From: an uncultured Elusimicrobia bacterium
Lineage (GTDB): Bacteria > Elusimicrobiota > Elusimicrobia > 2-01-FULL-59-12
Direction: 5' to 3'
Length of the DNA stretch: 64,000 nt
Assembly: GCA_963702895.1 (NCBI GenBank)
Contig: OY969767.1
Span: 320,001-384,000 of the forward strand
The notes under the pieces were generated by a model, which was given only the letters and a program-made list of their open reading frames with translations, did no database searches and was not told the origin of the DNA. The translations under genes and the position numbers were made by a program. Each line of letters opens with the position of its first letter. Positions within the stretch are counted from its first letter, which is position 1. Below, piece after piece: positions 1 to 64,000 of this stretch.

Positions 1-1
1 C

Positions 2-1813
2 GTCAAATCCCATGAATTTGAAAAGTGGGTTTCTCCCGACTACAAGAAACTGTTCGAGACAGGACCAGACCCCCGTCTGATCATCGCTCAGCTCAGAGCG
101 ACCGAGACGCAGCAGATGCAATTCGGCCCTATGATGGTGTTTCAGCCGCATCTTTGTGTCTCGGCTGCCGTTCCCATCGACCGGCGCTATGCCCTGGTCG
201 TCATTCAAAGCGCGCCTGGCGTGACGAAAATTCTCAAAGAGGAGTCGGCTTGGTCGCGCGTGCATAGTTATATGTTTGACCCGGGAGGGCAACCCCTCTA
301 TACCGGTGGGGACCGGTCCGTGATCGATCCGTCGATGCCAGGCCTCTTGCAGCGGGCCTCAGGCGCTGAGCGGTCCGGCAGGTTTCCTCTCCGTCGCCGT
401 TTCAGCTGGCAATGGCTGGGTACGTTTCATGTGGATCCCGAGCTGGGCGCGGTTCTCGTCGTGCTGGAAGCGACACCCTGGGTCTACTACCCGTCGCTTC
501 TTTTTGTGGCCTGCCTGGCCGCCATCATTTGGCTCGGCGCCTTGCCCTGGAAAGCAGTCGAAGAGATCCGCCGAGGCCGGGAAGCGGCCGCCTTATCGGA
601 CTTTGCCAAGCGAGTCGAGAAGTATGTCCGCGGGAAAGAACTTGCTCTGCAGGAGCCGCCCTACCCCTTTCGTGAACTTCTTCCCATTGTTCATTCGCTT
701 CGATGGCTCGTGCCCGAGTGGAAGAAAGCGGAGGCCTATCCGAAGGAGTACGGACTGGAGCGACGATTGCTCTTGCTTCTCATCGAATCCCTCCCCGAAG
801 GGATTCTCTTCTTCAACGCGCAAGGGTCTCTCCAGATGGGCAATGAGCTCGGCAAAGTGTTTTTCGCTCTGCAGCAGGAAGCCGGACGTGAGTACAAAAT
901 GGTTTCCGGGGTTAAGATCCCGCGCGGTTTTCTTGAGCCTTATGCCGAGCCCGTCTTTACCGACCAGCAGAAGAACCTGGGAAAGGAAGTGGAAGTGGCT
1001 TGGGCGGATGGCAAGCATCTTTACCGTGTCTGGGTCGAGGCCGTGGAGGTGGACGAGAAGATCCAGGGGTATATCGTGGTCATTCGGGACATCACCTTTC
1101 GTAAACAGTGGGATTACGTCCAGGAGCAAGTGCTTTCAGGGATCACGCATGACCTTCGCGGGCCGCTTTCCGCCATCATGGGGTACATCGATCTGCTCAA
1201 GCGGCAGATCAAGGACGGCCCTCCCAAGGCGCTGGAGTACCTTGGAATGGCGCGGGACGCGGGCAATCGCTTAACGCAGATGATTTCAGATATTTTGGAT
1301 GTCGTGCGATTTGAACAGGGGAAAATTGAGATGGTGGTGCAATCCGTCTCGGTGGACGGTATCTTTGAGCGTATTCGAAACATTTTTGGCGTGACGTCGA
1401 GTCAGAAAGGCGTGACGCTTGTGCTGCAGATGGCCAACTCGGGCATCAAGGTCACCAGTGACCCTCGACTCTTGGAGCGTGTGCTGGACAACCTCGTGGG
1501 CAATGCCATCAAATTTACCCCGCCGGGAGGAACGATTACGATCAAATCCACCCGCCAAGGCCAAGGAACCCACTTTTCAGTGGCCGACACCGGGCGGGGG
1601 ATCCCCAAGGAAGCTCAGTCGCGTATCTTTGATAAATTCCAGCAGGTGCGCCCGGGAGACCGCTCCGGCGGGTATGGACTGGGACTTGCGGTTGTGAAAT
1701 TTATCATCGAAGCCCACAAGGGCGAGATTCGTGTGGAGTCCGAACTCGATAAAGGGAGCACCTTTAGTTTTTATATTCCTGACCAAGCGGTCAGCGCGCA
1801 AGAGAGCGCATGA
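2..1813 (+). CDS. Membrane sensor histidine kinase (PAS-like, HisKA, HATPase), 5'-partial
   Basis: H-box ITHDLRGPL, N-box NLVGNAIKF, DTGRGIP and GLGL motifs. The frame is open from position 2, so the true start lies upstream of the window. Confidence 0.92.
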   Translation, partial: VKSHEFEKWVSPDYKKLFETGPDPRLIIAQLRATETQQMQFGPMMVFQPHLCVSAAVPIDRRYALVVIQSAPGVTKILKEESAWSRVHSYMFDPGGQPLYTGGDRSVIDPSMPGLLQRASGAERSGRFPLRRRFSWQWLGTFHVDPELGAVLVVLEATPWVYYPSLLFVACLAAIIWLGALPWKAVEEIRRGREAAALSDFAKRVEKYVRGKELALQEPPYPFRELLPIVHSLRWLVPEWKKAEAYPKEYGLERRLLLLLIESLPEGILFFNAQGSLQMGNELGKVFFALQQEAGREYKMVSGVKIPRGFLEPYAEPVFTDQQKNLGKEVEVAWADGKHLYRVWVEAVEVDEKIQGYIVVIRDITFRKQWDYVQEQVLSGITHDLRGPLSAIMGYIDLLKRQIKDGPPKALEYLGMARDAGNRLTQMISDILDVVRFEQGKIEMVVQSVSVDGIFERIRNIFGVTSSQKGVTLVLQMANSGIKVTSDPRLLERVLDNLVGNAIKFTPPGGTITIKSTRQGQGTHFSVADTGRGIPKEAQSRIFDKFQQVRPGDRSGGYGLGLAVVKFIIEAHKGEIRVESELDKGSTFSFYIPDQAVSAQESA

Positions 1814-2618
1814 CGCGAAGCATGGGGCGGTGAATCTTCCCGTTGGTGGCGAGCGTCTGTTGCCCGTAAATAGAAAAGCGCTTCCCCGAAAAATCGGATA
1901 GCTTCCCGCCCGCTTCTTCTACGATGAGCTTGCCCGCCGCGACATCCCAGGGTTTCAGACGCCACTCCCAGTAGCCGTCGACGCGTCCGCAAGCGACCCA
2001 GCACAGGTCCAGGGCGGCTGCTCCCGCGCGGCGGATCCCCTGTATGCGTTGCATAAACGCTTTGACATAACTCAGGTACAGATCAACTCGTTCCCGCCGG
2101 TCGTAGGGGAACCCCGTCAGCAGCAAAGATTTCGAGAGTCGCTTCGTGCCGGAAACCGCCAGACGCTGCCTCCGTCCTTTGCGGACCAGCCATGCGCCGC
2201 GGCCTTTTTCTGCCCAGAAGAGCTCATCGCGGCAGGGGTCGTAGACGCCACCCAGAACGACGACACCGCGGTGTTCAAAGCCAATAGAGACACAGACCTG
2301 AGGATAGCGATGCGCGAAATTGGTCGTTCCATCGAGTGGATCGACGATCCATTTGCACGGGGACCCCTGCGTGGTGGGGCTGGATTCCTCTGTAAGCAAG
2401 TCGTGATCGGGGAAGCGCTTCTGGATGGTGTCCCGGACGATGCGGTCGGCGGCATGATCCACCCACGTCACGAGATTGATGGCGCTTCCCCCCTTAAAGG
2501 CAACCTTTTTGGGCCGATCGATATTCTCAAGGATCAGTTTGCCAGCGCGCCGGAGGGCCTTGAAGAGGGTCTTGTGAAGCGAAGAGCGAAGGGGGAAGGG
2601 TGAAGGGTGTTCGTTCAT
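1791..2618 (-). CDS. suhB: Inositol monophosphatase family protein
   Basis: WIVDPLDGTTNF and WDVAAG motifs. The start at 2618 overlaps the hemD stop (ATGA). Confidence 0.93.
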   Translation of the reverse strand: MNEHPSPFPLRSSLHKTLFKALRRAGKLILENIDRPKKVAFKGGSAINLVTWVDHAADRIVRDTIQKRFPDHDLLTEESSPTTQGSPCKWIVDPLDGTTNFAHRYPQVCVSIGFEHRGVVVLGGVYDPCRDELFWAEKGRGAWLVRKGRRQRLAVSGTKRLSKSLLLTGFPYDRRERVDLYLSYVKAFMQRIQGIRRAGAAALDLCWVACGRVDGYWEWRLKPWDVAAGKLIVEEAGGKLSDFSGKRFSIYGQQTLATNGKIHRPMLRVMRSLAR

Positions 2619-3511
2619 AAAGGAACTTTTTGGTTCTTCGCTTTTCGCTCTTCGCGCTTCGCATAGTGTTTCATGATGGCATGCGCGAGGGCCTCGATGG
2701 TATAGCGGGACGCCCTGATGGTGGGGCGCACGCCGTAGCCGCGCAGGGTTTCGGCCGTGATCGGGCCGATCACGGCCGCCTTCATATGCTGGAACACTTT
2801 CTTTCGTTCTGGAGCGCTCCAATGCCTCATAAAACCATCGACGGTCGAGGAGGAGGTGAACGTCACCAGATCGATGTCTCCCACCGAAAAGCGCTGACGA
2901 AGATCTTGGGCGAGGCGTTGGGGCTTGAGCGTCCGGTAGACCGTGGCGATGGTGACTTTGGCGCCTCGCCGCCGGAGCGTGTTGGGCAAAACGTCACGGG
3001 CCTCCTGGGCCCGAGCGATCAGCACTCGCTGAGCTCGCACCTTCCCCAGGGCATCGGCGAGGGCCTCCGCACGATAGTCCTCTGGGAAAATATCGACTTT
3101 GAGGCCAAGGGCCTCGAGTCTCGCGCTGGTCTTGGGCCCAATGGCGCCGATCCGGATGCCCTCGAGCTCGCTGAGCTTCCGGCCCATTTCTTTCATCCGA
3201 TTGAAAAACATCGCGACGCCGTTGACGCTGGTGAAGAGGATCCAGTCGAAGGCCGAAAGGTGGCCGAGCGCGCGGTCGACCGGGGCCCATGTGGGCGGTG
3301 GGACAATTTCAATGGTGGGCAGCAAGATCACGTCCGCCCCAGCTTCTTCGAGGAGATGGACAAATTCAGGCGCTTGACCTGAGGCGCGCGTCACGACAAT
3401 TTTCTTGCCCAAGAGCGGGTGGGTGCCCAACGAGCGTCCCTTTCGGAGAATCTCGGCACCCTTGCCGATCAGGACATCGGCTTTCGATAGCGCTTGGCGT
3501 CCTTTCTTCAT
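2615..3511 (-). CDS. hemD: Uroporphyrinogen-III synthase
   Basis: IVVTRA, FTSVNGV, AIGPKT, VYRT, FTSSSTV and IGPITA motifs. Confidence 0.92.
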   Translation of the reverse strand: MKKGRQALSKADVLIGKGAEILRKGRSLGTHPLLGKKIVVTRASGQAPEFVHLLEEAGADVILLPTIEIVPPPTWAPVDRALGHLSAFDWILFTSVNGVAMFFNRMKEMGRKLSELEGIRIGAIGPKTSARLEALGLKVDIFPEDYRAEALADALGKVRAQRVLIARAQEARDVLPNTLRRRGAKVTIATVYRTLKPQRLAQDLRQRFSVGDIDLVTFTSSSTVDGFMRHWSAPERKKVFQHMKAAVIGPITAETLRGYGVRPTIRASRYTIEALAHAIMKHYAKREERKAKNQKVPL

Positions 3512-3620
3512 CGAGAATCGAGTTTATCCCATTTCCTTATCGCTGCGCAATTCGGGGGGTGGATCATCCCCTTCATTTCTCAGGGAGAGGGGGATGTCAA
3601 AACACGCTATACTTGCCACC

Positions 3621-4787
3621 ATGAAACAGCACCAGCAGACAGGGGACAGGGGAAAGAAAACGGCATTGGACAAGAAATCTGAAAGATTAAGGCAGAGAAA
3701 CGAAAGCAGAGAAGAGAAAGCAAAACGCTCGGTTTTCCATTCTTTGCTTTCGTCGGTCTGCTTTGTTGTTATTCTCCTGTCCCCTCTGCCCTTTCCCCTC
3801 TCCCCTGCCTTTGCGCGCGCCGGCTGCTCTCACGAAGCGGATTGGAAAGTCGCGGCCGCGGCGGAGTGTCTTGAGAAAAAGGACGTGGGGTGCGCGAAGC
3901 TCAAGCTTGAGCCGGTGCTTTCGCGCGAGCCCGGCTGCGGCTCGGCCCTCTTTGTGAAGGGCTGGATCGTTCAATATTTTGACGGCAACGAGGCGGATGG
4001 CCTGGCCATGCAAGAAAAGGCCATGCGCATGGATCCACGCCTTCAAAACTTCTGGCAGGAACGTGGGAAAGCGATCGAATCGAATCTCACGAGCCAAGCT
4101 TTTTCTCATTTTGACCTCCAGTTCTACGGCGCTGAAAATCGGGCGAAAGCCTGGGACGCCGTCCGGTACTTGAATGAAATGTACATGGACTTAAGCGGGC
4201 TCTTCGGGGAGGTCCCTCCCCGGCGCATTCCCGTCGTGGTCTTCACAGCAGGGGAATTCGTCGACGCATGGAGGGCGCCATTTATCGGCGGCTTCTTTGA
4301 CCGGCAAGACGGCAAAATACGGATCCGGGTCGATGAGCTCCCGGGGGGTGACGAGGAGTTTCGTCACCGGGCGCGCCACGAAATGACGCATGCGTATGTG
4401 TATCAGCTTTATCCCCATGCGATCCCCTCCTGGGCTTCCGAAGGGATTGCGGAGTTCTGCGCGCGCCACGGCGTGTCGCAGGGGTTCTGGAAGGACAAGC
4501 GGCTTGAAGAAATCCGCAAGATCCGAAAAAGCCACGAATGGCTCACCCTCGAGGAGATTCAGGACCTGATCTCCAAGAAACGCGGCTCGCTTCTTTCCAT
4601 GCAGCTGGCCTACATGGAGTCCGAGGCCCTGGTCATCTGGATCGCCAAAGAAAGAGGCGATTCCTGGTTTCCGCGGGTCCTCCGCCACCTCCGCGAGAAG
4701 GGGGGAAGCTTTGACGAGGCTTTCAAGGTTGTCTTGGGGGTTTCTCCAGCAACGGAGCTGGAGCACCTTCGTCACGCCTGGGAGTGA
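3621..4787 (+). CDS. Exported Zn metallopeptidase (peptidase MA-like) with TPR-like N-terminal part; start uncertain
   Basis: HEMTH (HExxH) followed by PSWASEGIAE; hydrophobic segment ending AFA-RA. TATACT lies 7 nt before ATG 3621. Confidence 0.75.
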   Translation: MKQHQQTGDRGKKTALDKKSERLRQRNESREEKAKRSVFHSLLSSVCFVVILLSPLPFPLSPAFARAGCSHEADWKVAAAAECLEKKDVGCAKLKLEPVLSREPGCGSALFVKGWIVQYFDGNEADGLAMQEKAMRMDPRLQNFWQERGKAIESNLTSQAFSHFDLQFYGAENRAKAWDAVRYLNEMYMDLSGLFGEVPPRRIPVVVFTAGEFVDAWRAPFIGGFFDRQDGKIRIRVDELPGGDEEFRHRARHEMTHAYVYQLYPHAIPSWASEGIAEFCARHGVSQGFWKDKRLEEIRKIRKSHEWLTLEEIQDLISKKRGSLLSMQLAYMESEALVIWIAKERGDSWFPRVLRHLREKGGSFDEAFKVVLGVSPATELEHLRHAWE

Positions 4788-7705
4788 AGGGTTTCGAACA
4801 GCACTTCAGCGGGATGTTGGGGCAAGAGGCCTGTCGCTTGACGGATCTGTTCCCGGCAAGAAAAGCCGCTGGCGACAACCCGTGCTGCGGGTCCCGCCTT
4901 ACGGAGCGATGGCAGGAGCGCGCGTTCCCCTATCCTGAGCGAGAGCTCCCTGTGCGACTTTTCGAACCCAAAAGCGCCCGCCATGCCGCAGCAGCCGGAT
5001 TCCGGTTCTTCCACGCGATAGCCTAAGCGTTCCAGCAACAGACGGTCCGTGTCGCCGGTGAGCACAGATTTATGGTGGCAATGAGTCTGCAGCACGAGGG
5101 GGGCCGAGGAAGGGGGCCGAGGAAGCGGAGATGGGAGGAGCCCCTTCTTCAATAGGAATTCGCTCAAGAGGAAACTCTGCCGGCTGAGTTGGATGGCGAG
5201 CGGGTCCTTAGGGAAAAAATTCAGGAGTTCATCTCGGAAAACGGAGGCGCACCCGGGCTCCAGGAAGATCACGGGGGTGCCCGCTTCAATTTCAGTTTTC
5301 AAGGCTTTCAAAATCTTCACAAGCTGACTTTTGGCCTGGTCGAGGAAACCATGGTCATAGAGAGGCCTTCCGCAGCAGAGACCCGGCTTGGGTAGCTTGA
5401 CCTGAAGCCCCAATCGTTCGAGGGCCTGGACCGCACTTTGGCCGATGCCAGGCTCCAGATAATTCATGAAGGTATCCGGCCATAACACGACGGTGTCAGA
5501 CCTAGCAGGTGGGGTGGACGTCATCCCGGCATGCCATAAGCCGGGATCCATGGATTCCGGCTTACGCCGGAATGACGGCTTAGAGCGCTCTTGAAACCAG
5601 TGGGTGAAAGACGTAATGGCAAGTTGAGGGATCTTTCGTTCCGGACTGATCCCGGCAGCCCACTTGAGGAGCTGCTGGAAGCCCGGTGCCTGAGCGACGA
5701 GGTTGGCGACTCGGGGCATATGGGACCCCAACTTCAGCCACTGGTGCGCCCATCCCAGGGTATAGGCTGTTCGCGGTCTTAAGCGGCCTTGGTAGTAATG
5801 AGCGAGAAATTCGGCTTTGTAGCTTGCCATGTCGACGTTGGTGGGGCAGTCGCTCTTACAGCCTTTGCAGGAGAGGCAATCGTCGAGCGCGTCTTTCACC
5901 TCCGGGCTTTTCCAGCCTTGCGTGAGGGTCTCACCTTTGAGCATTTCAAAGAGCAAGTGCGCACGGCCCCGCGTGGAGTGTTTTTCTTCCCGGGTCGCCT
6001 GGTAAGAAGGACACATGAGCCCACCCTCTTCCCGCCGGCATTGACCAACACCGACACAGCGCAAAGACGCCCGGGCGAAGCTGCTTTGGTCCCCCGGATA
6101 AGCGAAATGGGTGGAGACCGGAGTTGGCTTATACGACAGACCGTAACGGAGGTCGTCGATGATCGCTTTGGGACGGACCATCTTTCCCGGGTTCATCCGA
6201 TCGCGGGGATCCCAGATCGCTTTAAATTCTTCAAGGGCTTGGATGAGTTCCGGCCCGAACATCTTGGGAAGGAGTTCGGCCCTGGCCTGGCCATCTCCAT
6301 GCTCTCCTGAGATCGACCCGCCATGAGCCACCACGAGGTCCGTGGCTTCATCCAGAAATCGCCTGAAGTCCCGGATGCCGTCGCCAGAGTCCAGGTCAAA
6401 GTCGATGCGCGTGTGAACGCAGCCGTCCCCGAAATGACCGTAAAAAGCGCCCCGGTACCCATGTTCGTTATAGAGATCACGGAGCTTCCTTAAATAGGAA
6501 GCGAGCTGTTCAGGCGGAACGGCTGCGTCTTCCCAACCTTCATAGCGGTCACGAGACCCTGGAATGAAGGCGGTCGCAGCCAGGGCCGATTCCCGGATGC
6601 GCCAGAGATCAGCAGCTTCAGCGGGGGTGCAAAGAAGTGACGATAGGGCCCCATGAGTGGAATGGAGAAGTCGTCCCGCGAAGGCTTTGGCTTCGGCCGG
6701 TTCCTTTGCGCCGAACTCCACAAGCAGCCATGCCCTCCCCGGTGGGAGTTGACTGATTTTGGCTTCATAGCCCTGATAGCGGCGAAGGCCATCCGTCATC
6801 TCAAAGTCAAAACCTTCCAGGCCGAGAGGTTTGTACTGAAGGATATGAGGCACAGCGCCCGCCGCGTCGTAAACGGTGGGATAGCCGAGGACCAAAAGTT
6901 GGCGCGCGCGCGGGCTCTCCACCAAGCGGAGCTTCGCCCTGAGCGTGGTGACACAGGTGCCCTCGCTGCCGACGAGCGCGCGCGCGACATGAAACCCTTT
7001 TTCCGGCAAGAGCTCATCGAGGTTATAGCCGGAGACGCGCCGGGGGATCTTGGGATAGCGCTCACGGATGAGCTTGGCATACCGGTCGCGAAGGGCCTTG
7101 AGCTTGGCGTAAACCTCACCCTGGGGGCCCCCGGCGCGAAGGATCTCTTCCAGCTCCGCCTCGGTTGTGGCCCCCACTTCAAGGCGCAGGCCCTCGTAGG
7201 TCACGATATCCAGGCGCTCGACGTTATCGACGGTCTTGCCCCAGGCCACAGCGTGGACGCCGCAGGAGTTATTGCCGATCATGCCGCCCAGCGTGCAGCG
7301 CGAATGGCTGGCCGGGTCCGGTCCAAAGGTGAGCCCGTGCCGTTCCGCATCGCGGCGCAGGCTGTCCAGGATCACGCCAGGCTCGACCCAGGCGGTGCGC
7401 CCGGTGGGATCAAGCTCCAGGATATGATGCAGGTGTTTTGTGAAATCCAGGATGACGGCGGTGTTGCAGCCTTGTCCGGCGAGGCTTGTCCCCGCGCCGC
7501 GGCTGAGGACCGGCGCATCATGCTGGCGGCAGATCTCCAACGCCTTGAGGACGTCCTCGACCGAACGCGGGAGAACGACCCCGATCGGGACCTGTCGGTA
7601 GTTGGAGGCGTCCGTCGCGTAAAGGGCCTTGGCCTGGACGTCAAAATATACTTCACCACGGAGGGACGCTCTCAGATCGTTTTCGAGTTGAGAAGGGGCG
7701 GGCAG
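4772..7705 (-). CDS. FAD-linked oxidase with C-terminal 4Fe-4S/CCG domains (GlcD/GlcF-like fusion); start unresolved
   Basis: GAGTSLAGQ, GGMIGNNSCG, GEHGDG, CVGVGQC, CLSCKGCKSDCP and CCG motifs. The conserved ALYATDASNYRQVPIGVV lies in frame upstream of the TTG at 7540. Confidence 0.88.
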   Translation of the reverse strand: MPAPSQLENDLRASLRGEVYFDVQAKALYATDASNYRQVPIGVVLPRSVEDVLKALEICRQHDAPVLSRGAGTSLAGQGCNTAVILDFTKHLHHILELDPTGRTAWVEPGVILDSLRRDAERHGLTFGPDPASHSRCTLGGMIGNNSCGVHAVAWGKTVDNVERLDIVTYEGLRLEVGATTEAELEEILRAGGPQGEVYAKLKALRDRYAKLIRERYPKIPRRVSGYNLDELLPEKGFHVARALVGSEGTCVTTLRAKLRLVESPRARQLLVLGYPTVYDAAGAVPHILQYKPLGLEGFDFEMTDGLRRYQGYEAKISQLPPGRAWLLVEFGAKEPAEAKAFAGRLLHSTHGALSSLLCTPAEAADLWRIRESALAATAFIPGSRDRYEGWEDAAVPPEQLASYLRKLRDLYNEHGYRGAFYGHFGDGCVHTRIDFDLDSGDGIRDFRRFLDEATDLVVAHGGSISGEHGDGQARAELLPKMFGPELIQALEEFKAIWDPRDRMNPGKMVRPKAIIDDLRYGLSYKPTPVSTHFAYPGDQSSFARASLRCVGVGQCRREEGGLMCPSYQATREEKHSTRGRAHLLFEMLKGETLTQGWKSPEVKDALDDCLSCKGCKSDCPTNVDMASYKAEFLAHYYQGRLRPRTAYTLGWAHQWLKLGSHMPRVANLVAQAPGFQQLLKWAAGISPERKIPQLAITSFTHWFQERSKPSFRRKPESMDPGLWHAGMTSTPPARSDTVVLWPDTFMNYLEPGIGQSAVQALERLGLQVKLPKPGLCCGRPLYDHGFLDQAKSQLVKILKALKTEIEAGTPVIFLEPGCASVFRDELLNFFPKDPLAIQLSRQSFLLSEFLLKKGLLPSPLPRPPSSAPLVLQTHCHHKSVLTGDTDRLLLERLGYRVEEPESGCCGMAGAFGFEKSHRELSLRIGERALLPSLRKAGPAARVVASGFSCREQIRQATGLLPQHPAEVLFETLHSQA
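5519..5577. repeat. REP/RPE-like double palindrome inside the oxidoreductase CDS
   Basis: CGTCATCCCGGC..GCCGGGATCCATGGATTCCGGC..GCCGGAATGACG; same family as the intergenic copy at 9831-9915. Confidence 0.85.
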
Positions 7706-7773
7706 AGGTTTGAGAGAATCCGCGCTCCCGGGTCGCTGACGGGTCCAGCCATCGTGTCCGATAACGATTGGTG

Positions 7774-8805
7774 TTACTCCACTTCTTTCAGAGCTTTGAT
7801 GATCTGCGAAGGGCTCGGAAGCAGGTTCTTCAATTTCTTCGGAAGGTGAGCCATGACGCGGTAAGTGGCAACGCCGATAGGTTTATGCGAGTCTTTCAGG
7901 GCGTACTCCACAATGGTTCTATCTTTAGACCGGCATAGGATAATTCCGATGGGGGGATTTTCACCCTTCAGGCGAACCCGCTGGTCAAGAGCCGCCAGAT
8001 AAAATTGCATTTTGCCGACATAGTCAGGGACAAAGTCGCCGACTTTAAGCTCCAAGGCGACCAGGGCTTTGAGAGCCCGGTGAAAAAGCAGCAGATCGAT
8101 GAAGTATTCCTTGTTATGGAACTCCAGGCGATATTGGCTGCCGACAAAGGAGAACATTCCTCCCATTTCAGCCAGGAAACGTTCCATCTTGGCCAGGATG
8201 GCCCGCTCAAGCTCTCGCTCACTATGTTCTCCTCCAAGCTCCAGAAAATCAAATGTGTACTCATCTCGAACCGCCAGTCTGCCTTGTTTACGAAGCTCGG
8301 GGGAAAGGCTTTTGTGGAAATTAGTCTGGCCCGTCATGGTTTTTTCATACGACCGATTGTCAATCTGGTGGATCAATACGTCTTTGGTCCAGCCATACTT
8401 TCTTGTCATCCGAATGTAGAATTCCCGTTCCATATCGTCCTTGCAGCGCTCCATAATGATGAGATTGTGAGACCATCCTATTTCTCGCACCAAGGGTGCG
8501 AGTTTTTCCCGTCTAGAATAGGTCTCAAAGAATATACGCGCGCGCCAGAGATTGGACGATGAAAATCCCTTGATTCCTGGGAATTCGCGTTGCAGGTCGC
8601 CGGCCAGCGTTTCGACGACTGATTTGCCCCATTGCTCTCGGGATATCCGGGTAGAAATCATTTGACCCACATCCCAGTACATTAGGATCAGTTCCTTGTT
8701 GACGGCCTTTAAGGCGACATACTGGGCGGAGCGAATTCTTTCTTTGATCGCCCCGAGGAGAGCTCTATAGTCGTTGGGAAGACGCGATTTCGTCATGGAG
8801 GCCAT
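7774..8805 (-). CDS. DUF1016 / YhcG-like PD-(D/E)XK nuclease family protein
   Basis: AVNKELILMYWDVG, WGKSVV, IGWSHN, DEYTFDFL, IDLLLFHRAL, ELKVG and PIGIILC motifs. Confidence 0.92.
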   Translation of the reverse strand: MASMTKSRLPNDYRALLGAIKERIRSAQYVALKAVNKELILMYWDVGQMISTRISREQWGKSVVETLAGDLQREFPGIKGFSSSNLWRARIFFETYSRREKLAPLVREIGWSHNLIIMERCKDDMEREFYIRMTRKYGWTKDVLIHQIDNRSYEKTMTGQTNFHKSLSPELRKQGRLAVRDEYTFDFLELGGEHSERELERAILAKMERFLAEMGGMFSFVGSQYRLEFHNKEYFIDLLLFHRALKALVALELKVGDFVPDYVGKMQFYLAALDQRVRLKGENPPIGIILCRSKDRTIVEYALKDSHKPIGVATYRVMAHLPKKLKNLLPSPSQIIKALKEVE

Positions 8806-8919
8806 ATTTTAACCTTTTCAGGCAGGCTCGGCGGCGGGGTGTCGGTTTTTTCAATCCAGTGCGTCTATTCCGTCCTCTGCATAGTGTTTGCTGTGGCGAG
8901 AGTGGCCCTGATCGGACTC

Positions 8920-8949
8920 CCGCCTCCGCCAAGGCTGCGGCGGGCAAGC
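8920..8949 (+). repeat. Short REP-like palindrome next to the tRNA-Leu 3' end
   Basis: CCGCCTCCGCCAAGGCTGCGGCGGGCAAGC; an inverted relative lies at 9061-9090. Confidence 0.65.
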
Positions 8950-8961
8950 GAACCACAAAAA

Positions 8962-9047
8962 TGGCCTTGGCCGGACTCGAACCGGCACGGACCTATAGGG
9001 TCCAACGGATTTTAAGTCCGTTGCGTCTACCATTCCGCCACAAGGCC
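8962..9047 (-). tRNA. tRNA-Leu (UAA); CCA not encoded
   Basis: GGCCTTG/CAAGGCC acceptor stem, ACGGA-CTTAAAA-TCCGT anticodon arm, long variable arm, GGTTCGAGTCC T-arm. Confidence 0.96.
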
Positions 9048-9060
9048 ATTCATTTTGTGC

Positions 9061-9090
9061 GCTTGCCCTCCGTAGCTTTGCGAAGGAGGG
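9061..9090 (-). repeat. Short REP-like palindrome upstream of tRNA-Leu
   Basis: The reverse complement CCCTCCTTCGCAAAGCTACGGAGGGCAAGC aligns with the 8920-8949 copy. Confidence 0.65.
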
Positions 9091-9370
9091 TCTACCAATT
9101 CCCCGCCACTGAGTCGTTGGCGGGCCCGCCGCGTTGTAGTGGCGGGCGCCACAGGGCCACATGGACAACAAGTGTACATCTAGGGGACGCTCCTCACAAA
9201 CTCACATTCCATCGAGAAGAGAGCCCCCAAAGCAGAGACACGAAAGCAAAAAGCAGATAGCAAAACGTTTTGCTTTCGGCGTCCTGCGATCGTTGCTCTG
9301 CTTTGAATGGTCTGCTTTGACGGCTGATCAGACCATGATCACAGCGAAGCGGTTTTGTGAGGGACGTCCC

Positions 9371-9667
9371 TTAGAATTTGTAGGCGATGGCGCCGACGAA
9401 GCGAATGCGACCGTCCTGGGTGTTGAAAATGGGCTGGAACTCCGTCTGACTGGGAGCGCTCAGCACTTCACCGCGCAGACCCCTCATCCAACGCAAGACT
9501 TTGGCGGGCGTGACGGTTTTATCGGCGCTGGCCTCCCAACGGAGATTTTGTTCGTAGGTTTCATCTCGCAGGAGCGGGACTCTGCTCCGCAAAGTTGGGG
9601 CTGCCCAAAGGGCTTGCGTTCCCGCAAGGACGATCATTGAGCTCAAGATGACGAGAATCCGTTTCAT
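9371..9667 (-). CDS. Small secreted hypothetical protein
   Basis: Signal peptide MKRILVILSSMIVLAGTQALWA, GGGGG SD-like site, C-terminal aromatic residue (YKF). Confidence 0.65.
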   Translation of the reverse strand: MKRILVILSSMIVLAGTQALWAAPTLRSRVPLLRDETYEQNLRWEASADKTVTPAKVLRWMRGLRGEVLSAPSQTEFQPIFNTQDGRIRFVGAIAYKF

Positions 9668-9830
9668 AGCCAGATCCCCCCTTCCAGTACCTCTCTATCC
9701 CCGCATCTTAAGCCATGTCAACACATCGATAACTCAACTCAATAATGCCTAAAACTGATATAGAAATAGAAGATCTATTCAGCGTGCTGTTAAATTCTTT
9801 TAAATGAGCGTTAACCGGAATTCCCCAGTT

Positions 9831-9915
9831 CGTCACCCCGGCGGATTGTTAGCCGGGGTCTATCATAGACGTAAGAGTAATGATGGATCCCGGCTGACGG
9901 CATGCCGGGATGACG
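9831..9915. repeat. Intergenic REP/RPE-like double palindrome
   Basis: CGTCACCCCGGC..GCCGGGGTCTATC..GATGGATCCCGGC..GCCGGGATGACG. Confidence 0.85.
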
Positions 9916-10016
9916 GCACAAACAGGTTGAACTCTGACGGACGATAGATTGAATGTGACTGAAGATTTCCGGTTGAGCGCACCTGGTGTCAGGAGTGGGG
10001 TGCTATACTTAAGCCG

Positions 10017-10553
10017 ATGATGCGCCGATGGACCTTACTAGGATGTCTGGTCGCAACCTGCTGGATGCTTCCGGGGCCGCCGAGAGGCCTGGCGTCGGGT
10101 GCGAACGTGAAGGTTTATTCCGTCGCCAAGAAAGGAATCATTACCGTGGAAAAAGTGGTCAAGTCTGACGCGCAGTGGAAAAACATCTTAACGCCTGAAC
10201 AATACGAAATCACCCGCAAGAAAGGGACCGAGCGCTCCTGTTCCGGTGCCTTTTGGAAGCATCATCAGGAGGGCGTATACCGGTGTGTGTGCTGCGGCAA
10301 CGACCTGTTCCAATCGAAGAAGAAATTTGACTCCAGCACAGGCTGGCCCAGCTTCTTTGATCCCGTGGCGCCGCAAAATATCCATACGGAACTGGACAAC
10401 AGTTTTGGGATGCGGCGGACCGAGGTCTTGTGCGCCCGCTGTGACGCCCATCTCGGCCACGTCTTTGAGGATGGCCCCAAGCCCACGGGACTTCGCTACT
10501 GCATCAATTCCGCAGCGCTTGTTTTTGTTTCGGCTGACAAGATTGGAAAGTGA
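10017..10553 (+). CDS. msrB: Peptide-methionine (R)-S-oxide reductase with signal peptide
   Basis: [25 protein letters not shown] and RYCINS motifs. Confidence 0.96.
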
Positions 10554-10600
10554 GCTTGGTGAGGCTGTCTCACGGAGAGCTGGGGCGATGGGTGGTCTGG

Positions 10601-11014
10601 CTATTTCGGCGGAGCGGCGTCTGATATCGCGGAGACCTTCGTAACGAAGTATCTGGTTTCACCGAAGCAGTTGGTGGGGATGCCGGGGTGATGTTCGTAG
10701 GTGAGCGAAAGGCGCTGTCCCGCGCGCTGCATGAGTTCTTGGGCGATCTTCTCATCACGGACGCTGAAGTGAAAGATTTCGGGCATGGCGCCGGGTAAAT
10801 TGACCATCGCCAGCTCCCCTTCCCAGGTTTTACAGAGCCAGCCCTTCTTGGAAATCTTCTGGAGATAGCCTGCCCGCTCACCCATCGAGTAAACATAGTG
10901 AAGGGTTCCCCAGGTCCAAACCACAAGCCCGAGCACCCCCAGCGCCACGAGCGAGAGCGCCCCTTTCTTGATTTTACGGAGGATATTCTGTGCGGGAGTT
11001 ATTTCTTGTTCCAC
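10601..11014 (-). CDS. Conserved membrane-anchored hypothetical protein (start uncertain)
   Basis: Single TM segment followed by YSMGERAGYLQKISKKGWLCKTWEGEL. Confidence 0.75.
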   Translation of the reverse strand: MEQEITPAQNILRKIKKGALSLVALGVLGLVVWTWGTLHYVYSMGERAGYLQKISKKGWLCKTWEGELAMVNLPGAMPEIFHFSVRDEKIAQELMQRAGQRLSLTYEHHPGIPTNCFGETRYFVTKVSAISDAAPPK

Positions 11015-11218
11015 GGGCTCGTTATAGCGTTTTTGCTGCCTGTTTGACAAGCGTCCGAATCAAATCGTCCAAAATGTTGCCGAAGACCCCAAAAGGGTCC
11101 CAGAAGGCCTAGGTAAATGCGAAATGTACGAGTTTTTCAGGAATTTCTCTAAAAATCAGATAATTTTGGTTTTTATTGGGACCTAACTAAGATAAAATAG
11201 CCGTAGGAGATACAAGCT

Positions 11219-13165
11219 ATGAAAAAAGTCCTTTTAACGAGCATTTGCCGGCCTATCGGCGAGAAGTATGGTGACGCGCCCAGTGTAGGCTATGAGCTGC
11301 TCTATGGTCAGGTGACGCGCGCCCAGGGCCTTTTCAGCCCGCGTGCCAACCATATCCATTTTTCTCTTGAATACATAGGGGAAAACCTGGATTCCCCGGT
11401 CACCATCCTCCAATATCCCAGCCGCCGGGAGCTCATCCGGGAGCTCCGTCAAGGCTATGACGTGATCGGCGTCTCGTTCATTCTGGCCACCTTTCATCGC
11501 ATGAAGGAAGTCGTGGCCCTGATCCGCGAACACGCGCCGGAAGCCAAGATCGTCCTGGGAGGCTACGGGACTGTGCTCTCCGATGAGGTGCTGGCTCCCT
11601 ATGGCGACGCCTTCTGCCGCGAAGAAGGGGTGGAGTTTATGCGGCGATACCTGGGGGAACCGCCGCTTCCCATGCCTTACCGCCATCCGCTCGTGGTGAG
11701 CCGTTTACGCATCTTTGGTCAGGAGATATCGCGTACGGGGATGGTCTTTGCCGGGCTCGGTTGCCCGAACGGCTGCGACTTCTGCTGCACCTCCTATTTT
11801 TTCAAGCGCAAGCACATCAAGCTTCTGCCCACAGGCCGCGACATCTACAACACGATCGAGCGCTACCTGGACATGGAACCGGAGATGTCGATTGTCGTGA
11901 TCGACGAGGACTTCCTGCTGAACAAGAAACGGGCGATGGAATTCCGCGACTGCGTCATGGCCGGCGGGCGGGCGCTTTCCGTTTTCGTTTTTTCCAGCAT
12001 CCGCGCCATCAGCCAATACACCGTGACCGAAATCCTGGAAATGGGCATCGATGGGTTCTGGATCGGCTATGAAGGGACCCGCTCGGGCTATGCGAAACAG
12101 TCCGGCCGGTCCACCGAGGAGATCTTCCGCGAATTTCGCGAGCACGGGATCTCGATTCTGGCCTCCATGATCGTGGGCTTTCCTTACCAGACGCCCGAAA
12201 TCATCCGGGAAGAGCGCGCGGGTCTTTTCGCGCTCAAGCCCACGCTGGGCCAATTTCTCATCTATGGCCCCACGCCTGGAACCCCGTTTTATGAACGCAT
12301 CGTGGAACAGAACCTCCTGCACAAGGATCTCGTGGATGACCGCGAGCGCTACTACCACTCCTGTACGGGCTTCCGCGCGATGGTGCAGCACCCGAGCATG
12401 AGCCCGGCGCAGATTGAAGACCTCCAGAGCGAGTGTTTTGAAGAGGATTTCCGCCGCCTGGGGCCCTCGATGTACCGCTCGATCGAAACTTGGATTCTGG
12501 GCTATACCAAGCTCAAGGAGAGCCCTCTGCCCGCCCTGCAGAGGAAAGCCAAGCGTTTTGCCTTTGAAATCCGCCGCGCTTACCCGGTGTTTCTGGCCGG
12601 GCGCGTACTGGGCCCGACCGCGGAGGTACGGTCCTGGATCGGCGAGCTGGAGAAACGGGCGTACCAGACGCTGGGCAATCCGTCCTGGGTAGAGCGCATC
12701 AAGTCCGTCGCGGCGCTGGGTCTTGCCGCGTTCAACGGTCTTGCGCTCAAGCTTGGCCTGTTTCAGCACCCCTCTTTACTCCGCCATACGTTTCGTATGC
12801 CGGAGGAATCCGTTCCCGCGAAACTTTGGCGAAGGCTTCGCCGCGAAGACCCGGAAGGCCATGCCGTGCATGTGGAACTGCGCCCAGAGTCCACGGTCTG
12901 GGTTCGTATTGAAGGGTATCTCGCTCAGTCTGGCGCGGATCGACTCGCAGACCAGCTTCGTAAAGCCCTGGCCCAGCGCCGGGAGCTGCTCGTTCTGGAC
13001 CTTCACCGCCTGAAAGCCTCCGAAGAGCAAGCCTTGTCGCGCCTGGCTGCCACGCTCTCCGAGTACGGTGAGCGTATTCGCGTGGTCTTGCCAGACACGT
13101 ATCAATTTTCAGCCTTTTCCTCTTTGAGTGGATTCCGGCCCACCTGCCTGAGCCTGTCGGAATAG
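11219..13165 (+). CDS. B12-binding radical SAM protein with C-terminal STAS-like domain
   Basis: CPNGCDFC motif, IVLGGYG cobalamin-domain motif, PTPGTP, AGGAG SD. Confidence 0.88.
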   Translation: MKKVLLTSICRPIGEKYGDAPSVGYELLYGQVTRAQGLFSPRANHIHFSLEYIGENLDSPVTILQYPSRRELIRELRQGYDVIGVSFILATFHRMKEVVALIREHAPEAKIVLGGYGTVLSDEVLAPYGDAFCREEGVEFMRRYLGEPPLPMPYRHPLVVSRLRIFGQEISRTGMVFAGLGCPNGCDFCCTSYFFKRKHIKLLPTGRDIYNTIERYLDMEPEMSIVVIDEDFLLNKKRAMEFRDCVMAGGRALSVFVFSSIRAISQYTVTEILEMGIDGFWIGYEGTRSGYAKQSGRSTEEIFREFREHGISILASMIVGFPYQTPEIIREERAGLFALKPTLGQFLIYGPTPGTPFYERIVEQNLLHKDLVDDRERYYHSCTGFRAMVQHPSMSPAQIEDLQSECFEEDFRRLGPSMYRSIETWILGYTKLKESPLPALQRKAKRFAFEIRRAYPVFLAGRVLGPTAEVRSWIGELEKRAYQTLGNPSWVERIKSVAALGLAAFNGLALKLGLFQHPSLLRHTFRMPEESVPAKLWRRLRREDPEGHAVHVELRPESTVWVRIEGYLAQSGADRLADQLRKALAQRRELLVLDLHRLKASEEQALSRLAATLSEYGERIRVVLPDTYQFSAFSSLSGFRPTCLSLSE

Positions 13166-13232
13166 CAAGCGTCCGAACACCTGCGTCCCCAACGGCGAAA
13201 GCGATGGACTCTAGGACGAAAGAGTTTTGATT

Positions 13233-14357
13233 TTAGAAGGGACGTCTTCCGCTTAAGAGGTTCAGAATATCGTCGGGGTTCTGGCTGTCCTGCGGATAAG
13301 ACACCAAATGCACTTTGAGGACGAGAGGAATTTGAGTCAAGTTGGCGAGGCTCGCGTCCTGGACTTTTTGCTCCAGGCGCAAGAGGACGCTTTTGGCCTC
13401 CGGCAGCGAAGTTGAAAAGACCGCAATCCAGAGCGCTCCCCCGCGCTGAATCACGAAATCAGAATCGTCTCGGAGCGAGGCTTTCAGTTGGGCCTCAAAA
13501 TAATTCAAGAGAGTATTCGACGCATCTCTTCCTAAGGCCGCGCGCAGGTCCCGCCAGTTTTGGATGCGGATCTCTGCGATGGAAAGCGCTTTGGCCGTTT
13601 CATCGGCCTTCTTCATCAGGCGCAACGCTTCCCGGCGAAAAATCTCCTCCGGGCTCATGCGCGGCAGCGTGATCAAAAAACAGGCGCCCCCCTGAGGCAT
13701 ATTTTCAACGCGGATCGATCCCCCGTGAAGCAAGATCAGTCGCCTGCAGAGGGCGAGCCCGAGCCCTGCGCCATCGTCCTCAGGGCGGCTGGGCGTTTGA
13801 AAACGTTTAAATTGCCCAAACACTTCCGGGAGGTCCTTTTTCTGAAACCCTGGCCCGGTGTCCGCCACCCAGAGTGTCACCACATCGCTTTCTTCGCGGG
13901 CGCCCAAGGTGATCTGGCCGGTGGGGGTGAATTTCACAGCGTTATGAACGAGGTTGGTGAGGACTTGGACAATTTTATCGCGATCCACAAATCCTTCCAT
14001 CCGGGTGTGAGGCATGTCCAGCTCAATGGAAAGTCCCCGTTCAGCGGCCAACGGTTCAAAGGATTTTGCGATGTCCTTCAAGAGCATCGTCCATTCAACG
14101 CGCTGGGCGTGAAGGTCCAGACGTCCCGCTTCCGACTTGTTGACCTCGAGCAGCTGGTTCACAATTCGGATCATGCGCTCGATGTTGTTTAAGGTCGCCT
14201 TGAGCAGCTCCTTTTGCTCCGCTGCGACTTCGCCCAACATGCCCTCGGCGATCAACTTGACGGAGGCTTTGATCACGGTCAAAGGGGCCCGGAGCTCATG
14301 CGACACCGTCAAGAGAAGTTCTGTTCCCGCTGCCTCGGATGAAAGCGTATCGCTCAT
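13233..14357 (-). CDS. Cytoplasmic histidine kinase with degenerate GGDEF-like C-terminus
   Basis: VSHELRAPL, NLVHNAVKF, DTGPG and GAGLGL motifs; no N-terminal sensor domain. Confidence 0.85.
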   Translation of the reverse strand: MSDTLSSEAAGTELLLTVSHELRAPLTVIKASVKLIAEGMLGEVAAEQKELLKATLNNIERMIRIVNQLLEVNKSEAGRLDLHAQRVEWTMLLKDIAKSFEPLAAERGLSIELDMPHTRMEGFVDRDKIVQVLTNLVHNAVKFTPTGQITLGAREESDVVTLWVADTGPGFQKKDLPEVFGQFKRFQTPSRPEDDGAGLGLALCRRLILLHGGSIRVENMPQGGACFLITLPRMSPEEIFRREALRLMKKADETAKALSIAEIRIQNWRDLRAALGRDASNTLLNYFEAQLKASLRDDSDFVIQRGGALWIAVFSTSLPEAKSVLLRLEQKVQDASLANLTQIPLVLKVHLVSYPQDSQNPDDILNLLSGRRPF

Positions 14358-14527
14358 TTCACTCTCCAGCATAGGACACCTATGTAACGTGCGGGTAAAT
14401 ACTCTGTTACGGGGATGTAACTTGTTGAATGCCGTCCATGGCCAACGGCGACTTCTCGGAAGAGGGATTCCCTTGGGCGAGGAAGACCCGAGCAAACAGG
14501 ACGTTCCCCGGTTATACTTGAGTCCTG

Positions 14528-15241
14528 ATGATTTCCATCATTGTTCCTGCTCATAACGAGGCTTTTGAGATTGGGCATACGCTGACTTCGATTCTGGACG
14601 CGGCCAAGGCGCTGGGGCGGCCCTTCGAGGTGATTGTGGTCAATGACGCTTCCACGGACGCGACGGCTCAGGTGGCGCAAGAGGCGGGCGTCCGCGTGCT
14701 TGAGGTGGGCATAAGGAAAATCTCCGCGGTCCGCAATGCGGGCGCCCGGGCGGCCCAAGGGGAAATTCTGTTCTTTGTGGACGCCGATACACGGATTTCC
14801 GAAGGGGTCCTGCGCGGCGCGCTGCTGGCCCTGGAGCGCGGGGCTGTGGGTGGAGGCGCCTGGGTGAATTTCTCCGAGCCCATGGGCTGGGTCATTTGTC
14901 TTGGGATCCGTCTCTTTACGCTGGTCTACATGCGTCTCTTGGGTTGGGCGGCCGGCTGTTTTGTCTTTTCCCGGAAAGACGCTTTTTGGAGGGTGGGTGG
15001 TTTTGACGAGACACTCTACGCTTCCGAAGAAATCGCGCTTTCCCGCGCGCTCAAGAAACAGGGGCGCTTCGTTCTCGTTCATGCGCCCGTCATGACCTCT
15101 GGGCGCAAGATGCGCATGTACTCGCCCTTGATGATCTTTCCGCTCATCTGGAACTTGTTGCGCTACGGTCCTGCTTTCTTGCGGCAGCGCCGGGGCCTCC
15201 AATGGTGGTATGAAGGCAAGCGGGAAAAAACCCGTTCATAA
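14528..15241 (+). CDS. Glycosyltransferase family 2
   Basis: SIIVPAHNE, NDASTD, RNAGA, FVDAD and GGFDE motifs. Confidence 0.92.
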   Translation: MISIIVPAHNEAFEIGHTLTSILDAAKALGRPFEVIVVNDASTDATAQVAQEAGVRVLEVGIRKISAVRNAGARAAQGEILFFVDADTRISEGVLRGALLALERGAVGGGAWVNFSEPMGWVICLGIRLFTLVYMRLLGWAAGCFVFSRKDAFWRVGGFDETLYASEEIALSRALKKQGRFVLVHAPVMTSGRKMRMYSPLMIFPLIWNLLRYGPAFLRQRRGLQWWYEGKREKTRS

Positions 15242-15278
15242 ATGGATTTTGGAAAGAGGGCGGATCAAAACCGACCTG

Positions 15279-15521
15279 CTATTCGACGTCGAACGACACG
15301 ACTTCGACGCGGGAGGCGGGGAAAAAGGTGAGCGTAAGCGGCGCCCCTTCGAGCATCGTTCCTTTGGCCAGGAGCTTGAAGGTTTCCCGGAAGGATTCTT
15401 CGGAGACGCCTAGGTAAAAGCCGATTTTGAGCTGCAGCCGCGTCACGCGCCGGGCGCCTTCCTTCTTCGCGTGCGCCTCGATGCCGCGGATCACCGGCTC
15501 GATCAGGTGCGTTTCATGCAC
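15279..15521 (-). CDS. hypA: Hydrogenase nickel metallochaperone HypA-like, short form without zinc finger
   Basis: N-terminal MHE, VTRLQLKIG and GTMLEGA motifs; no CxxC; last gene of the hydrogenase operon. Confidence 0.8.
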   Translation of the reverse strand: MHETHLIEPVIRGIEAHAKKEGARRVTRLQLKIGFYLGVSEESFRETFKLLAKGTMLEGAPLTLTFFPASRVEVVSFDVE

Positions 15522-16014
15522 GGCAGGCCTCCTCGAGCGCCGCGGTGAGTTCTTCGAGCCGGCGCTGGAGGGGTTCAGAGAGCGGAGCGCCTAAGGTAAG
15601 ATCGTGGGGCTGGATTCCCAGCATATACATCTTCGCCGAGGTGCGCTCCCGCAGGTGCTCGGTGAAGACGCGGGGCGAAAGATCATGCGTCGAAAGCCCG
15701 CCCGCGGCGATCTCGTCGGCACCCATGAGTGCACAATCCCCAGCCTTCCCGCCCAGGTGCATCGCGTCGACGAGGACGAGGGTGTCGGGCTTTTCCCGCG
15801 CGATCCGGCCGATGAAGTTTTCCGGCGTGGTCCCGGCGTCCACGCAAACGGCGGAAATCCGGCCGTTCAATCGCTCCACCAGGAGCGAGCCAAAGCCGTC
15901 ATCCCCCCGCAGGCGGTTTCCCAGGCCGACGAGCACGCATGTCCCGGAAGCGAGCAGCGTCCGGAGAGCTTCGAGAGGAAGGCCGTTCCCTGTCTGAGGG
16001 GGTCCAGGGTCCAT
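15514..16014 (-). CDS. hycI: Hydrogenase maturation endopeptidase (HycI-like)
   Basis: GLGNRLRGDDGFG, PEN, LVDA, STH and GIQP motifs. Confidence 0.88.
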   Translation of the reverse strand: MDPGPPQTGNGLPLEALRTLLASGTCVLVGLGNRLRGDDGFGSLLVERLNGRISAVCVDAGTTPENFIGRIAREKPDTLVLVDAMHLGGKAGDCALMGADEIAAGGLSTHDLSPRVFTEHLRERTSAKMYMLGIQPHDLTLGAPLSEPLQRRLEELTAALEEACRA

Positions 16015-16025
16015 GGTTGGCCGCG

Positions 16026-16631
16026 TCAGGACTGCGTGGTGGCGTAGCGGCAGGGCGCGCAGAGGATCTTCATGCGATCGGCGCGGTTCTGGTCGTTGGA
16101 GGCGGAGACTAAATTTGAATCGATGAGTCCCAGCCTCTGCAGGCTGCTTTGGTAGAGCGTGGGACTGGAGAAGGCGAGCTCGCCCTCCTTTTCGGCGATC
16201 CATTGGAGATGGTCCTTGCAGGCGAAGGCTTCCCCGCACCGCTCGCAGTGCTGCAGCTCTTTCTCGATGGTTTCAAACGATTCCGTGCGGCGGTCGAAGA
16301 ACGAAAGCTCCCAGTCGGTCGTGGTGTGGATGCCCTGGTGGTCGGTAATGCAGGCCGCAACGCACTGGCCGCAGAAGATGCAGGTGTCGGTGTAGTGGAT
16401 CATCCGGCGCACGGAACGGTCCTCCCCCAGCCGGTCCTCGTGGGCGATCGCGCCCACCGGGCAGACCTCCTCGCAGGCGAGGCACCCGACGCACTTGGTT
16501 TCGTCAAAACGCGGCTGGCCCCGGGAGTTTGGGTGCGGCTGGAAGGGCTCCTCTGGAAACGGCGACGTGTAGGGGCCCTTCACGAGCGCCCTCACCGCCT
16601 CCTTCAATTCTCTGAGCTTGGGCCACTTCAT
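16026..16631 (-). CDS. 4Fe-4S subunit (NuoI/HycF-like)
   Basis: CVGCLACEEVCP and CIFCGQCVAAC motifs; ATGA coupling to the upstream gene. Confidence 0.88.
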   Translation of the reverse strand: MKWPKLRELKEAVRALVKGPYTSPFPEEPFQPHPNSRGQPRFDETKCVGCLACEEVCPVGAIAHEDRLGEDRSVRRMIHYTDTCIFCGQCVAACITDHQGIHTTTDWELSFFDRRTESFETIEKELQHCERCGEAFACKDHLQWIAEKEGELAFSSPTLYQSSLQRLGLIDSNLVSASNDQNRADRMKILCAPCRYATTQS

Positions 16632-16957
16632 TTTCGCGGATGATCCTCCTCGTAGTCGTCTTTGACCGTGCCCTTCCAGAGCGGGATCCCCGCCCGATGC
16701 GCGCTGCGGGCGATCGCGTGGGCCGCGACCGGGTTGGTGAGGACGATAAAGAGCATGCAGAGCAGCGCCTTCAAGCCGCCCGCCGGCCCCACCACGAGAA
16801 ACGTCCCGAAAAGGATGCTGCAGGTGCCCAGCGTCACGCACTTGGTCGCCGTCTGGAGGCGCAGGTAGAGGTCCGGCATGCGGATGAGGCCAATGCAGCC
16901 GAACAGGTCGAACGCCAGGCCCACGCCGACCAGGATAAATCCTAAGGTCTCACTCAT
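16628..16957 (-). CDS. mnhG: Mrp/Mnh antiporter subunit G-like
   Basis: GLIRMPDLYLRLQTATK and TNPVAAHAIAR motifs. Confidence 0.88.
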   Translation of the reverse strand: MSETLGFILVGVGLAFDLFGCIGLIRMPDLYLRLQTATKCVTLGTCSILFGTFLVVGPAGGLKALLCMLFIVLTNPVAAHAIARSAHRAGIPLWKGTVKDDYEEDHPRK

Positions 16958-17321
16958 CGAAGTCCTTTCCTTCCAGGTACTTGCACAGGACCAGCACCGT
17001 GATGAAGCTCTGCAGGGCCCAGGCGATCCCCACGTCAATGTACCAGGTGCGTCCGGTGGAGATGGTCAGGATCGCGCAAAGCCCCGTGATCATCACGCCC
17101 AGAAGATCGACGGCCACCAGGCGGTCCGCCCCCGTCGGGCCCCGCAGAATCCGGAAGAGGCACAGGAAGCAGGCCAGGAGGAGAATGTAGAGCGCTCGCC
17201 CAACGAAGGGAAGGTGCGGCAGCTCTTGGTAGAACAGGAACGGGAACGGCCGGAGAAGAATCAGGGCAATAATGCTCCCCAGCACGAGAGCCCCCAACAG
17301 CCAGCGCCAGAACCTCATCAT
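16950..17321 (-). CDS. mnhF: Mrp/Mnh antiporter subunit F-like
   Basis: RILRGPTGADRLVAVD motif. Confidence 0.85.
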   Translation of the reverse strand: MMRFWRWLLGALVLGSIIALILLRPFPFLFYQELPHLPFVGRALYILLLACFLCLFRILRGPTGADRLVAVDLLGVMITGLCAILTISTGRTWYIDVGIAWALQSFITVLVLCKYLEGKDFDE

Positions 17322-17821
17322 TCGAAGATCCTCTTGAGCATCCGCTCGAAACGGTGCACCACCCGCTGGATCGCCTGCCCGCCGTCCGCCTCGGAGATGT
17401 ACATGCAATGGACATAAATCAGGCCGCGGTCGGGATCGATATCCATGGTCGTGGTCCCCGGCATGAGGGACACGGAGTTGGCGAGGATCGTCAACCCCAT
17501 GTCCGACTTGAGCTCCGACTTCATTCGCAAGATCGCCGGACGGATCGGCAGTTTCGGATGCAGGACCCGGTAAGCGACATCGAGATTGGCCTTGAAATGC
17601 TCCCACCAGAAATAGGGGAAATAGACGAAGCAGAACATCATGAGCCGCGAGGGCTGCGTGAGGATCCGCGTGGGCTCGCCCACCGGGAGGAATTCCGTCA
17701 TCACCGCCACGAGGAGCGCGACCGAGACGCCCAGGATCAGGGCCTGCACGTTCGGGACCCAGTTCATCAGGATCCAGATGATGTAGCAGCTGATGAAGAG
17801 GATGACGCGACGGCTCGACAT
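17318..17821 (-). CDS. mnhE: Mrp/Mnh antiporter subunit E-like
   Basis: ANLDVAYRVLHP and LANSVSLMPGT motifs. Confidence 0.88.
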   Translation of the reverse strand: MSSRRVILFISCYIIWILMNWVPNVQALILGVSVALLVAVMTEFLPVGEPTRILTQPSRLMMFCFVYFPYFWWEHFKANLDVAYRVLHPKLPIRPAILRMKSELKSDMGLTILANSVSLMPGTTTMDIDPDRGLIYVHCMYISEADGGQAIQRVVHRFERMLKRIFE

Positions 17822-17824
17822 GGG

Positions 17825-19321
17825 TTAGAGACCTCCCAGCATGGCGGCATAGGCCGTTCCATGCAGCAGGACGGCGCTCGCCTGCTCGAGAAACGCTTCC
17901 TTGAGGCCCGGCATCAGGAACAGGCCTCCCACGGCGCAGAGTGTGGCCAGGATCAGCGTCGCGCAGCGCATCGCCAGCGGAACCTCCTGGACGGAGCGCA
18001 GACTTTCCGGCAGCGCGCCGAAATAAACGCATTTCATCGCCCGCGCGAGGTAAGCAAGCGTCACCACGCCCGCCGCGACGGCCACCGCGGCATAACCGAA
18101 GTGGCCCGCCTCAACGGCGGCGATGATGACCAAGAGCTTGCTCCAGAACCCGAGGAAGGGGGGAATCCCGGCGATGGACATCGCCCCAATGAGGCCGGTG
18201 GCCGCGGTGACCGGCATCGGCTGTGCAAGGCCGCCCAGCTTGCGCAGGTCCCGCGTTCCCGTGGCGTAATCGACGGCGCCAGCGTTCAGGAAGAGCAGCG
18301 CCTTTCCCAGCGAATGGTTCAGGAGGTGCAGGACGCCGCCCAGAACGCCGAGCGGCGTCCCCAGCGCGATGCCGAAAACGATGTAGCCGATCTGGCTGAG
18401 CGACGAAAAGGCCAGAAGCCGCTTGTAGTCCCACTGGCCGATCGCGGAGAACGCGCCCACCACCATCGACAGGGCCCCCAGGAACAAGAGCGCCGATCGC
18501 ACCCCCGGAGAAACGCCCAGGACGCAGTAGAGCACCCGGAAGAGCGCGTAGATCCCGAGGACTTTCAGGATCAGGCCGGAGAGCATCGCCGAAATAGGCG
18601 CGGGGGCGGAAGGGTGCGCGTCCGGCAACCAGGCGTGAAAGGGCGCCACCGCCGCTTTTAGCCCGAACCCCGCGATGAACAGGACGGTGACGAGCGTCAC
18701 GACAGGCCCGCCGCCTTTGACTGCCAGGACCGCCGCGACGTCCGCCATGTTGAGCGTGGACACGTGGGCGTAGAGGAAGGCGATGCCCAGGAGAATGAAC
18801 ATTGCTCCGAGGGTGTTCGTCACGCCGTATTTGAACGCCGCCTCGATCTCCTGCCGCTCTGTGCCAAAAGCCACGAGCGCGCAGGCGGCCAGGGACGCGG
18901 CTTCCAGGAAGACGAAGATGTTGAAGATGTCGCCCGTGACCAGGACCCCGTTGATCCCGGCAAGAATCACCAGAAACAGGCTGTAAAACCGCCAGGGCGA
19001 GGTGAAGCGCCGCATATAGGCCGTCGCGTACAGGGCGACCACGGCCGAGACCAGATGGACGATCACCAGCATAAAGGCGGTGAGGCCGTCTTCAATCAGG
19101 AGGATCCCCGCGGGCGGTTTCCAGCCGCCGGGAATGTGATAAAGGATGCCCTGGACCCGGGTCGCCTGGAGGGAAAAGAGCGACAGCGCGAGAAGCCCGG
19201 CCGGCATAAGAACCCCGAGGACTTCCGGGAAATTCCGGACGCGCCGCCCCATCATCGCGATGAGGAAGGCGCCGGTGAGCGGCACGGCCACAAAGAGCGG
19301 GATGAGGTTCGAATCCATCAT
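17825..19321 (-). CDS. MrpD/MbhH-like proton-translocating subunit
   Basis: DIFNIFVFLE, PFHAWLPDAHPSAP, KRLLAFSS and GIPPFLGFWSK motifs. Confidence 0.9.
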   Translation of the reverse strand: MMDSNLIPLFVAVPLTGAFLIAMMGRRVRNFPEVLGVLMPAGLLALSLFSLQATRVQGILYHIPGGWKPPAGILLIEDGLTAFMLVIVHLVSAVVALYATAYMRRFTSPWRFYSLFLVILAGINGVLVTGDIFNIFVFLEAASLAACALVAFGTERQEIEAAFKYGVTNTLGAMFILLGIAFLYAHVSTLNMADVAAVLAVKGGGPVVTLVTVLFIAGFGLKAAVAPFHAWLPDAHPSAPAPISAMLSGLILKVLGIYALFRVLYCVLGVSPGVRSALLFLGALSMVVGAFSAIGQWDYKRLLAFSSLSQIGYIVFGIALGTPLGVLGGVLHLLNHSLGKALLFLNAGAVDYATGTRDLRKLGGLAQPMPVTAATGLIGAMSIAGIPPFLGFWSKLLVIIAAVEAGHFGYAAVAVAAGVVTLAYLARAMKCVYFGALPESLRSVQEVPLAMRCATLILATLCAVGGLFLMPGLKEAFLEQASAVLLHGTAYAAMLGGL

Positions 19322-19665
19322 CCGCGCAAGTCCTTGATCTGCGTGATATCGAAGGTGCCGTACTTCTCGTAGAGGCGGATGGCCAGCGCCACAAGCAGGA
19401 GCGTCGTCGCCATGCCGATCACGATCGTGGTCAGCACCATCGCCTGCGGCAGCGGGTCGACGAGCGGCACCGGCGACGGCGAGGCCTGGATGGCGCGGTC
19501 CAGAACGGGCGCCCGGCCGTTCATCCGGTAGCCCACCACGATGAACAGGAGGTTCGCGGCGTATTCGCAGATGATGAGGCCCGTGATGATCTTAATGACG
19601 TTGCGCTTGCGCAGCGTGCCGTAGAGGCCAAGGCAGAAAAGGACCAGGCAGAGCAGGTAAATCAC
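19318..19665 (-). CDS. mnhC: Mrp/Mnh antiporter subunit C-like
   Basis: DPLPQAMVLTTIVIG motif. Confidence 0.88.
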   Translation of the reverse strand: MIYLLCLVLFCLGLYGTLRKRNVIKIITGLIICEYAANLLFIVVGYRMNGRAPVLDRAIQASPSPVPLVDPLPQAMVLTTIVIGMATTLLLVALAIRLYEKYGTFDITQIKDLRG

Positions 19666-20120
19666 TTCGATCCTCCCTTGGGGTTCGGCTTGAACAGGAC
19701 CAGCGCCATCACGATCCCGAAGAGGCTCCCCGTGACCAAGAGGTCGATGGCCAGGTTGCAGAACGGCACGATTCCCCCGCTCCAGAACTCGTAGGGCTGC
19801 CCTTTGCCCAGGAAATTGAAAAAGAAATAGCCTTTCTCCATCAGCCCGCCGACCGCGATGCCCACCAGCAACAGGCCTCCGAACGAAGCCATGATCCGGC
19901 AGGCGCCCTGCGTCAGGATCGCGTAGACCACATCCTTCCCGAAGGCCACGAGTAGCAGGACCATGGCCAGCGCCATGATCACGCCGGCGGCGAAGCCGTC
20001 CCCATGCGTGATCTGCCCATGGAAGACGATATAAAACGCGTACAGGAGCATCAGGCGCGAAACCGGCCGGGCGACGGTGCTCACGATGCGCGAGAGGCTG
20101 GAAGTCGGTCGCGGGCTCAT
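19662..20120 (-). CDS. MnhB-domain membrane subunit
   Basis: HGQITHGDGFAAG, a variant of the GHxxPGGGF motif. Confidence 0.8.
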   Translation of the reverse strand: MSPRPTSSLSRIVSTVARPVSRLMLLYAFYIVFHGQITHGDGFAAGVIMALAMVLLLVAFGKDVVYAILTQGACRIMASFGGLLLVGIAVGGLMEKGYFFFNFLGKGQPYEFWSGGIVPFCNLAIDLLVTGSLFGIVMALVLFKPNPKGGSK

Positions 20121-20665
20121 TCGTCCGCCTCCGGAGCCTGCTCGCCGGGCCGCGCTTTCCCTTCGCGCCGCAGGATGGCCAGGGCCCCCAGGAACGCCGC
20201 GAAGAGCGCCGTGGCCTCGCCCATGCGGTCGTAGGCGCGGTAGTTCAGGGATACCGCCGCGACGAGATTGGTCGCGCCGGTCTGCGCGAGCCCCTCCTGC
20301 AGATACGTCGAAGCGACGCGCAGCGCCGGGTAGCCGAAGGCCGGCAGTTCCGCGATCGCCTTCCAGGCCGCGCCCAGGAACGCGATCACGAAAAACACCG
20401 CGATGCCGGTGTTCAAGACCCACCGTCCTGAGGTGGAAAAGGGAAGGTCTTTCCGGATGGTCGCCCGGATGAGGATGATCAGGCACAGGATTTCGATGAT
20501 CAACTGCGTGATGGCGACATCCGGCGCCTTCAGGATGAGAAAGGCCACCGAGAGCCCGAGGCCCACGGCGCTCACCGAGACCGCGCTGGAGAGCAAATCC
20601 TCCATCTCGATCGCCGCGAACGCCGTCACGATCATGAATCCCATCAGAAGATACAGTTCAATCAT
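20117..20665 (-). CDS. MbhD/MbhE-like (DUF4040) membrane subunit
   Basis: LKAPDVAIT and NLVAAVSLNYRAYDRMGE motifs. Confidence 0.82.
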   Translation of the reverse strand: MIELYLLMGFMIVTAFAAIEMEDLLSSAVSVSAVGLGLSVAFLILKAPDVAITQLIIEILCLIILIRATIRKDLPFSTSGRWVLNTGIAVFFVIAFLGAAWKAIAELPAFGYPALRVASTYLQEGLAQTGATNLVAAVSLNYRAYDRMGEATALFAAFLGALAILRREGKARPGEQAPEADE

Positions 20666-20668
20666 CGT

Positions 20669-22321
20669 CTACCTCGCCAACATCGCCAGCAGCACCGCCG
20701 CGCCCAGCAGGCACCAGGCCAAATACGTCGGCAGAATGCCGTTGTGCAGGTACTGAAAAAATTGGTGGACATGCCGCACGGCTCGGCCGCCGGCCTCATA
20801 GGGGTCGAAGCGCCGCTCTTCCGCCCACGCGTAAAGGGATTTCAACGGGCCGAGATCCTGGATCGTCTTGTAGAACTCCGTGCCGGAGACGCGCATCTCC
20901 GGGTGCTCGGCGACGCTCTCGCCTCCCACGAAAGGATCGGTCACGCGCACCCCCGCGCGCCGGCCCAGGAGGTAAATGAGAAAGCCCGCGGCCAGGCCGG
21001 CCAGGAGCAGGCCCGTCGCCAGGCCGGGGTTCCAGAAGCCCGGGTATTGAACGGTCTCGTGAAGGCTGGGATTAATCAACCAACGCAGCGGCACCTGGAA
21101 GGCAAAGACGCCGAAAAGAACACACAGAAGCGCCAAGACCACGCAGGGGACCCACATCCGCGGCGAAGGGTCCAACTTGAACGGGAGACGTCCATGCCAG
21201 GCCGCAGCCGGCTGGCCCAGGAAGACGGCGTGGATGATTTTCATGAAGCTGGCCAGCGTCAAGGCGCTTCCGAACATGGCCGCGGTGAGCCACACGATCC
21301 ACAGCGGACTGCCGCCGCGGCCGGTCTCGATGATGCCCTGATAGATCATCCACTTGGAGGCAAATCCGTTTAAAGGCGGAACGCCCGCGATCGCCATCGC
21401 TGCCACGAGCGAAGTGACGAAGGTGATGGGCATCAGGCGGCTGAGGCCGCCGAGCTCAGAGAGGCTCGAGGTGCCCGTCTTCTGCTCGACGGAACCAGCG
21501 CCGAGGAAAAGGCAGGATTTGTAAAGGGCATTGTTCAGCATGTGGAAGAGCCCGCCCGCCACGCCGACGGGAATCCCAGTGCCGATTCCCATCATCATGT
21601 AGCCAACCTGGCTGACCGCATGGTAGCCGAGGAGCCGTTTGAGGTCATGCTGGACGAGCGCCATCATCACCCCCGCCACGAGGGTGAGGCTTCCGACCCC
21701 CATCAGGACCCCGTTCAAGGCCGGCGAGAGACTGAACATCTGAAGCGAGAGGCGGACCAGGAAATAGATGCCGAGCAGCTTATCTACAGAAGCGGGCAAG
21801 AAAGCTGTGACCGGGATTGGCGCGTCCTCCGCGACATCCGGCACCCAGGAGTGAAACGGCATCGCGCCGGCCTTGGCCAGGGCCCCCGCGGCCAGACACA
21901 GATAGGCCAGCGCCTCGGCCCAGGTGGCGGTCGGCAGATGGATTTGGTCCATAGAGAGGGTCCCCGCGAGCTTCCCCACGAGCCCGATCCCCAGGATCAT
22001 GAGGGCGTCGGTTCCCCCGATGATGATGAGCGCCTTCGCGGCGGTCGCCGGCGTGCGCACGCGGTCGCCGAAACCGACCAGGATATAAAGGAGAAAGGCG
22101 AGGAACCCCCAGAAAACCAAGAGGATCACAAGGTGATTGGCGAAGACGGCGCCGAGACCGGCGGCAAACGTCAGGGAGAGATACACGTTGTAGCCCCGGC
22201 GGCGGGGCGCCTCCATCGGGATGCCGGAAGAGTAAAGGAGGGTGAGCAGCGTGAAAAAGCCGAGGAAGGCGGCGATGAAGAGCGAGAGCGCGTCCACCCG
22301 GAAAAGGGCGCCGGTGTTCAT
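20669..22321 (-). CDS. Second antiporter-like (NuoL/MrpD family) membrane subunit
   Basis: KAGAMPFHSWVPD, KRLLGYHAVSQVGY and GVPPLNGFASKW motifs. Confidence 0.88.
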   Translation of the reverse strand: MNTGALFRVDALSLFIAAFLGFFTLLTLLYSSGIPMEAPRRRGYNVYLSLTFAAGLGAVFANHLVILLVFWGFLAFLLYILVGFGDRVRTPATAAKALIIIGGTDALMILGIGLVGKLAGTLSMDQIHLPTATWAEALAYLCLAAGALAKAGAMPFHSWVPDVAEDAPIPVTAFLPASVDKLLGIYFLVRLSLQMFSLSPALNGVLMGVGSLTLVAGVMMALVQHDLKRLLGYHAVSQVGYMMMGIGTGIPVGVAGGLFHMLNNALYKSCLFLGAGSVEQKTGTSSLSELGGLSRLMPITFVTSLVAAMAIAGVPPLNGFASKWMIYQGIIETGRGGSPLWIVWLTAAMFGSALTLASFMKIIHAVFLGQPAAAWHGRLPFKLDPSPRMWVPCVVLALLCVLFGVFAFQVPLRWLINPSLHETVQYPGFWNPGLATGLLLAGLAAGFLIYLLGRRAGVRVTDPFVGGESVAEHPEMRVSGTEFYKTIQDLGPLKSLYAWAEERRFDPYEAGGRAVRHVHQFFQYLHNGILPTYLAWCLLGAAVLLAMLAR

Positions 22322-23505
22322 ACTGGCAGCCCCGCGGAGCGGCGGAGTTCTTCGGTCTTGGCCTGGCAGAGTTTCACGAGGTCGTCGCCGTTCATCAACT
22401 TCTGACCGGCCGTGTTGCGCACAGCCAGGCGCTCGGTGCAGCAATAGCAGGGGTCGATCGCAGCCAGGATAATGGCGGCATCCGAGATCGTCGCTCCCAG
22501 CATGGTCGCCTTATAAGTCGGCAGGTTCATAAAGGTCGGCGCGCGGACCTTGTGGCGGACGGGGCGGTTCGTCCCGTCGCTGCGCACGTAATGGAACGTC
22601 TCTCCCCGCGGCGCCTCATGCTGGCCGATCCCTTCGCCCACCGGCAGCGTCTTGAACTTGGCGTCGATCTCGCCGGGGGGCAGGTGCGTCAGGAAGTATT
22701 TCACCATCTTGACGGACTCAAAGGTCTCCAGGACGCGCATCAAGAGCTTCTCAAAAACGTCGCCCTTTTCGCCGACGATCATCTGCCAGTCCACCTGGTC
22801 ATAGGCCGCGTAGGGGCAGTTTTTCCGGATGTCCTTGGCGACGCCCGAGGCCCGCGCGGTGGGGCCGACGGCGCTGAAGTCGATCGCCGCCTGCTTGGAG
22901 AGGATGCCGACGCCTTTTGTGCGCGCCTGCAGCACCGGATCGTCCATCACGGCCCGGCGCAGCATCTCCAGGGTCGGCATAATGGAATCGAACTTCTTCA
23001 AAACGACCGGGATATCCTCCGCCTTGATGTCGCGCCGCACGCCCCCGGGACGAAACATCCCGTAGTTGTTGCGGTTGCCGGAGAGGATCTCCATCACGTC
23101 CAGAATTTCTTCCCGCAGCTTCCAGGCCCACATGAAAACGGTGTTGTAGCCAAGGAAATGTCCGGCGAGCCCCAGCCACAAGAGATGCGAATGCACGCGC
23201 TCGCTCTCGGCGATGATCACGCGGATGGCCTTGGCGCGCTCGGGGACCTCGATCCCGGCGATGTCCTCGACCGCCTCGACGAAGGCGAACGGGTGGCTGG
23301 TGGAGCAGATCCCGCAAATGCGCTCCACGACGAAGGTGGACTGGTCGTAGGTCTTCATCTCCGAAAGCTTCTCGATGCCGCGGTGGTTGTAGCCGACGTG
23401 CACGTCGATGCCGGTGACCTTTTCACCGTCCACCGTCAGGCTGAAGAACTCCGGTTCTTCCTGGAGCGGATGGTAAGGGCCGATGGGAATAATCGTGCGG
23501 CTCAT
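22318..23505 (-). CDS. Group 4 [NiFe]-hydrogenase large subunit
   Basis: L1 ERICGIC, EAPRGE, and L2 DPCYCCTER followed by a C-terminal extension. Confidence 0.94.
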   Translation of the reverse strand: MSRTIIPIGPYHPLQEEPEFFSLTVDGEKVTGIDVHVGYNHRGIEKLSEMKTYDQSTFVVERICGICSTSHPFAFVEAVEDIAGIEVPERAKAIRVIIAESERVHSHLLWLGLAGHFLGYNTVFMWAWKLREEILDVMEILSGNRNNYGMFRPGGVRRDIKAEDIPVVLKKFDSIMPTLEMLRRAVMDDPVLQARTKGVGILSKQAAIDFSAVGPTARASGVAKDIRKNCPYAAYDQVDWQMIVGEKGDVFEKLLMRVLETFESVKMVKYFLTHLPPGEIDAKFKTLPVGEGIGQHEAPRGETFHYVRSDGTNRPVRHKVRAPTFMNLPTYKATMLGATISDAAIILAAIDPCYCCTERLAVRNTAGQKLMNGDDLVKLCQAKTEELRRSAGLPV

Positions 23506-23972
23506 GAAGCCCCCCGGTCCCGGATCGCCTTCGGGTCCCATTCCTTGTAGTCGCGGCGCAGGGGGTAAACTTCCGCCGGCCACTCGTCCGGCAGGAGGAG
23601 CTTCCGTAGGTCAGGGTGCCCCCGGTAGCGGATGCCCAGGAGCTCGTGGATTTCGCGCTCGACCCAGTTGGCCGCTTCGCAGACCGGCGTGAGCGCATCC
23701 ATCTCCGGGTTGGACTTCGGCAGGCGCACCCGAAGCGAGAGGATCAAATTGATTTCATCCAGCGTGAAGTGATAGAGGACCTCAAAATGCGAGCGCGCGT
23801 CGATCCCTGAGGCGGTATTGAGACGCGCGCCCAGCTCTTGGAACAGGTAGCGGCCGGTTTCGCGGAAGGCCTCCGCGGGGACCTCGACGTAGACGCGCTT
23901 CGCCGAGCGCTCGAAGAGAGCGCTGCTCGGCAGGCGCTTGCGCAGTTCCTTCAGAACCTCGTCGCGTGTCAT
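23502..23972 (-). CDS. NuoC-like hydrogenase subunit
   Basis: ANWVEREIHELLGI and GHPDLRKLLLP..YPLRRD motifs. Confidence 0.9.
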   Translation of the reverse strand: MTRDEVLKELRKRLPSSALFERSAKRVYVEVPAEAFRETGRYLFQELGARLNTASGIDARSHFEVLYHFTLDEINLILSLRVRLPKSNPEMDALTPVCEAANWVEREIHELLGIRYRGHPDLRKLLLPDEWPAEVYPLRRDYKEWDPKAIRDRGAS

Positions 23973-24427
23973 GGCGCTGCCTTTTCCGCCGGCGGCTTGG
24001 TGCCGGCCTGGCCTTGGACCTTCTGAATGAGCTTGACCACCCCCGCGATGATCGCCTCCGGCCGCGGCGGGCAGCCCGGGATGTAGACGTCCACCGGGAT
24101 CACCTTGTCAATCGGGACCGGGCAGTTGTAGCTGTGGATGAAGAGGCCGCGCGAGAGCGCGCATTCGCCGATCGCCACGACCAGGCACGGCTTGGGCACC
24201 TGCTCGTAGAGGCGTTTCACGCGCTCCATCGATTTCCGATTGGCTGATCCTGTGACAAGCAGGACGTCGGCGTGCCGGGGGCTGCCGGCAAGCAGCATCC
24301 CAAAGCGCTCAATGTCGAAACGCGGCGTCAGGCAGTCCAGGATTTCGATGTCGCAGTTGTTGCAGCTGCCGGTGGACAAGTGATACACCCACGGCGACTT
24401 GAGCAGAGCGCGCAGCGTAATGCTCAT
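23969..24427 (-). CDS. Hydrogenase small subunit (NuoB-like)
   Basis: GSCNNCDIE, SPRHADVL, GECA and PGCPPRP motifs. Confidence 0.92.
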   Translation of the reverse strand: MSITLRALLKSPWVYHLSTGSCNNCDIEILDCLTPRFDIERFGMLLAGSPRHADVLLVTGSANRKSMERVKRLYEQVPKPCLVVAIGECALSRGLFIHSYNCPVPIDKVIPVDVYIPGCPPRPEAIIAGVVKLIQKVQGQAGTKPPAEKAAP

Positions 24428-24428
24428 T

Positions 24429-25352
24429 TCAATAGCCTCCCCAAGCGAGGGCGACGGCTGCCAGCGCCACCCCGGTGACCGGTCCCCAAAAGAAGCGGAC
24501 CGCCTGGTCCACGCGGACCCGCGGATTGGTATTGCGGATGACGGTGATCACCGCCACGATGCCAAGGCCCCAGAGCGCGCCCCAGAGAATCCCCCAGCCC
24601 TGCGCGGAAGGGCCTCCCAGGAAGAGAACGATCAGGAAGAGCGGCAGCGTAAAGAGCAGCATGGACCGCATCAGCCGGAAAAGGGCGAGCGGCGCGCCGG
24701 AATACTCCACGAGCAGGCCACCCATGATCTCCGTCTCCGCTTCCGCCGCGTCAAAAGGCACGAGGCCCAGCTTGGCCACGACGCAAAGGAGCGCCACCGC
24801 CAGCGCCAGCATCCCGGACGGATGGGACGCGACGATGCCCGCCTGCGCCTGAGAAGCCACGATCTCGTCCAGGCGCAGCGCGTAGCCCGTCTGGATCACG
24901 GGGACCAGTACCGCCAGGATAAACGGCAGTTCGTAACTGAGGACCATTTTCATCTCCCGCGAGGCGCCGAGGCTCGCGAAGGGATTGGCCGAGGCCAGGG
25001 CTCCCATCATCAGGCTGATGGAAGGCAGGACGAGCAGGTACAGGAGGACGATGATGTCCCCGGAAAAGGTTCCCTCGGGCCGCCAGAGCGCCATGCCGAG
25101 GAGCGCGGACGCCGTCGCCACGCCCGCCACCCCCAGGACCGGGGCGCCGAGGAATACCCATCGCGAGGCGCCGGCGGGGATGAGCGTTTCCTTCCCCAGG
25201 AGCTTCACGAGGTCAATCCAGGGCTGCAAGAGCGGCGGTCCGACGCGGTACTGCACGCGCGCCGTCACCTTGCGGTCGATGGCGCTGGCGAGGAGCCCGC
25301 CGGCAATCGGCAGCATCAGGCCAAAAACGAGAAAGCCAAGGACGATGGTCAT
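24429..25352 (-). CDS. NuoH/HycD-like membrane subunit
   Basis: DRKVTARVQYRVGPP and PFDAAEAETEI motifs. Confidence 0.9.
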   Translation of the reverse strand: MTIVLGFLVFGLMLPIAGGLLASAIDRKVTARVQYRVGPPLLQPWIDLVKLLGKETLIPAGASRWVFLGAPVLGVAGVATASALLGMALWRPEGTFSGDIIVLLYLLVLPSISLMMGALASANPFASLGASREMKMVLSYELPFILAVLVPVIQTGYALRLDEIVASQAQAGIVASHPSGMLALAVALLCVVAKLGLVPFDAAEAETEIMGGLLVEYSGAPLALFRLMRSMLLFTLPLFLIVLFLGGPSAQGWGILWGALWGLGIVAVITVIRNTNPRVRVDQAVRFFWGPVTGVALAAVALAWGGY

Positions 25353-25924
25353 GCCTTCTCCTTGCGCCAGTGGCTCGAGTGGACGATCAGGTGATCGCCT
25401 ACGAGGAACGTGTTTTCGTCCAGCGTCAGGTCGCCGCCTTTCAGGGCGAGAGCGCCGCGTGAGCAGGTCTTCACACAGAGCGGTTCGTCCTTCTGGTCGC
25501 GGCGATCCAGGCAAAAATCACAGTTGTGGAGGAGGTGGGGAAGCTGATCCGGGTAGATCGTGCCGTAGGGGCAGGCGTGCGAACAGGATTTGCAGCTCAC
25601 GCACCGCAAGGGGTGCCGCACGAGGATCTGCCCCTTCTCTTTTTGCTGCTCGAGCGCGTCATGCGGGCAGGCCTTTACGCAGTGCGGCTCGGAGCAGCGG
25701 CGGCAGACAAGCGCATAGGCCGCCAATTCCGAAACGCAGCGGATCCCGTTATTTCCGGGCGCTTGAACATGGGCGTAATAGCTGCAGCCGACTTCGCAGG
25801 CGCCGCAGGCTTCGCGGCGGCACACGTCGAGGTCGATGAAGAGGCGCTGGTCCGGCCCCGGCCGGGGCGCGGCGTTCAGTTGCCCTTGATAGAGCTCTTC
25901 GGTGGCAAGAGGCGTCTTGGACAT
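25349..25924 (-). CDS. Multi-4Fe-4S ferredoxin-like subunit
   Basis: CRRCSEPHCVKACP, CVSCKSCSHACP and CDFC..CVKTC motifs. Confidence 0.87.
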   Translation of the reverse strand: MSKTPLATEELYQGQLNAAPRPGPDQRLFIDLDVCRREACGACEVGCSYYAHVQAPGNNGIRCVSELAAYALVCRRCSEPHCVKACPHDALEQQKEKGQILVRHPLRCVSCKSCSHACPYGTIYPDQLPHLLHNCDFCLDRRDQKDEPLCVKTCSRGALALKGGDLTLDENTFLVGDHLIVHSSHWRKEKA

Positions 25925-25928
25925 ACGC

Positions 25929-26753
25929 TTAATCCCAGATCTCCGGCAGGTCCCGGATCTGATCGAACCGGAACACCGGACCGTCCTTGCAGGTGTAGTA
26001 GGTCCCCAGGCGGCAATGGCCGCACTTCCCGATCCCGCAGGACATGTTCTTTTCCATTGAGAGGTACATGTTCTTCACCTGGAACCCCATCTCCAGGACT
26101 TTCTTGCTGCCGAATTTCATCATGATCGGCGGCCCGCAGAGCACGGCGATGGCCTCTTTAAAATCCAGGCGCACACTGTCCAGGATCGTGGTCACCACGC
26201 CCACCGGCCCCTTCCAGGTGTCGTCCCCTTTGTCCACGGTGAGCTTGAGGTCCAGGTCCTTGCGCTCGCCCCACCCTTCGATCTCCCGGCGGTAGAGAAA
26301 ATCACTCGGGCTCTTGCAGCCGCCCCGAAACACGAGCTTCTTCAGCTGTCCGCTCATCTCGAAGAAGCTGTACATCAAGCTGCGCAGCGGCGCAAACCCG
26401 CAGCCCCCGCCGAGCACCATGACTTCCTTTCCTTTAAATTCTTCCAGCGGATAGCCATTGCCGAACGGGCCGCGCACTCCGATAACGTCGCCTTTTTTGA
26501 GCTGGTGGATCTGCTCCGTGACTTTGCCCACTTTCATGACGCTCACTTCCAGGACGTCGTCAACCCCTGGCTTCGAGGAGGGCGTAAAGGGCGACTCTCC
26601 AACGCCCGGGACGGTCAACTCAATAAACTGTCCCGTCCGGAAGCGCAAGGGAGTGGCGGGACGAAAACGGATCGTCTTGATCGTCGTCGTCTCGGGGATC
26701 ACCTCGAGCACTTCCGCGCGGACCGGCCGATAGGGATTGAGGGTCTCAGACAT
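25929..26753 (-). CDS. FAD/NAD(P)-binding subunit with 2Fe-2S (sulfhydrogenase gamma / AsrB-like)
   Basis: RGPFGNG, GGGCGFAPLRS, CGPPIMM and CGIGKCGHC..CKDGPVF motifs. Confidence 0.9.
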   Translation of the reverse strand: MSETLNPYRPVRAEVLEVIPETTTIKTIRFRPATPLRFRTGQFIELTVPGVGESPFTPSSKPGVDDVLEVSVMKVGKVTEQIHQLKKGDVIGVRGPFGNGYPLEEFKGKEVMVLGGGCGFAPLRSLMYSFFEMSGQLKKLVFRGGCKSPSDFLYRREIEGWGERKDLDLKLTVDKGDDTWKGPVGVVTTILDSVRLDFKEAIAVLCGPPIMMKFGSKKVLEMGFQVKNMYLSMEKNMSCGIGKCGHCRLGTYYTCKDGPVFRFDQIRDLPEIWD

Positions 26754-27807
26754 GGGCTAAATTCTTCATCACGCGCCGGATGTCGATGCGCGCCGGGCAG
26801 GCGGAAATGCAGCGGCCGCAGCCCGTGCAGGCGAGCGTCCCGGACACCTTGGGAAAATAGTCGAACTTCTTCTCGAAACGGTTGCGCAGTCGCGTCCAGA
26901 GGCGTTTCCTGGGGTTGGCGCCGCCCGCGACGCGGGCGTAATCCTTCAGCAGGCAGGAATCCCAGGTCCGGAAGCGGTTGAGCTCCCCTTCCTTCTTCTT
27001 CTGGTCGTAGAGCAGAAAGCAGTGGCAGGTGGGGCAGATCTGCGTGCAGGCTCCGCATTCCACGCAGGTCTTGGCTTCCTCTTCCCAGAGCGGCGCCGTA
27101 TACGCCCGGCCGACCGCGCCGCGGACCTTCTGCTCATCCGGGACCTCGTGCTGCTTCAGATTTTTCTTCACCTGGCCGGCGACGTGGGCGCGCTGTTCGT
27201 CCCGGGCCCGCAGGTCCTCAGGATCGACTGTGCCGAAAAGCGCGGGGTCCTCCTTCAGGAGGTTTTCTCCCTTCGCGGAGCCCGCTTCCACCACGAAGCC
27301 TTTGGGAACGGAGGATAAGTTCAAATCGAAGTGTCCGACGGGATGCGGCTCCACGCCGACCGCGAGGCAAAAGCAGGTGTCGATCGCCGTCGTGCAGTCC
27401 GCGCTGATGAGAAGCGTCTCTTCACGGTTGCGGGAATAGAAGGGGTCGGGCGAGTCCGGGTTGTAGAAGACAAAATCCTGGACGAGAAAGCCTTTCAAGT
27501 CGCAGGCCTTGGCGCCGATGATCGCGATGGGTTTTTTCCGAGAGGAGGGGCAATCGCTCTCGAAGTTCACCGCCACGCGCTCGCGGGCCTGGAGGAAGAA
27601 GGACTTCAAGGGTTCCGCGGTCCTCACTTCGCCGATCACGGGCTCCGCTGCGCTCAGGGGATAACGCTCGAAATGGCGGTGCCCCTTTCGGAGGACCGGC
27701 ACATAAACTTGATAGCGCGCGGCAAGATGGTCCAGAAAACGAGAGAGGTCGGTCTCGCGAAGCATCGCGAGCTTCTGCGTGGCGCCGCCCGGCCGCGTCT
27801 CCTTCAT
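26746..27807 (-). CDS. 4Fe-4S subunit (sulfhydrogenase beta / AsrA-like)
   Basis: TCFC, CVECGACTQICPTCHCF, RTWDSC and CTGCGRCISACP motifs. Confidence 0.88.
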   Translation of the reverse strand: MKETRPGGATQKLAMLRETDLSRFLDHLAARYQVYVPVLRKGHRHFERYPLSAAEPVIGEVRTAEPLKSFFLQARERVAVNFESDCPSSRKKPIAIIGAKACDLKGFLVQDFVFYNPDSPDPFYSRNREETLLISADCTTAIDTCFCLAVGVEPHPVGHFDLNLSSVPKGFVVEAGSAKGENLLKEDPALFGTVDPEDLRARDEQRAHVAGQVKKNLKQHEVPDEQKVRGAVGRAYTAPLWEEEAKTCVECGACTQICPTCHCFLLYDQKKKEGELNRFRTWDSCLLKDYARVAGGANPRKRLWTRLRNRFEKKFDYFPKVSGTLACTGCGRCISACPARIDIRRVMKNLAHV

Positions 27808-28047
27808 TTGCTGCTCCCCTCCGGGAGGCGTTGAGTCTTCCGCTTCATGAAATCCTCTTCAGCGTCACGATTCTCGATCAGGGACGGTTCGTTGACAAGA
27901 AGACAAATGGCCTGCGCGTCAACGCGTTAAGCCGAATTTTATTGGATCGAATAAAGGCCGAGTATGATCTATGTCATGTAGGCGGGCTCCGCACGCTCCG
28001 CGAAGCAAGCGTGGGAAACAGGTCACGGCAAACAGCGGACGGAAAGG

Positions 28048-28698
28048 TTATTCCACTTCGATCTGGACTTCGTTGTGACGCAGGAACCACAGCGTATAGG
28101 GCGAGTTGTACCGAGCGAATATCGGTTCGCCTCTGGCTTTGAGGCCTTGCGCGGCAATCCATTGAAGGAGCGCCATCTTTTTCCCTTCATACCGAGATTC
28201 AGACCAGCCTCCGGAGTAGGTGATCACGGCGACTTTCCGCGCCGGGACCTGGCGAAGAGTGACCGCTGAATCGTTCGGCTTGGGGGCGGTCTCGGCGGTG
28301 TAGATCGCCGGAAGCGCAAAGGAGACGAGGTAGCCCTTTTCAGAAGGGGACTGGGAAACGGGCGCGGTCATCGCGATCTTTTCCGAAGAGCCTTGAGACT
28401 GCATGCCCACAGGAGCCGTCATGGGGATTTCTTTCTGGCCCTGGTTTTGGCCCTGAATATAGCGAAAGAGTTTCCAGAAAGCGATATTGCCCGCTTCCTT
28501 GAACGAGGCGATCACTTCCGTTTCCGCGACGGCATAGGACGCCGCCAGCCGCAGTTCAAAATCTCCATCACTCTGGACGACGCTGAATTTCGGCTGTTCG
28601 ATTCCCATCACAGCCCCCGTGAAGAGCATGAGCGGAACAAAGACAAGCAACTTTCTCAGCAAAGCGAACGGGATCCTGTCACACCGCCTTCGAAGCAC
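28048..28698 (-). CDS. SOUL heme-binding family protein
   Basis: AFWKLFRYIQG, IAMTAPV and YNSPYTLWFLRHNEV motifs. Confidence 0.88.
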   Translation of the reverse strand: MLRRRCDRIPFALLRKLLVFVPLMLFTGAVMGIEQPKFSVVQSDGDFELRLAASYAVAETEVIASFKEAGNIAFWKLFRYIQGQNQGQKEIPMTAPVGMQSQGSSEKIAMTAPVSQSPSEKGYLVSFALPAIYTAETAPKPNDSAVTLRQVPARKVAVITYSGGWSESRYEGKKMALLQWIAAQGLKARGEPIFARYNSPYTLWFLRHNEVQIEVE

Positions 28699-29348
28699 TA
28701 GCGGGATTCGATCAGCTGCTCGGCCGGGAAGCGCACCTTGGCAGCCGCGGCGTACTGGTCGGACGCGTCACGATAGCCCAGCGCGCAAACCACGACGGCG
28801 GAAAAGCCTTTGGCTTCAAGACCCAGAATACGGCTGTAGGCCTGCGGGTCAAAGCCTTCCATCGGGCAGGCGTCGACGCCTAAGAGCGCCGCGCTCATCA
28901 GGAGTGTTCCCAGCGCGATATAAGCCTGCCGCGCCGCCCACTCGCGCTGCATCCCCTTGCGCGGCCCATTGATCAGGTCTCCCAGCATCATCTCCGAATA
29001 GGCCGTGAGGGAGTCGACCGGGACGCCCCGGACTTTCGCGACCTGGGCGATGAACTTGGCCACGTCGGCCGCGGTGAGATGATGGGGAACGGCGAACACC
29101 ACGAGGTGCGAAGCCTCCACGATCTGCGGCTGGTTCCAGGAAACGGCTTGGAGCTCTTTGCGCAAGGCGGGGTCCCGCACGTCAACCAAGCGCCAGGGCT
29201 GAAGGCCGTAGGAGGAAGGGCTCAAGACCACCGCGTCGCGCAACGAGGCCCATGTTTCCGCGGGGATCTTTCGTTTTGAATCAAACTTTTTGGTGGCGTA
29301 GCGCCACTGAAGTTGCGCGAGCAGCTGATCTTTCGAAATGAAACTCAT
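28698..29348 (-). CDS. NAD(P)H nitroreductase family protein
   Basis: WRYATKKFD, SPSSYGLQPW and DACPMEGF motifs. Confidence 0.93.
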   Translation of the reverse strand: MSFISKDQLLAQLQWRYATKKFDSKRKIPAETWASLRDAVVLSPSSYGLQPWRLVDVRDPALRKELQAVSWNQPQIVEASHLVVFAVPHHLTAADVAKFIAQVAKVRGVPVDSLTAYSEMMLGDLINGPRKGMQREWAARQAYIALGTLLMSAALLGVDACPMEGFDPQAYSRILGLEAKGFSAVVVCALGYRDASDQYAAAAKVRFPAEQLIESR

Positions 29349-29507
29349 AAAGGATTCCTTTCTTGGCTCATCTTAGGGTTTGGCGTTTTGCGGCCACGGC
29401 TCGCGTGTTGTAACACCTGCCGTATGGAAATGGTTCCTGACGGGTCACCGGGGGACCGCCCCATAAGAAGAAGGAACGGTCATGCCAAGAGTCAAACGTC
29501 CTCCCCC

Positions 29508-29591
29508 TTACGTTCTGCTGTAGACGCCCATGAGGCTCGCTTGGGCGAGGATATGGCCTTTCATCGCGGCTTCCAGCGGAGCCTTTGTTCC
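29508..29591 (-). pseudogene. 3' remnant of a YbhB/YbcL (PEBP-like) gene
   Basis: The frame reads GTKAPLEAAMKGHILAQASLMGVYSRT-stop, resembling the family C-terminus; the upstream part is absent. Confidence 0.65.
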
Positions 29592-29593
29592 AA

Positions 29594-30016
29594 CTATTTC
29601 AGCTGGCGAAGGATCTGGCTGCCTTTGTCCGCGTCGGCCGCGTTGTCAAAGGCAATGACGACTGAACATTGCTTGCCGAGAACGTGCGCGGAGATGGCGC
29701 GCAGATTCAGGCCCGCGGCCCCTAACGCCTGGGTGATTTGATGCCCAAGTCCCGGTCGATTGTCCGCCGTCGCGCGCAGACCTACGACGTCCTGCCTCGG
29801 AGCAAATCCCGCGCGCCGCGCGGCCTCTTCCTGTTTCCCTGACTTGATCGGCGACACAAACAGGATGGCTTTGCCCAACTTGTCCGGCTGCCGGCGGGCG
29901 AGGGCAAACTGCAGGTCCGCGCCGGCTTCGGCCAGGACGCTGAAGAGTCCCGTCGTCGCCCCGGGCTTATCGTCCAACTCCGCGGTCCAAATGTCGATTT
30001 TCTCAATGGTGATCAT
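29594..30016 (-). CDS. Tandem ACT-domain protein
   Basis: DDKPG..LAEAGADL and DNRPGLG..LGAAGLNL repeats; GGAGG SD. Confidence 0.85.
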   Translation of the reverse strand: MITIEKIDIWTAELDDKPGATTGLFSVLAEAGADLQFALARRQPDKLGKAILFVSPIKSGKQEEAARRAGFAPRQDVVGLRATADNRPGLGHQITQALGAAGLNLRAISAHVLGKQCSVVIAFDNAADADKGSQILRQLK

Positions 30017-30148
30017 GGATAGCCTCCTTTGGCTGGAAAGGTCCGGATGATGACCCTATTAAAGCGCTTCAGGACGTGGAAGAAAAGAGGGCAGGGGGAG
30101 AAAGGGGATCGCCGGCATCACGGCAGCCCATCGTGCGAACCGAAGTCC

Positions 30149-30736
30149 TCAGAGCGCCATTCCGAAACCGATGGAGACTAACGTGCCATTTTTGTAAGAA
30201 AGGAAGCCGCGTCCGTTCGTCCCTTCGTCGGGGTCCCAAAACGTTTGGGTCTCAGTCTCTCCGGACTTTTTCGTGTTGGGCTTGGCCCAGTCAAGATGAA
30301 GCCCGCTTTTGGTCGTGGCTTCTTTTAATTGGCGGACCGCCTCGGTTTCGTTCTTAAATCCATTCTTCGTCGTTAGAGAGATCACGCTCGTTTCGGGAGG
30401 AAGCGATTCGGCGCTGTAGGTGGTCCCATCTTGGAAGTGGTAGACCACAGACCCGAATTGGCCTTCCTCCGTCGTCGCCGTAATTTTTGCTTCGCAGGCG
30501 GCTGGAAGCCCCGCTTGGCTGAGCGCGAAGCGGAAAAGGACCTCTTCGAGGATCGCGTCTTGCCGGGCCTGGACCCACGCGCGATTCTTTTCGCCCGTGC
30601 ATGGGACGAGAGAGGTTCTATCCAACAGCTCAGCCGGAGTTTTACGCCGAGGGGAGTCCGCAAAAGCGGTCGTAGCGGTTAAGCTCCCTGCCAGCATCAG
30701 GATCCAAACGGTATTTCGGCAATGGATTTCGTTCAC
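30149..30736 (-). CDS. Secreted hypothetical protein (start uncertain)
   Basis: Signal-peptide-like WILMLAGSLTATTAFA followed by a globular-looking domain. Confidence 0.6.
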   Translation of the reverse strand: MNEIHCRNTVWILMLAGSLTATTAFADSPRRKTPAELLDRTSLVPCTGEKNRAWVQARQDAILEEVLFRFALSQAGLPAACEAKITATTEEGQFGSVVYHFQDGTTYSAESLPPETSVISLTTKNGFKNETEAVRQLKEATTKSGLHLDWAKPNTKKSGETETQTFWDPDEGTNGRGFLSYKNGTLVSIGFGMAL

Positions 30737-30922
30737 AGCGAGACCAATTTTATCATTCCAAGAACCTCGTTCTCCGAATTGGATGTCGCGGGATAGCGAC
30801 AAATCATACAGAACCGCCGGTCGATCCGGCGGACCGTCCTTACGGATCTCCTGTGACCTCTTACCGACGGTGTCGTGAATATTCTTCGGGTTTTTGCATC
30901 TAAGGAGTAGAGGAGGTGGAGT

Positions 30923-31102
30923 ATGAACCCACTGGATCAACAGATTGAAGCGGTTGTGAGCGTCTTGAGAGCCCATGGAGCGGTGGTCGGAATTGACCCC
31001 ACGGCGCCGGATGACGTTAAAAAGGCCTTTCTTGAAGTGCTCTTGAATTGCCCTGAGTGCAGGGAGGTCATCCTGGGTGACCATGATGGCTGCGCGAACT
31101 GA
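30923..31102 (+). CDS. 59-aa CxxC small protein, below the ORF-track cutoff
   Basis: GGAGGTGG SD; reads MNPLDQQIEAVV...LLNCPECREVILGDHDGCAN-stop. Confidence 0.7.
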   Translation: MNPLDQQIEAVVSVLRAHGAVVGIDPTAPDDVKKAFLEVLLNCPECREVILGDHDGCAN

Positions 31103-31142
31103 GGCCGGGCGAGGCCTTGGTGCTTAAATCCAAGGGCCTAAA

Positions 31143-32222
31143 ATGACTCAGAAATCGTCTGCCAAGGCGATCGTCGTCAGGCCGCGCGCTCTGCCACAGA
31201 ATAAGATCGTCTCCAGCCTTTTCAAAGACGTCAGCGCTCTCATCGAATCCGCCAGACAACAGGTGGCGGCTGCCGTCAACGCCAGCCTTGTGTTGCGGAA
31301 CTGGCATATTGGCCAAAGAGTTCGCCGGGATATTCTCGGGCTTGAACGCGCAGAATACGGGAAGCGGATTGTCTCGACGCTGTCCAGACAATTAACCCTG
31401 AGGTGCGGTCCCGGCTACTCCAGGGCGAATCTCTTCCATATGATCCACATGGTCGAGATGTTCCCGGATTCTGAAATTGTCTCGACACTGTCTAGACAAT
31501 TAGGCTGGTCCCATTTTCTCGAGATTCTCTATCTGAACGATCCCCTCCAGCGTGATTTCTATGCTGAGTTGTGTCGCGTCGAGCAATGGAGCGTGCGGAC
31601 TCTTCGCCATAAGATCAGAGGGATGCTGTTTGAGCGCACAGGCCTTTCGAAAAGACCGGCCGATGTCGCCAAAGGAGAGCTCATGAAGCTGCGCGAGAGT
31701 GACAAGTTGACTCCCGATCTTGTTTTCAGAGATCCCTACTTTCTGGATTTTCTCGATCTCCGGGGCGCTTACAGTGAAAAGGATCTGGAGGGGGCTATTC
31801 TTCGGGAACTGGAGCGCTTCCTTGTCGAACTGGGCACAGACTTCACCTTTGTGGCGAGACAGAAGCGCATGCGCCTCGGCAACAAAGATTATCACCTCGA
31901 TCTGCTGTTCTTCCATCGCCGCCTGCGGGCTTTGGTGGCGATCGAGCTCAAACTAGATCGTTTCGAGCCGGCAGATATGGGGCAGATGGAATTTTATTTG
32001 AGGTGGCTTGAAAAGCACGAAAGACGGCCAGGAGAGAATGCTCCGGTGGGACTTATCCTGTGCGCTAGCAAAAGCCATGAAGATGTAGAGCTGGTGCGCT
32101 TGTGCCGTCGCGGCATCCAGATTTCGGAATACGTCACGCAGTTGCCGCCTCGTCGCCTGCTTGAGAAAAAGCTTCAAGAAGCCGTGCGGCTTGCTCGCGA
32201 GCGCGTGCTCACGAAGAGATAA
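31143..32222 (+). CDS. DUF1016 / YhcG-like nuclease family protein (second paralog)
   Basis: RAEYGKRIV, LGWSHF, RDPYFLDFL, DLLFFHRRL, IELK and PVGLILC motifs. Confidence 0.92.
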   Translation: MTQKSSAKAIVVRPRALPQNKIVSSLFKDVSALIESARQQVAAAVNASLVLRNWHIGQRVRRDILGLERAEYGKRIVSTLSRQLTLRCGPGYSRANLFHMIHMVEMFPDSEIVSTLSRQLGWSHFLEILYLNDPLQRDFYAELCRVEQWSVRTLRHKIRGMLFERTGLSKRPADVAKGELMKLRESDKLTPDLVFRDPYFLDFLDLRGAYSEKDLEGAILRELERFLVELGTDFTFVARQKRMRLGNKDYHLDLLFFHRRLRALVAIELKLDRFEPADMGQMEFYLRWLEKHERRPGENAPVGLILCASKSHEDVELVRLCRRGIQISEYVTQLPPRRLLEKKLQEAVRLARERVLTKR

Positions 32223-32238
32223 CTTTTGGGGGAACACG

Positions 32239-32616
32239 ATGGCGGCGCGAACGGAGGCGACATCGTGGCCGATCGGTGAAGGTGAGCACCGCGGCCGGAT
32301 CGATCGGATTCGTGGGCAGCAAGTCATGATTGATGGAGAGCTGGCGGAGCTCTACGGGGTTGCGGTCAAAGTCCTCAACCAGTCCGTGCGCAGGAACCTC
32401 AAGCGTTTCCCGCCGGAATTCATGTTCCAACTTACCCCAGTCGAACACGAGATCATCCGGTCACAATTTGTGACCGGATCTCGCCGCGTGGAAAAGCTCG
32501 AAGGTCGTCTGCACATTGCGGAAACCGACATCCGGCTCCTGCGCGCTGATGTGGGGGATTTGAAGGCTCTGCCCAAGGAGCCGCACCGCCGGGTCCGGGG
32601 GTTTGCGGCGGCGTAG
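32239..32616 (+). CDS. ORF6N DNA-binding domain protein with in-frame internal deletion (possibly pseudogene)
   Basis: IRGQQVMID.ELAELYGV..LNQSVRRN..RFPPEFMFQL; lacks the FTEQGVAMLSSVL block present in the paralog. Confidence 0.8.
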   Translation: MAARTEATSWPIGEGEHRGRIDRIRGQQVMIDGELAELYGVAVKVLNQSVRRNLKRFPPEFMFQLTPVEHEIIRSQFVTGSRRVEKLEGRLHIAETDIRLLRADVGDLKALPKEPHRRVRGFAAA

Positions 32617-32713
32617 GAGGAGCAGAATCCGTACGGCGTCCTCGGGAAATGGATGCTTCCCGGGGAAATAAACCGAATAAAAATCGCACTTATACATTTA
32701 AAGGAGGTGGACC

Positions 32714-33193
32714 ATGAAGAGTCCCCAAAATGCAGAAAAGCAGTCTGATCCCAAGAAAACGAAGTCAGCAAATGAAATCCAAGAAGCCGCACCGGAACCC
32801 TGTGCCTGCTGCGCGGTCTTTTTCAGCGATTATGCTGTCCAGGAACTGGAACATCGATGGAACAGCCCGCGCGGTCTGCGGGCCTTGATCAACGAGCTTC
32901 TCGAAGAAGGGTTCGGCCATTTCGCCAAGTCCGTGTTATGGCGCTGGCACAAGCTGGTTCCGAACTCGCCAGACTATGACGTCATGTTGTGCCGTATCAG
33001 CGACCAAATATGGCTGGCCGGATCGTCCAAAACAATCCATAGCCTGGACAAACCCATGACGGACGCCGATATCGAGCGTGCCGTGGCGCATGACATGGCG
33101 TTGTTGCAGCATGAGTGGGCCAGGGATGCGAACATGTCAGCTCAGTTGCGGAAAGGCCGAAAGCCGGCGAAAGAACAACGTGCATTGGGATAG
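32714..33193 (+). CDS. Hypothetical protein
   Basis: AAGGAGGT SD; co-oriented with neighbours; CACC motif. Confidence 0.65.
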   Translation: MKSPQNAEKQSDPKKTKSANEIQEAAPEPCACCAVFFSDYAVQELEHRWNSPRGLRALINELLEEGFGHFAKSVLWRWHKLVPNSPDYDVMLCRISDQIWLAGSSKTIHSLDKPMTDADIERAVAHDMALLQHEWARDANMSAQLRKGRKPAKEQRALG

Positions 33194-33227
33194 GATTCTT
33201 TCATCAAAGGGTTAGGAGGTGGTCTCG

Positions 33228-33782
33228 ATGACTGTAATTGGAACAAGAGATGTTGCCGCAAGAATCTTCAAGGTGCGTGGCCAGCAAGTCATGCTCGATA
33301 ATGATTTGGCTTATCTGTATGGTGTCCCGACGAAATATCTGAACCAGCAAGTACGCAGAAACGTATCGAGATTCCCGTCTGATTTTATGTTTCAGCTCAC
33401 AGCCGCTGAAGTCGATGCTTTGAGGTTGCAAATCGCAACCTCAAAGAGAGGAAGGGGAGGGCGGCGCTACTCGCCCTTGGTGTTCACGGAACAGGGAGTC
33501 GCGATGCTTTCGTCCGTCCTGAATAGCGAGCGTGCGGTGCAAGTGAATATCGCGATCGTGCGCGCCTTTGTGAAGTTGAGGCATGCGCTGGCGAATAATC
33601 GCTTCCTTGCCCACAAGATGGAGGAAATGGAAGGGCGCCTTCATATCGCGGAAACCGACATCCGGCTCTTGAGTGCCGACGTCGGAGCATTGAAGGCTTC
33701 GCCGAAGGAGCTCAGGCGGCGGGTTCGGGGGTTTGCGGCGGAGGGGCAGGATGGAACGGCGAATGAGCAAGAGGATCGGTAA
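33228..33782 (+). CDS. ORF6N DNA-binding domain protein
   Basis: VRGQQVMLD, RFPSDFMFQL and FTEQGVAMLSSVLNSERA motifs; AGGAGG SD. Confidence 0.9.
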   Translation: MTVIGTRDVAARIFKVRGQQVMLDNDLAYLYGVPTKYLNQQVRRNVSRFPSDFMFQLTAAEVDALRLQIATSKRGRGGRRYSPLVFTEQGVAMLSSVLNSERAVQVNIAIVRAFVKLRHALANNRFLAHKMEEMEGRLHIAETDIRLLSADVGALKASPKELRRRVRGFAAEGQDGTANEQEDR

Positions 33783-33803
33783 AGAAAATTGAAAATAGCT
33801 CAA

Positions 33804-34229
33804 ATGAAAGAGGCAAAGAGTGAAAAAGGGGATGGGGCAGACCCGCGAGAAGAATTTGGGCACAGATGCCGGGCATTCGCCGCATTAGTTCTGCGGTATA
33901 CGAGCCGGTTCCCGAAGGACAAGAAAGGCCGCTATTTGGCGGACCAACTCCTGAGAAGCGGAACGTCGATCGGGGCAAACGTGCATGAAGCTCAAGCTGC
34001 CCAATCGCGAGCGGACTTCATTTCGAAGATGAATATTGCGCTAAAGGAAGCGCGGGAGGCAACTTACTGGCTGGAAACAATGAGAGACGCCCATTACATG
34101 CAGGAGACGGAAGCCGCCGCTCTTGGGCGGGAAGCACCACAGCTCGCCGCCATCCTGGCACAATCCATCATCACCGCAAAGGCAAACGGCCGGACAACGA
34201 CAGAGAAAATTGAAAATAGCTCAGCGTAA
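33804..34229 (+). CDS. Four-helix-bundle protein (23S rRNA IVP-like family)
   Basis: QLLRSGTSIGANVHEA..SRADFISKMNIALKEAREATYWL. Confidence 0.92.
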   Translation: MKEAKSEKGDGADPREEFGHRCRAFAALVLRYTSRFPKDKKGRYLADQLLRSGTSIGANVHEAQAAQSRADFISKMNIALKEAREATYWLETMRDAHYMQETEAAALGREAPQLAAILAQSIITAKANGRTTTEKIENSSA

Positions 34230-34390
34230 ATAGCCAAAGATCAAAAAGTCGCTATTTTCATTTTTCAATTTTCTCTTTGCTCTGCAGAACGGCCGGACAA
34301 CGCCATAGAGAATTGAAAATAGCTCAGCGTAAATAGCTAAAGATCAAAAAGTCGCTATTTTCATTTTTCAATTTTCTCTTTGCTCTGCAG
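34185..34390 (+). repeat. Two tandem 103-bp near-identical units, each an internal inverted repeat
   Basis: Units start at 34185 and 34288, with a third partial start at 34391. ATTGAAAATAGC pairs with GCTATTTTCATTTTTCAAT. Confidence 0.9.
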
Positions 34391-34427
34391 AACGGCCGGT
34401 GATCCCTTAAGGGAACCACCGGCCGTT
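34391..34427 (-). terminator. Stem-loop downstream of the tRNA-fMet 3' remnant
   Basis: AACGGCCGGTG-ATCCCTTAAGGGAAC-CACCGGCCGTT. Confidence 0.6.
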
Positions 34428-34430
34428 CTG

Positions 34431-34594
34431 TTGCGGGGGTAGGATTTGAGCCTATCCCTCGCCGCCTTATTTGCTTTAGGGGAATGCGGCTTGGGACCTG
34501 GGCGCTCACGATCTCGCACCCGTGCCTGGGCTCAGCTCGGATTCCCAAAGCCCCACTGGGGCTTTGACCCTCGCCAGGCACCCTTCGGGTTATG
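34431..34594 (-). pseudogene. 3' half of tRNA-fMet interrupted by a ~125-bp insert
   Basis: 34431-34454 matches the tRNA at 23/24; CCTTCGGGTTATG resumes at 34582-34594. Confidence 0.8.
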
Positions 34595-34823
34595 CTTCTT
34601 TTCGCAACCTCTCGTATTCTTCTGGAGTGACTTCGATATCACGGAGGATGGCTCGAATGAGCCCTCGTCCCAAGTCTTCGCCGCGATGGATTGGAACCAC
34701 TGTGGCGCGGCCGTCAGAATGACGAAAGAAAGCGTGACTCCCTTTTTGACGTATTAAAGAAAAACCCAGATGCCGTAAAATCTTCGACATCTGGGCGGCT
34801 GAAACGAGTGTCAGCTTGCTCAT
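34590..34823 (-). CDS. hicA: HicA-family toxin
   Basis: LGFSLIRQKGSH..HSDGRATVVPIH..GLIRAIL. Confidence 0.92.
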   Translation of the reverse strand: MSKLTLVSAAQMSKILRHLGFSLIRQKGSHAFFRHSDGRATVVPIHRGEDLGRGLIRAILRDIEVTPEEYERLRKEA

Positions 34824-35041
34824 TACACGGCGATTTGAAGCTGATGAACACCTACAAATCGATTCTGAATCAAATTCCGCTTTTCAACGCTCAGGCAAAG
34901 TTTGATCGCTTCTTTAAGCCGCTTCTCTAATTCGGCAAGGGAACGCGCCTGGGTATGGCACCCTTTTAAGCCGGGCACGATCCCGACATAGACGCCATCT
35001 TCATCTTGTTCGATTAACACGGGGAACTGATACTTCTTCAT
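34823..35041 (-). CDS. hicB: HicB-family antitoxin (short form)
   Basis: VLIEQDEDGVY..VPGLKGCHTQA..KEAIKL. Confidence 0.9.
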   Translation of the reverse strand: MKKYQFPVLIEQDEDGVYVGIVPGLKGCHTQARSLAELEKRLKEAIKLCLSVEKRNLIQNRFVGVHQLQIAV

Positions 35042-35072
35042 AATCAAAAACCCACGACTTCGCATGGATTCA

Positions 35073-35088
35073 TGGTTGCGGGGGCACG
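35073..35088. mobile_element. att-like junction: tRNA-fMet 3' end with CCA joined to CACG
   Basis: TGGTTGCGGGGGCACG; GGTTGCGGGGGCACG recurs at 46950. Confidence 0.75.
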
Positions 35089-35321
35089 ATTAAAACATTT
35101 CAAAGGTTCCCCTGCCCCCAAATAGTGCTAAATTTGGCCGTTTCACGCAAGCAGCGCTGGCCGTTTGGCTTCGAAATACTCCGAGAATTCACATATCCGG
35201 CTAGCTATCCCTACCCCATCGCCGCCGACAAGGTCGAACCTGAGTCGCAGGCGGTGGCCCAAGAAACACTCTGTGTCCCTTGATCTGGCGGCTTCGCCGC
35301 CGAATCGCTCGCTGACCGGCT

Positions 35322-36242
35322 TTAGATCTCCCTTTTGACTTCGCGCAGTTCCTTATTGGTGTGGCGGGAGCCACCAACCAAACCTGTGATTTTCTTACTG
35401 AGGACAGCTGCAATTAAGAGCGCGAAGGCAATACTGATATCGGTAGGCCCTAGAGGCCAGTCCAGCTGGTACGATACCAGGAAGCCAACCACACCGCTGA
35501 CTCCTCCCATCAAGGCCGCCAGCAAGAAGAATGAGCCCATGTGCTTGCAAAAACGTCGGGCGGCCAAGGGCGGGATGATCAAAAAGGCGAAGGTCAGCAT
35601 GGGGCCCACGATGAGCACGCCCATCGAAATCGCAATTCCCATGACCGCATACAGAAGAATATCCCACAGAATCACCGGGCTCCCCATAACCTGCGCGGCG
35701 TCGCGATCATAGGAAACGCTGAGAAACTGACGATTAAATAGCACTAGCACCACGGTCAAAACACCGTAAGCGGCCAGAATCAAATAGAGGTCGCGGTGGC
35801 TCACCGTTACGATCTCTCCATGCAGCATGTTCAGCATTTCGATTTTGCCCGAGGCGTTCGCCGCCACGAGCAAAATAGACGCCGCAAAGGCCAGCGCATA
35901 GGCGGCTCCAATCCGGCTCTCGGAGGCCCCTTCCCTCCGACGTTCTAGCCAAGCGAGTATCAAGAGCGCCCCGAAGCCGAACAGGAAGGATCCCATAAGC
36001 GCCAGGAAACGGTCATTGGCTTCGCCGGGATGAAGAGACCAGGTCACACCCAGCCCCTGAAGGAAAAACGCGAAGGCGATGCCGGCGGCTGAAATCTGAG
36101 GCAATGCGACACCGAGCAAAGTCATCCGGCGAAGCATAAAGTAAACGCCGATGAGCGGACAGAAAATCCCGACCACGACGCTCCCCCACAGCGCGTTCTG
36201 CAGAAGAAAGCCCGGATGAAAGACGGTTATGAACGTGTTCAT
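35322..36242 (-). CDS. znuB: Zn/Mn ABC transporter permease
   Basis: Polytopic membrane protein; IGVYFMLRR, SYDRDAA and LDWPLGP motifs. Confidence 0.85.
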   Translation of the reverse strand: MNTFITVFHPGFLLQNALWGSVVVGIFCPLIGVYFMLRRMTLLGVALPQISAAGIAFAFFLQGLGVTWSLHPGEANDRFLALMGSFLFGFGALLILAWLERRREGASESRIGAAYALAFAASILLVAANASGKIEMLNMLHGEIVTVSHRDLYLILAAYGVLTVVLVLFNRQFLSVSYDRDAAQVMGSPVILWDILLYAVMGIAISMGVLIVGPMLTFAFLIIPPLAARRFCKHMGSFFLLAALMGGVSGVVGFLVSYQLDWPLGPTDISIAFALLIAAVLSKKITGLVGGSRHTNKELREVKREI

Positions 36243-36976
36243 ACGCCCGCCTCAAGAAGTTCCACGATGCGGTCCGGCGACAACATTTCCACCGCTGGTC
36301 CGCAGAGGATGCCCCCATTGTTGACCACGATGACCCGCTCCACGCGGTTGCGGAGCGATTGCATGTGATGGGAGACCATCAATATGGCCATTTGGGACTG
36401 CTTATGAAGTTGTTTCAGGAGTGCAAGAATGCTTTCCTCCGCCACCGGATCGATCCCTGCCGTCGGTTCGTCCAGGACGAGCAGGCGCGGGTTTACCGCC
36501 AGCGCCCGGGCAATGAGAACGCGTTGGCGCTGTCCGCCAGACAAGAGAGCAAAAGGATGGTCGCTGAACTCCGCCATGCCCACCTTCTGGAGGCAATCCC
36601 AGATCATGGATTTGCCTTCCCGGCCAGGCAACCGGTACCACGGGAGCGGTCCTGCCACTCCCATGCGCACGACATCCCAGGCCGTCAGCGGATAGATCGG
36701 ATCAAGGGTCTCTCTCTGCGGGACATACCCGATCCGCCCAAGGAGTTCCGGAGAGCGAGTCACTTCTCCTATATGCGGGGGAAGGAGACCTAGTAATCCT
36801 TTAAAAAGAGTGCTCTTCCCGGCCCCGTTAGGGCCAATGAGCCCGATAAACTCTCCGCGTCGCACACAAAGCGAGACGTCTCTAATGACAGGACGTTCGT
36901 TGTAACCGAAGGCCGCCTGTTTGATATCGATCAGAATGTTTTCTTCCATCTTTTCCTCCTTGCCCGCGCTATTCAT
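36239..36976 (-). CDS. znuC: Zn/Mn ABC transporter ATPase
   Basis: GPNGAGKST, IGYVPQR, LSGGQRQR and LDEPTAGID motifs. Confidence 0.88.
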   Translation of the reverse strand: MNSAGKEEKMEENILIDIKQAAFGYNERPVIRDVSLCVRRGEFIGLIGPNGAGKSTLFKGLLGLLPPHIGEVTRSPELLGRIGYVPQRETLDPIYPLTAWDVVRMGVAGPLPWYRLPGREGKSMIWDCLQKVGMAEFSDHPFALLSGGQRQRVLIARALAVNPRLLVLDEPTAGIDPVAEESILALLKQLHKQSQMAILMVSHHMQSLRNRVERVIVVNNGGILCGPAVEMLSPDRIVELLEAGV

Positions 36977-37718
36977 GGGCTAAAAGCAAAAACATCGTCC
37001 CAATCCCGAGAATCATGGCCAGGAGCTGCCCCAACGATTTCAAAGGTGCGCATTCTTTTTGAAGCTCCGGCGTCAGATTGGAACCGGCGATATAGATGAA
37101 GGATCCAGCCGTCACGCCCAGAGCAGCCCACGGGAAGTCAAAGGAGCTGGGCCGGAAGCTGAAGGGCAGGAACACGCCTAAAAGACAGGTACAGGCGGAT
37201 AGAAAATTGAAGAACAAAGCCCGTGTCCGACTATACCCCGCATCCACCAGAACGCCGAAATCCCCAATTTCGTGAGGAAGCTCGTGAAGGGCTACGGCGA
37301 TCGTAGTGGCCATGCCCACGTCAAGGCTGACCATATAGCTCGCCCCGATCATGATTCCGTCCACCAAATTGTGCAGGCCGTCTGAGACCATAATAATGCG
37401 CCCCACGGGCTTGATCCCGCCGTGCGGGTGAATGCCATGTTCGTGCTTCCACCGAAGAAACTTCTCAAACACGAAAGAAGTCAGAATACCGGATAACACC
37501 CAAAGAGACCCCTGCAAACGCCGCTCCGGGAACTTGAAGACGTCGGGCAAAAGGTGCAATGCCGCATCGCCAAACATCGCGCCCGTAGCCAAGCTCACGA
37601 GCAGATACGTGATCGACCGAAGCCGCTCCTCCCGCAATGGCAGCAGGAACAACCCGGCGAAAGACAGCAGGCTGACACAAAAGGCGCTAAGAAGCGCCTG
37701 GGGCATGAGTTCAGGCAT
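36969..37718 (-). CDS. ZIP family metal transporter
   Basis: DGLHNLVDG and HELPHEIGDF motifs; HEHGIHPH loop. Confidence 0.92.
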   Translation of the reverse strand: MPELMPQALLSAFCVSLLSFAGLFLLPLREERLRSITYLLVSLATGAMFGDAALHLLPDVFKFPERRLQGSLWVLSGILTSFVFEKFLRWKHEHGIHPHGGIKPVGRIIMVSDGLHNLVDGIMIGASYMVSLDVGMATTIAVALHELPHEIGDFGVLVDAGYSRTRALFFNFLSACTCLLGVFLPFSFRPSSFDFPWAALGVTAGSFIYIAGSNLTPELQKECAPLKSLGQLLAMILGIGTMFLLLAHE

Positions 37719-37745
37719 TGAGAACCACCCTAAGCGAAAATATAG

Positions 37746-37785
37746 CTGGCGGGGGGGTGAAAAAGGGGGCCCACCCCCCCGCCAG
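37746..37785. terminator. Intra-operon GC stem-loop after the binding-protein gene
   Basis: CTGGCGGGGGGGTG..CACCCCCCCGCCAG. Confidence 0.6.
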
Positions 37786-37795
37786 TAAGAACCGT

Positions 37796-38698
37796 TTACT
37801 TCAAGGCATCAACGACCGAACGAATGTTGTGCTCCACGAAGCCGAAGTAGGTATGAGAGTCCGAGAATGCGCCGCCCATCGTGGCGATCGGAGCGATCCG
37901 GGCTCCGGTCTGCTGGGCCAGCCAGCGGGCCGTCTGGTCCGGAAACTGAATCTCGCGAATGAGCAGCGGAACCTTTTGTTGTTTCATCTTGATCGCCAGT
38001 TCTTCCAGATGCGTCGGGGTGGGAGGGATCCCGGGTTTTAATTCGACCATGCCCACGAGTTGAAGACCCAGGAAGTCTCCGAAATACGTCATGTCCTTGT
38101 GATGGGAAACCGCCTTGACCCCTTTGGCCGGAGCGGCCATGGCCTGCCATTCAGTCAGTTTCGTTTCCCATTCCTTCTTGAAGACCTCCCGGTTCTTCTC
38201 GTAGGTCTCCTGATGGGCGGGGTCGATCCGAATGAGTCCCTTGGTAATGTTGTCCGCCATGAGACCCCCATAGCGCGGGTCCATGTTGTAGTGCGGGTTT
38301 CCCAACGGATGCAATTCCCCCTGTGCGCGGGAGAAGTTCGTCGGTGCTTCCAGCCGGTTGACGCCGTCGCTGCAGTCGATGTATCCCTCGCGGTCACGCA
38401 GGATCTTCGGGTTTTGCGCGACGTCCGAAAGCGCCGGCAAGAAGGTATGTTCGAGTTCCAGCCCCACCAGGACCACCGCGTCGGCCTGGTTCAGTTTGGG
38501 AAGAAAACTCGGACGCTGAGGGATGTTGTGGATGTCTTCCGTCCCTTTCGCGAGGCTCTCCACTTGAACCAGGTTGCCGCCGATGCGGCGCGTGATATCC
38601 GCCAGCTCCGGGGTGGTCGTGACGATTCGCAACGCGGCGAGCGCCGGGGAAGTCCCCACGCTGATCGCCGCCAACAGTGCCATGATGAAGCGTTTCAT
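37796..38698 (-). CDS. znuA: Metal ABC substrate-binding protein (ZnuA/cluster A-I)
   Basis: Signal peptide; DIHNI, GELHPLGNPHY and ELKPGIPPTPTHL motifs. Confidence 0.87.
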   Translation of the reverse strand: MKRFIMALLAAISVGTSPALAALRIVTTTPELADITRRIGGNLVQVESLAKGTEDIHNIPQRPSFLPKLNQADAVVLVGLELEHTFLPALSDVAQNPKILRDREGYIDCSDGVNRLEAPTNFSRAQGELHPLGNPHYNMDPRYGGLMADNITKGLIRIDPAHQETYEKNREVFKKEWETKLTEWQAMAAPAKGVKAVSHHKDMTYFGDFLGLQLVGMVELKPGIPPTPTHLEELAIKMKQQKVPLLIREIQFPDQTARWLAQQTGARIAPIATMGGAFSDSHTYFGFVEHNIRSVVDALK

Positions 38699-38730
38699 AA
38701 AAATCTCCTTTTTATCGAATAGAGGTTTCA

Positions 38731-39936
38731 TTACCGGTCCTTGAACAAGTGAACGTGCGTGCCGATGGTCCCAAACCACTGCAGAAACACCTGGTGGTCG
38801 ACCGGACTGCCGTCGTTCACCTTGGCCTGGGAATACTGCAGCCGGATGCGCTGGAATTCCGAGGGAGTGAAGTTGATCATCGCCCCGTAGGTTTTCTTGT
38901 TTACGGTCCGCTGCTTCAGGTTCTCAGGATCCTCCGCGTAGTCGAAGAACCCACCCCCGTTCCAACGGCGCGCGAAGTGGTAGTCCACGTAGGAATACCC
39001 GCCCAGCGTGTAGTAGCGATTGAAAGCGTCGGCATCACCGACCCCGTCGCCATCGGTATCCATGGCCAATTCGTCACGCCGGCGTTCGTCGTTCCGGAAG
39101 AATTCGGTCCCCCAGAGCAGTTTCCGGAAGGCATTTTCCTTCAGCGGCTCGTAACGGAACGTGATGTCGACCCCCGTGAGATGGCGTTGGGTGTTCATGT
39201 CGTCCACCCGGACACCGTCGATGTAGTTCTGCTTCGGCGTAAACGCGTCGCTGACACCCAAGTCGACGCCGAAGTCATCCCCGAGCGGCGCGTAGGAGAA
39301 GAGTCTTCCCAGGTAAGTCATGGCGTCCCAGGAGCGGCCTTCCGTATGGCCCGTCCCATCGGTTTCTTCCAGGCGATTATTCTCCGCGCCCATCTTGTTG
39401 TAGGCCCCCAGGGTTCCTTGAAGGAAGAATGGGGTTTTAAACAAATGGATCATCTCCACACCTTCTGCTCGGGATTCACCGCCGACGTACGCATCGATGG
39501 CCGTGGGCGAGTTCACAAAAGGCAGTTCGTGCGGATGCCAGTGCGCGAAACGACCGAAGTTGGCGAAGAACCGCCCGCCCCTCGCCGTGAGGTTGTATGG
39601 CAGAGACGTGGTGATGAAGGCCGCTTCTTCCACTTCGACCCCGTCCGGAGTTCCGTTCAGGACCGCGTAGAGGTTGGCGAAGGGATCTACGGCGGCCATC
39701 AGGTTTAGCTCCGCCGAACGGAAGTCGAAGTTCCCGTTGTTGTTCCGTGTCTGCGAGGCTACCGCGTCCAGCACCAAGCCCATCGCCGGATTGAAGACGT
39801 TGGGGTTGTATCCCGGTTTTGAGGTTGACATCGGACTCGTTTGAGTGACCTGAAGGATCGAACTTTGTGCGTAGGCGGCTACAGCCGTCGCACAAGCAAT
39901 AAACGTAAGCATCAAACTGCGTTTTAGAAAATGCAT
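38731..39936 (-). CDS. Outer-membrane beta-barrel of the zinc-uptake-associated type
   Basis: Signal peptide; FNPAMG, EVEEA, HWHPHELPF and PSEFQRIRLQY..GTHVH motifs. Confidence 0.78.
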   Translation of the reverse strand: MHFLKRSLMLTFIACATAVAAYAQSSILQVTQTSPMSTSKPGYNPNVFNPAMGLVLDAVASQTRNNNGNFDFRSAELNLMAAVDPFANLYAVLNGTPDGVEVEEAAFITTSLPYNLTARGGRFFANFGRFAHWHPHELPFVNSPTAIDAYVGGESRAEGVEMIHLFKTPFFLQGTLGAYNKMGAENNRLEETDGTGHTEGRSWDAMTYLGRLFSYAPLGDDFGVDLGVSDAFTPKQNYIDGVRVDDMNTQRHLTGVDITFRYEPLKENAFRKLLWGTEFFRNDERRRDELAMDTDGDGVGDADAFNRYYTLGGYSYVDYHFARRWNGGGFFDYAEDPENLKQRTVNKKTYGAMINFTPSEFQRIRLQYSQAKVNDGSPVDHQVFLQWFGTIGTHVHLFKDR

Positions 39937-40031
39937 ATAAGCCCTCCTGTATTAGTAAGAAAAAGCTGCTCTTTAGGTATCTTGAACCATCGGAACCCGA
40001 TGGTTTTCCTGAAATGGCTATAGTCGATGAT

Positions 40032-40301
40032 TTAGAGGGCGGGGGGAGAGAGACCGTGAGAAACGAAAACGAATTGGAGGTAAGGATGCGCAACCGCATC
40101 GGATTGGACCGATGATACAGCGACTCCCGGCGAGAGCTGCTGCGCTGGATCCGTCAATAGTGGCGTCTGATGCGCGATTTTGCAGATGGCGCAGTTCGTT
40201 TCCTGCTTGACAGTTTTGTGGCTGTGGTATGTTTCCAGGGTAGAAAGCCCCAGGAAAGCCGCCAATGTCAACAACGAAACGAACCGTACGAATCTTTTCA
40301 T
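40032..40301 (-). CDS. DUF2946-like putative metal-sensing leader protein
   Basis: N-terminal hydrophobic segment, HSH, CAIC and C-terminal GLSPP; first gene of the Zn operon. Confidence 0.65.
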   Translation of the reverse strand: MKRFVRFVSLLTLAAFLGLSTLETYHSHKTVKQETNCAICKIAHQTPLLTDPAQQLSPGVAVSSVQSDAVAHPYLQFVFVSHGLSPPAL

Positions 40302-40340
40302 TAAGACATGATCTTAATTGTCCGAGACCTCAAAAGTCAA
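40300..40340 (-). promoter_or_regulatory. sigma70-like promoter with overlapping inverted repeat (candidate Fur/Zur-family operator)
   Basis: TTGACT-N18-TAAGAT, 9 nt before ATG; ATTAAGA-N5-TCTTAAT at 40300-40318. Confidence 0.55.
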
Positions 40341-40445
40341 CCGGCCGTCTGAAATCTGGAATCCTGCGGGATCCCTATCACGCGAGCGATCCATATCCCA
40401 TCGCCGCGGACAAGATCGATACGAAACACAGTTGGCGGTGCCCGG

Positions 40446-41270
40446 CTAGCGTCCAGACGCGCTAGGCACGGGGTGTTGGTGGCCACCAGAGTGCGAATGA
40501 GGATGCAGGTGCGTCGCCTGCCCGTGAGCGTGACGGTGCTCATGGATGAGATTGACATCCAAAAGCAGCCGCGTATCTTTCAAGACCTGCTGCGCGGGCC
40601 CGGCGCGGACCAACCGGTGATCCTCCGCCAGCACGGCCGTCTGGCAATCCAACTCTTCGACCAACGCCAGGTCATGCGTCGCCAGAACGAGGGTTTTGCC
40701 CGCCGCATGCAGCTTTTCGAGGATTTCCACGACAAAGCACTGGCTGCGGGGGTCAAGGCCGTTCATCGGCTCATCCAGCAGCAGAATCTCGGGGTTCATT
40801 GTGAGCACGGAGCCTAAGGCCACCCGTTTCTTTTCGCCTCCGGAAAGAAGATAAGGCGGCCGATCGGCGAGCCGGTCGATCTCAAGGAGCGCGAGGGTCT
40901 CCTTGACGCGCTGTCTGGCCTCGTCTTCCGTCAAACCCAGCTGGCGGGGTCCAAAAAGGAGTTCTTCGGAAACCGACGGGCAGAAGAGCTGTACATCCGC
41001 ATCCTGGAAGACATAGCCGACTCGGGACCGGAAATTGGCCGCGAAAGTGGGATCCGTCAAGGATCGAGACGTCACCTCCCGACCTCGAAATTTAAGTTCG
41101 CCCTGACTCGGGAAGCGTAAACCGTCCATCAACTGAAGCAGCGTCGATTTGCCGCTCCCGTTAGCTCCAATAACAGCCCACTTCTCTTTCTCGCCGATAT
41201 CGAGGCTTACGCCGGCCAGCGCGACAGCCCCTCCAGGGTATGCATAGGTGAGATCTTTGACTGAAAGCAT
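40446..41270 (-). CDS. cbiO: Ni/Co ECF transporter ATPase with His-rich tail
   Basis: GANGSGKST, VFQDADVQLF, LSGGEKKRVA; tail HEHRHAH..HLHPHSH. Confidence 0.88.
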   Translation of the reverse strand: MLSVKDLTYAYPGGAVALAGVSLDIGEKEKWAVIGANGSGKSTLLQLMDGLRFPSQGELKFRGREVTSRSLTDPTFAANFRSRVGYVFQDADVQLFCPSVSEELLFGPRQLGLTEDEARQRVKETLALLEIDRLADRPPYLLSGGEKKRVALGSVLTMNPEILLLDEPMNGLDPRSQCFVVEILEKLHAAGKTLVLATHDLALVEELDCQTAVLAEDHRLVRAGPAQQVLKDTRLLLDVNLIHEHRHAHGQATHLHPHSHSGGHQHPVPSASGR

Positions 41271-41275
41271 GGCGC

Positions 41276-42052
41276 TCACCGATCGGCTCCGCCAGCCGGC
41301 AGATCGACCCCGCGGCTGCGCATCGCCGCGGCGACGTCCTCGCAACGCTTGCGTGTCATTCCCCAAATCTGAGCCAGCCTCTCGGCTTCCCAGCGCCAGA
41401 CCTCTCGAGTCTCCGATCGTCGGAGCTGGCGACTTTTTCGGGCCAGATGCATGTCTTGTACGGTCCGCGCCAGAATAAAGAGATACTGCCGCGCCAGAGC
41501 CAGGATCCATACTAAGGTGCGCGGGACGCCCAGAACCTGGAATCCGCGGAGCAACTTCGGGGACGGGGTGGTCCAAAGGATCAGAAAGGTCAGCGTTAAG
41601 GAGTTAAACGTCCTAGCGAACAGCATCCCGATGCCCGACCACGCCTGAACGAAGGTTGCCCCCTCAGGTCGCACCACTAGAGAAGGTAGTGGAACGAGAA
41701 AACCGAAGATGAATGAAATCGCCAATACACGCGGATAGAAGGCCGACAGCCGTACCCGCGACGCAACCGCCAGGAACAAAAGCATGGCCGCTATTCCCGC
41801 GTGCACTTTTCCCGAGCTAACAACACTTACGATTACCAAGGCGGCGATCCAGGCGGCCACCTTGAAGGCCGGCGGCACGCGCTGGAGGACGCCCCGGAGC
41901 TCGGCCGTATCCCACTGGACGTAGGAGTCGTAGATCACCCGGGCCATACGGTCAATTCCCTTGTCGAGCACGCCGGAGAGGTCTCCCGCGCTTGGGTGAA
42001 TCACGAGCGTCGGTGGCGGGTCCAATAGATAGGGCGGAAAAAATTCATTCAT
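41276..42052 (-). CDS. cbiQ: Ni/Co ECF transmembrane T component
   Basis: ARKSR and AMRSRG motifs; polytopic membrane protein. Confidence 0.85.
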   Translation of the reverse strand: MNEFFPPYLLDPPPTLVIHPSAGDLSGVLDKGIDRMARVIYDSYVQWDTAELRGVLQRVPPAFKVAAWIAALVIVSVVSSGKVHAGIAAMLLFLAVASRVRLSAFYPRVLAISFIFGFLVPLPSLVVRPEGATFVQAWSGIGMLFARTFNSLTLTFLILWTTPSPKLLRGFQVLGVPRTLVWILALARQYLFILARTVQDMHLARKSRQLRRSETREVWRWEAERLAQIWGMTRKRCEDVAAAMRSRGVDLPAGGADR

Positions 42053-42056
42053 TGGC

Positions 42057-43037
42057 TTAGAAATAGAACGATAGCGTCGTCACGAGGCGGAATTTTTCCA
42101 GCCCTTCGGCGCCTTGCTGTTCATCCTTTTCATTCAGGTTTTTCCATGCTGGGACTTTACAGAGAACTCCCAGGTTGGCGTTCCAGAGTTTCGGGAAGGA
42201 GAACCGAAGCCCTGGAGAAGCATAGAGGATGGTTCCGCCCGTCGCGCTGAGTCCCTCGCCCGATTCCTGGTCGCGAGCAAGCTGCAGGAGATTCAGCTCA
42301 ATGACACCGTCTAGTTTTGACAGGAACGCATTCGGATTCCCATAGAGCTCATCGACCCCCGCCAGGCTGAATCGGTATTCGTTCCCGAATTTGAAGTCGT
42401 CTCTCTCTGTGAAAACATCGTAGGAGGTATCGGCGACGAGCGTAAAAGACCCGAAAAGGTGCCGGGCGGCAGAGGCCCCCATGGAATAGGATGGGCTTCC
42501 GAATCCCGGCTGCATTCCTGGATCAACGGAGTCCCCTAAAACCACATCATCCTTTCCGGTCGGGGCCGTCACTCCCCCGTAAAATGACAGATAGGATTTA
42601 TCGGATCCTTCGAGAGTAACGGCGGTTTCACTCTGTTTGTTCAAGTGAAAACCTTCACCCTTGCCGTGATTGAGCCCCAGCGTAAACAGGAACCGCACGT
42701 CGCCGATACCGCTCGCCGACCCCAGGGAATCCTGCCGCTTGGTGTTGTAAGGCAGAAAGACGGAGGTCGTCAGCCAGGGCGTCGCGCCGTAGGAAAGACC
42801 CGCGTTATAAAACGAGAACGAACTTTTGTTTTCCGGTTCGGCAAAAGCGTATTTTCTCCAAGCCACCTGCTCACTTCGCATGGAGACCACGAATCCTCCC
42901 TGGGGCAGTGTCAGAGGAGAATTGGTATCGATGGGGCTGCCGGGGCCAAAGGCCAGACTGACACCGCCATGGTGGGCCATGGCTGGGGCCGTGATCAGGC
43001 CAACAACAAGAAAAGACCAAACTGACTTGAAACGCAT
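42057..43037 (-). CDS. Outer-membrane transporter-like beta-barrel
   Basis: Signal peptide ending AMA-HHGG; SGIGD, APTG and QPGFGS motifs; terminal F. Confidence 0.75.
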   Translation of the reverse strand: MRFKSVWSFLVVGLITAPAMAHHGGVSLAFGPGSPIDTNSPLTLPQGGFVVSMRSEQVAWRKYAFAEPENKSSFSFYNAGLSYGATPWLTTSVFLPYNTKRQDSLGSASGIGDVRFLFTLGLNHGKGEGFHLNKQSETAVTLEGSDKSYLSFYGGVTAPTGKDDVVLGDSVDPGMQPGFGSPSYSMGASAARHLFGSFTLVADTSYDVFTERDDFKFGNEYRFSLAGVDELYGNPNAFLSKLDGVIELNLLQLARDQESGEGLSATGGTILYASPGLRFSFPKLWNANLGVLCKVPAWKNLNEKDEQQGAEGLEKFRLVTTLSFYF

Positions 43038-43071
43038 GGGGAAGACCTCCAATATTTTTTGGGATATGAAA

Positions 43072-43530
43072 TCAGCTTGTCGGCGATGCTTTTCGCCTGC
43101 TCGCTGCCAGGCTTACCAAACCGAAGAGTCCGAATATCAGGCTTATCCCGGTGATGAGCTTCGTGTGCCTGGCGAGAAGCGGCTTTCGAAACGATGCCAG
43201 GTCCAGGGCTTGGTCAACCTTCACATCAACGGTGACGCCATGGTATCCGTGCATTGATTCGCCTAGAATCTTGATCTTCCAATCGCCCGCCCGATCCGGG
43301 AGAAAGGACACCACGCCGTTTTTGTCCGTGCGGCCTGTGGCAAAAGGGAGCGCGTCTCCAGGCCCGAAAATCTCGTAGCCGGCATAACTGGCCGGATCGG
43401 TTTCCGAATAGAAGACCTTTGCAGAGATCCCCTTAGGCATGACGTCATAATTGACGCTGTGCGCCTGTGCCGAAGGGATGGACCATAGGGCCATCAGCCC
43501 AAAGAAGGGATAGACAACGAGTCGTTTCAT
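43072..43530 (-). CDS. NikL-like accessory nickel transport protein
   Basis: AQA-H signal cleavage site, GRTDKNGVVSF, GYHG and a C-terminal TM. Confidence 0.7.
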   Translation of the reverse strand: MKRLVVYPFFGLMALWSIPSAQAHSVNYDVMPKGISAKVFYSETDPASYAGYEIFGPGDALPFATGRTDKNGVVSFLPDRAGDWKIKILGESMHGYHGVTVDVKVDQALDLASFRKPLLARHTKLITGISLIFGLFGLVSLAASRRKASPTS

Positions 43531-44882
43531 GGTTTCACCTCAAAAGCGAGCGTGGTCGTGATGCTCGTCCAATCTGCGTCGGGATCGTTGGCGCGCGGCG
43601 ACTTCTGCGTCACGGTCACGACCTGATGACCGCCAATCACCGGCACGCGAATCACGCCATCCGAATCCGTTTTTCCTGCCTGTTCATGTCCGGTCGACTC
43701 GACATCGACCCCTGAGAGCGGTTGCCCCTCATGGAGGACTTTCACGGGCAGGGTTTGGCCCGGTTTCATAGCCAGAGGATTCTCAAGAGGAATGAGGTCC
43801 AGAACGATGCCCGGGATGGGCTTCATGGCCCCCGGCCCCCAGCCAAACAGTGCTTTGGAGATATTCCATGAGCGAAGGGCTTCTACGACGCGACTCGCTT
43901 TCCGTTTCGGGAGTTCTTTCCATCCATAGATGGTCTTGGACCAATACTTGTTGTCGATTTCTACGACCAAAAGCGCCGCAGGCGACGTGGCGCTGAAAGA
44001 GACGCCCTTGGCTTTTTTCATCATGCGAACATCCACAGGTCTCCCTTCGAGGTCAAACCCCCGCGCTTGTGTGACATTGGCAGGGTCGTAGGCAGAACGG
44101 CTTGACCCGTGGCCGAACACCAGCGTATAGGTCCCGGCTCCAGGTTCGATCCAGAATTCATGCGCTTTCAGGGGAGATGCGGCTAGAAGGAAGGCCCCCA
44201 GCAGGAAAGCAAGCGACCTTGACTCCACCGGAGGAATACGACGTTTGATCGCCTGAAAAGAGAGGCCCGTCATCGCGGCTTCTAGAATCCCCACGACGCT
44301 CAGGTGAGTCACCATCATCGTCGGGATGACGATCTTCAGCGAATACGGAAAATATCCAGGATGAAGTCTTGGCTGAATGCCGAGCTCGAACGCCGTCAAG
44401 AGCGCGGAGAGATTGATGGATAGGTACGCGGCGAGGGCGGCCAAAACCGCTTCCGCTCGTCGATGGTCTTTCATCGGGAGCTTTTTGGCGATGGCCTGAA
44501 GCACCCGGAACGTCGCCGCAGCGCAGAGCGAGCCGACTAAGGCCATGTTAAAACAGTTCGCCGCCAGCACGGTAACGCCCCCGTCGCCAAAGAGAAGAGC
44601 CTGAATCGCAAGGGCGACGGAAACCGCGATCACGGCCGCCCAAGGGCCAAGCAAAATCGCGACAAGCGCCGCTCCCTGTAAATGAGTGGTCGTTCCTCCG
44701 GGCACGGGAATAGCAAACGTCATCGCAAGGAGACAGAAGACGGAGGCCATCGCCAAATGGGGGATCCGGTCAGATGGAAGCTGGGCTCCCACTTTTTTCG
44801 AGGCATAGCCCCAGACAGGAACCATCACGGCCCAGAAACTTCCGTAGGTGGCTGGTCCCAGATAGCCGTCAGGAATGTGCAT
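43527..44882 (-). CDS. cbiM: NikM/CbiM S component fused to a DUF4198 (NikK-like) domain
   Basis: MHIPDGYL N-terminus and QALLFGDGG; later LKA-HEFWIEP, YWSKT and GKTDSDG in the same frame. Confidence 0.85.
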   Translation of the reverse strand: MHIPDGYLGPATYGSFWAVMVPVWGYASKKVGAQLPSDRIPHLAMASVFCLLAMTFAIPVPGGTTTHLQGAALVAILLGPWAAVIAVSVALAIQALLFGDGGVTVLAANCFNMALVGSLCAAATFRVLQAIAKKLPMKDHRRAEAVLAALAAYLSINLSALLTAFELGIQPRLHPGYFPYSLKIVIPTMMVTHLSVVGILEAAMTGLSFQAIKRRIPPVESRSLAFLLGAFLLAASPLKAHEFWIEPGAGTYTLVFGHGSSRSAYDPANVTQARGFDLEGRPVDVRMMKKAKGVSFSATSPAALLVVEIDNKYWSKTIYGWKELPKRKASRVVEALRSWNISKALFGWGPGAMKPIPGIVLDLIPLENPLAMKPGQTLPVKVLHEGQPLSGVDVESTGHEQAGKTDSDGVIRVPVIGGHQVVTVTQKSPRANDPDADWTSITTTLAFEVKP

Positions 44883-45306
44883 GCGGAGTACTCTTTGTTT
44901 CCGCTCCACCTGCGGCTGATAGCGTGGCGAACTGGACACCCTTTTCCTTCTTCATCCGATCAGCAAGTTCCTTGAGGCGTCGCGCTTCTCCCCGCGCCAC
45001 GATGACCTCCAGACATTGGTCGTGTTTGAGGTGAATATGTTGTGCGCAAAGCACCGTTGCAGGGTGGTCGTGTTGGATGTGAAGCAACTTATTGACAAGT
45101 CCACGCTGATGGTGGTCGTAGGAGATCGTGATGACACCCACCACCTCTTTGGAAGAGCTTTCCCAATCGGAGCGCACAAACTCTGCTCGCATCAGGTCGC
45201 GCAGGGCCTCCGAGCGGTTGGTGTAGCGGCCCTTGTGGATATGGGCGTCGAAACGCCGCAAGATATCCTCATCGATGGCCACTCCGAAACGAATCAGCTT
45301 TGCCAT
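44869..45306 (-). CDS. nikR: Nickel-responsive regulator
   Basis: IRFGVAI, NRSEALRDL, YDHH and HIHLKHDQCLEV motifs. Confidence 0.95.
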   Translation of the reverse strand: MAKLIRFGVAIDEDILRRFDAHIHKGRYTNRSEALRDLMRAEFVRSDWESSSKEVVGVITISYDHHQRGLVNKLLHIQHDHPATVLCAQHIHLKHDQCLEVIVARGEARRLKELADRMKKEKGVQFATLSAAGGAETKSTPHAHS

Positions 45307-45309
45307 TTG

Positions 45310-45336
45310 GTGGCACGTTTATAACATTTGTAACAC
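45310..45336. promoter_or_regulatory. Candidate NikR operator overlapping the nikR promoter
   Basis: Imperfect inverted repeat GTGGCAC-N13-GTAACAC just upstream of the start; TTGACC..TATAAA on the minus strand. Confidence 0.6.
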
Positions 45337-45433
45337 GTCTAGGTCAAAAAAAGCCGTCAGGACGCAGGCCCCCGACCACCCGGCCGCCCTGCGAGGATAA
45401 TTTCTCGAGGCGGCCGGGAACGAGCGTGCGGGT

Positions 45434-46432
45434 CTACAGTTGGAAGCGGTACGCAACGCTGCTCAACAGGTTGTAATCCGAGGTGAGCTGGATTTCATTA
45501 ACGCGCTGATGAATTGGGATTTGGGCCACTGTTGACCATTCCCAGGCATCTGTCAAGCGGAACTGCACGCCGGGCGAGTAGTACAGATATTCTCCGCCGG
45601 TCTTCTCCACTTCTTCGCTGGTTTGGCCTTTATCATCCTTTTCCTTCACGACCAGATTGAACTGGCTCATGATACCCAGCCATTTCACGATGGGATATGT
45701 TGTCCCCAGGTTTACTGTCATGACATTCCCGAGCTTGTAGTCCTCATGCCCTTTTCCGTTGATCTTGTAATTGGCGCTCAAGAATAGCGGCATGGCGGTG
45801 TACTGGCCGCCGATCGTCGGAACGCTAAAGTGCTGCAGCGATGCCCCGCCGACGATGAAGTCATAAGATGCCGATCCGGGTGTGATCCCGGGTTCCGCCT
45901 CATCCCCATCACTGTTCGTGATATGCGATTTCCCGGTTGGAAATTCCATTCCGACGATGCCGGATAAGGTGGGACGGCTGGTCTCAGCTGGTTTAAAGAA
46001 GGCATACCGCGCCTGCGCCGACAAGTCCCCGATGTCCGTGAAATCCCACCCTTCCGGGATGATCTCCGCGCCACCGTGGTGATTGTGAATATGACGATGG
46101 CTTCGGGAGATGAGCGGCAAGGCAAGATCCAAGCTCAGGCGATCCGTAACGCCATATGTTCCAAGGAAGCGATGGATTCGATTTACAGTCCTCTGCTCGT
46201 CATGATGCCCGCTGATCTCGCCGACGTAGGCCTTATTTGTGCCGATGCGCGGCTGATCCTGGTCGATGTATTCGAACTCGTACCCCAACCGGACGAGACC
46301 CTTTTCTGAAACAAATGAACTGCGGGTGTCCAAGGGACATGTGGCGGACCCGCAACTCGCCCAACCTTGTGAAATGCACGTCAATAACGTCACAGCGCAA
46401 GCCATTAGCCCGCGCTTTATAGCGCTAGTCAT
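45434..46432 (-). CDS. Outer-membrane transporter-like beta-barrel with Cys/His motifs
   Basis: Signal peptide; SCGSATCP, GHHDE, HRHIHNHH, IGD and FPTG motifs. Confidence 0.75.
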   Translation of the reverse strand: MTSAIKRGLMACAVTLLTCISQGWASCGSATCPLDTRSSFVSEKGLVRLGYEFEYIDQDQPRIGTNKAYVGEISGHHDEQRTVNRIHRFLGTYGVTDRLSLDLALPLISRSHRHIHNHHGGAEIIPEGWDFTDIGDLSAQARYAFFKPAETSRPTLSGIVGMEFPTGKSHITNSDGDEAEPGITPGSASYDFIVGGASLQHFSVPTIGGQYTAMPLFLSANYKINGKGHEDYKLGNVMTVNLGTTYPIVKWLGIMSQFNLVVKEKDDKGQTSEEVEKTGGEYLYYSPGVQFRLTDAWEWSTVAQIPIHQRVNEIQLTSDYNLLSSVAYRFQL

Positions 46433-46490
46433 AAATCCTCCTATGCAAAACGAAATGAATATCCGAATGCCTACGACAAACAGCAGTGGT

Positions 46491-46877
46491 TTAGCAGGAG
46501 GTTTCAGGCGGCGGGATGAAAATATCAGGGATGAACGACAAATAGAAAGTGGGCGCCCAAGCAACAGAGGGACGGGTCATTTCTCCGTACACGACGAAGA
46601 CGGATGCGGGGATCATTTCGCGGCGTTCGGGTGGAACGGTCATATCATCTCCGCCGCCACACGATTTGATAGATGCTTGATCAGGCGCGGTTGGCTTCTT
46701 GGCTTTCTTAGGGAAGCAACAACAATGGCTCATGCATTTTTTCTTGCTCGAACAGGCGCACTGGTGGCTGCCACAAGGAAAGTTCGGATCCGGTCCTGCA
46801 AAGGCAGAAGCGTAAACATCCAACGGCATAAGACATAGAACGAGCACAACCGATAAAAGAAGACGACATTTCGGCAT
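46491..46877 (-). CDS. Cys-rich exported small protein with C-terminal PPP (putative leader)
   Basis: Signal segment; CGSHQCAC..CMSHCCC; ends IFIPPPETSC. Confidence 0.65.
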   Translation of the reverse strand: MPKCRLLLSVVLVLCLMPLDVYASAFAGPDPNFPCGSHQCACSSKKKCMSHCCCFPKKAKKPTAPDQASIKSCGGGDDMTVPPERREMIPASVFVVYGEMTRPSVAWAPTFYLSFIPDIFIPPPETSC

Positions 46878-46904
46878 CTTTGTTTGAGCCAATTCTACAT
46901 CGAC

Positions 46905-46949
46905 AAAAAGAATCGCCGGCCGATCCTCTTCAGGATCTGCCGGCGATTC
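46905..46949 (-). terminator. Intrinsic terminator following the displaced tRNA 3' end
   Basis: Minus strand reads GAATCGCCGGCAGATCCTGAAGAGGATCGGCCGGCGATTC-TTTTT. Confidence 0.8.
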
Positions 46950-47077
46950 GGTTGCGGGGGCACGTTTCCAACGCTAGGGAGCATACAACAGGCCCACCAT
47001 AGCCCCTGGCTACGCATTCGACCTTACGTCCTCAAAGCCCCTTACAAACACTACGCTGCCACGGGAGGCCATCACTT

Positions 47078-47404
47078 ATGAAGTCTGATGCTGAAGCTAT
47101 CGCTTTACTGGGGGGTAAGGGGGCAGAAGGGGGCAATTCACACCCCAAAGGGCCTCTCCGCTGTACTCACCGCTGGGCATTAGTAAGCCGATCAGCGATA
47201 CGGGAGAAGGCTGAAACCCTGGGGACTCTCCTGATCCAGGTGTGCCGCTGGTGCGGGACATTTCGGGCGAGCACGTTCTGGCCGCAGGTCAGCGGGAGGG
47301 GCCGGATCGAGGTGAACTATCGGGTGCGCTACCTCAAGGCCGAGGAGGGGCTTCGCAAGGTGTCGTTTAACCCTACAGAAGAGCTGCAGGAAGAGGAGGA
47401 CTGA
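47078..47404 (+). CDS. Hypothetical protein (CxH..CxxC)
   Basis: GGAGG SD; CTH and CRWC motifs. Confidence 0.6.
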   Translation: MKSDAEAIALLGGKGAEGGNSHPKGPLRCTHRWALVSRSAIREKAETLGTLLIQVCRWCGTFRASTFWPQVSGRGRIEVNYRVRYLKAEEGLRKVSFNPTEELQEEED

Positions 47405-47406
47405 CT

Positions 47407-47652
47407 ATGCCGTTTACCTATTGGCGAAAGCTGAAGAAGTGGAAGAGTAAGGCCGGTGAGATCCGAGGTTACTATGAAGAAACAGGGGAGCGCTATAAAT
47501 TCGCTTTCTACCCAGCTGACGGAGGGCCTAAGCAGATCAAGATCGTAAAATGCGACGAGGAGGGCCGCTTTGAAGTCCCGAGCCTGAACCAGTTTATGAG
47601 TATCCGAATGGGAAGGCCGCAAGTCGATCGAGGAGAAGATCTAAGTAATTGA
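47407..47652 (+). CDS. Hypothetical protein
   Basis: GGAGGA SD; tight spacing to the previous ORF. Confidence 0.6.
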   Translation: MPFTYWRKLKKWKSKAGEIRGYYEETGERYKFAFYPADGGPKQIKIVKCDEEGRFEVPSLNQFMSIRMGRPQVDRGEDLSN

Positions 47653-47668
47653 TCCCACCTGACAGAAG

Positions 47669-48127
47669 TTGTCTAATTTGTGCGTGCTCAAAGCACTCCT
47701 GATCTATCTGTTCCCTATCGCTCTCCTGACAAGCTGCACTTATCACCGGCCAGCGCTAATTGCTCAGGCAAACATTGGCCCGAAGGAAATTGCAGTTGGT
47801 GTGACTAAAGGAGAGTCCAGCGCTTTCTATGTGCTGTTCTTCGGGCCTTTTGGCGATAATTCTCTAGCTGCTGCTGTAGAGGACGCTAAAGCTAAAGCAA
47901 ATGCGGATACGCTATTGAATGTCTTTGTCGACAGACAGACTTTCTTTATCCCTTTGATCTACACACGAGTAACGACTGTGATATACGGTACTCTGGTGAG
48001 CTACAACCCTCCGTTAACCAAACAAGACAGCTTAAGAAGTGAACAGGCTCCATTCAACGCAAACAAAAGTCTAGAGAAAACAATACCCCCGAGAGGATCC
48101 TCAGCGCCAGCCGATCAAGCCTTGTAG
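47669..48127 (+). CDS. Putative lipoprotein (Bor/TRL-like)
   Basis: Lipobox LLTSC; FGPFGDNSLAAAV..NVFVD. Confidence 0.65.
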   Translation: MSNLCVLKALLIYLFPIALLTSCTYHRPALIAQANIGPKEIAVGVTKGESSAFYVLFFGPFGDNSLAAAVEDAKAKANADTLLNVFVDRQTFFIPLIYTRVTTVIYGTLVSYNPPLTKQDSLRSEQAPFNANKSLEKTIPPRGSSAPADQAL

Positions 48128-48265
48128 TGCAATAGAGAGTGTCGAAATAATTACCCAAATTCACTATAGAGCTTTGACGGTCTATCCTGCCTGAAATACC
48201 GCATTTAACACGACCTACCGATAACGAATTGCGCTTTTTGGGTCGTTAAATACGAATTTAATTAC

Positions 48266-48889
48266 CTAAGCGAACTGGTACGCGAGTGCCGCTTCCTTCT
48301 TGCGCTCGGCGGTAGCCCTGACGTAAGGCAATAGGCTTTGAAGGCTGGAATGACCCGAGAGGCTCATAAGTGTAGATGGATCACGCCCAGGGGCACGGAA
48401 CGTCAAATACGTCGCACGGAAGCTATGCGGGGTGATCCGCTTGGTAATACCCGCCTGGCGTGAGAACCTCTCGACAAGACAACTGATAGCCTTGGGTGTT
48501 ATGCGCCGCTTCGCATAGGGGCCATGCTTGCCCAGGGTTAGAAACAGCGGAGCGTCCTGAGAGGGCTTGCCCTCGCCATGCTCGAGCTGTAGATACCGAG
48601 AGATCCCACGATAGACACTATCGGCAACAGGGATCTTGAGCCAGTACGGTCGCTTGGTGCGCTTCTTCAAGCCCTGATAGCTGAGGTATTTCTGCCCCTC
48701 GTCTACCAAATGCCCGACATTGAGCCTGACCAGCTCACCCTGTCTCATAGGCGTGTTAGCCAAGACCAGGAGCACGGCATAGTCTCTTGCGCCCTCTTTG
48801 GTGCGCCGGTCTGGTAGCGATAACATTCGGGAAAGCTCTTCTTCAGTAAGAACGTCTGACTGTCCTGCGGGTCTTCCTCTCATATTCAT
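48266..48889 (-). CDS. Short tyrosine recombinase (catalytic domain only)
   Basis: RDYAVL..MRQGEL, K, TPHSFR and GHSS..Y catalytic residues. Confidence 0.88.
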   Translation of the reverse strand: MNMRGRPAGQSDVLTEEELSRMLSLPDRRTKEGARDYAVLLVLANTPMRQGELVRLNVGHLVDEGQKYLSYQGLKKRTKRPYWLKIPVADSVYRGISRYLQLEHGEGKPSQDAPLFLTLGKHGPYAKRRITPKAISCLVERFSRQAGITKRITPHSFRATYLTFRAPGRDPSTLMSLSGHSSLQSLLPYVRATAERKKEAALAYQFA

Positions 48890-48921
48890 TCTCCATATCC
48901 ATTATGCGCTCTACTACAGTA

Positions 48922-48953
48922 TCCACTAGTAGTCAGTATACTCTACTAGTGGA
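48922..48953. promoter_or_regulatory. Perfect 11-bp inverted repeat in the divergent promoter region
   Basis: TCCACTAGTAG-N10-CTACTAGTGGA. Confidence 0.7.
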
Positions 48954-48984
48954 CACGAGTCAATTATTCACGTATCATTAACGT

Positions 48985-49173
48985 ATGAAGAAAAAGAAGA
49001 CTCCCGAAGGCAAAGGCTACAAGTTTTATGAGGAAGCGGGTCTGCAGCAGTTGTCTATCCATATTCCCTCTGCTGCGCACAAGAGGCTTAAGGGTCTGGC
49101 CGAACGGCGCGGGGTGTCCCTGCAGCTGCTGGCGCGTACATTACTTATGGAGGGCGCAAAGGTCAAATCTTAA
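48985..49173 (+). CDS. Ribbon-helix-helix DNA-binding protein
   Basis: QLSIHIP..HKRLKGLAERRGVSLQLLARTLL. Confidence 0.75.
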   Translation: MKKKKTPEGKGYKFYEEAGLQQLSIHIPSAAHKRLKGLAERRGVSLQLLARTLLMEGAKVKS

Positions 49174-49193
49174 TATGGAAAGGATCATAAACT

Positions 49194-49508
49194 ATGTCTG
49201 ACTCAAAGGTACATCTTTACCATACGTATTATGACTTGTGTAGTGACCATATCGCGAACGCGCTTAGAAAAGAAGGTATTGAATATGAAGTGCAATCGTA
49301 CTGGTGGATACGCGGAGTGAGAACAAATTATGACATCTATGTATCCCCTGGGGATCTTACTAGAGCACAGGATGTAGTAAGTCGCGAACAGTCTAGACTG
49401 CACGCGCTTGGATCAACAGCTTTAAATAGGCGAAATATCAGAATGGTCCTTTTGTTCACCGCAGTCTTCGCCTTAATCTTTCTTTTGAGCTACTTAACAG
49501 ATAGATAG
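49194..49508 (+). CDS. Small membrane protein (DUF2007-like)
   Basis: ALRKEGIEY..IYVSPGDLTRAQ; C-terminal TM. Confidence 0.6.
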   Translation: MSDSKVHLYHTYYDLCSDHIANALRKEGIEYEVQSYWWIRGVRTNYDIYVSPGDLTRAQDVVSREQSRLHALGSTALNRRNIRMVLLFTAVFALIFLLSYLTDR

Positions 49509-49662
49509 TAGAGAATGAGTCCTGGGAGGGACGGCGGGGCCAGAGTAAAAAGCCAGTCGTCAGATCGTCTTCGTTATCAGTAAAGATAGCTCGTCTTCCA
49601 GAACTTTTTCTTTTTTGGCGAGCTTAAGGCAGTACCAGCGAGCGGAACAGAACGGAGCGAAT

Positions 49663-50421
49663 ATGAAGAAGAACAAGAAGAAGAACAAGAAGAAGAAGAA
49701 GAAGAAGAAACCAGAGACATTCCCGATCGAGTTTAAAGGGGTTGTTTTAGACCATCACTCCGCAACAGATAACGGATCCAGGCTGCTAAGGTCGACTGCT
49801 GAAGGTACACAGGAATGGACAGCCCCGACCCAAGCCCCGAAGACAAAAGAATATCTGCGCCTCGACTTCCCCGTGGACTATGCCTTTGATATAGACAACC
49901 TCTTCAAATTATTCCGGCCGCTTATCAAGAAAGGCAGAAACCGGCTGCGCTTTATATACAGCCAAAAAGCCCACAAAAAGGTAGACGAGCTGCGGCAATA
50001 TGTCGAGTCTGTGCAATTTAACTCAAATGACAGAGAGGATGAGAAGCAGCTTGATAATGCCTTTAAAGAGAGGCTCCTCGGTATTGAAAGCCTCGGGACT
50101 CGAGGAACGGTCTTCAAGGAAAAGAAACGCAGAGAGAAGATCTCCAAGCGCAGCACAGGGAAGACAAAGCACCGACCCCCAAAGGTCAGCCCTGCGCTAT
50201 GGAAGATGATTCGGGAAAAATGGGAGAGTTTAGATCATAGATACCCCGCCGAAGAAGACCGAAAGCGAGAGATCGGCATACTATATCGTGGGGATGGGGA
50301 TAAACACATACCACCCGATCCAGTATTTGCAGAGCACCCTGACTATGAGCGAGCCAAAGACCTGACCGATGACCAATTAAAAAAATACGCCCAGACCAAA
50401 ACATACCCGCCTAAGAGATAG
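49663..50421 (+). CDS. Lys-rich hypothetical protein
   Basis: GGAG SD; N-terminal AAG-repeat tract; long open frame. Confidence 0.65.
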   Translation: MKKNKKKNKKKKKKKKPETFPIEFKGVVLDHHSATDNGSRLLRSTAEGTQEWTAPTQAPKTKEYLRLDFPVDYAFDIDNLFKLFRPLIKKGRNRLRFIYSQKAHKKVDELRQYVESVQFNSNDREDEKQLDNAFKERLLGIESLGTRGTVFKEKKRREKISKRSTGKTKHRPPKVSPALWKMIREKWESLDHRYPAEEDRKREIGILYRGDGDKHIPPDPVFAEHPDYERAKDLTDDQLKKYAQTKTYPPKR

Positions 50422-50537
50422 CCGTTCCCACAACCCCATAAGAACCTAAAGCTTCTTTTTTCTCCGTCGAGCAAAGATCCCTAGAGATCTTTCGCGGAAG
50501 TCCGAGGAACCATAATTACCCCGTAAAGGAGCTAATT

Positions 50538-50831
50538 ATGACAACCCTCGAAGGCTACTCAGATCTCAACACCCTCGCCGTACTTCGCCTCATGCTGGGA
50601 CAGCCGCTCAAGACCGAATACAACGCTGGTCGCTTCTGGGCATATTACGACTCCTTACAGGTTAAACCGATCCTGGATAAATTTGAGTCTGGCGCTCTAC
50701 AAGTGAATGCGCTGCATTTCTGCAATGCCCTCTCACGAACCAAGGACGCTATTTTTGAGCGAGAGCGCTTTGAAAAAGTCTCGAACCAACGAGCGAACAA
50801 TGGAAACGATCATGCTCTCAAGATCCGTTAA
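50538..50831 (+). CDS. Small phage-type hypothetical protein (DUF5659-like)
   Basis: AAGGAG SD; SDLNTLAVL..LQVNALHF. Confidence 0.6.
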   Translation: MTTLEGYSDLNTLAVLRLMLGQPLKTEYNAGRFWAYYDSLQVKPILDKFESGALQVNALHFCNALSRTKDAIFERERFEKVSNQRANNGNDHALKIR

Positions 50832-50910
50832 CTGCCTCCAAGAATTTCCCATACAAACAAAAACCCCGCACGAATTATCGTTCGTACGGGGGAGTGAAAG
50901 GAACTACACC

Positions 50911-51108
50911 ATGTCCATATTAGCACGGCCACGCCCACGCAGCGCAATTACCTCAGCCATACTGGAAGCCCTGAGCTATCGAGCTAAGTCCTTCCTGCAC
51001 ACACACCCCGAAGCCTATCGACATTACACCTGGGTATATGACCAAGTCCTCAAGGAACTCGACCTCGACGAGGACAACGTCGCTATCCCCGAGGACAAAG
51101 CCGCATGA
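50911..51108 (+). CDS. Small hypothetical protein
   Basis: AAGGA SD; ATGA overlap with the next gene. Confidence 0.6.
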   Translation: MSILARPRPRSAITSAILEALSYRAKSFLHTHPEAYRHYTWVYDQVLKELDLDEDNVAIPEDKAA

Positions 51109-52769
51109 ATAGCCCACATTCGCCCAAGGATCAAGAATTGCTCAGGCTTATTCAAGAGAGCGACTTGCAAAGTCAAAGGATCGACCGTGTCTATGAGCTT
51201 TGTAAACGGTGGAAAGACGGGACGAATGGAGAGCGTCCGAGTGCTTCCGATATGGGCGGAATGTTATCTGACATAGCCCAGCTGCCAGAAGAAAAGCTCG
51301 CCGTATGCAGACAGGCTATCGTTGACTCAGGCTTTCTTGGGCGTAGGGCACTTGAGAAGCGCTTACGTCAGCTGGCCCCCGAAAGACACGAAGCATCAAA
51401 GGCTGACAAGACTAACAAGTCTGTTTATTGCGCTAGGTTTAAGGGCCTTGTTGATATGGTCGAGGATCAAGGACGTGTCCGCTATTTGATCCGAAGACAC
51501 GACGGCGGTCTTGACGTTGCCGATAGCGTTGAAAGAGAAGGAAAAACGCTGATCCCACCTCTCAAGGAACATCTCGACTGTCTACTGCCGGACGTTGATA
51601 ACGTCAAAGCGGCTTATCTCACGGATACGCCAGGCCAGCTTTTCAGCGACCTAGTGCAGTACCACGACAAGATATCACAGCTTCCTTCCCAGGCCCATCT
51701 CCTACTGCTGGCAGCATGGGTCTTCTCAACCTATAGGCAAGAAGTCTTGCCCTTTTCTGGCTATCTGGCCTTTTACAACGTCGCCGGCCGCGGCAAGACA
51801 CGAACCGGCAAAGGGCTTATCTATGTCGCCTACCGAGGCACGCATACGGTCACTTGCAGGGAGTCTAATTTGTTCCGACTTTCCCAGGATCTCCAGGCCA
51901 GCATTTTCTTTGATGTTATGGATCTATCCAGAAAACTCGCCAAGAATGAAAGTGAAGACATTCTCCTGCAGCGTTTTGAAAAGGGCGCAACGGTAAAGCG
52001 GACTCTCTTCCCAGAAAAAGGCGCATTTGAAGACACCCGCACCTTTGAAATTTTCGGCCCTACGATCATTGCGACCAATGTCGCACTTCACAAAATACTT
52101 GATACACGTTGCTTTCCTATTTCCATGCCGTATGCAAGTAAGCACTACCCCGCACCAGATCCAGCTGAGGGCCTCAAATTTCGGGAGCGCCTGGTAGCCT
52201 GGCGGGCCAAACGCTTGTTTGAACCTCTGGCTGACCCAGGGAAGGTTATGGCCGGCCGGCTGGGGGATATCGCTATGCCGCTGCGCTCAATACTCCAGGA
52301 AGTGAAGCCCGAAGCTATCCCCTCATTCGATAGCCTGATTACAGAAATGCAGGAGTCCAGCCGCCAAGACAAGGCCGAAACCCTTGAAGCCAGGTTTCTC
52401 AGGATTGTCAAAGCGCTATCCCTAGCGAGCCTGGACAGGGAGATTCCCATAGCGGACATTGCCCAAAAGCTCAACCAGGGCGTGCAGGAAGACTCCAAGG
52501 CCTATTTAAGCTCTACCAAGGTGGGCAAGGTAGCTACACGCCTGGGCTTTAAGAGGGGCAGATCCAGCCAAAGCAGACATATCAGGCTAGATAAGAACTT
52601 CGAAGCCATGTGTGCGGAATATGGTGTAGAAGACACCCCCACAAACCTCCCAGAAGTGTCACAAGTGTCACAGTGTCATTCCTCGACGGAAGGAAACAGT
52701 GACACGTTACATGACACAACAGATCCAGAAGTGTCACAAATGGAGATCGACGGAGAAGTGACGCTATGA
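51105..52769 (+). CDS. P-loop NTPase-like replication-associated protein of the element
   Basis: Walker-A-like VAGRGKT, GPTIIAT and LDTRCF motifs; winged-helix-like C-terminus. Confidence 0.65.
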   Translation: MNSPHSPKDQELLRLIQESDLQSQRIDRVYELCKRWKDGTNGERPSASDMGGMLSDIAQLPEEKLAVCRQAIVDSGFLGRRALEKRLRQLAPERHEASKADKTNKSVYCARFKGLVDMVEDQGRVRYLIRRHDGGLDVADSVEREGKTLIPPLKEHLDCLLPDVDNVKAAYLTDTPGQLFSDLVQYHDKISQLPSQAHLLLLAAWVFSTYRQEVLPFSGYLAFYNVAGRGKTRTGKGLIYVAYRGTHTVTCRESNLFRLSQDLQASIFFDVMDLSRKLAKNESEDILLQRFEKGATVKRTLFPEKGAFEDTRTFEIFGPTIIATNVALHKILDTRCFPISMPYASKHYPAPDPAEGLKFRERLVAWRAKRLFEPLADPGKVMAGRLGDIAMPLRSILQEVKPEAIPSFDSLITEMQESSRQDKAETLEARFLRIVKALSLASLDREIPIADIAQKLNQGVQEDSKAYLSSTKVGKVATRLGFKRGRSSQSRHIRLDKNFEAMCAEYGVEDTPTNLPEVSQVSQCHSSTEGNSDTLHDTTDPEVSQMEIDGEVTL

Positions 52770-52781
52770 CACGTATGACAC
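52656..52781. repeat. Iteron-like GTGTCA/TGACAC cluster (candidate origin)
   Basis: GTGTCA at 52656, 52665, 52673 and 52731; TGACAC at 52700, 52712, 52767 and 52776. Confidence 0.7.
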
Positions 52782-52975
52782 GTTTTTCCACTTCGTACTC
52801 CCATGAGGTATGGCAGTGAAGAATGTACATACGGATGGTTTGACCAATACCACAGAAAGCGCTAGAGTTGCCTACGCAATAGAACCTCTGGACATGGAAA
52901 TGAGCGCCGCGGACCACCACAAAGCCCTTCGACTCTACTGCCGATGGATGATCCGCGCCTACCAACAGGACCGCA

Positions 52976-54722
<1,747 letters not shown>

Positions 54723-54876
54723 AAGCCATTATAGCACGGGATGACGCGGTGATCCGTGAATTTGTCCGAAGAGGTGATTAAGGACAGTGATCGGAATACT
54801 GATCGGCAACACCTCGGACTTCCACCATCGATAGACGATTATCATCGCGGCGAATGGAAACGCTCGGATTACACAC

Positions 54877-55959
54877 TCACGGCATATCGGGATTGACCGG
54901 TGGCGGCCACCGGCCTTCGGCGGTGCGACGCTCGATATAGTCCTGAGCCGTTTGTTCTCCTACGATCACGTCGTCCGCGGAGATAACCTTTAAAAATTCT
55001 TTCTTCTGCTCAATCGCTTCGGGAAGCCCCTGGGAGGCGGCAAGCGTCACATAGGTAATCGCTTGACGGTCATTTTTCGGCGTGACATCGCCGAGGTAAT
55101 ACAGGATCGCCGCATTATTTTGGGCGGGAGCATAGTCCTGTTTCGCCGCTTTCAGCATCCAGTCAAAAGCAGCGTTGCTGTCCTTCGGCAGGCCAGCGCG
55201 GCCAAAATGGAAATGGTTGGCAAGTGCATACTGAGCCGGCGCATAGCCCTGAGCTGCCGCTTTGCGTGTCCAGAACACGGCGTTTCGCCAATCCCGGCGA
55301 CCTTCGTAATAAGAAGCGAGATGGGCCTGAGCTCGTAAGTCGCCCTGTTCCGCCGCCGGTTTCCAAGCTGACATGGAATCTTCTTGTTTTTTACCCTGCG
55401 CAACGGACGCTCGGTCGAGTTGACGAAAGAGCCGTGTACCCAGCGTCTCTTGAGTATCAGGATTCTTCCACAACAACATCAGGTCACCTTTTCTGACCGC
55501 CGTTGGGAAATCTCGCGCGTCTCGCGCCGTGATCGCAACTAGACACTCATACCGGTTCCACGGCCCGGGGCCAATGGTCATTTGGCCATCCGGTCCGTCC
55601 ATGGACCACTCCTTTCGGTCCTTGCCTGGTACGTCGGCCGCCGCATCGATATCATTTGGCGAGATTGGTCCTTTATTTCGCCGCATCTCTACGAGCGTGC
55701 CGTTCGCGTCGATGTAGAGCAGCTGCGCTGGCCAATTGTATGTGCTTTCCGGAGGTAGGCGTGTTTGCAAATTCTGCTCACGCATTAACCAGTAGCCCGG
55801 CAAATCCTCTGCCTTACATGCCCGCGCAAGCAGCCGGTCAGATGCGCTAGCAAAGCATGGACACAAGGCAATCAGCCATAAAAATCCGATTATCAATCGG
55901 ATTACCTGCCTGCTCCGATGCCACTGCCCGCACTTTTCGATAAACCAAACCTTACTCAT
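54877..55959 (-). CDS. Exported Sel1-like repeat protein
   Basis: AAEQGDLRAQ, AAAQGYAPAQYAL and AAKQDYAPAQNN repeats; N-terminal signal segment. Confidence 0.85.
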   Translation of the reverse strand: MSKVWFIEKCGQWHRSRQVIRLIIGFLWLIALCPCFASASDRLLARACKAEDLPGYWLMREQNLQTRLPPESTYNWPAQLLYIDANGTLVEMRRNKGPISPNDIDAAADVPGKDRKEWSMDGPDGQMTIGPGPWNRYECLVAITARDARDFPTAVRKGDLMLLWKNPDTQETLGTRLFRQLDRASVAQGKKQEDSMSAWKPAAEQGDLRAQAHLASYYEGRRDWRNAVFWTRKAAAQGYAPAQYALANHFHFGRAGLPKDSNAAFDWMLKAAKQDYAPAQNNAAILYYLGDVTPKNDRQAITYVTLAASQGLPEAIEQKKEFLKVISADDVIVGEQTAQDYIERRTAEGRWPPPVNPDMP

Positions 55960-56180
55960 ATATTGCTCGCAAAAAATGGGACCCCTTTGGATCGAAATAG
56001 TATCTTTTTTTGAGCGGTTGCATGGTAGACCATCACTGCCACGGAGGGCGTGCTGATCGGAATCCTGATCGGCGCTACAGCGGAGGACTGCTAAGGCGGG
56101 CAAACTTCAGCGAAATGGGTGAAATAAACGCAACGCGGTAGAGCTAAACACATCTAAAAGTAGATAGGATTCTTGATTTG

Positions 56181-56237
56181 GCCCGACGAGCTACCAGGCT
56201 GCTCCACCCCGCGAAGCCATTATAGCACGGGATGACG
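56181..56237 (-). pseudogene. Duplicated 5' half of tRNA-fMet with its -10 region
   Basis: Identical to 54690-54746; diverged similarity continues for about 70 bp beyond. Confidence 0.88.
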
Positions 56238-56353
56238 GAGCGATCTTTGAAATTAACGATTAGGGCGATTTGGAGTGATGATCGGTATTGTGATCGGTAT
56301 GACACCTGATGACTGCTAAATACAGCGAAGAAGCTCTCTCTGGCCTGTGAAAA

Positions 56354-56752
56354 TTATTGATTCTCCATAACCATGATTTTTCGAACAAATAGATCGTCAG
56401 CAACGTAGCGAATCATCACGCGTTCGCCCGCTTTCAAGTCCGATAACGGAACACGCTGGCCTTGCCGACTTGCCCGGGTCCTTTTTGTGAGAATAAAAGA
56501 TGAAATCACCCCGCCGGCCTCTCTAAGTTTGAGCGTATAGCTTGCCTGGTCAATCAGTTCTATCCTGCCGACTGCCCTCTTCAGGAAAGCTTTGTCGATC
56601 CGATCCACTGGTGGCGCAACATTAGTTCCCGAGTAAATAGTTATAGCAGCAGTGGATTGGACAACAGCCCCAGCTGTGTTGTCTTCCGCACCAACGGGAG
56701 AATTCATCAAGGTAAAGAACCCCACAACAAGAAAAACTCTGCCAATTTTCAT
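56354..56752 (-). CDS. Small secreted hypothetical protein (OB-fold-like)
   Basis: Signal peptide; GRIELID..LSDLKAGERVMIRY. Confidence 0.7.
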   Translation of the reverse strand: MKIGRVFLVVGFFTLMNSPVGAEDNTAGAVVQSTAAITIYSGTNVAPPVDRIDKAFLKRAVGRIELIDQASYTLKLREAGGVISSFILTKRTRASRQGQRVPLSDLKAGERVMIRYVADDLFVRKIMVMENQ

Positions 56753-56912
56753 GAATGAAGTGTTAAGGATTGCAAAGCAGTCAGTGCCTTCCATCGCAAA
56801 ACACATCCAATCATTTTTACAGGTATTTGAGCCCTAGAAATCAGTGTGTTCCGACATTTTCGCTCGTCGTGCTTGACCGGATTTCTATGTGACGATAAAC
56901 AGTCAGGTAGAA

Positions 56913-58517
56913 ATGCATATTCCGGCACTTAAAGGCACCGTCCTCAGTGGTGCTGTCGGTCTGTCTTTACTCGTTTGGCAAGGCTGGCAACAGACCCTGG
57001 TTATAGAGGTCGACCCCCGTCTGGATGCCGCGGTCTTGGATGGCGTCATCGCAACACCGCCAGTCCATCAAGAACTCAGCACAGCCCACGTCCCCGCGTT
57101 ATTTGGAGGTTCTCGGCTAATCCCACCGGCAAGGTTACTCTTGTCGCTCGATCAACCGGCAAAGAATTATTCCGCAGCCATCCATCGTCAGACCTACGTT
57201 CAAGTGGTTGGCTTATTTCAGAATCTCATGCCGCCTATTTCTATCAAGGAAGATGGCTCACTCATGGTTTCTGAGGTACAAAGACTGTACACGTCCGATC
57301 CACTGGCTTTCTCGCGGTACCGTCAGGGGAGCCCTGGGCTTATACTCTTGCGAAACGAGCAGGAAGTCCTTGATCGGCTAGTCAAGGAAAAGGATGCCAT
57401 CGGAATTATCAATACCGACACGGTGACTCCAATTCTGAGAACGTTGACTCCTCCCATGCCGGTGCGGCTTTGGGTTGGCTGGCAGGCGAGTTCGTCAAAG
57501 GTATTGTCGGCGCTGGGTATGAACCTACGGCTTTACAGAAATGTCGCAGAGCTCCTCGCAAGCACTCGCATCCAACCCAAGCCTCGCCTTACGACGATGG
57601 TCGCCGTGGGCGATATCATGCTTGGCCGGCGCATCGGCGACGCTATGAAAGAGGCTCCCCGCCGCCGCGAACCGCTCTACCCTTTCACCCATACAGCGGA
57701 AGTTCTTAGGAGCGCCGATGTTGCGATAGGGAATCTCGAGTGTGCCGTGGCAGACAAAGGGACACCACAGCCTCAGAAGGAATATACCTTCCGCTCAAGT
57801 CCTACAGCGGCCACGCGCCTTAAGGCGGCAGGGATCGATATCGTGACTCTGGCCAACAATCATAGCCTGGACTATGGAGCGGAGGCATTTCAAGAAACGT
57901 TGACGCATCTGCAGAAGGCCGGAATTGAAACGGTTGGGGGGGGCAAAAACTATCCCGAAGCCCAGTCATCCAAAATCCTTGTGCTAAAGGACGGAACCCG
58001 TGTCGGGTTTTTAGGGTATACCTTGATCCTGCCCAAAGGTTTTGCGGCCACTTCCATACAACCGGGAATCAATTTTATTGACGATATCCGATTGAAAAGG
58101 CAAATCCAGCGCGCACGACGACGATCCGATGTCGTGGTTGTTCAATTTCATTGGGGGAACGAGTACCAGATCCATCCCGACACCACACAGCGCTATTACG
58201 GCCACCTGGCCATCGACTACGGGGCTGACTTGGTCATTGGGCATCACCCGCACCGGATACAGGAGATGGAATTCTACAAGGGGAAGCTTATCGCTTACAG
58301 CCTGGGAAATTTCGTCTTCGACATGAACCATCGCCCCAGGGTGCGGGAAGGACTTATGCTGAAGTGCATCTTTAAAGACAAGAAACTCCACCAGGTGGAA
58401 TTGGAACCAGTATTGATCGAGCGGGGGCAGCCCGAAGTCATCCCGTGGGAATCGCCACAGAAACGAGGGCGCGAAGCCATTCTGAAAGAGGTCCTTGCCG
58501 CGAGTCGTATGCTCTGA
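56913..58517 (+). CDS. CapA (PGA_cap) family metallophosphoesterase
   Basis: GDIMLGR, GNLEC, LANNHSLDYG, HWGNEY, GHHPH and YSLGNF motifs. Confidence 0.92.
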   Translation: MHIPALKGTVLSGAVGLSLLVWQGWQQTLVIEVDPRLDAAVLDGVIATPPVHQELSTAHVPALFGGSRLIPPARLLLSLDQPAKNYSAAIHRQTYVQVVGLFQNLMPPISIKEDGSLMVSEVQRLYTSDPLAFSRYRQGSPGLILLRNEQEVLDRLVKEKDAIGIINTDTVTPILRTLTPPMPVRLWVGWQASSSKVLSALGMNLRLYRNVAELLASTRIQPKPRLTTMVAVGDIMLGRRIGDAMKEAPRRREPLYPFTHTAEVLRSADVAIGNLECAVADKGTPQPQKEYTFRSSPTAATRLKAAGIDIVTLANNHSLDYGAEAFQETLTHLQKAGIETVGGGKNYPEAQSSKILVLKDGTRVGFLGYTLILPKGFAATSIQPGINFIDDIRLKRQIQRARRRSDVVVVQFHWGNEYQIHPDTTQRYYGHLAIDYGADLVIGHHPHRIQEMEFYKGKLIAYSLGNFVFDMNHRPRVREGLMLKCIFKDKKLHQVELEPVLIERGQPEVIPWESPQKRGREAILKEVLAASRML

Positions 58518-58518
58518 C

Positions 58519-59169
58519 TCAATCTCCCGAAAGAGAGAAGTGCATAAAATCCTTCTGCCGCCCTACCAGCTCTCCTCCCCATTTCCAGCCCGCCTCACGG
58601 AACGCCCTGTATGCGATGGAATCCTGAGTAACCGTCCCCGGCCGACCCGGCCGCCAGGGCCCGCCGCGCAACAGCCGGCATTGGGGGTTAAATTCATAAC
58701 AGTTCGTATAGAGGCCGTTGATTTCCGAGTTGATATCGATGGCCGTGCCAAAGGAATGATTGCTGAACTGTGTTCGGCGGCCACGGGGATCCACCGGTCC
58801 CTTGGTCAGCCCGGGACGATAGGCGCTGACGCTCTGAATTGGAAAGCCCGAGGTTTGGATTTTCTCGAGCGTCTGTCGGACGACTTCCGTATAGTGTTTA
58901 CAGATCTGAAATGGCGAAAGACCCGGGAGGGTCAGCGTCCCTTGGTCTTCTTCACACACGGTGCACTCCGAATGAGGATCCTTCTCCACGGGTACAAGAT
59001 CTGAATAAGGCTTTGCAACCTTGCGATGCCCTTCCGATCTTTTCGTGCGCGTGTTCCAAACCCATGTTGAATAGGTGCAGGTATTTTCAGAGTAGGCATC
59101 AGAGGAAAAACCGGTCAGGAATAACGCTACGGTCGTTAAATACAACAAGACTGTCCAGATTTTATGCAT
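58519..59169 (-). CDS. Exported M15-family metallopeptidase
   Basis: SNHSFGTAIDIN and WKWGG..DFMHFS motifs; signal peptide. Confidence 0.88.
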   Translation of the reverse strand: MHKIWTVLLYLTTVALFLTGFSSDAYSENTCTYSTWVWNTRTKRSEGHRKVAKPYSDLVPVEKDPHSECTVCEEDQGTLTLPGLSPFQICKHYTEVVRQTLEKIQTSGFPIQSVSAYRPGLTKGPVDPRGRRTQFSNHSFGTAIDINSEINGLYTNCYEFNPQCRLLRGGPWRPGRPGTVTQDSIAYRAFREAGWKWGGELVGRQKDFMHFSLSGD

Positions 59170-59206
59170 GGCTCTCCTTTTCATTGCCTGTTGTTTGATC
59201 AAAGAC

Positions 59207-60472
59207 CTAAAATTCGATCCGCTCGGCCTGTGTACCCGGAAAATAATGTGCCAGGATGCCTCGGTAATCGAAGCCCACCCTGGCTCTTCCATGGGCTCCC
59301 CACTGGCACAGCCCGATGCCGTGGCCCAGGCCGTGTCCTTCGAACACATAGCGCGTCCCCTGTTTGGAGACTGTAAAGAACCCGCTCTTCAACTCGTGCC
59401 AACGCGTGGTGCGGCCCCAAAGAAGATAAAACTCATATCCTGAGAGCACCAGATTCCCGCTACCAAAGCGAGCCCGAACCTCCCGCACCCACCCGGAAGG
59501 CGCCGTTTCCGTCACTTGAAAATCCGTTAAGGCACCAAGGTCCTGGGCGTCCTGTTCGCTATTCCTCTTCGACGGGACCAGCGGCGACGTTGGCTCTGAG
59601 CCAACGCTCATCCGCCGCGGGTCCTCCCTGCCGAATGCCAGCAAGGTGCCGAGTTCGCTGCCCTCCATTTCCAAACGCCAGCGGTAATCCGGGGAAGCAC
59701 GGCAAAACGCATGCACGGAACCGGGATCTTGATCGGATTGTCCGCGCAAATAAGGCCGAGGCGGCGATTTCCAAACATCCTCAACGGACGCGGTGTGACC
59801 ACCGCAAACCGAATGAAAAAATACCTCGACCGGAGAACCCTGAAAGAAGAGGACTTCTCCTTGAGTTTCCAGGACGGCTTGCGAAACCGCCGAATTCGCT
59901 GCGCCGCGTCCTTTGTAAACCTGGCAATGCGCGAGATCGCAGAAGTCGTAGCCGTCTGAGCGGTGCCGTCTCTTGTTTTTCAGGATATACGTCCGCGCTA
60001 CGACAGCTTGAGCCTTCAACGCCTCCTTAGGCCAGGTCCGGGGGAGCTCTCCGGCGATAACTGCACTCAGATAATCCTCCGCTGAAACAATGTTGACCGC
60101 TAAGAGTTCGCGCGGCCTTATTTCGACTTCCAAGGCCCCCTGGAACGACCGATCGGGGATCCGTGGAGTGCTCACCTTGAACCCTGACCCGGCTTTTTGC
60201 GGATCAATGCGAAGCGCCCCCTGATACGTTTTGGACTCGGAGTCAATTATGACCATGATCTGATCGCCCGCTTTTTCAAGGATCGCGGGCTCCGAACGGG
60301 GAGTGGTCGTTAATGGCCGGCCGGATGCTTTGTCCACAATGCGAAGACCGCTTGGCGATGAAACAGAAAATGTCTGGGGTCGTTCTTTTTGAAACAATCC
60401 GACGCGAATCTCTGATGTGGTGGCCGGCGTGGCGTATAGCAACGACGCGAAAACGAAGGCGAGGCGCTTCAT
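59207..60472 (-). CDS. SpoIID/LytB domain protein
   Basis: EALKAQAVVARTY, CDLAHCQVY, HSVCGGHT and GHGIGLCQWGA motifs. Confidence 0.93.
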   Translation of the reverse strand: MKRLAFVFASLLYATPATTSEIRVGLFQKERPQTFSVSSPSGLRIVDKASGRPLTTTPRSEPAILEKAGDQIMVIIDSESKTYQGALRIDPQKAGSGFKVSTPRIPDRSFQGALEVEIRPRELLAVNIVSAEDYLSAVIAGELPRTWPKEALKAQAVVARTYILKNKRRHRSDGYDFCDLAHCQVYKGRGAANSAVSQAVLETQGEVLFFQGSPVEVFFHSVCGGHTASVEDVWKSPPRPYLRGQSDQDPGSVHAFCRASPDYRWRLEMEGSELGTLLAFGREDPRRMSVGSEPTSPLVPSKRNSEQDAQDLGALTDFQVTETAPSGWVREVRARFGSGNLVLSGYEFYLLWGRTTRWHELKSGFFTVSKQGTRYVFEGHGLGHGIGLCQWGAHGRARVGFDYRGILAHYFPGTQAERIEF

Positions 60473-60518
60473 GGTTCGACTCCGCTCACCATGACCCTGA
60501 GCGCTAGTCGAAGGGTCA
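60471..60518. repeat. REP-like double hairpin filling the pbpC-spoIID spacer
   Basis: ATGGTTCGACTCCGCTCACCAT followed by GACCCTGAGCGCTAGTCGAAGGGTC. Confidence 0.7.
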
Positions 60519-62894
60519 CAACTTCCGCCTGACAAAAAACTCCAGAGAATCGAACTGCCCCCGACTATCCACGACCGAGAGTCGGTGACGACCAGGCGTC
60601 GGTTGAAGATAATGCGTCTGATCCGGTGAACCCTGTCCGATGAACACCTCATCAACGAACCAATAAACCCGCTCGGTACCGCTTTGGCTCTGGAGCATGA
60701 GTGGAATCTTTTGGGCTGCGCCCTGCAAAGCATCGGTCACGGCGTAATAACCTCCCGCCATTGGGCTGCGGATCTTCAAGCCGAGCTCGTTCCTGGACGC
60801 CTTGCAGGCAGGATTGTGCGGGGGCAAAGTAATCGTTGAAAACCCTTTTTGCCTCAAGAAGGTCGCGACATCCGGCATCCAGACTTCCGCCACTTTTTCG
60901 GTATAGGCATTCCTCGGCCCTGTCATACAGTGGGTACAGACTTCCACTCCGTCCTTCTTTCGAACCATGATTCGACGATGGACCGCACAGGGGTGATGGT
61001 GGCTGACCCCAGGTATGAAGTAGTCCTGAATTTTCGCGCTGCAGAAGGGCCCCAGAGGCTGACCGCTTACGGCGCATACTTCACGAACTCCAACGCGTTC
61101 CGGTTTTTTGAACCAGTGGTCTTCATACCGGGTCAGATCATTAAAAATGCTTACGACCAGGGGAGCCGCTGCCTTGATGCCGACCAAAGCGCTTGAACCC
61201 TTCGAATCAACATTGCCCAGCCAGACACCGACCGTGTAATCGGGATTCAAGCCGACCGTCCAAGCATCGCGCAGCCCAAAGGAAGTCCCCGTCTTAAACG
61301 CAATTTTGCCGCGGTTGGACGTGAACTCCCACGATTGAGGGAGATCCGGACGCTCGAGCTTCGAGAGCATCTCAGCCGTGATGAAGCACGCCTCCGGCGA
61401 GAGAAGCTGAAATCCCTTGTTCGGCCTGACCAGGTCCTCTTCGAAGAAAACCAGGTCGCGTAAACGTCCCTCGTTCGCCAATGCGGCATAGAGGCGCATC
61501 AACTCCTCCAGCCGAAAAGGGTAGGCTCCCAGCACGAGCGAGAGCCCAGCCTTGGCTGGTTCCCTGCGCGGATCGCCGAGGCGCGACTTTCGCACAAGCG
61601 CCGAGAGCCCTCCTTGGCCCAATTCGAACTCCAGGTTGATGGCGGGCACATTGAGCGACCGGGCGAGCGCCTCTTCGGCCGGGACGGGGCCGAGGAAGCG
61701 GCGATCAAAATTGGCCGGAATATACCCATCGTAATTGCGCTCGACATCAAAGAGGACTTTCCGTGGAGTAAGGACACCTTGGTCCATCGCTGCCGCATAG
61801 AGGAACGGTTTCAAGAGCGACCCGGGCGATCTTAAAATGGCTGCGCCGTTCACCTGCCCGCCATGGAGCGCATCGTTAAAATCCGGCGAGCCGACGTAAG
61901 CCAGGACTTTCATCGTCTTGTTATCGATCACGATGACCGCGCCGTTATAGGTGCGTTCGCTCCGGAGTCCGTCCATGGTCTTTTTGAGGAGCGCCTCGCA
62001 GTGCAGCTGAAGGCTGGGCGCGATCGTATAACGACGAATCTGACCTTCGGTGAGAGAGCGCGTTCGAATGACCAAATGCGGGCAATGGAAGGGGTTGGGA
62101 AAACGATTGCGTGGGAGCGGAGCCGAAACGTTTTTGGCGATCACCTCCGAAGAGATTCCCAGGCCCGGTCCAATCCGGTTCATGATCTTCGCCTTCTGGA
62201 TATGCGCAGCCTCCGGGTGCACATCCGGCCTGTATTTGTTGGGGGAACGCGGCAGCCCGATCAGGAGGGCGATCTCTCCAAAACTTAGGTGCTGGGCGGG
62301 CTTTCCGTAATACAGGTATGAGGCCGCTCCAACGCCTTCGATGTTGCCGCCCATGGGGATCATATTGAGATAGAGTTCGAACAATTCGTCTTTGGAGTAG
62401 GCGGCCTCCAGCTGCATGGCCCGGAACATCTCGATGATTTTGGCCTTCCAGGTGCGCCGCTTGGGTTCCATGAGCTTTGCGATCTGCATGGTCAAGGTCG
62501 AGCCGCCCATCGTCACGCGCCTGCGCCGCAGATTACCCGCGGCGCTCCGTGCCAATGCCACAGCGTTCACGCCGGGGTGATAAAAGAAGTAGCGGTCCTC
62601 GTACAGCAGAAATCCCTTCTTCAAATTTTCATCAATCTGGGAGAGCGGAAGACGGATCCGATATTTGTCGCGGGGAGACAGCGAGATCCTCAGGAGCCGG
62701 CCATCGGGGGCAAGAGATAAGGTCGAATAATCTCTCTCAAGAACCTCTTCGGGAAGGGGGACGACCTTTAACGACAGCCACCAGAACGCTTGGAAGGCGA
62801 CGCAGAGTCCTGCCAAGAGGGCGACGAGGTACAGCGCTCTTCGTTGTTTGATCCCGTCATGCCCGGCTTTCCAGAGTCCTGCTGCATTTCTCAT
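60516..62894 (-). CDS. pbpC: Penicillin-binding protein 1C
   Basis: EDRYF, GGSTLTMQ, GNIEG, SPGSLLKPF, SLN and KTGTSFG motifs; follows the alpha-2-macroglobulin gene. Confidence 0.94.
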   Translation of the reverse strand: MRNAAGLWKAGHDGIKQRRALYLVALLAGLCVAFQAFWWLSLKVVPLPEEVLERDYSTLSLAPDGRLLRISLSPRDKYRIRLPLSQIDENLKKGFLLYEDRYFFYHPGVNAVALARSAAGNLRRRRVTMGGSTLTMQIAKLMEPKRRTWKAKIIEMFRAMQLEAAYSKDELFELYLNMIPMGGNIEGVGAASYLYYGKPAQHLSFGEIALLIGLPRSPNKYRPDVHPEAAHIQKAKIMNRIGPGLGISSEVIAKNVSAPLPRNRFPNPFHCPHLVIRTRSLTEGQIRRYTIAPSLQLHCEALLKKTMDGLRSERTYNGAVIVIDNKTMKVLAYVGSPDFNDALHGGQVNGAAILRSPGSLLKPFLYAAAMDQGVLTPRKVLFDVERNYDGYIPANFDRRFLGPVPAEEALARSLNVPAINLEFELGQGGLSALVRKSRLGDPRREPAKAGLSLVLGAYPFRLEELMRLYAALANEGRLRDLVFFEEDLVRPNKGFQLLSPEACFITAEMLSKLERPDLPQSWEFTSNRGKIAFKTGTSFGLRDAWTVGLNPDYTVGVWLGNVDSKGSSALVGIKAAAPLVVSIFNDLTRYEDHWFKKPERVGVREVCAVSGQPLGPFCSAKIQDYFIPGVSHHHPCAVHRRIMVRKKDGVEVCTHCMTGPRNAYTEKVAEVWMPDVATFLRQKGFSTITLPPHNPACKASRNELGLKIRSPMAGGYYAVTDALQGAAQKIPLMLQSQSGTERVYWFVDEVFIGQGSPDQTHYLQPTPGRHRLSVVDSRGQFDSLEFFVRRKL

Positions 62895-64000
62895 TGAGCA
62901 TTGTTGTCAACAATGACGATCGGTTTCTCTTCGTAGGATTCGGCGTTGATGTCCGGGTCGTACATCGCTTCTGCATAGGCGTTGGGAACGGTGAATCGCC
63001 CCGGCGTGACGGCACGCACAGCATACGAAAAATGCTGTTCTCCCGAGATCTGATCGCTGAAGATGAGGATTCGGTCATCGCGAATATCCTGGTAGGCCGC
63101 AGACAACCCATAGTGCGGCTCAAATTCAAGCTGACCTCGCGAGCTGAGGCGGGGGTTCTCGATCTCGAGGCCCGCCGGCAGGAGGTCCACAACCACGACA
63201 TTACGTACGGGCTCCTTTTCCGTCTTGAGCGACAAGGTCGCGATCAGCATCTCGCCTTGCACGACATTGGACAGATTAACGGGTTTGCCGCTCTTGTCGT
63301 AATAAACCCTGGAGATGGCCAGACCGTTGGAGCGACTCTTGGTGTTCTTCTGCAGAGGGGTTCCTTCAGCCATGAGGTAATAGAAGCTCTTCAGATCTCC
63401 CGTATTTTTGATGGTCAACGTTTTACCGCTCAAGGTATTGTCTGAGACGGAATTCTCCTTGCCTTCAAGAGCCTTATAGGGAGCACGATTCAAAAGCAGT
63501 TCCGTCTTGGCGGTGGAGTCAAGCGTCTTATAGACTTGGGCCATCGACATAAAGACCCAGACGTTTTCCTGAGTGCTCCCGAAATGACCGTCCTTAATTC
63601 GCTGGCCAAGGTAATCCACAATCTCAAAGACCCGACGCGAATCCGGTTCCGCCTGCACCAGCGCAGCAAGATACATGGCCGTATTTCGAATCGGTGAATT
63701 AAAACTTCCGTACTGCTCGCGATACAAGAATTTGCTCTTGAAATCCGGAACCAAAACCTGGGCAGCGGTCTGTCGGTCGCCCAGCCTGGAATAAGCCAGG
63801 GACAGGAGAGAGCGGTCGGTTTCTGAAAGCTGTGCGAGTCGTTGTGTACGCATCACAGTCATCGATTCATGATCCGGCTCGCCAATGAGCGCTTTCAAAT
63901 ACAGCAAATAGGCATCCATCGCCGTGCTGGCATGGTGCGCGCTCCGATCAAGACGTCCAACATTCTGATGGACGACGCTCCCTTGCCGGATAAGGGCGTA
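62891..64000 (-). CDS. Bacterial alpha-2-macroglobulin, C-terminal part (5'-partial)
   Basis: STQEN, VDLLPAGLEIENPRL, RDDR and YAVRAVTPG..AEAMYDP motifs. Confidence 0.92.
   Translation of the reverse strand, partial: YALIRQGSVVHQNVGRLDRSAHHASTAMDAYLLYLKALIGEPDHESMTVMRTQRLAQLSETDRSLLSLAYSRLGDRQTAAQVLVPDFKSKFLYREQYGSFNSPIRNTAMYLAALVQAEPDSRRVFEIVDYLGQRIKDGHFGSTQENVWVFMSMAQVYKTLDSTAKTELLLNRAPYKALEGKENSVSDNTLSGKTLTIKNTGDLKSFYYLMAEGTPLQKNTKSRSNGLAISRVYYDKSGKPVNLSNVVQGEMLIATLSLKTEKEPVRNVVVVDLLPAGLEIENPRLSSRGQLEFEPHYGLSAAYQDIRDDRILIFSDQISGEQHFSYAVRAVTPGRFTVPNAYAEAMYDPDINAESYEEKPIVIVDNNAQ

Follow-up and report, generated by a model that had tools for sequence, protein, structure and literature searches.

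Orphan recombinase tails point to stacked insertions around metal-uptake operons at an initiator tRNA gene of an uncultured Elusimicrobia bacterium

How do operons for zinc and nickel uptake come to lie between a toxin-antitoxin islet and an integrative element at the initiator tRNA gene of an uncultured Elusimicrobia bacterium? A sequence-only reading of the locus had proposed that each metal-uptake block arrived on its own element with a split integrase, the body of which was later lost. We followed up this proposal in a window of 64,000 nucleotides, corresponding to positions 320,001-384,000 of a single-contig 2.72-Mb genome (G000), and compared the locus with genomes of the same class (G labels) and with metagenome loci (L labels). 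The tRNA-proximal part of the window is organised as follows:

46952-54657, no strand: resident integrative element, intact, predicted to form a 7,697-bp circle
46952-46960, no strand: core of junction J3, the cognate attR of the resident element
46953-47081, plus strand: tail of a large serine recombinase (LSR), type B, 42 codons, motif LK.PY.HY
48266-48889: tyrosine recombinase of 207 aa within the resident element
52976-54667, plus strand: LSR, 563 aa as integrated, Pfam Resolvase, Recombinase and Zn_ribbon_recom
54603-54647, minus strand: hairpin with U-rich tail in the last LSR codons, antisense, directly after the tRNA 3' end
54648-54723, minus strand: tRNA-Met(CAT), initiator type, CCA not encoded

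Initiator tRNAs are marked by C1:A72 and three G-C pairs in the anticodon stem, by which we take the gene at 54648-54723 to be tRNA-fMet. An Rfam scan of positions 28000-60000 returned this tRNA and one sub-threshold match, nothing else. The resident element carries small ORFs, a TRL-like lipoprotein, the tyrosine recombinase, a 554-aa ORF without family match and the LSR, in which Resolvase, Recombinase and zinc-ribbon/coiled-coil domains are united in one intact ORF, as expected of an LSR. The protein ends with CGGRI within the antisense strand of the tRNA. Assignment to the SCCmec recombinases (CcrA/B/C) was rejected, the best score being 74.5 bits against a curated cut-off of 900. The closest named relatives of the integrase are found in Elusimicrobiota and Acidobacteriota MAGs; a search with the resident LSR alone in genome contigs gave no match.

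At the opposite side of the locus, we found two further junctions:

34388-34430, minus strand: terminator-like hairpin abutting J1, -37.5 kcal/mol, 77-81% identity to flanks in G004 and G005
34427-34454, minus strand: J1, copy of the tRNA-fMet 3' end with part of the T arm, displaced from the gene (26 of 28 nt)
34593-35041, minus strand: hicB-hicA toxin-antitoxin pair (Pfam HicB_lk_antitox, HicA_toxin)
35048-35084, minus strand: J2, weak hairpin, CCA and 9-nt core
35077-35283, plus strand: orphan LSR C-terminal tail, type A, 68 codons, motif RWP.G..ILR..YP
46910-46949, minus strand: intrinsic terminator hairpin abutting J3, -33.1 kcal/mol, with U tract and no LSR coding relic

The junctions share the core TTGCGGGGG, which recurs at 34431 (J1), 35076 (J2) and 46952 (J3). 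With 31 copies in the genome, the 9-mer is by itself not significant; the 13-mer of core and CACG occurs only twice on both strands of the 2.72 Mb (35076 and 46952), with about 0.2 occurrences expected by arithmetic from base composition. At J2, which the sequence-only reading had placed correctly, the sequence from 35073 reads TGG, core (35076-35084) and CACG. J1 is an attB-like scar and not an LSR attR. The 645 bp between J1 and J2, with hicB-hicA as sole cargo, appear to be a T-arm-type islet. The style of the J1 hairpin is common to other genera of the family.

Which integrase left which junction? The resident LSR has 59 homologs in our comparison, 48 of which continue into a tail B of about 39 residues, while three end shortly past the core, one carries tail A and seven show no such motif; read-through forms prevail among the database homologs. 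The frame at J3 matches the tail-B profile with 21.5 bits, compared to 1.5 bits for the frame at J2. As the ORF crosses the att core, relatives keep a longer conserved C terminus and J3 encodes tail B, the resident gene is a split integrase. The resident P arm and the J3 arm are symmetric at 12 of 28 positions centred in a G run, and J2 reaches 8 of 28 at the same centre, a small difference in raw counts; J2 also has no distal CTAG, which is symmetric between the resident P arm and J3. Based on the tail-B match and the best arm pairing, we assign J3 as the cognate attR of the resident element, giving a circle of 7,697 bp. Recombination of attL with J3 would be the normal excision pair and would join the type-B tail to the resident LSR, yielding 600 aa in total. 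One sequencing run placed 10 contigs on the locus at a sparse cover, too sparse to bear on excision, and revealed no joints.

Structure models place the tail relative to the known LSR fold. A homolog model superposes on the catalytic domain of TP901-1 integrase (Z 12.9, rmsd 2.4 over 109 residues), and in a model of a natural homolog tail B is predicted as a confident strand (pLDDT 78-87) following a disordered linker; a first model was poor in the tail. Solved LSRs align only to about residue 535 of a 594-aa homolog, which suggests that the canonical fold is retained in the short LSR, the tail being an addition to it. In seven of eight clade loci, the codons of the linker also give an antisense hairpin behind the tRNA (-27 to -33 kcal/mol); L219 and L220 have no tRNA in the DNA compared.

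The tail at J2 is a different matter. From 35077 on, its CGG frame runs uninterrupted over 68 codons and is closed by the stop at 35281-35283, and these coordinates, too, had been read correctly. Attribution of the frame to the resident integrase did not hold, as the resident clade uses tail B; treating tails A and B as one family was likewise discarded (hhalign probability 5%, the families do not align). Two relatives, G008 and G010, have LSRs (616 and 606 aa, respectively) whose frames run through the core and end in tails with 42% and 44% identity to the J2 tail. The tail of L143 is 88% identical to that of J2, with third codon positions accounting for 19 of the 23 changes (pN 0.06 vs pS 0.73), a substitution pattern showing that the type-A tail evolved under protein-level selection. 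The frame at 35077 is thus a real C-terminal LSR tail, orphaned as had been suggested, and J2 is the attR-type junction of a type-A LSR element. The tail frames have no match in Pfam or PHROGs, and tail A was not found in viral contigs.

The tail-A profile has matches in 23 of 393 class genomes. We examined 21 places with E up to 1e-4 (of ten weaker places, the one inspected was noise): a full LSR is in frame at two of them, a core without an in-frame LSR precedes the tail at 12, six are coreless, degenerate or at a contig edge and one looks like chance. Among 30 metagenome loci with tail A, some of which duplicate the genomes, a single one (L166) has a full in-frame LSR. G373 holds a complete element, bounded by tail A on one side and, on the other, by a G010-like LSR that ends in tRNA-fMet. 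The expectation that such peptides adjoin tRNA-Met att sites or serine recombinases in relatives was borne out by G008, G010, L166 and G373. A point against the simple reading comes from L143 and L165, where the end of the upstream LSR passes the core in a frame different from that of the tail. The LSRs of G008 and L166 belong to the resident clade but are fused to tail A; these hybrids show insertion beside an older element and not excision by that element.

The metal-uptake genes follow the J2 tail:

35322-40301, minus strand: Zn/Mn-type ABC uptake operon (small protein, putative outer-membrane protein, ZnuA-like, ZIP, ZnuC-like, ZnuB-like)
40361-40420, plus strand: coreless type-A tail remnant, last third of the tail
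40446-46892, minus strand: Ni/Co ECF uptake operon (small protein, putative outer-membrane protein, NikR, CbiM-DUF4198 fusion, NikL-like, MetA-pathway-like, CbiQ, CbiO)

The metal specificity of the Zn operon is deduced from family names, with all matches below the NCBIfam equivalog cut-offs; the Ni operon is of the NikR-regulated type. Between the cbiO stop (40446) and the first ATG of the Zn operon (40301) lies the peptide that had been noticed as a diverged tail copy. We could substantiate this similarity: allowing for one deleted codon, 14 of 21 positions agree with the J2 tail, identity at the DNA level is 82% over 44 nt, and the local score of 61 is above chance (maximum of 51 among 231 other genome blocks of the same size). 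Having neither a core nor the invariant RWP.G of the tail-A family, the piece is what is left of a tail's last third and not a junction. It is nearer to the J2 tail of its own genome than to any other tail compared. The possibility that the 44-nt repeat is a promoter of the Zn operon was dropped, as by eye it is absent upstream of the operon in G004, G009 and G010; promoter-like sites occur at chance level.

Where did the two operons come from? Orthologs of the Zn operon (60-70%) lie beside a sensor-kinase gene in G004, G009 and G010, and over the 19.5 kb compared these slots are free of tRNA-Met, core and tail motif. In G000 itself and in G001, the same slot is occupied by a distant Zn paralog (34-37% in ZnuA), so the Zn operon of the window is a second system, either imported or relocated. 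It had been conceded that metal operons syntenic and free of scars in relatives would speak against insertion. This applies to the Zn operon in the three genomes, but at another locus, and not to both operons. Neither operon qualifies as a core chromosomal operon at its present position: the Zn orthologs sit in another conserved slot, and the regions downstream of tRNA-fMet in G001, G004, G005, G007 and G009, the ones examined, do not contain them. We found no relative with the present metal block at tRNA-fMet, nor an exact empty site. The Ni operon looks foreign by its sequence relationships. In 392 other genomes of the class, nothing matches its CbiM-DUF4198 fusion over the full length, and the best database homologs are about 50% identical, the named ones being from Deltaproteobacteria, Syntrophaceae, Thermodesulfobacteriota, Binatia and Geobacter. 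The tetranucleotide percentiles are 0.38 for the Zn block, 0.03 for the Ni block and 0.99 for the resident element; the Zn+Ni block is host-like in composition, the resident element is not. The block is an older stretch without its own integrase.

The idea that an integrase body was lost from the block found no backing. Searching 34431-46951 for relics of an LSR body, we detected none beyond the tail, and there is no second core between J2 and J3; at J3, the block ends in a plain non-coding terminator. Compared with type-B LSR 3' hairpins, the J3 hairpin shows no more similarity than ordinary terminators do (equally high scores in 65% of 343 controls), so integrase loss in place is unsupported. 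As relics of type-B LSR 3' ends, the J3 and J1 hairpins both stay below the 95th control percentile, which two of 23 flanks (G002 and G373) exceed. The terminator on the J3 side resembles those of G002, G004, G005, G006 and G009.

Split-gene anatomy, two tail families, stacking and the lack of an integrase in the block are apparent from sequence comparison. The probable explanation is that stacked LSR insertions at tRNA-fMet tag the hicBA islet, one or more tail-A metal insertions and the tail-B element, which retains the proposed stacked array with the metal block inside a tail-marked insertion. LSR elements with attP within the integrase gene target the 3' end of tRNA-fMet. On insertion, the integrase body stays beside the tRNA, with five tRNA-derived end residues, and the conserved tail is stranded at the far end, an arrangement seen in the sequence and in relatives. 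Each newcomer would push earlier arrivals outward, so that the order, oldest first, may have been the hicBA islet (J1-J2), the tail-A insertion or insertions and the intact tail-B element (J3 to tRNA). The tail-A step could have been one or, more likely, two insertions, with the Zn block at J2 and the Ni block at the eroded 40361 remnant. Two arrivals fit the different nearest relatives of the operons; that each block came on an element of its own is likely rather than proven, and we rate two tail-A arrivals with an eroded junction between them as an even call or slightly better. The type-A integrase may have been deleted here, or the block may have arrived already integrase-less. Several observations weigh against stacked insertions, among them the missing second core and LSR relic between J2 and J3 and the lack of a relative with the same block or an exact empty site; three related genera carry the Zn operon as an ordinary part of the chromosome, and an old host rearrangement would explain the host-like composition equally well.

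Terminator, core and tail junctions as well as coreless remnants recur in G295, G005, G004, G348 and G322, which fits the stacked insertions. Are the tail-to-terminator blocks instead non-autonomous cassettes that never had an integrase and moved in trans (out by attR x attR, in by attR x attB) into an integron-like array? G295 has four such junctions 1.8-4.8 kb apart plus one coreless tail, with varied cargo (toxin-antitoxin, AbiE, ankyrin) on a contig without a match to PF07508 (Recombinase). Between cassettes with unrelated cargo, about 45-67 nt are common at the terminator end and 90-167 nt at the tail end, and in G002 a cassette end and the J3 flank have 80% identity over 45 nt. We nevertheless consider cassettes moved in trans unlikely: the G295 tails show decay (dN/dS of 0.3-1.8 in six pairs, a stop in one), no identical cassette was found at two different places, and wild-type phiC31 integrase, in the portion of the published work available to us, performs neither attR x attR nor attR x attB, the former being achieved only by hyperactive mutants (PMC2475636). 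A related conjecture, which we regard as doubtful, is that such tail-bearing, terminator-ended cassettes form an LSR-driven array across the class: a cassette that inserts between the tRNA and an autonomous element would donate its tail to the integrase of the element, and the hybrid full-length enzyme (as in G008 and L166) would then move the cassette with its cargo, here the metal-uptake operons.

Could the metal block still move? Mobilisation of 35076-46960 by the resident integrase had been envisaged, but J2 x J3 is an attR x attR pair, and excision of this segment alone would be non-canonical by analogy with phiC31. The pair attL x J2 would be chemically canonical but non-cognate, allowing at most a cis exit of the metal block with the attL of the resident; the block has a core and arm at J2, with symmetry weaker than at J3, and neither an integrase nor a P arm. 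It is probably fixed. It could also be argued that 35076-54657 arrived as one composite 19.6-kb circle, accreted through co-excision in a donor by attL x distal attR, and can still be mobilised as a whole. Nine of the first 12 bases after the core are common to the J2 and J3 arms, the G008 and L166 hybrids join resident-clade LSRs to tail A, and McMurdie et al. propose such cis-mobilisation in the part of their paper accessible to us (PMC3146451). A composite circle still seems improbable to us, as metal block and resident element differ sharply in composition, J2 lacks the distal CTAG and the hybrids reflect insertion next to an older element. Finally, we think it very unlikely that J2 is the only true scar, the 40361 piece being a fragment that was duplicated or captured, and ordinary host rearrangement having brought the metal operons into an old relic: the remnant is coreless and closest to its own J2 tail, and in G001 (same genus) homologs of the ACT gene of the window (76%) and of the Ni-block outer-membrane gene (54%) adjoin the core-slot Zn paralog, but coreless remnants followed by cargo and then terminator and core occur in G005 (remnant, cargo, terminator, core, tail, cargo, tRNA) and G295, the remnant sits exactly between two operons of different origin, and the CbiM-DUF4198 fusion is without full-length counterpart in the class.

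If insertions were stacked at tRNA-fMet, orphan tails would serve as clade tags, naming the integrase family behind each insertion long after the integrase is gone, even where the shared DNA is only nine bases and thus too short for repeat-based island finders. The locus would also show a route by which an uncultured anaerobe gained nickel uptake near a NiFe hydrogenase, a putative link drawn from a group-4-type cluster 13-19 kb from the nickel operon.

In a literature search for the present LSR family, main texts yielded nothing closer than the works cited here; the accessible part of PMC12884075 contributed nothing further. According to the available part of a 2014 database paper, no serine integrase was then known to have a tRNA gene as its target (PMC4383910). 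In myxophage Mx8 IntP and the SSV integrases, attP also lies inside the gene, and the shortened Mx8 form is reportedly less active, as far as the available descriptions go (PMC4701971, PMC4383910); those enzymes are tyrosine recombinases, whereas ours is a serine LSR known from its sequence. By analogy with Mx8, the tail may tune activity or direction. Streptococcal ICEs at rumA share an att site inside a serine integrase gene, whose C terminus differs between excised and integrated forms (Ambroset et al. 2016, PMC4701971). They are conjugative and use a protein-coding target, and the accessible sections of that account describe no tRNA target or stacked orphan tails. In cis-mobilisable elements and accretion, an integrase-less block with att remnants lies beside an intact element at the same site, as outlined in the available part of PMC3146451. 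The Zn+Ni block resembles these, but its distal site belongs to a different LSR tail family, which makes mobilisation uncertain. The ssrA islands of Dehalococcoides, in what is available of the report by McMurdie et al. (2011, PMC3146451), come closest in layout: DsiB overlaps attL at ssrA, islands are in tandem and 15 have no integration module. In both systems, an LSR of some 540-560 aa overlaps attL at a single-copy tDNA, islands stand in tandem and some have no integrase; the target here is tRNA-fMet and not ssrA, and ORFs of the resident element have no match to the dsiA, parB or mom families of the six-gene Dehalococcoides module in Pfam, NCBIfam and PHROGs, several matching nothing at all. 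The same authors suggest that dsiB is completed in the circle or by the 3' fragment of a neighbouring island. At tRNA-fMet, unlike in Dehalococcoides, two conserved and mutually unrelated tail families tie each scar to an integrase clade, and together with the natural hybrids they make the question of 2011, whether the tail switches integrase activity, directly testable.

The last codons of the resident large serine recombinase (LSR) before the att core also encode, in antisense, a hairpin with a U-rich tail, which lies behind the target tRNA-fMet gene (54603-54647). This antisense hairpin is kept in the 3' codons of seven of the eight clade loci, and the LSR coding sequence at 54603-54647 likely doubles as the terminator of the tRNA. 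Within 35041-35072 and 46877-46909, respectively, hicB and the first gene of the Ni block each start approximately 10-30 nt past a terminator hairpin and run in the same direction as the tRNA, so that promoter room before either gene is scant. Hairpins of the style of the terminator at the 46952-46960 junction also precede each of three near-identical genes, which are arranged in tandem downstream of tmRNA elsewhere in the genome (G000:C1:2035265-2039700).

At 15514-27807, 13 kb from the Ni operon, lies a cluster that resembles those for membrane-bound NiFe hydrogenase and includes a HycI maturation protease. The closest match of cbiM-cbiQ-cbiO within the class (53%) is that of the related genome G007 (L202, G007:C2:244300-247800), where the genes adjoin tRNA-Leu(TAA), another island-like position. 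A 103-nt tandem duplication (34185-34390) follows a four-helix-bundle gene; in G007, tRNA-fMet too has such a gene a short way downstream.

The 5' half of tRNA-fMet recurs together with its promoter 1.5 kb upstream (56181-56254 versus 54690-54763, 92% over 74 nt), the two copies enclosing a Sel1-repeat gene, and another, interrupted 5'-half copy is found at G000:C1:161506-161703. These repeated 5' halves are possibly 5'-end islands. In four related genomes, the anticodon loop of tRNA-fMet is split by inserts of 259-664 nt, probably introns (L049, G001:C1; L063, G011:C54; L064, G025:C10; L062, G038:C11).

A 119-aa LSR with an internal deletion, located on a relaxase-bearing element (L017, G006:C64:43-402), retains only its first 36 residues and the final 90 before the core. 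An IMG/VR viral contig (L289) carries an LSR of the resident clade at 5608-7446 (53%), followed by genes that, as judged by eye, resemble those for terminase and portal.
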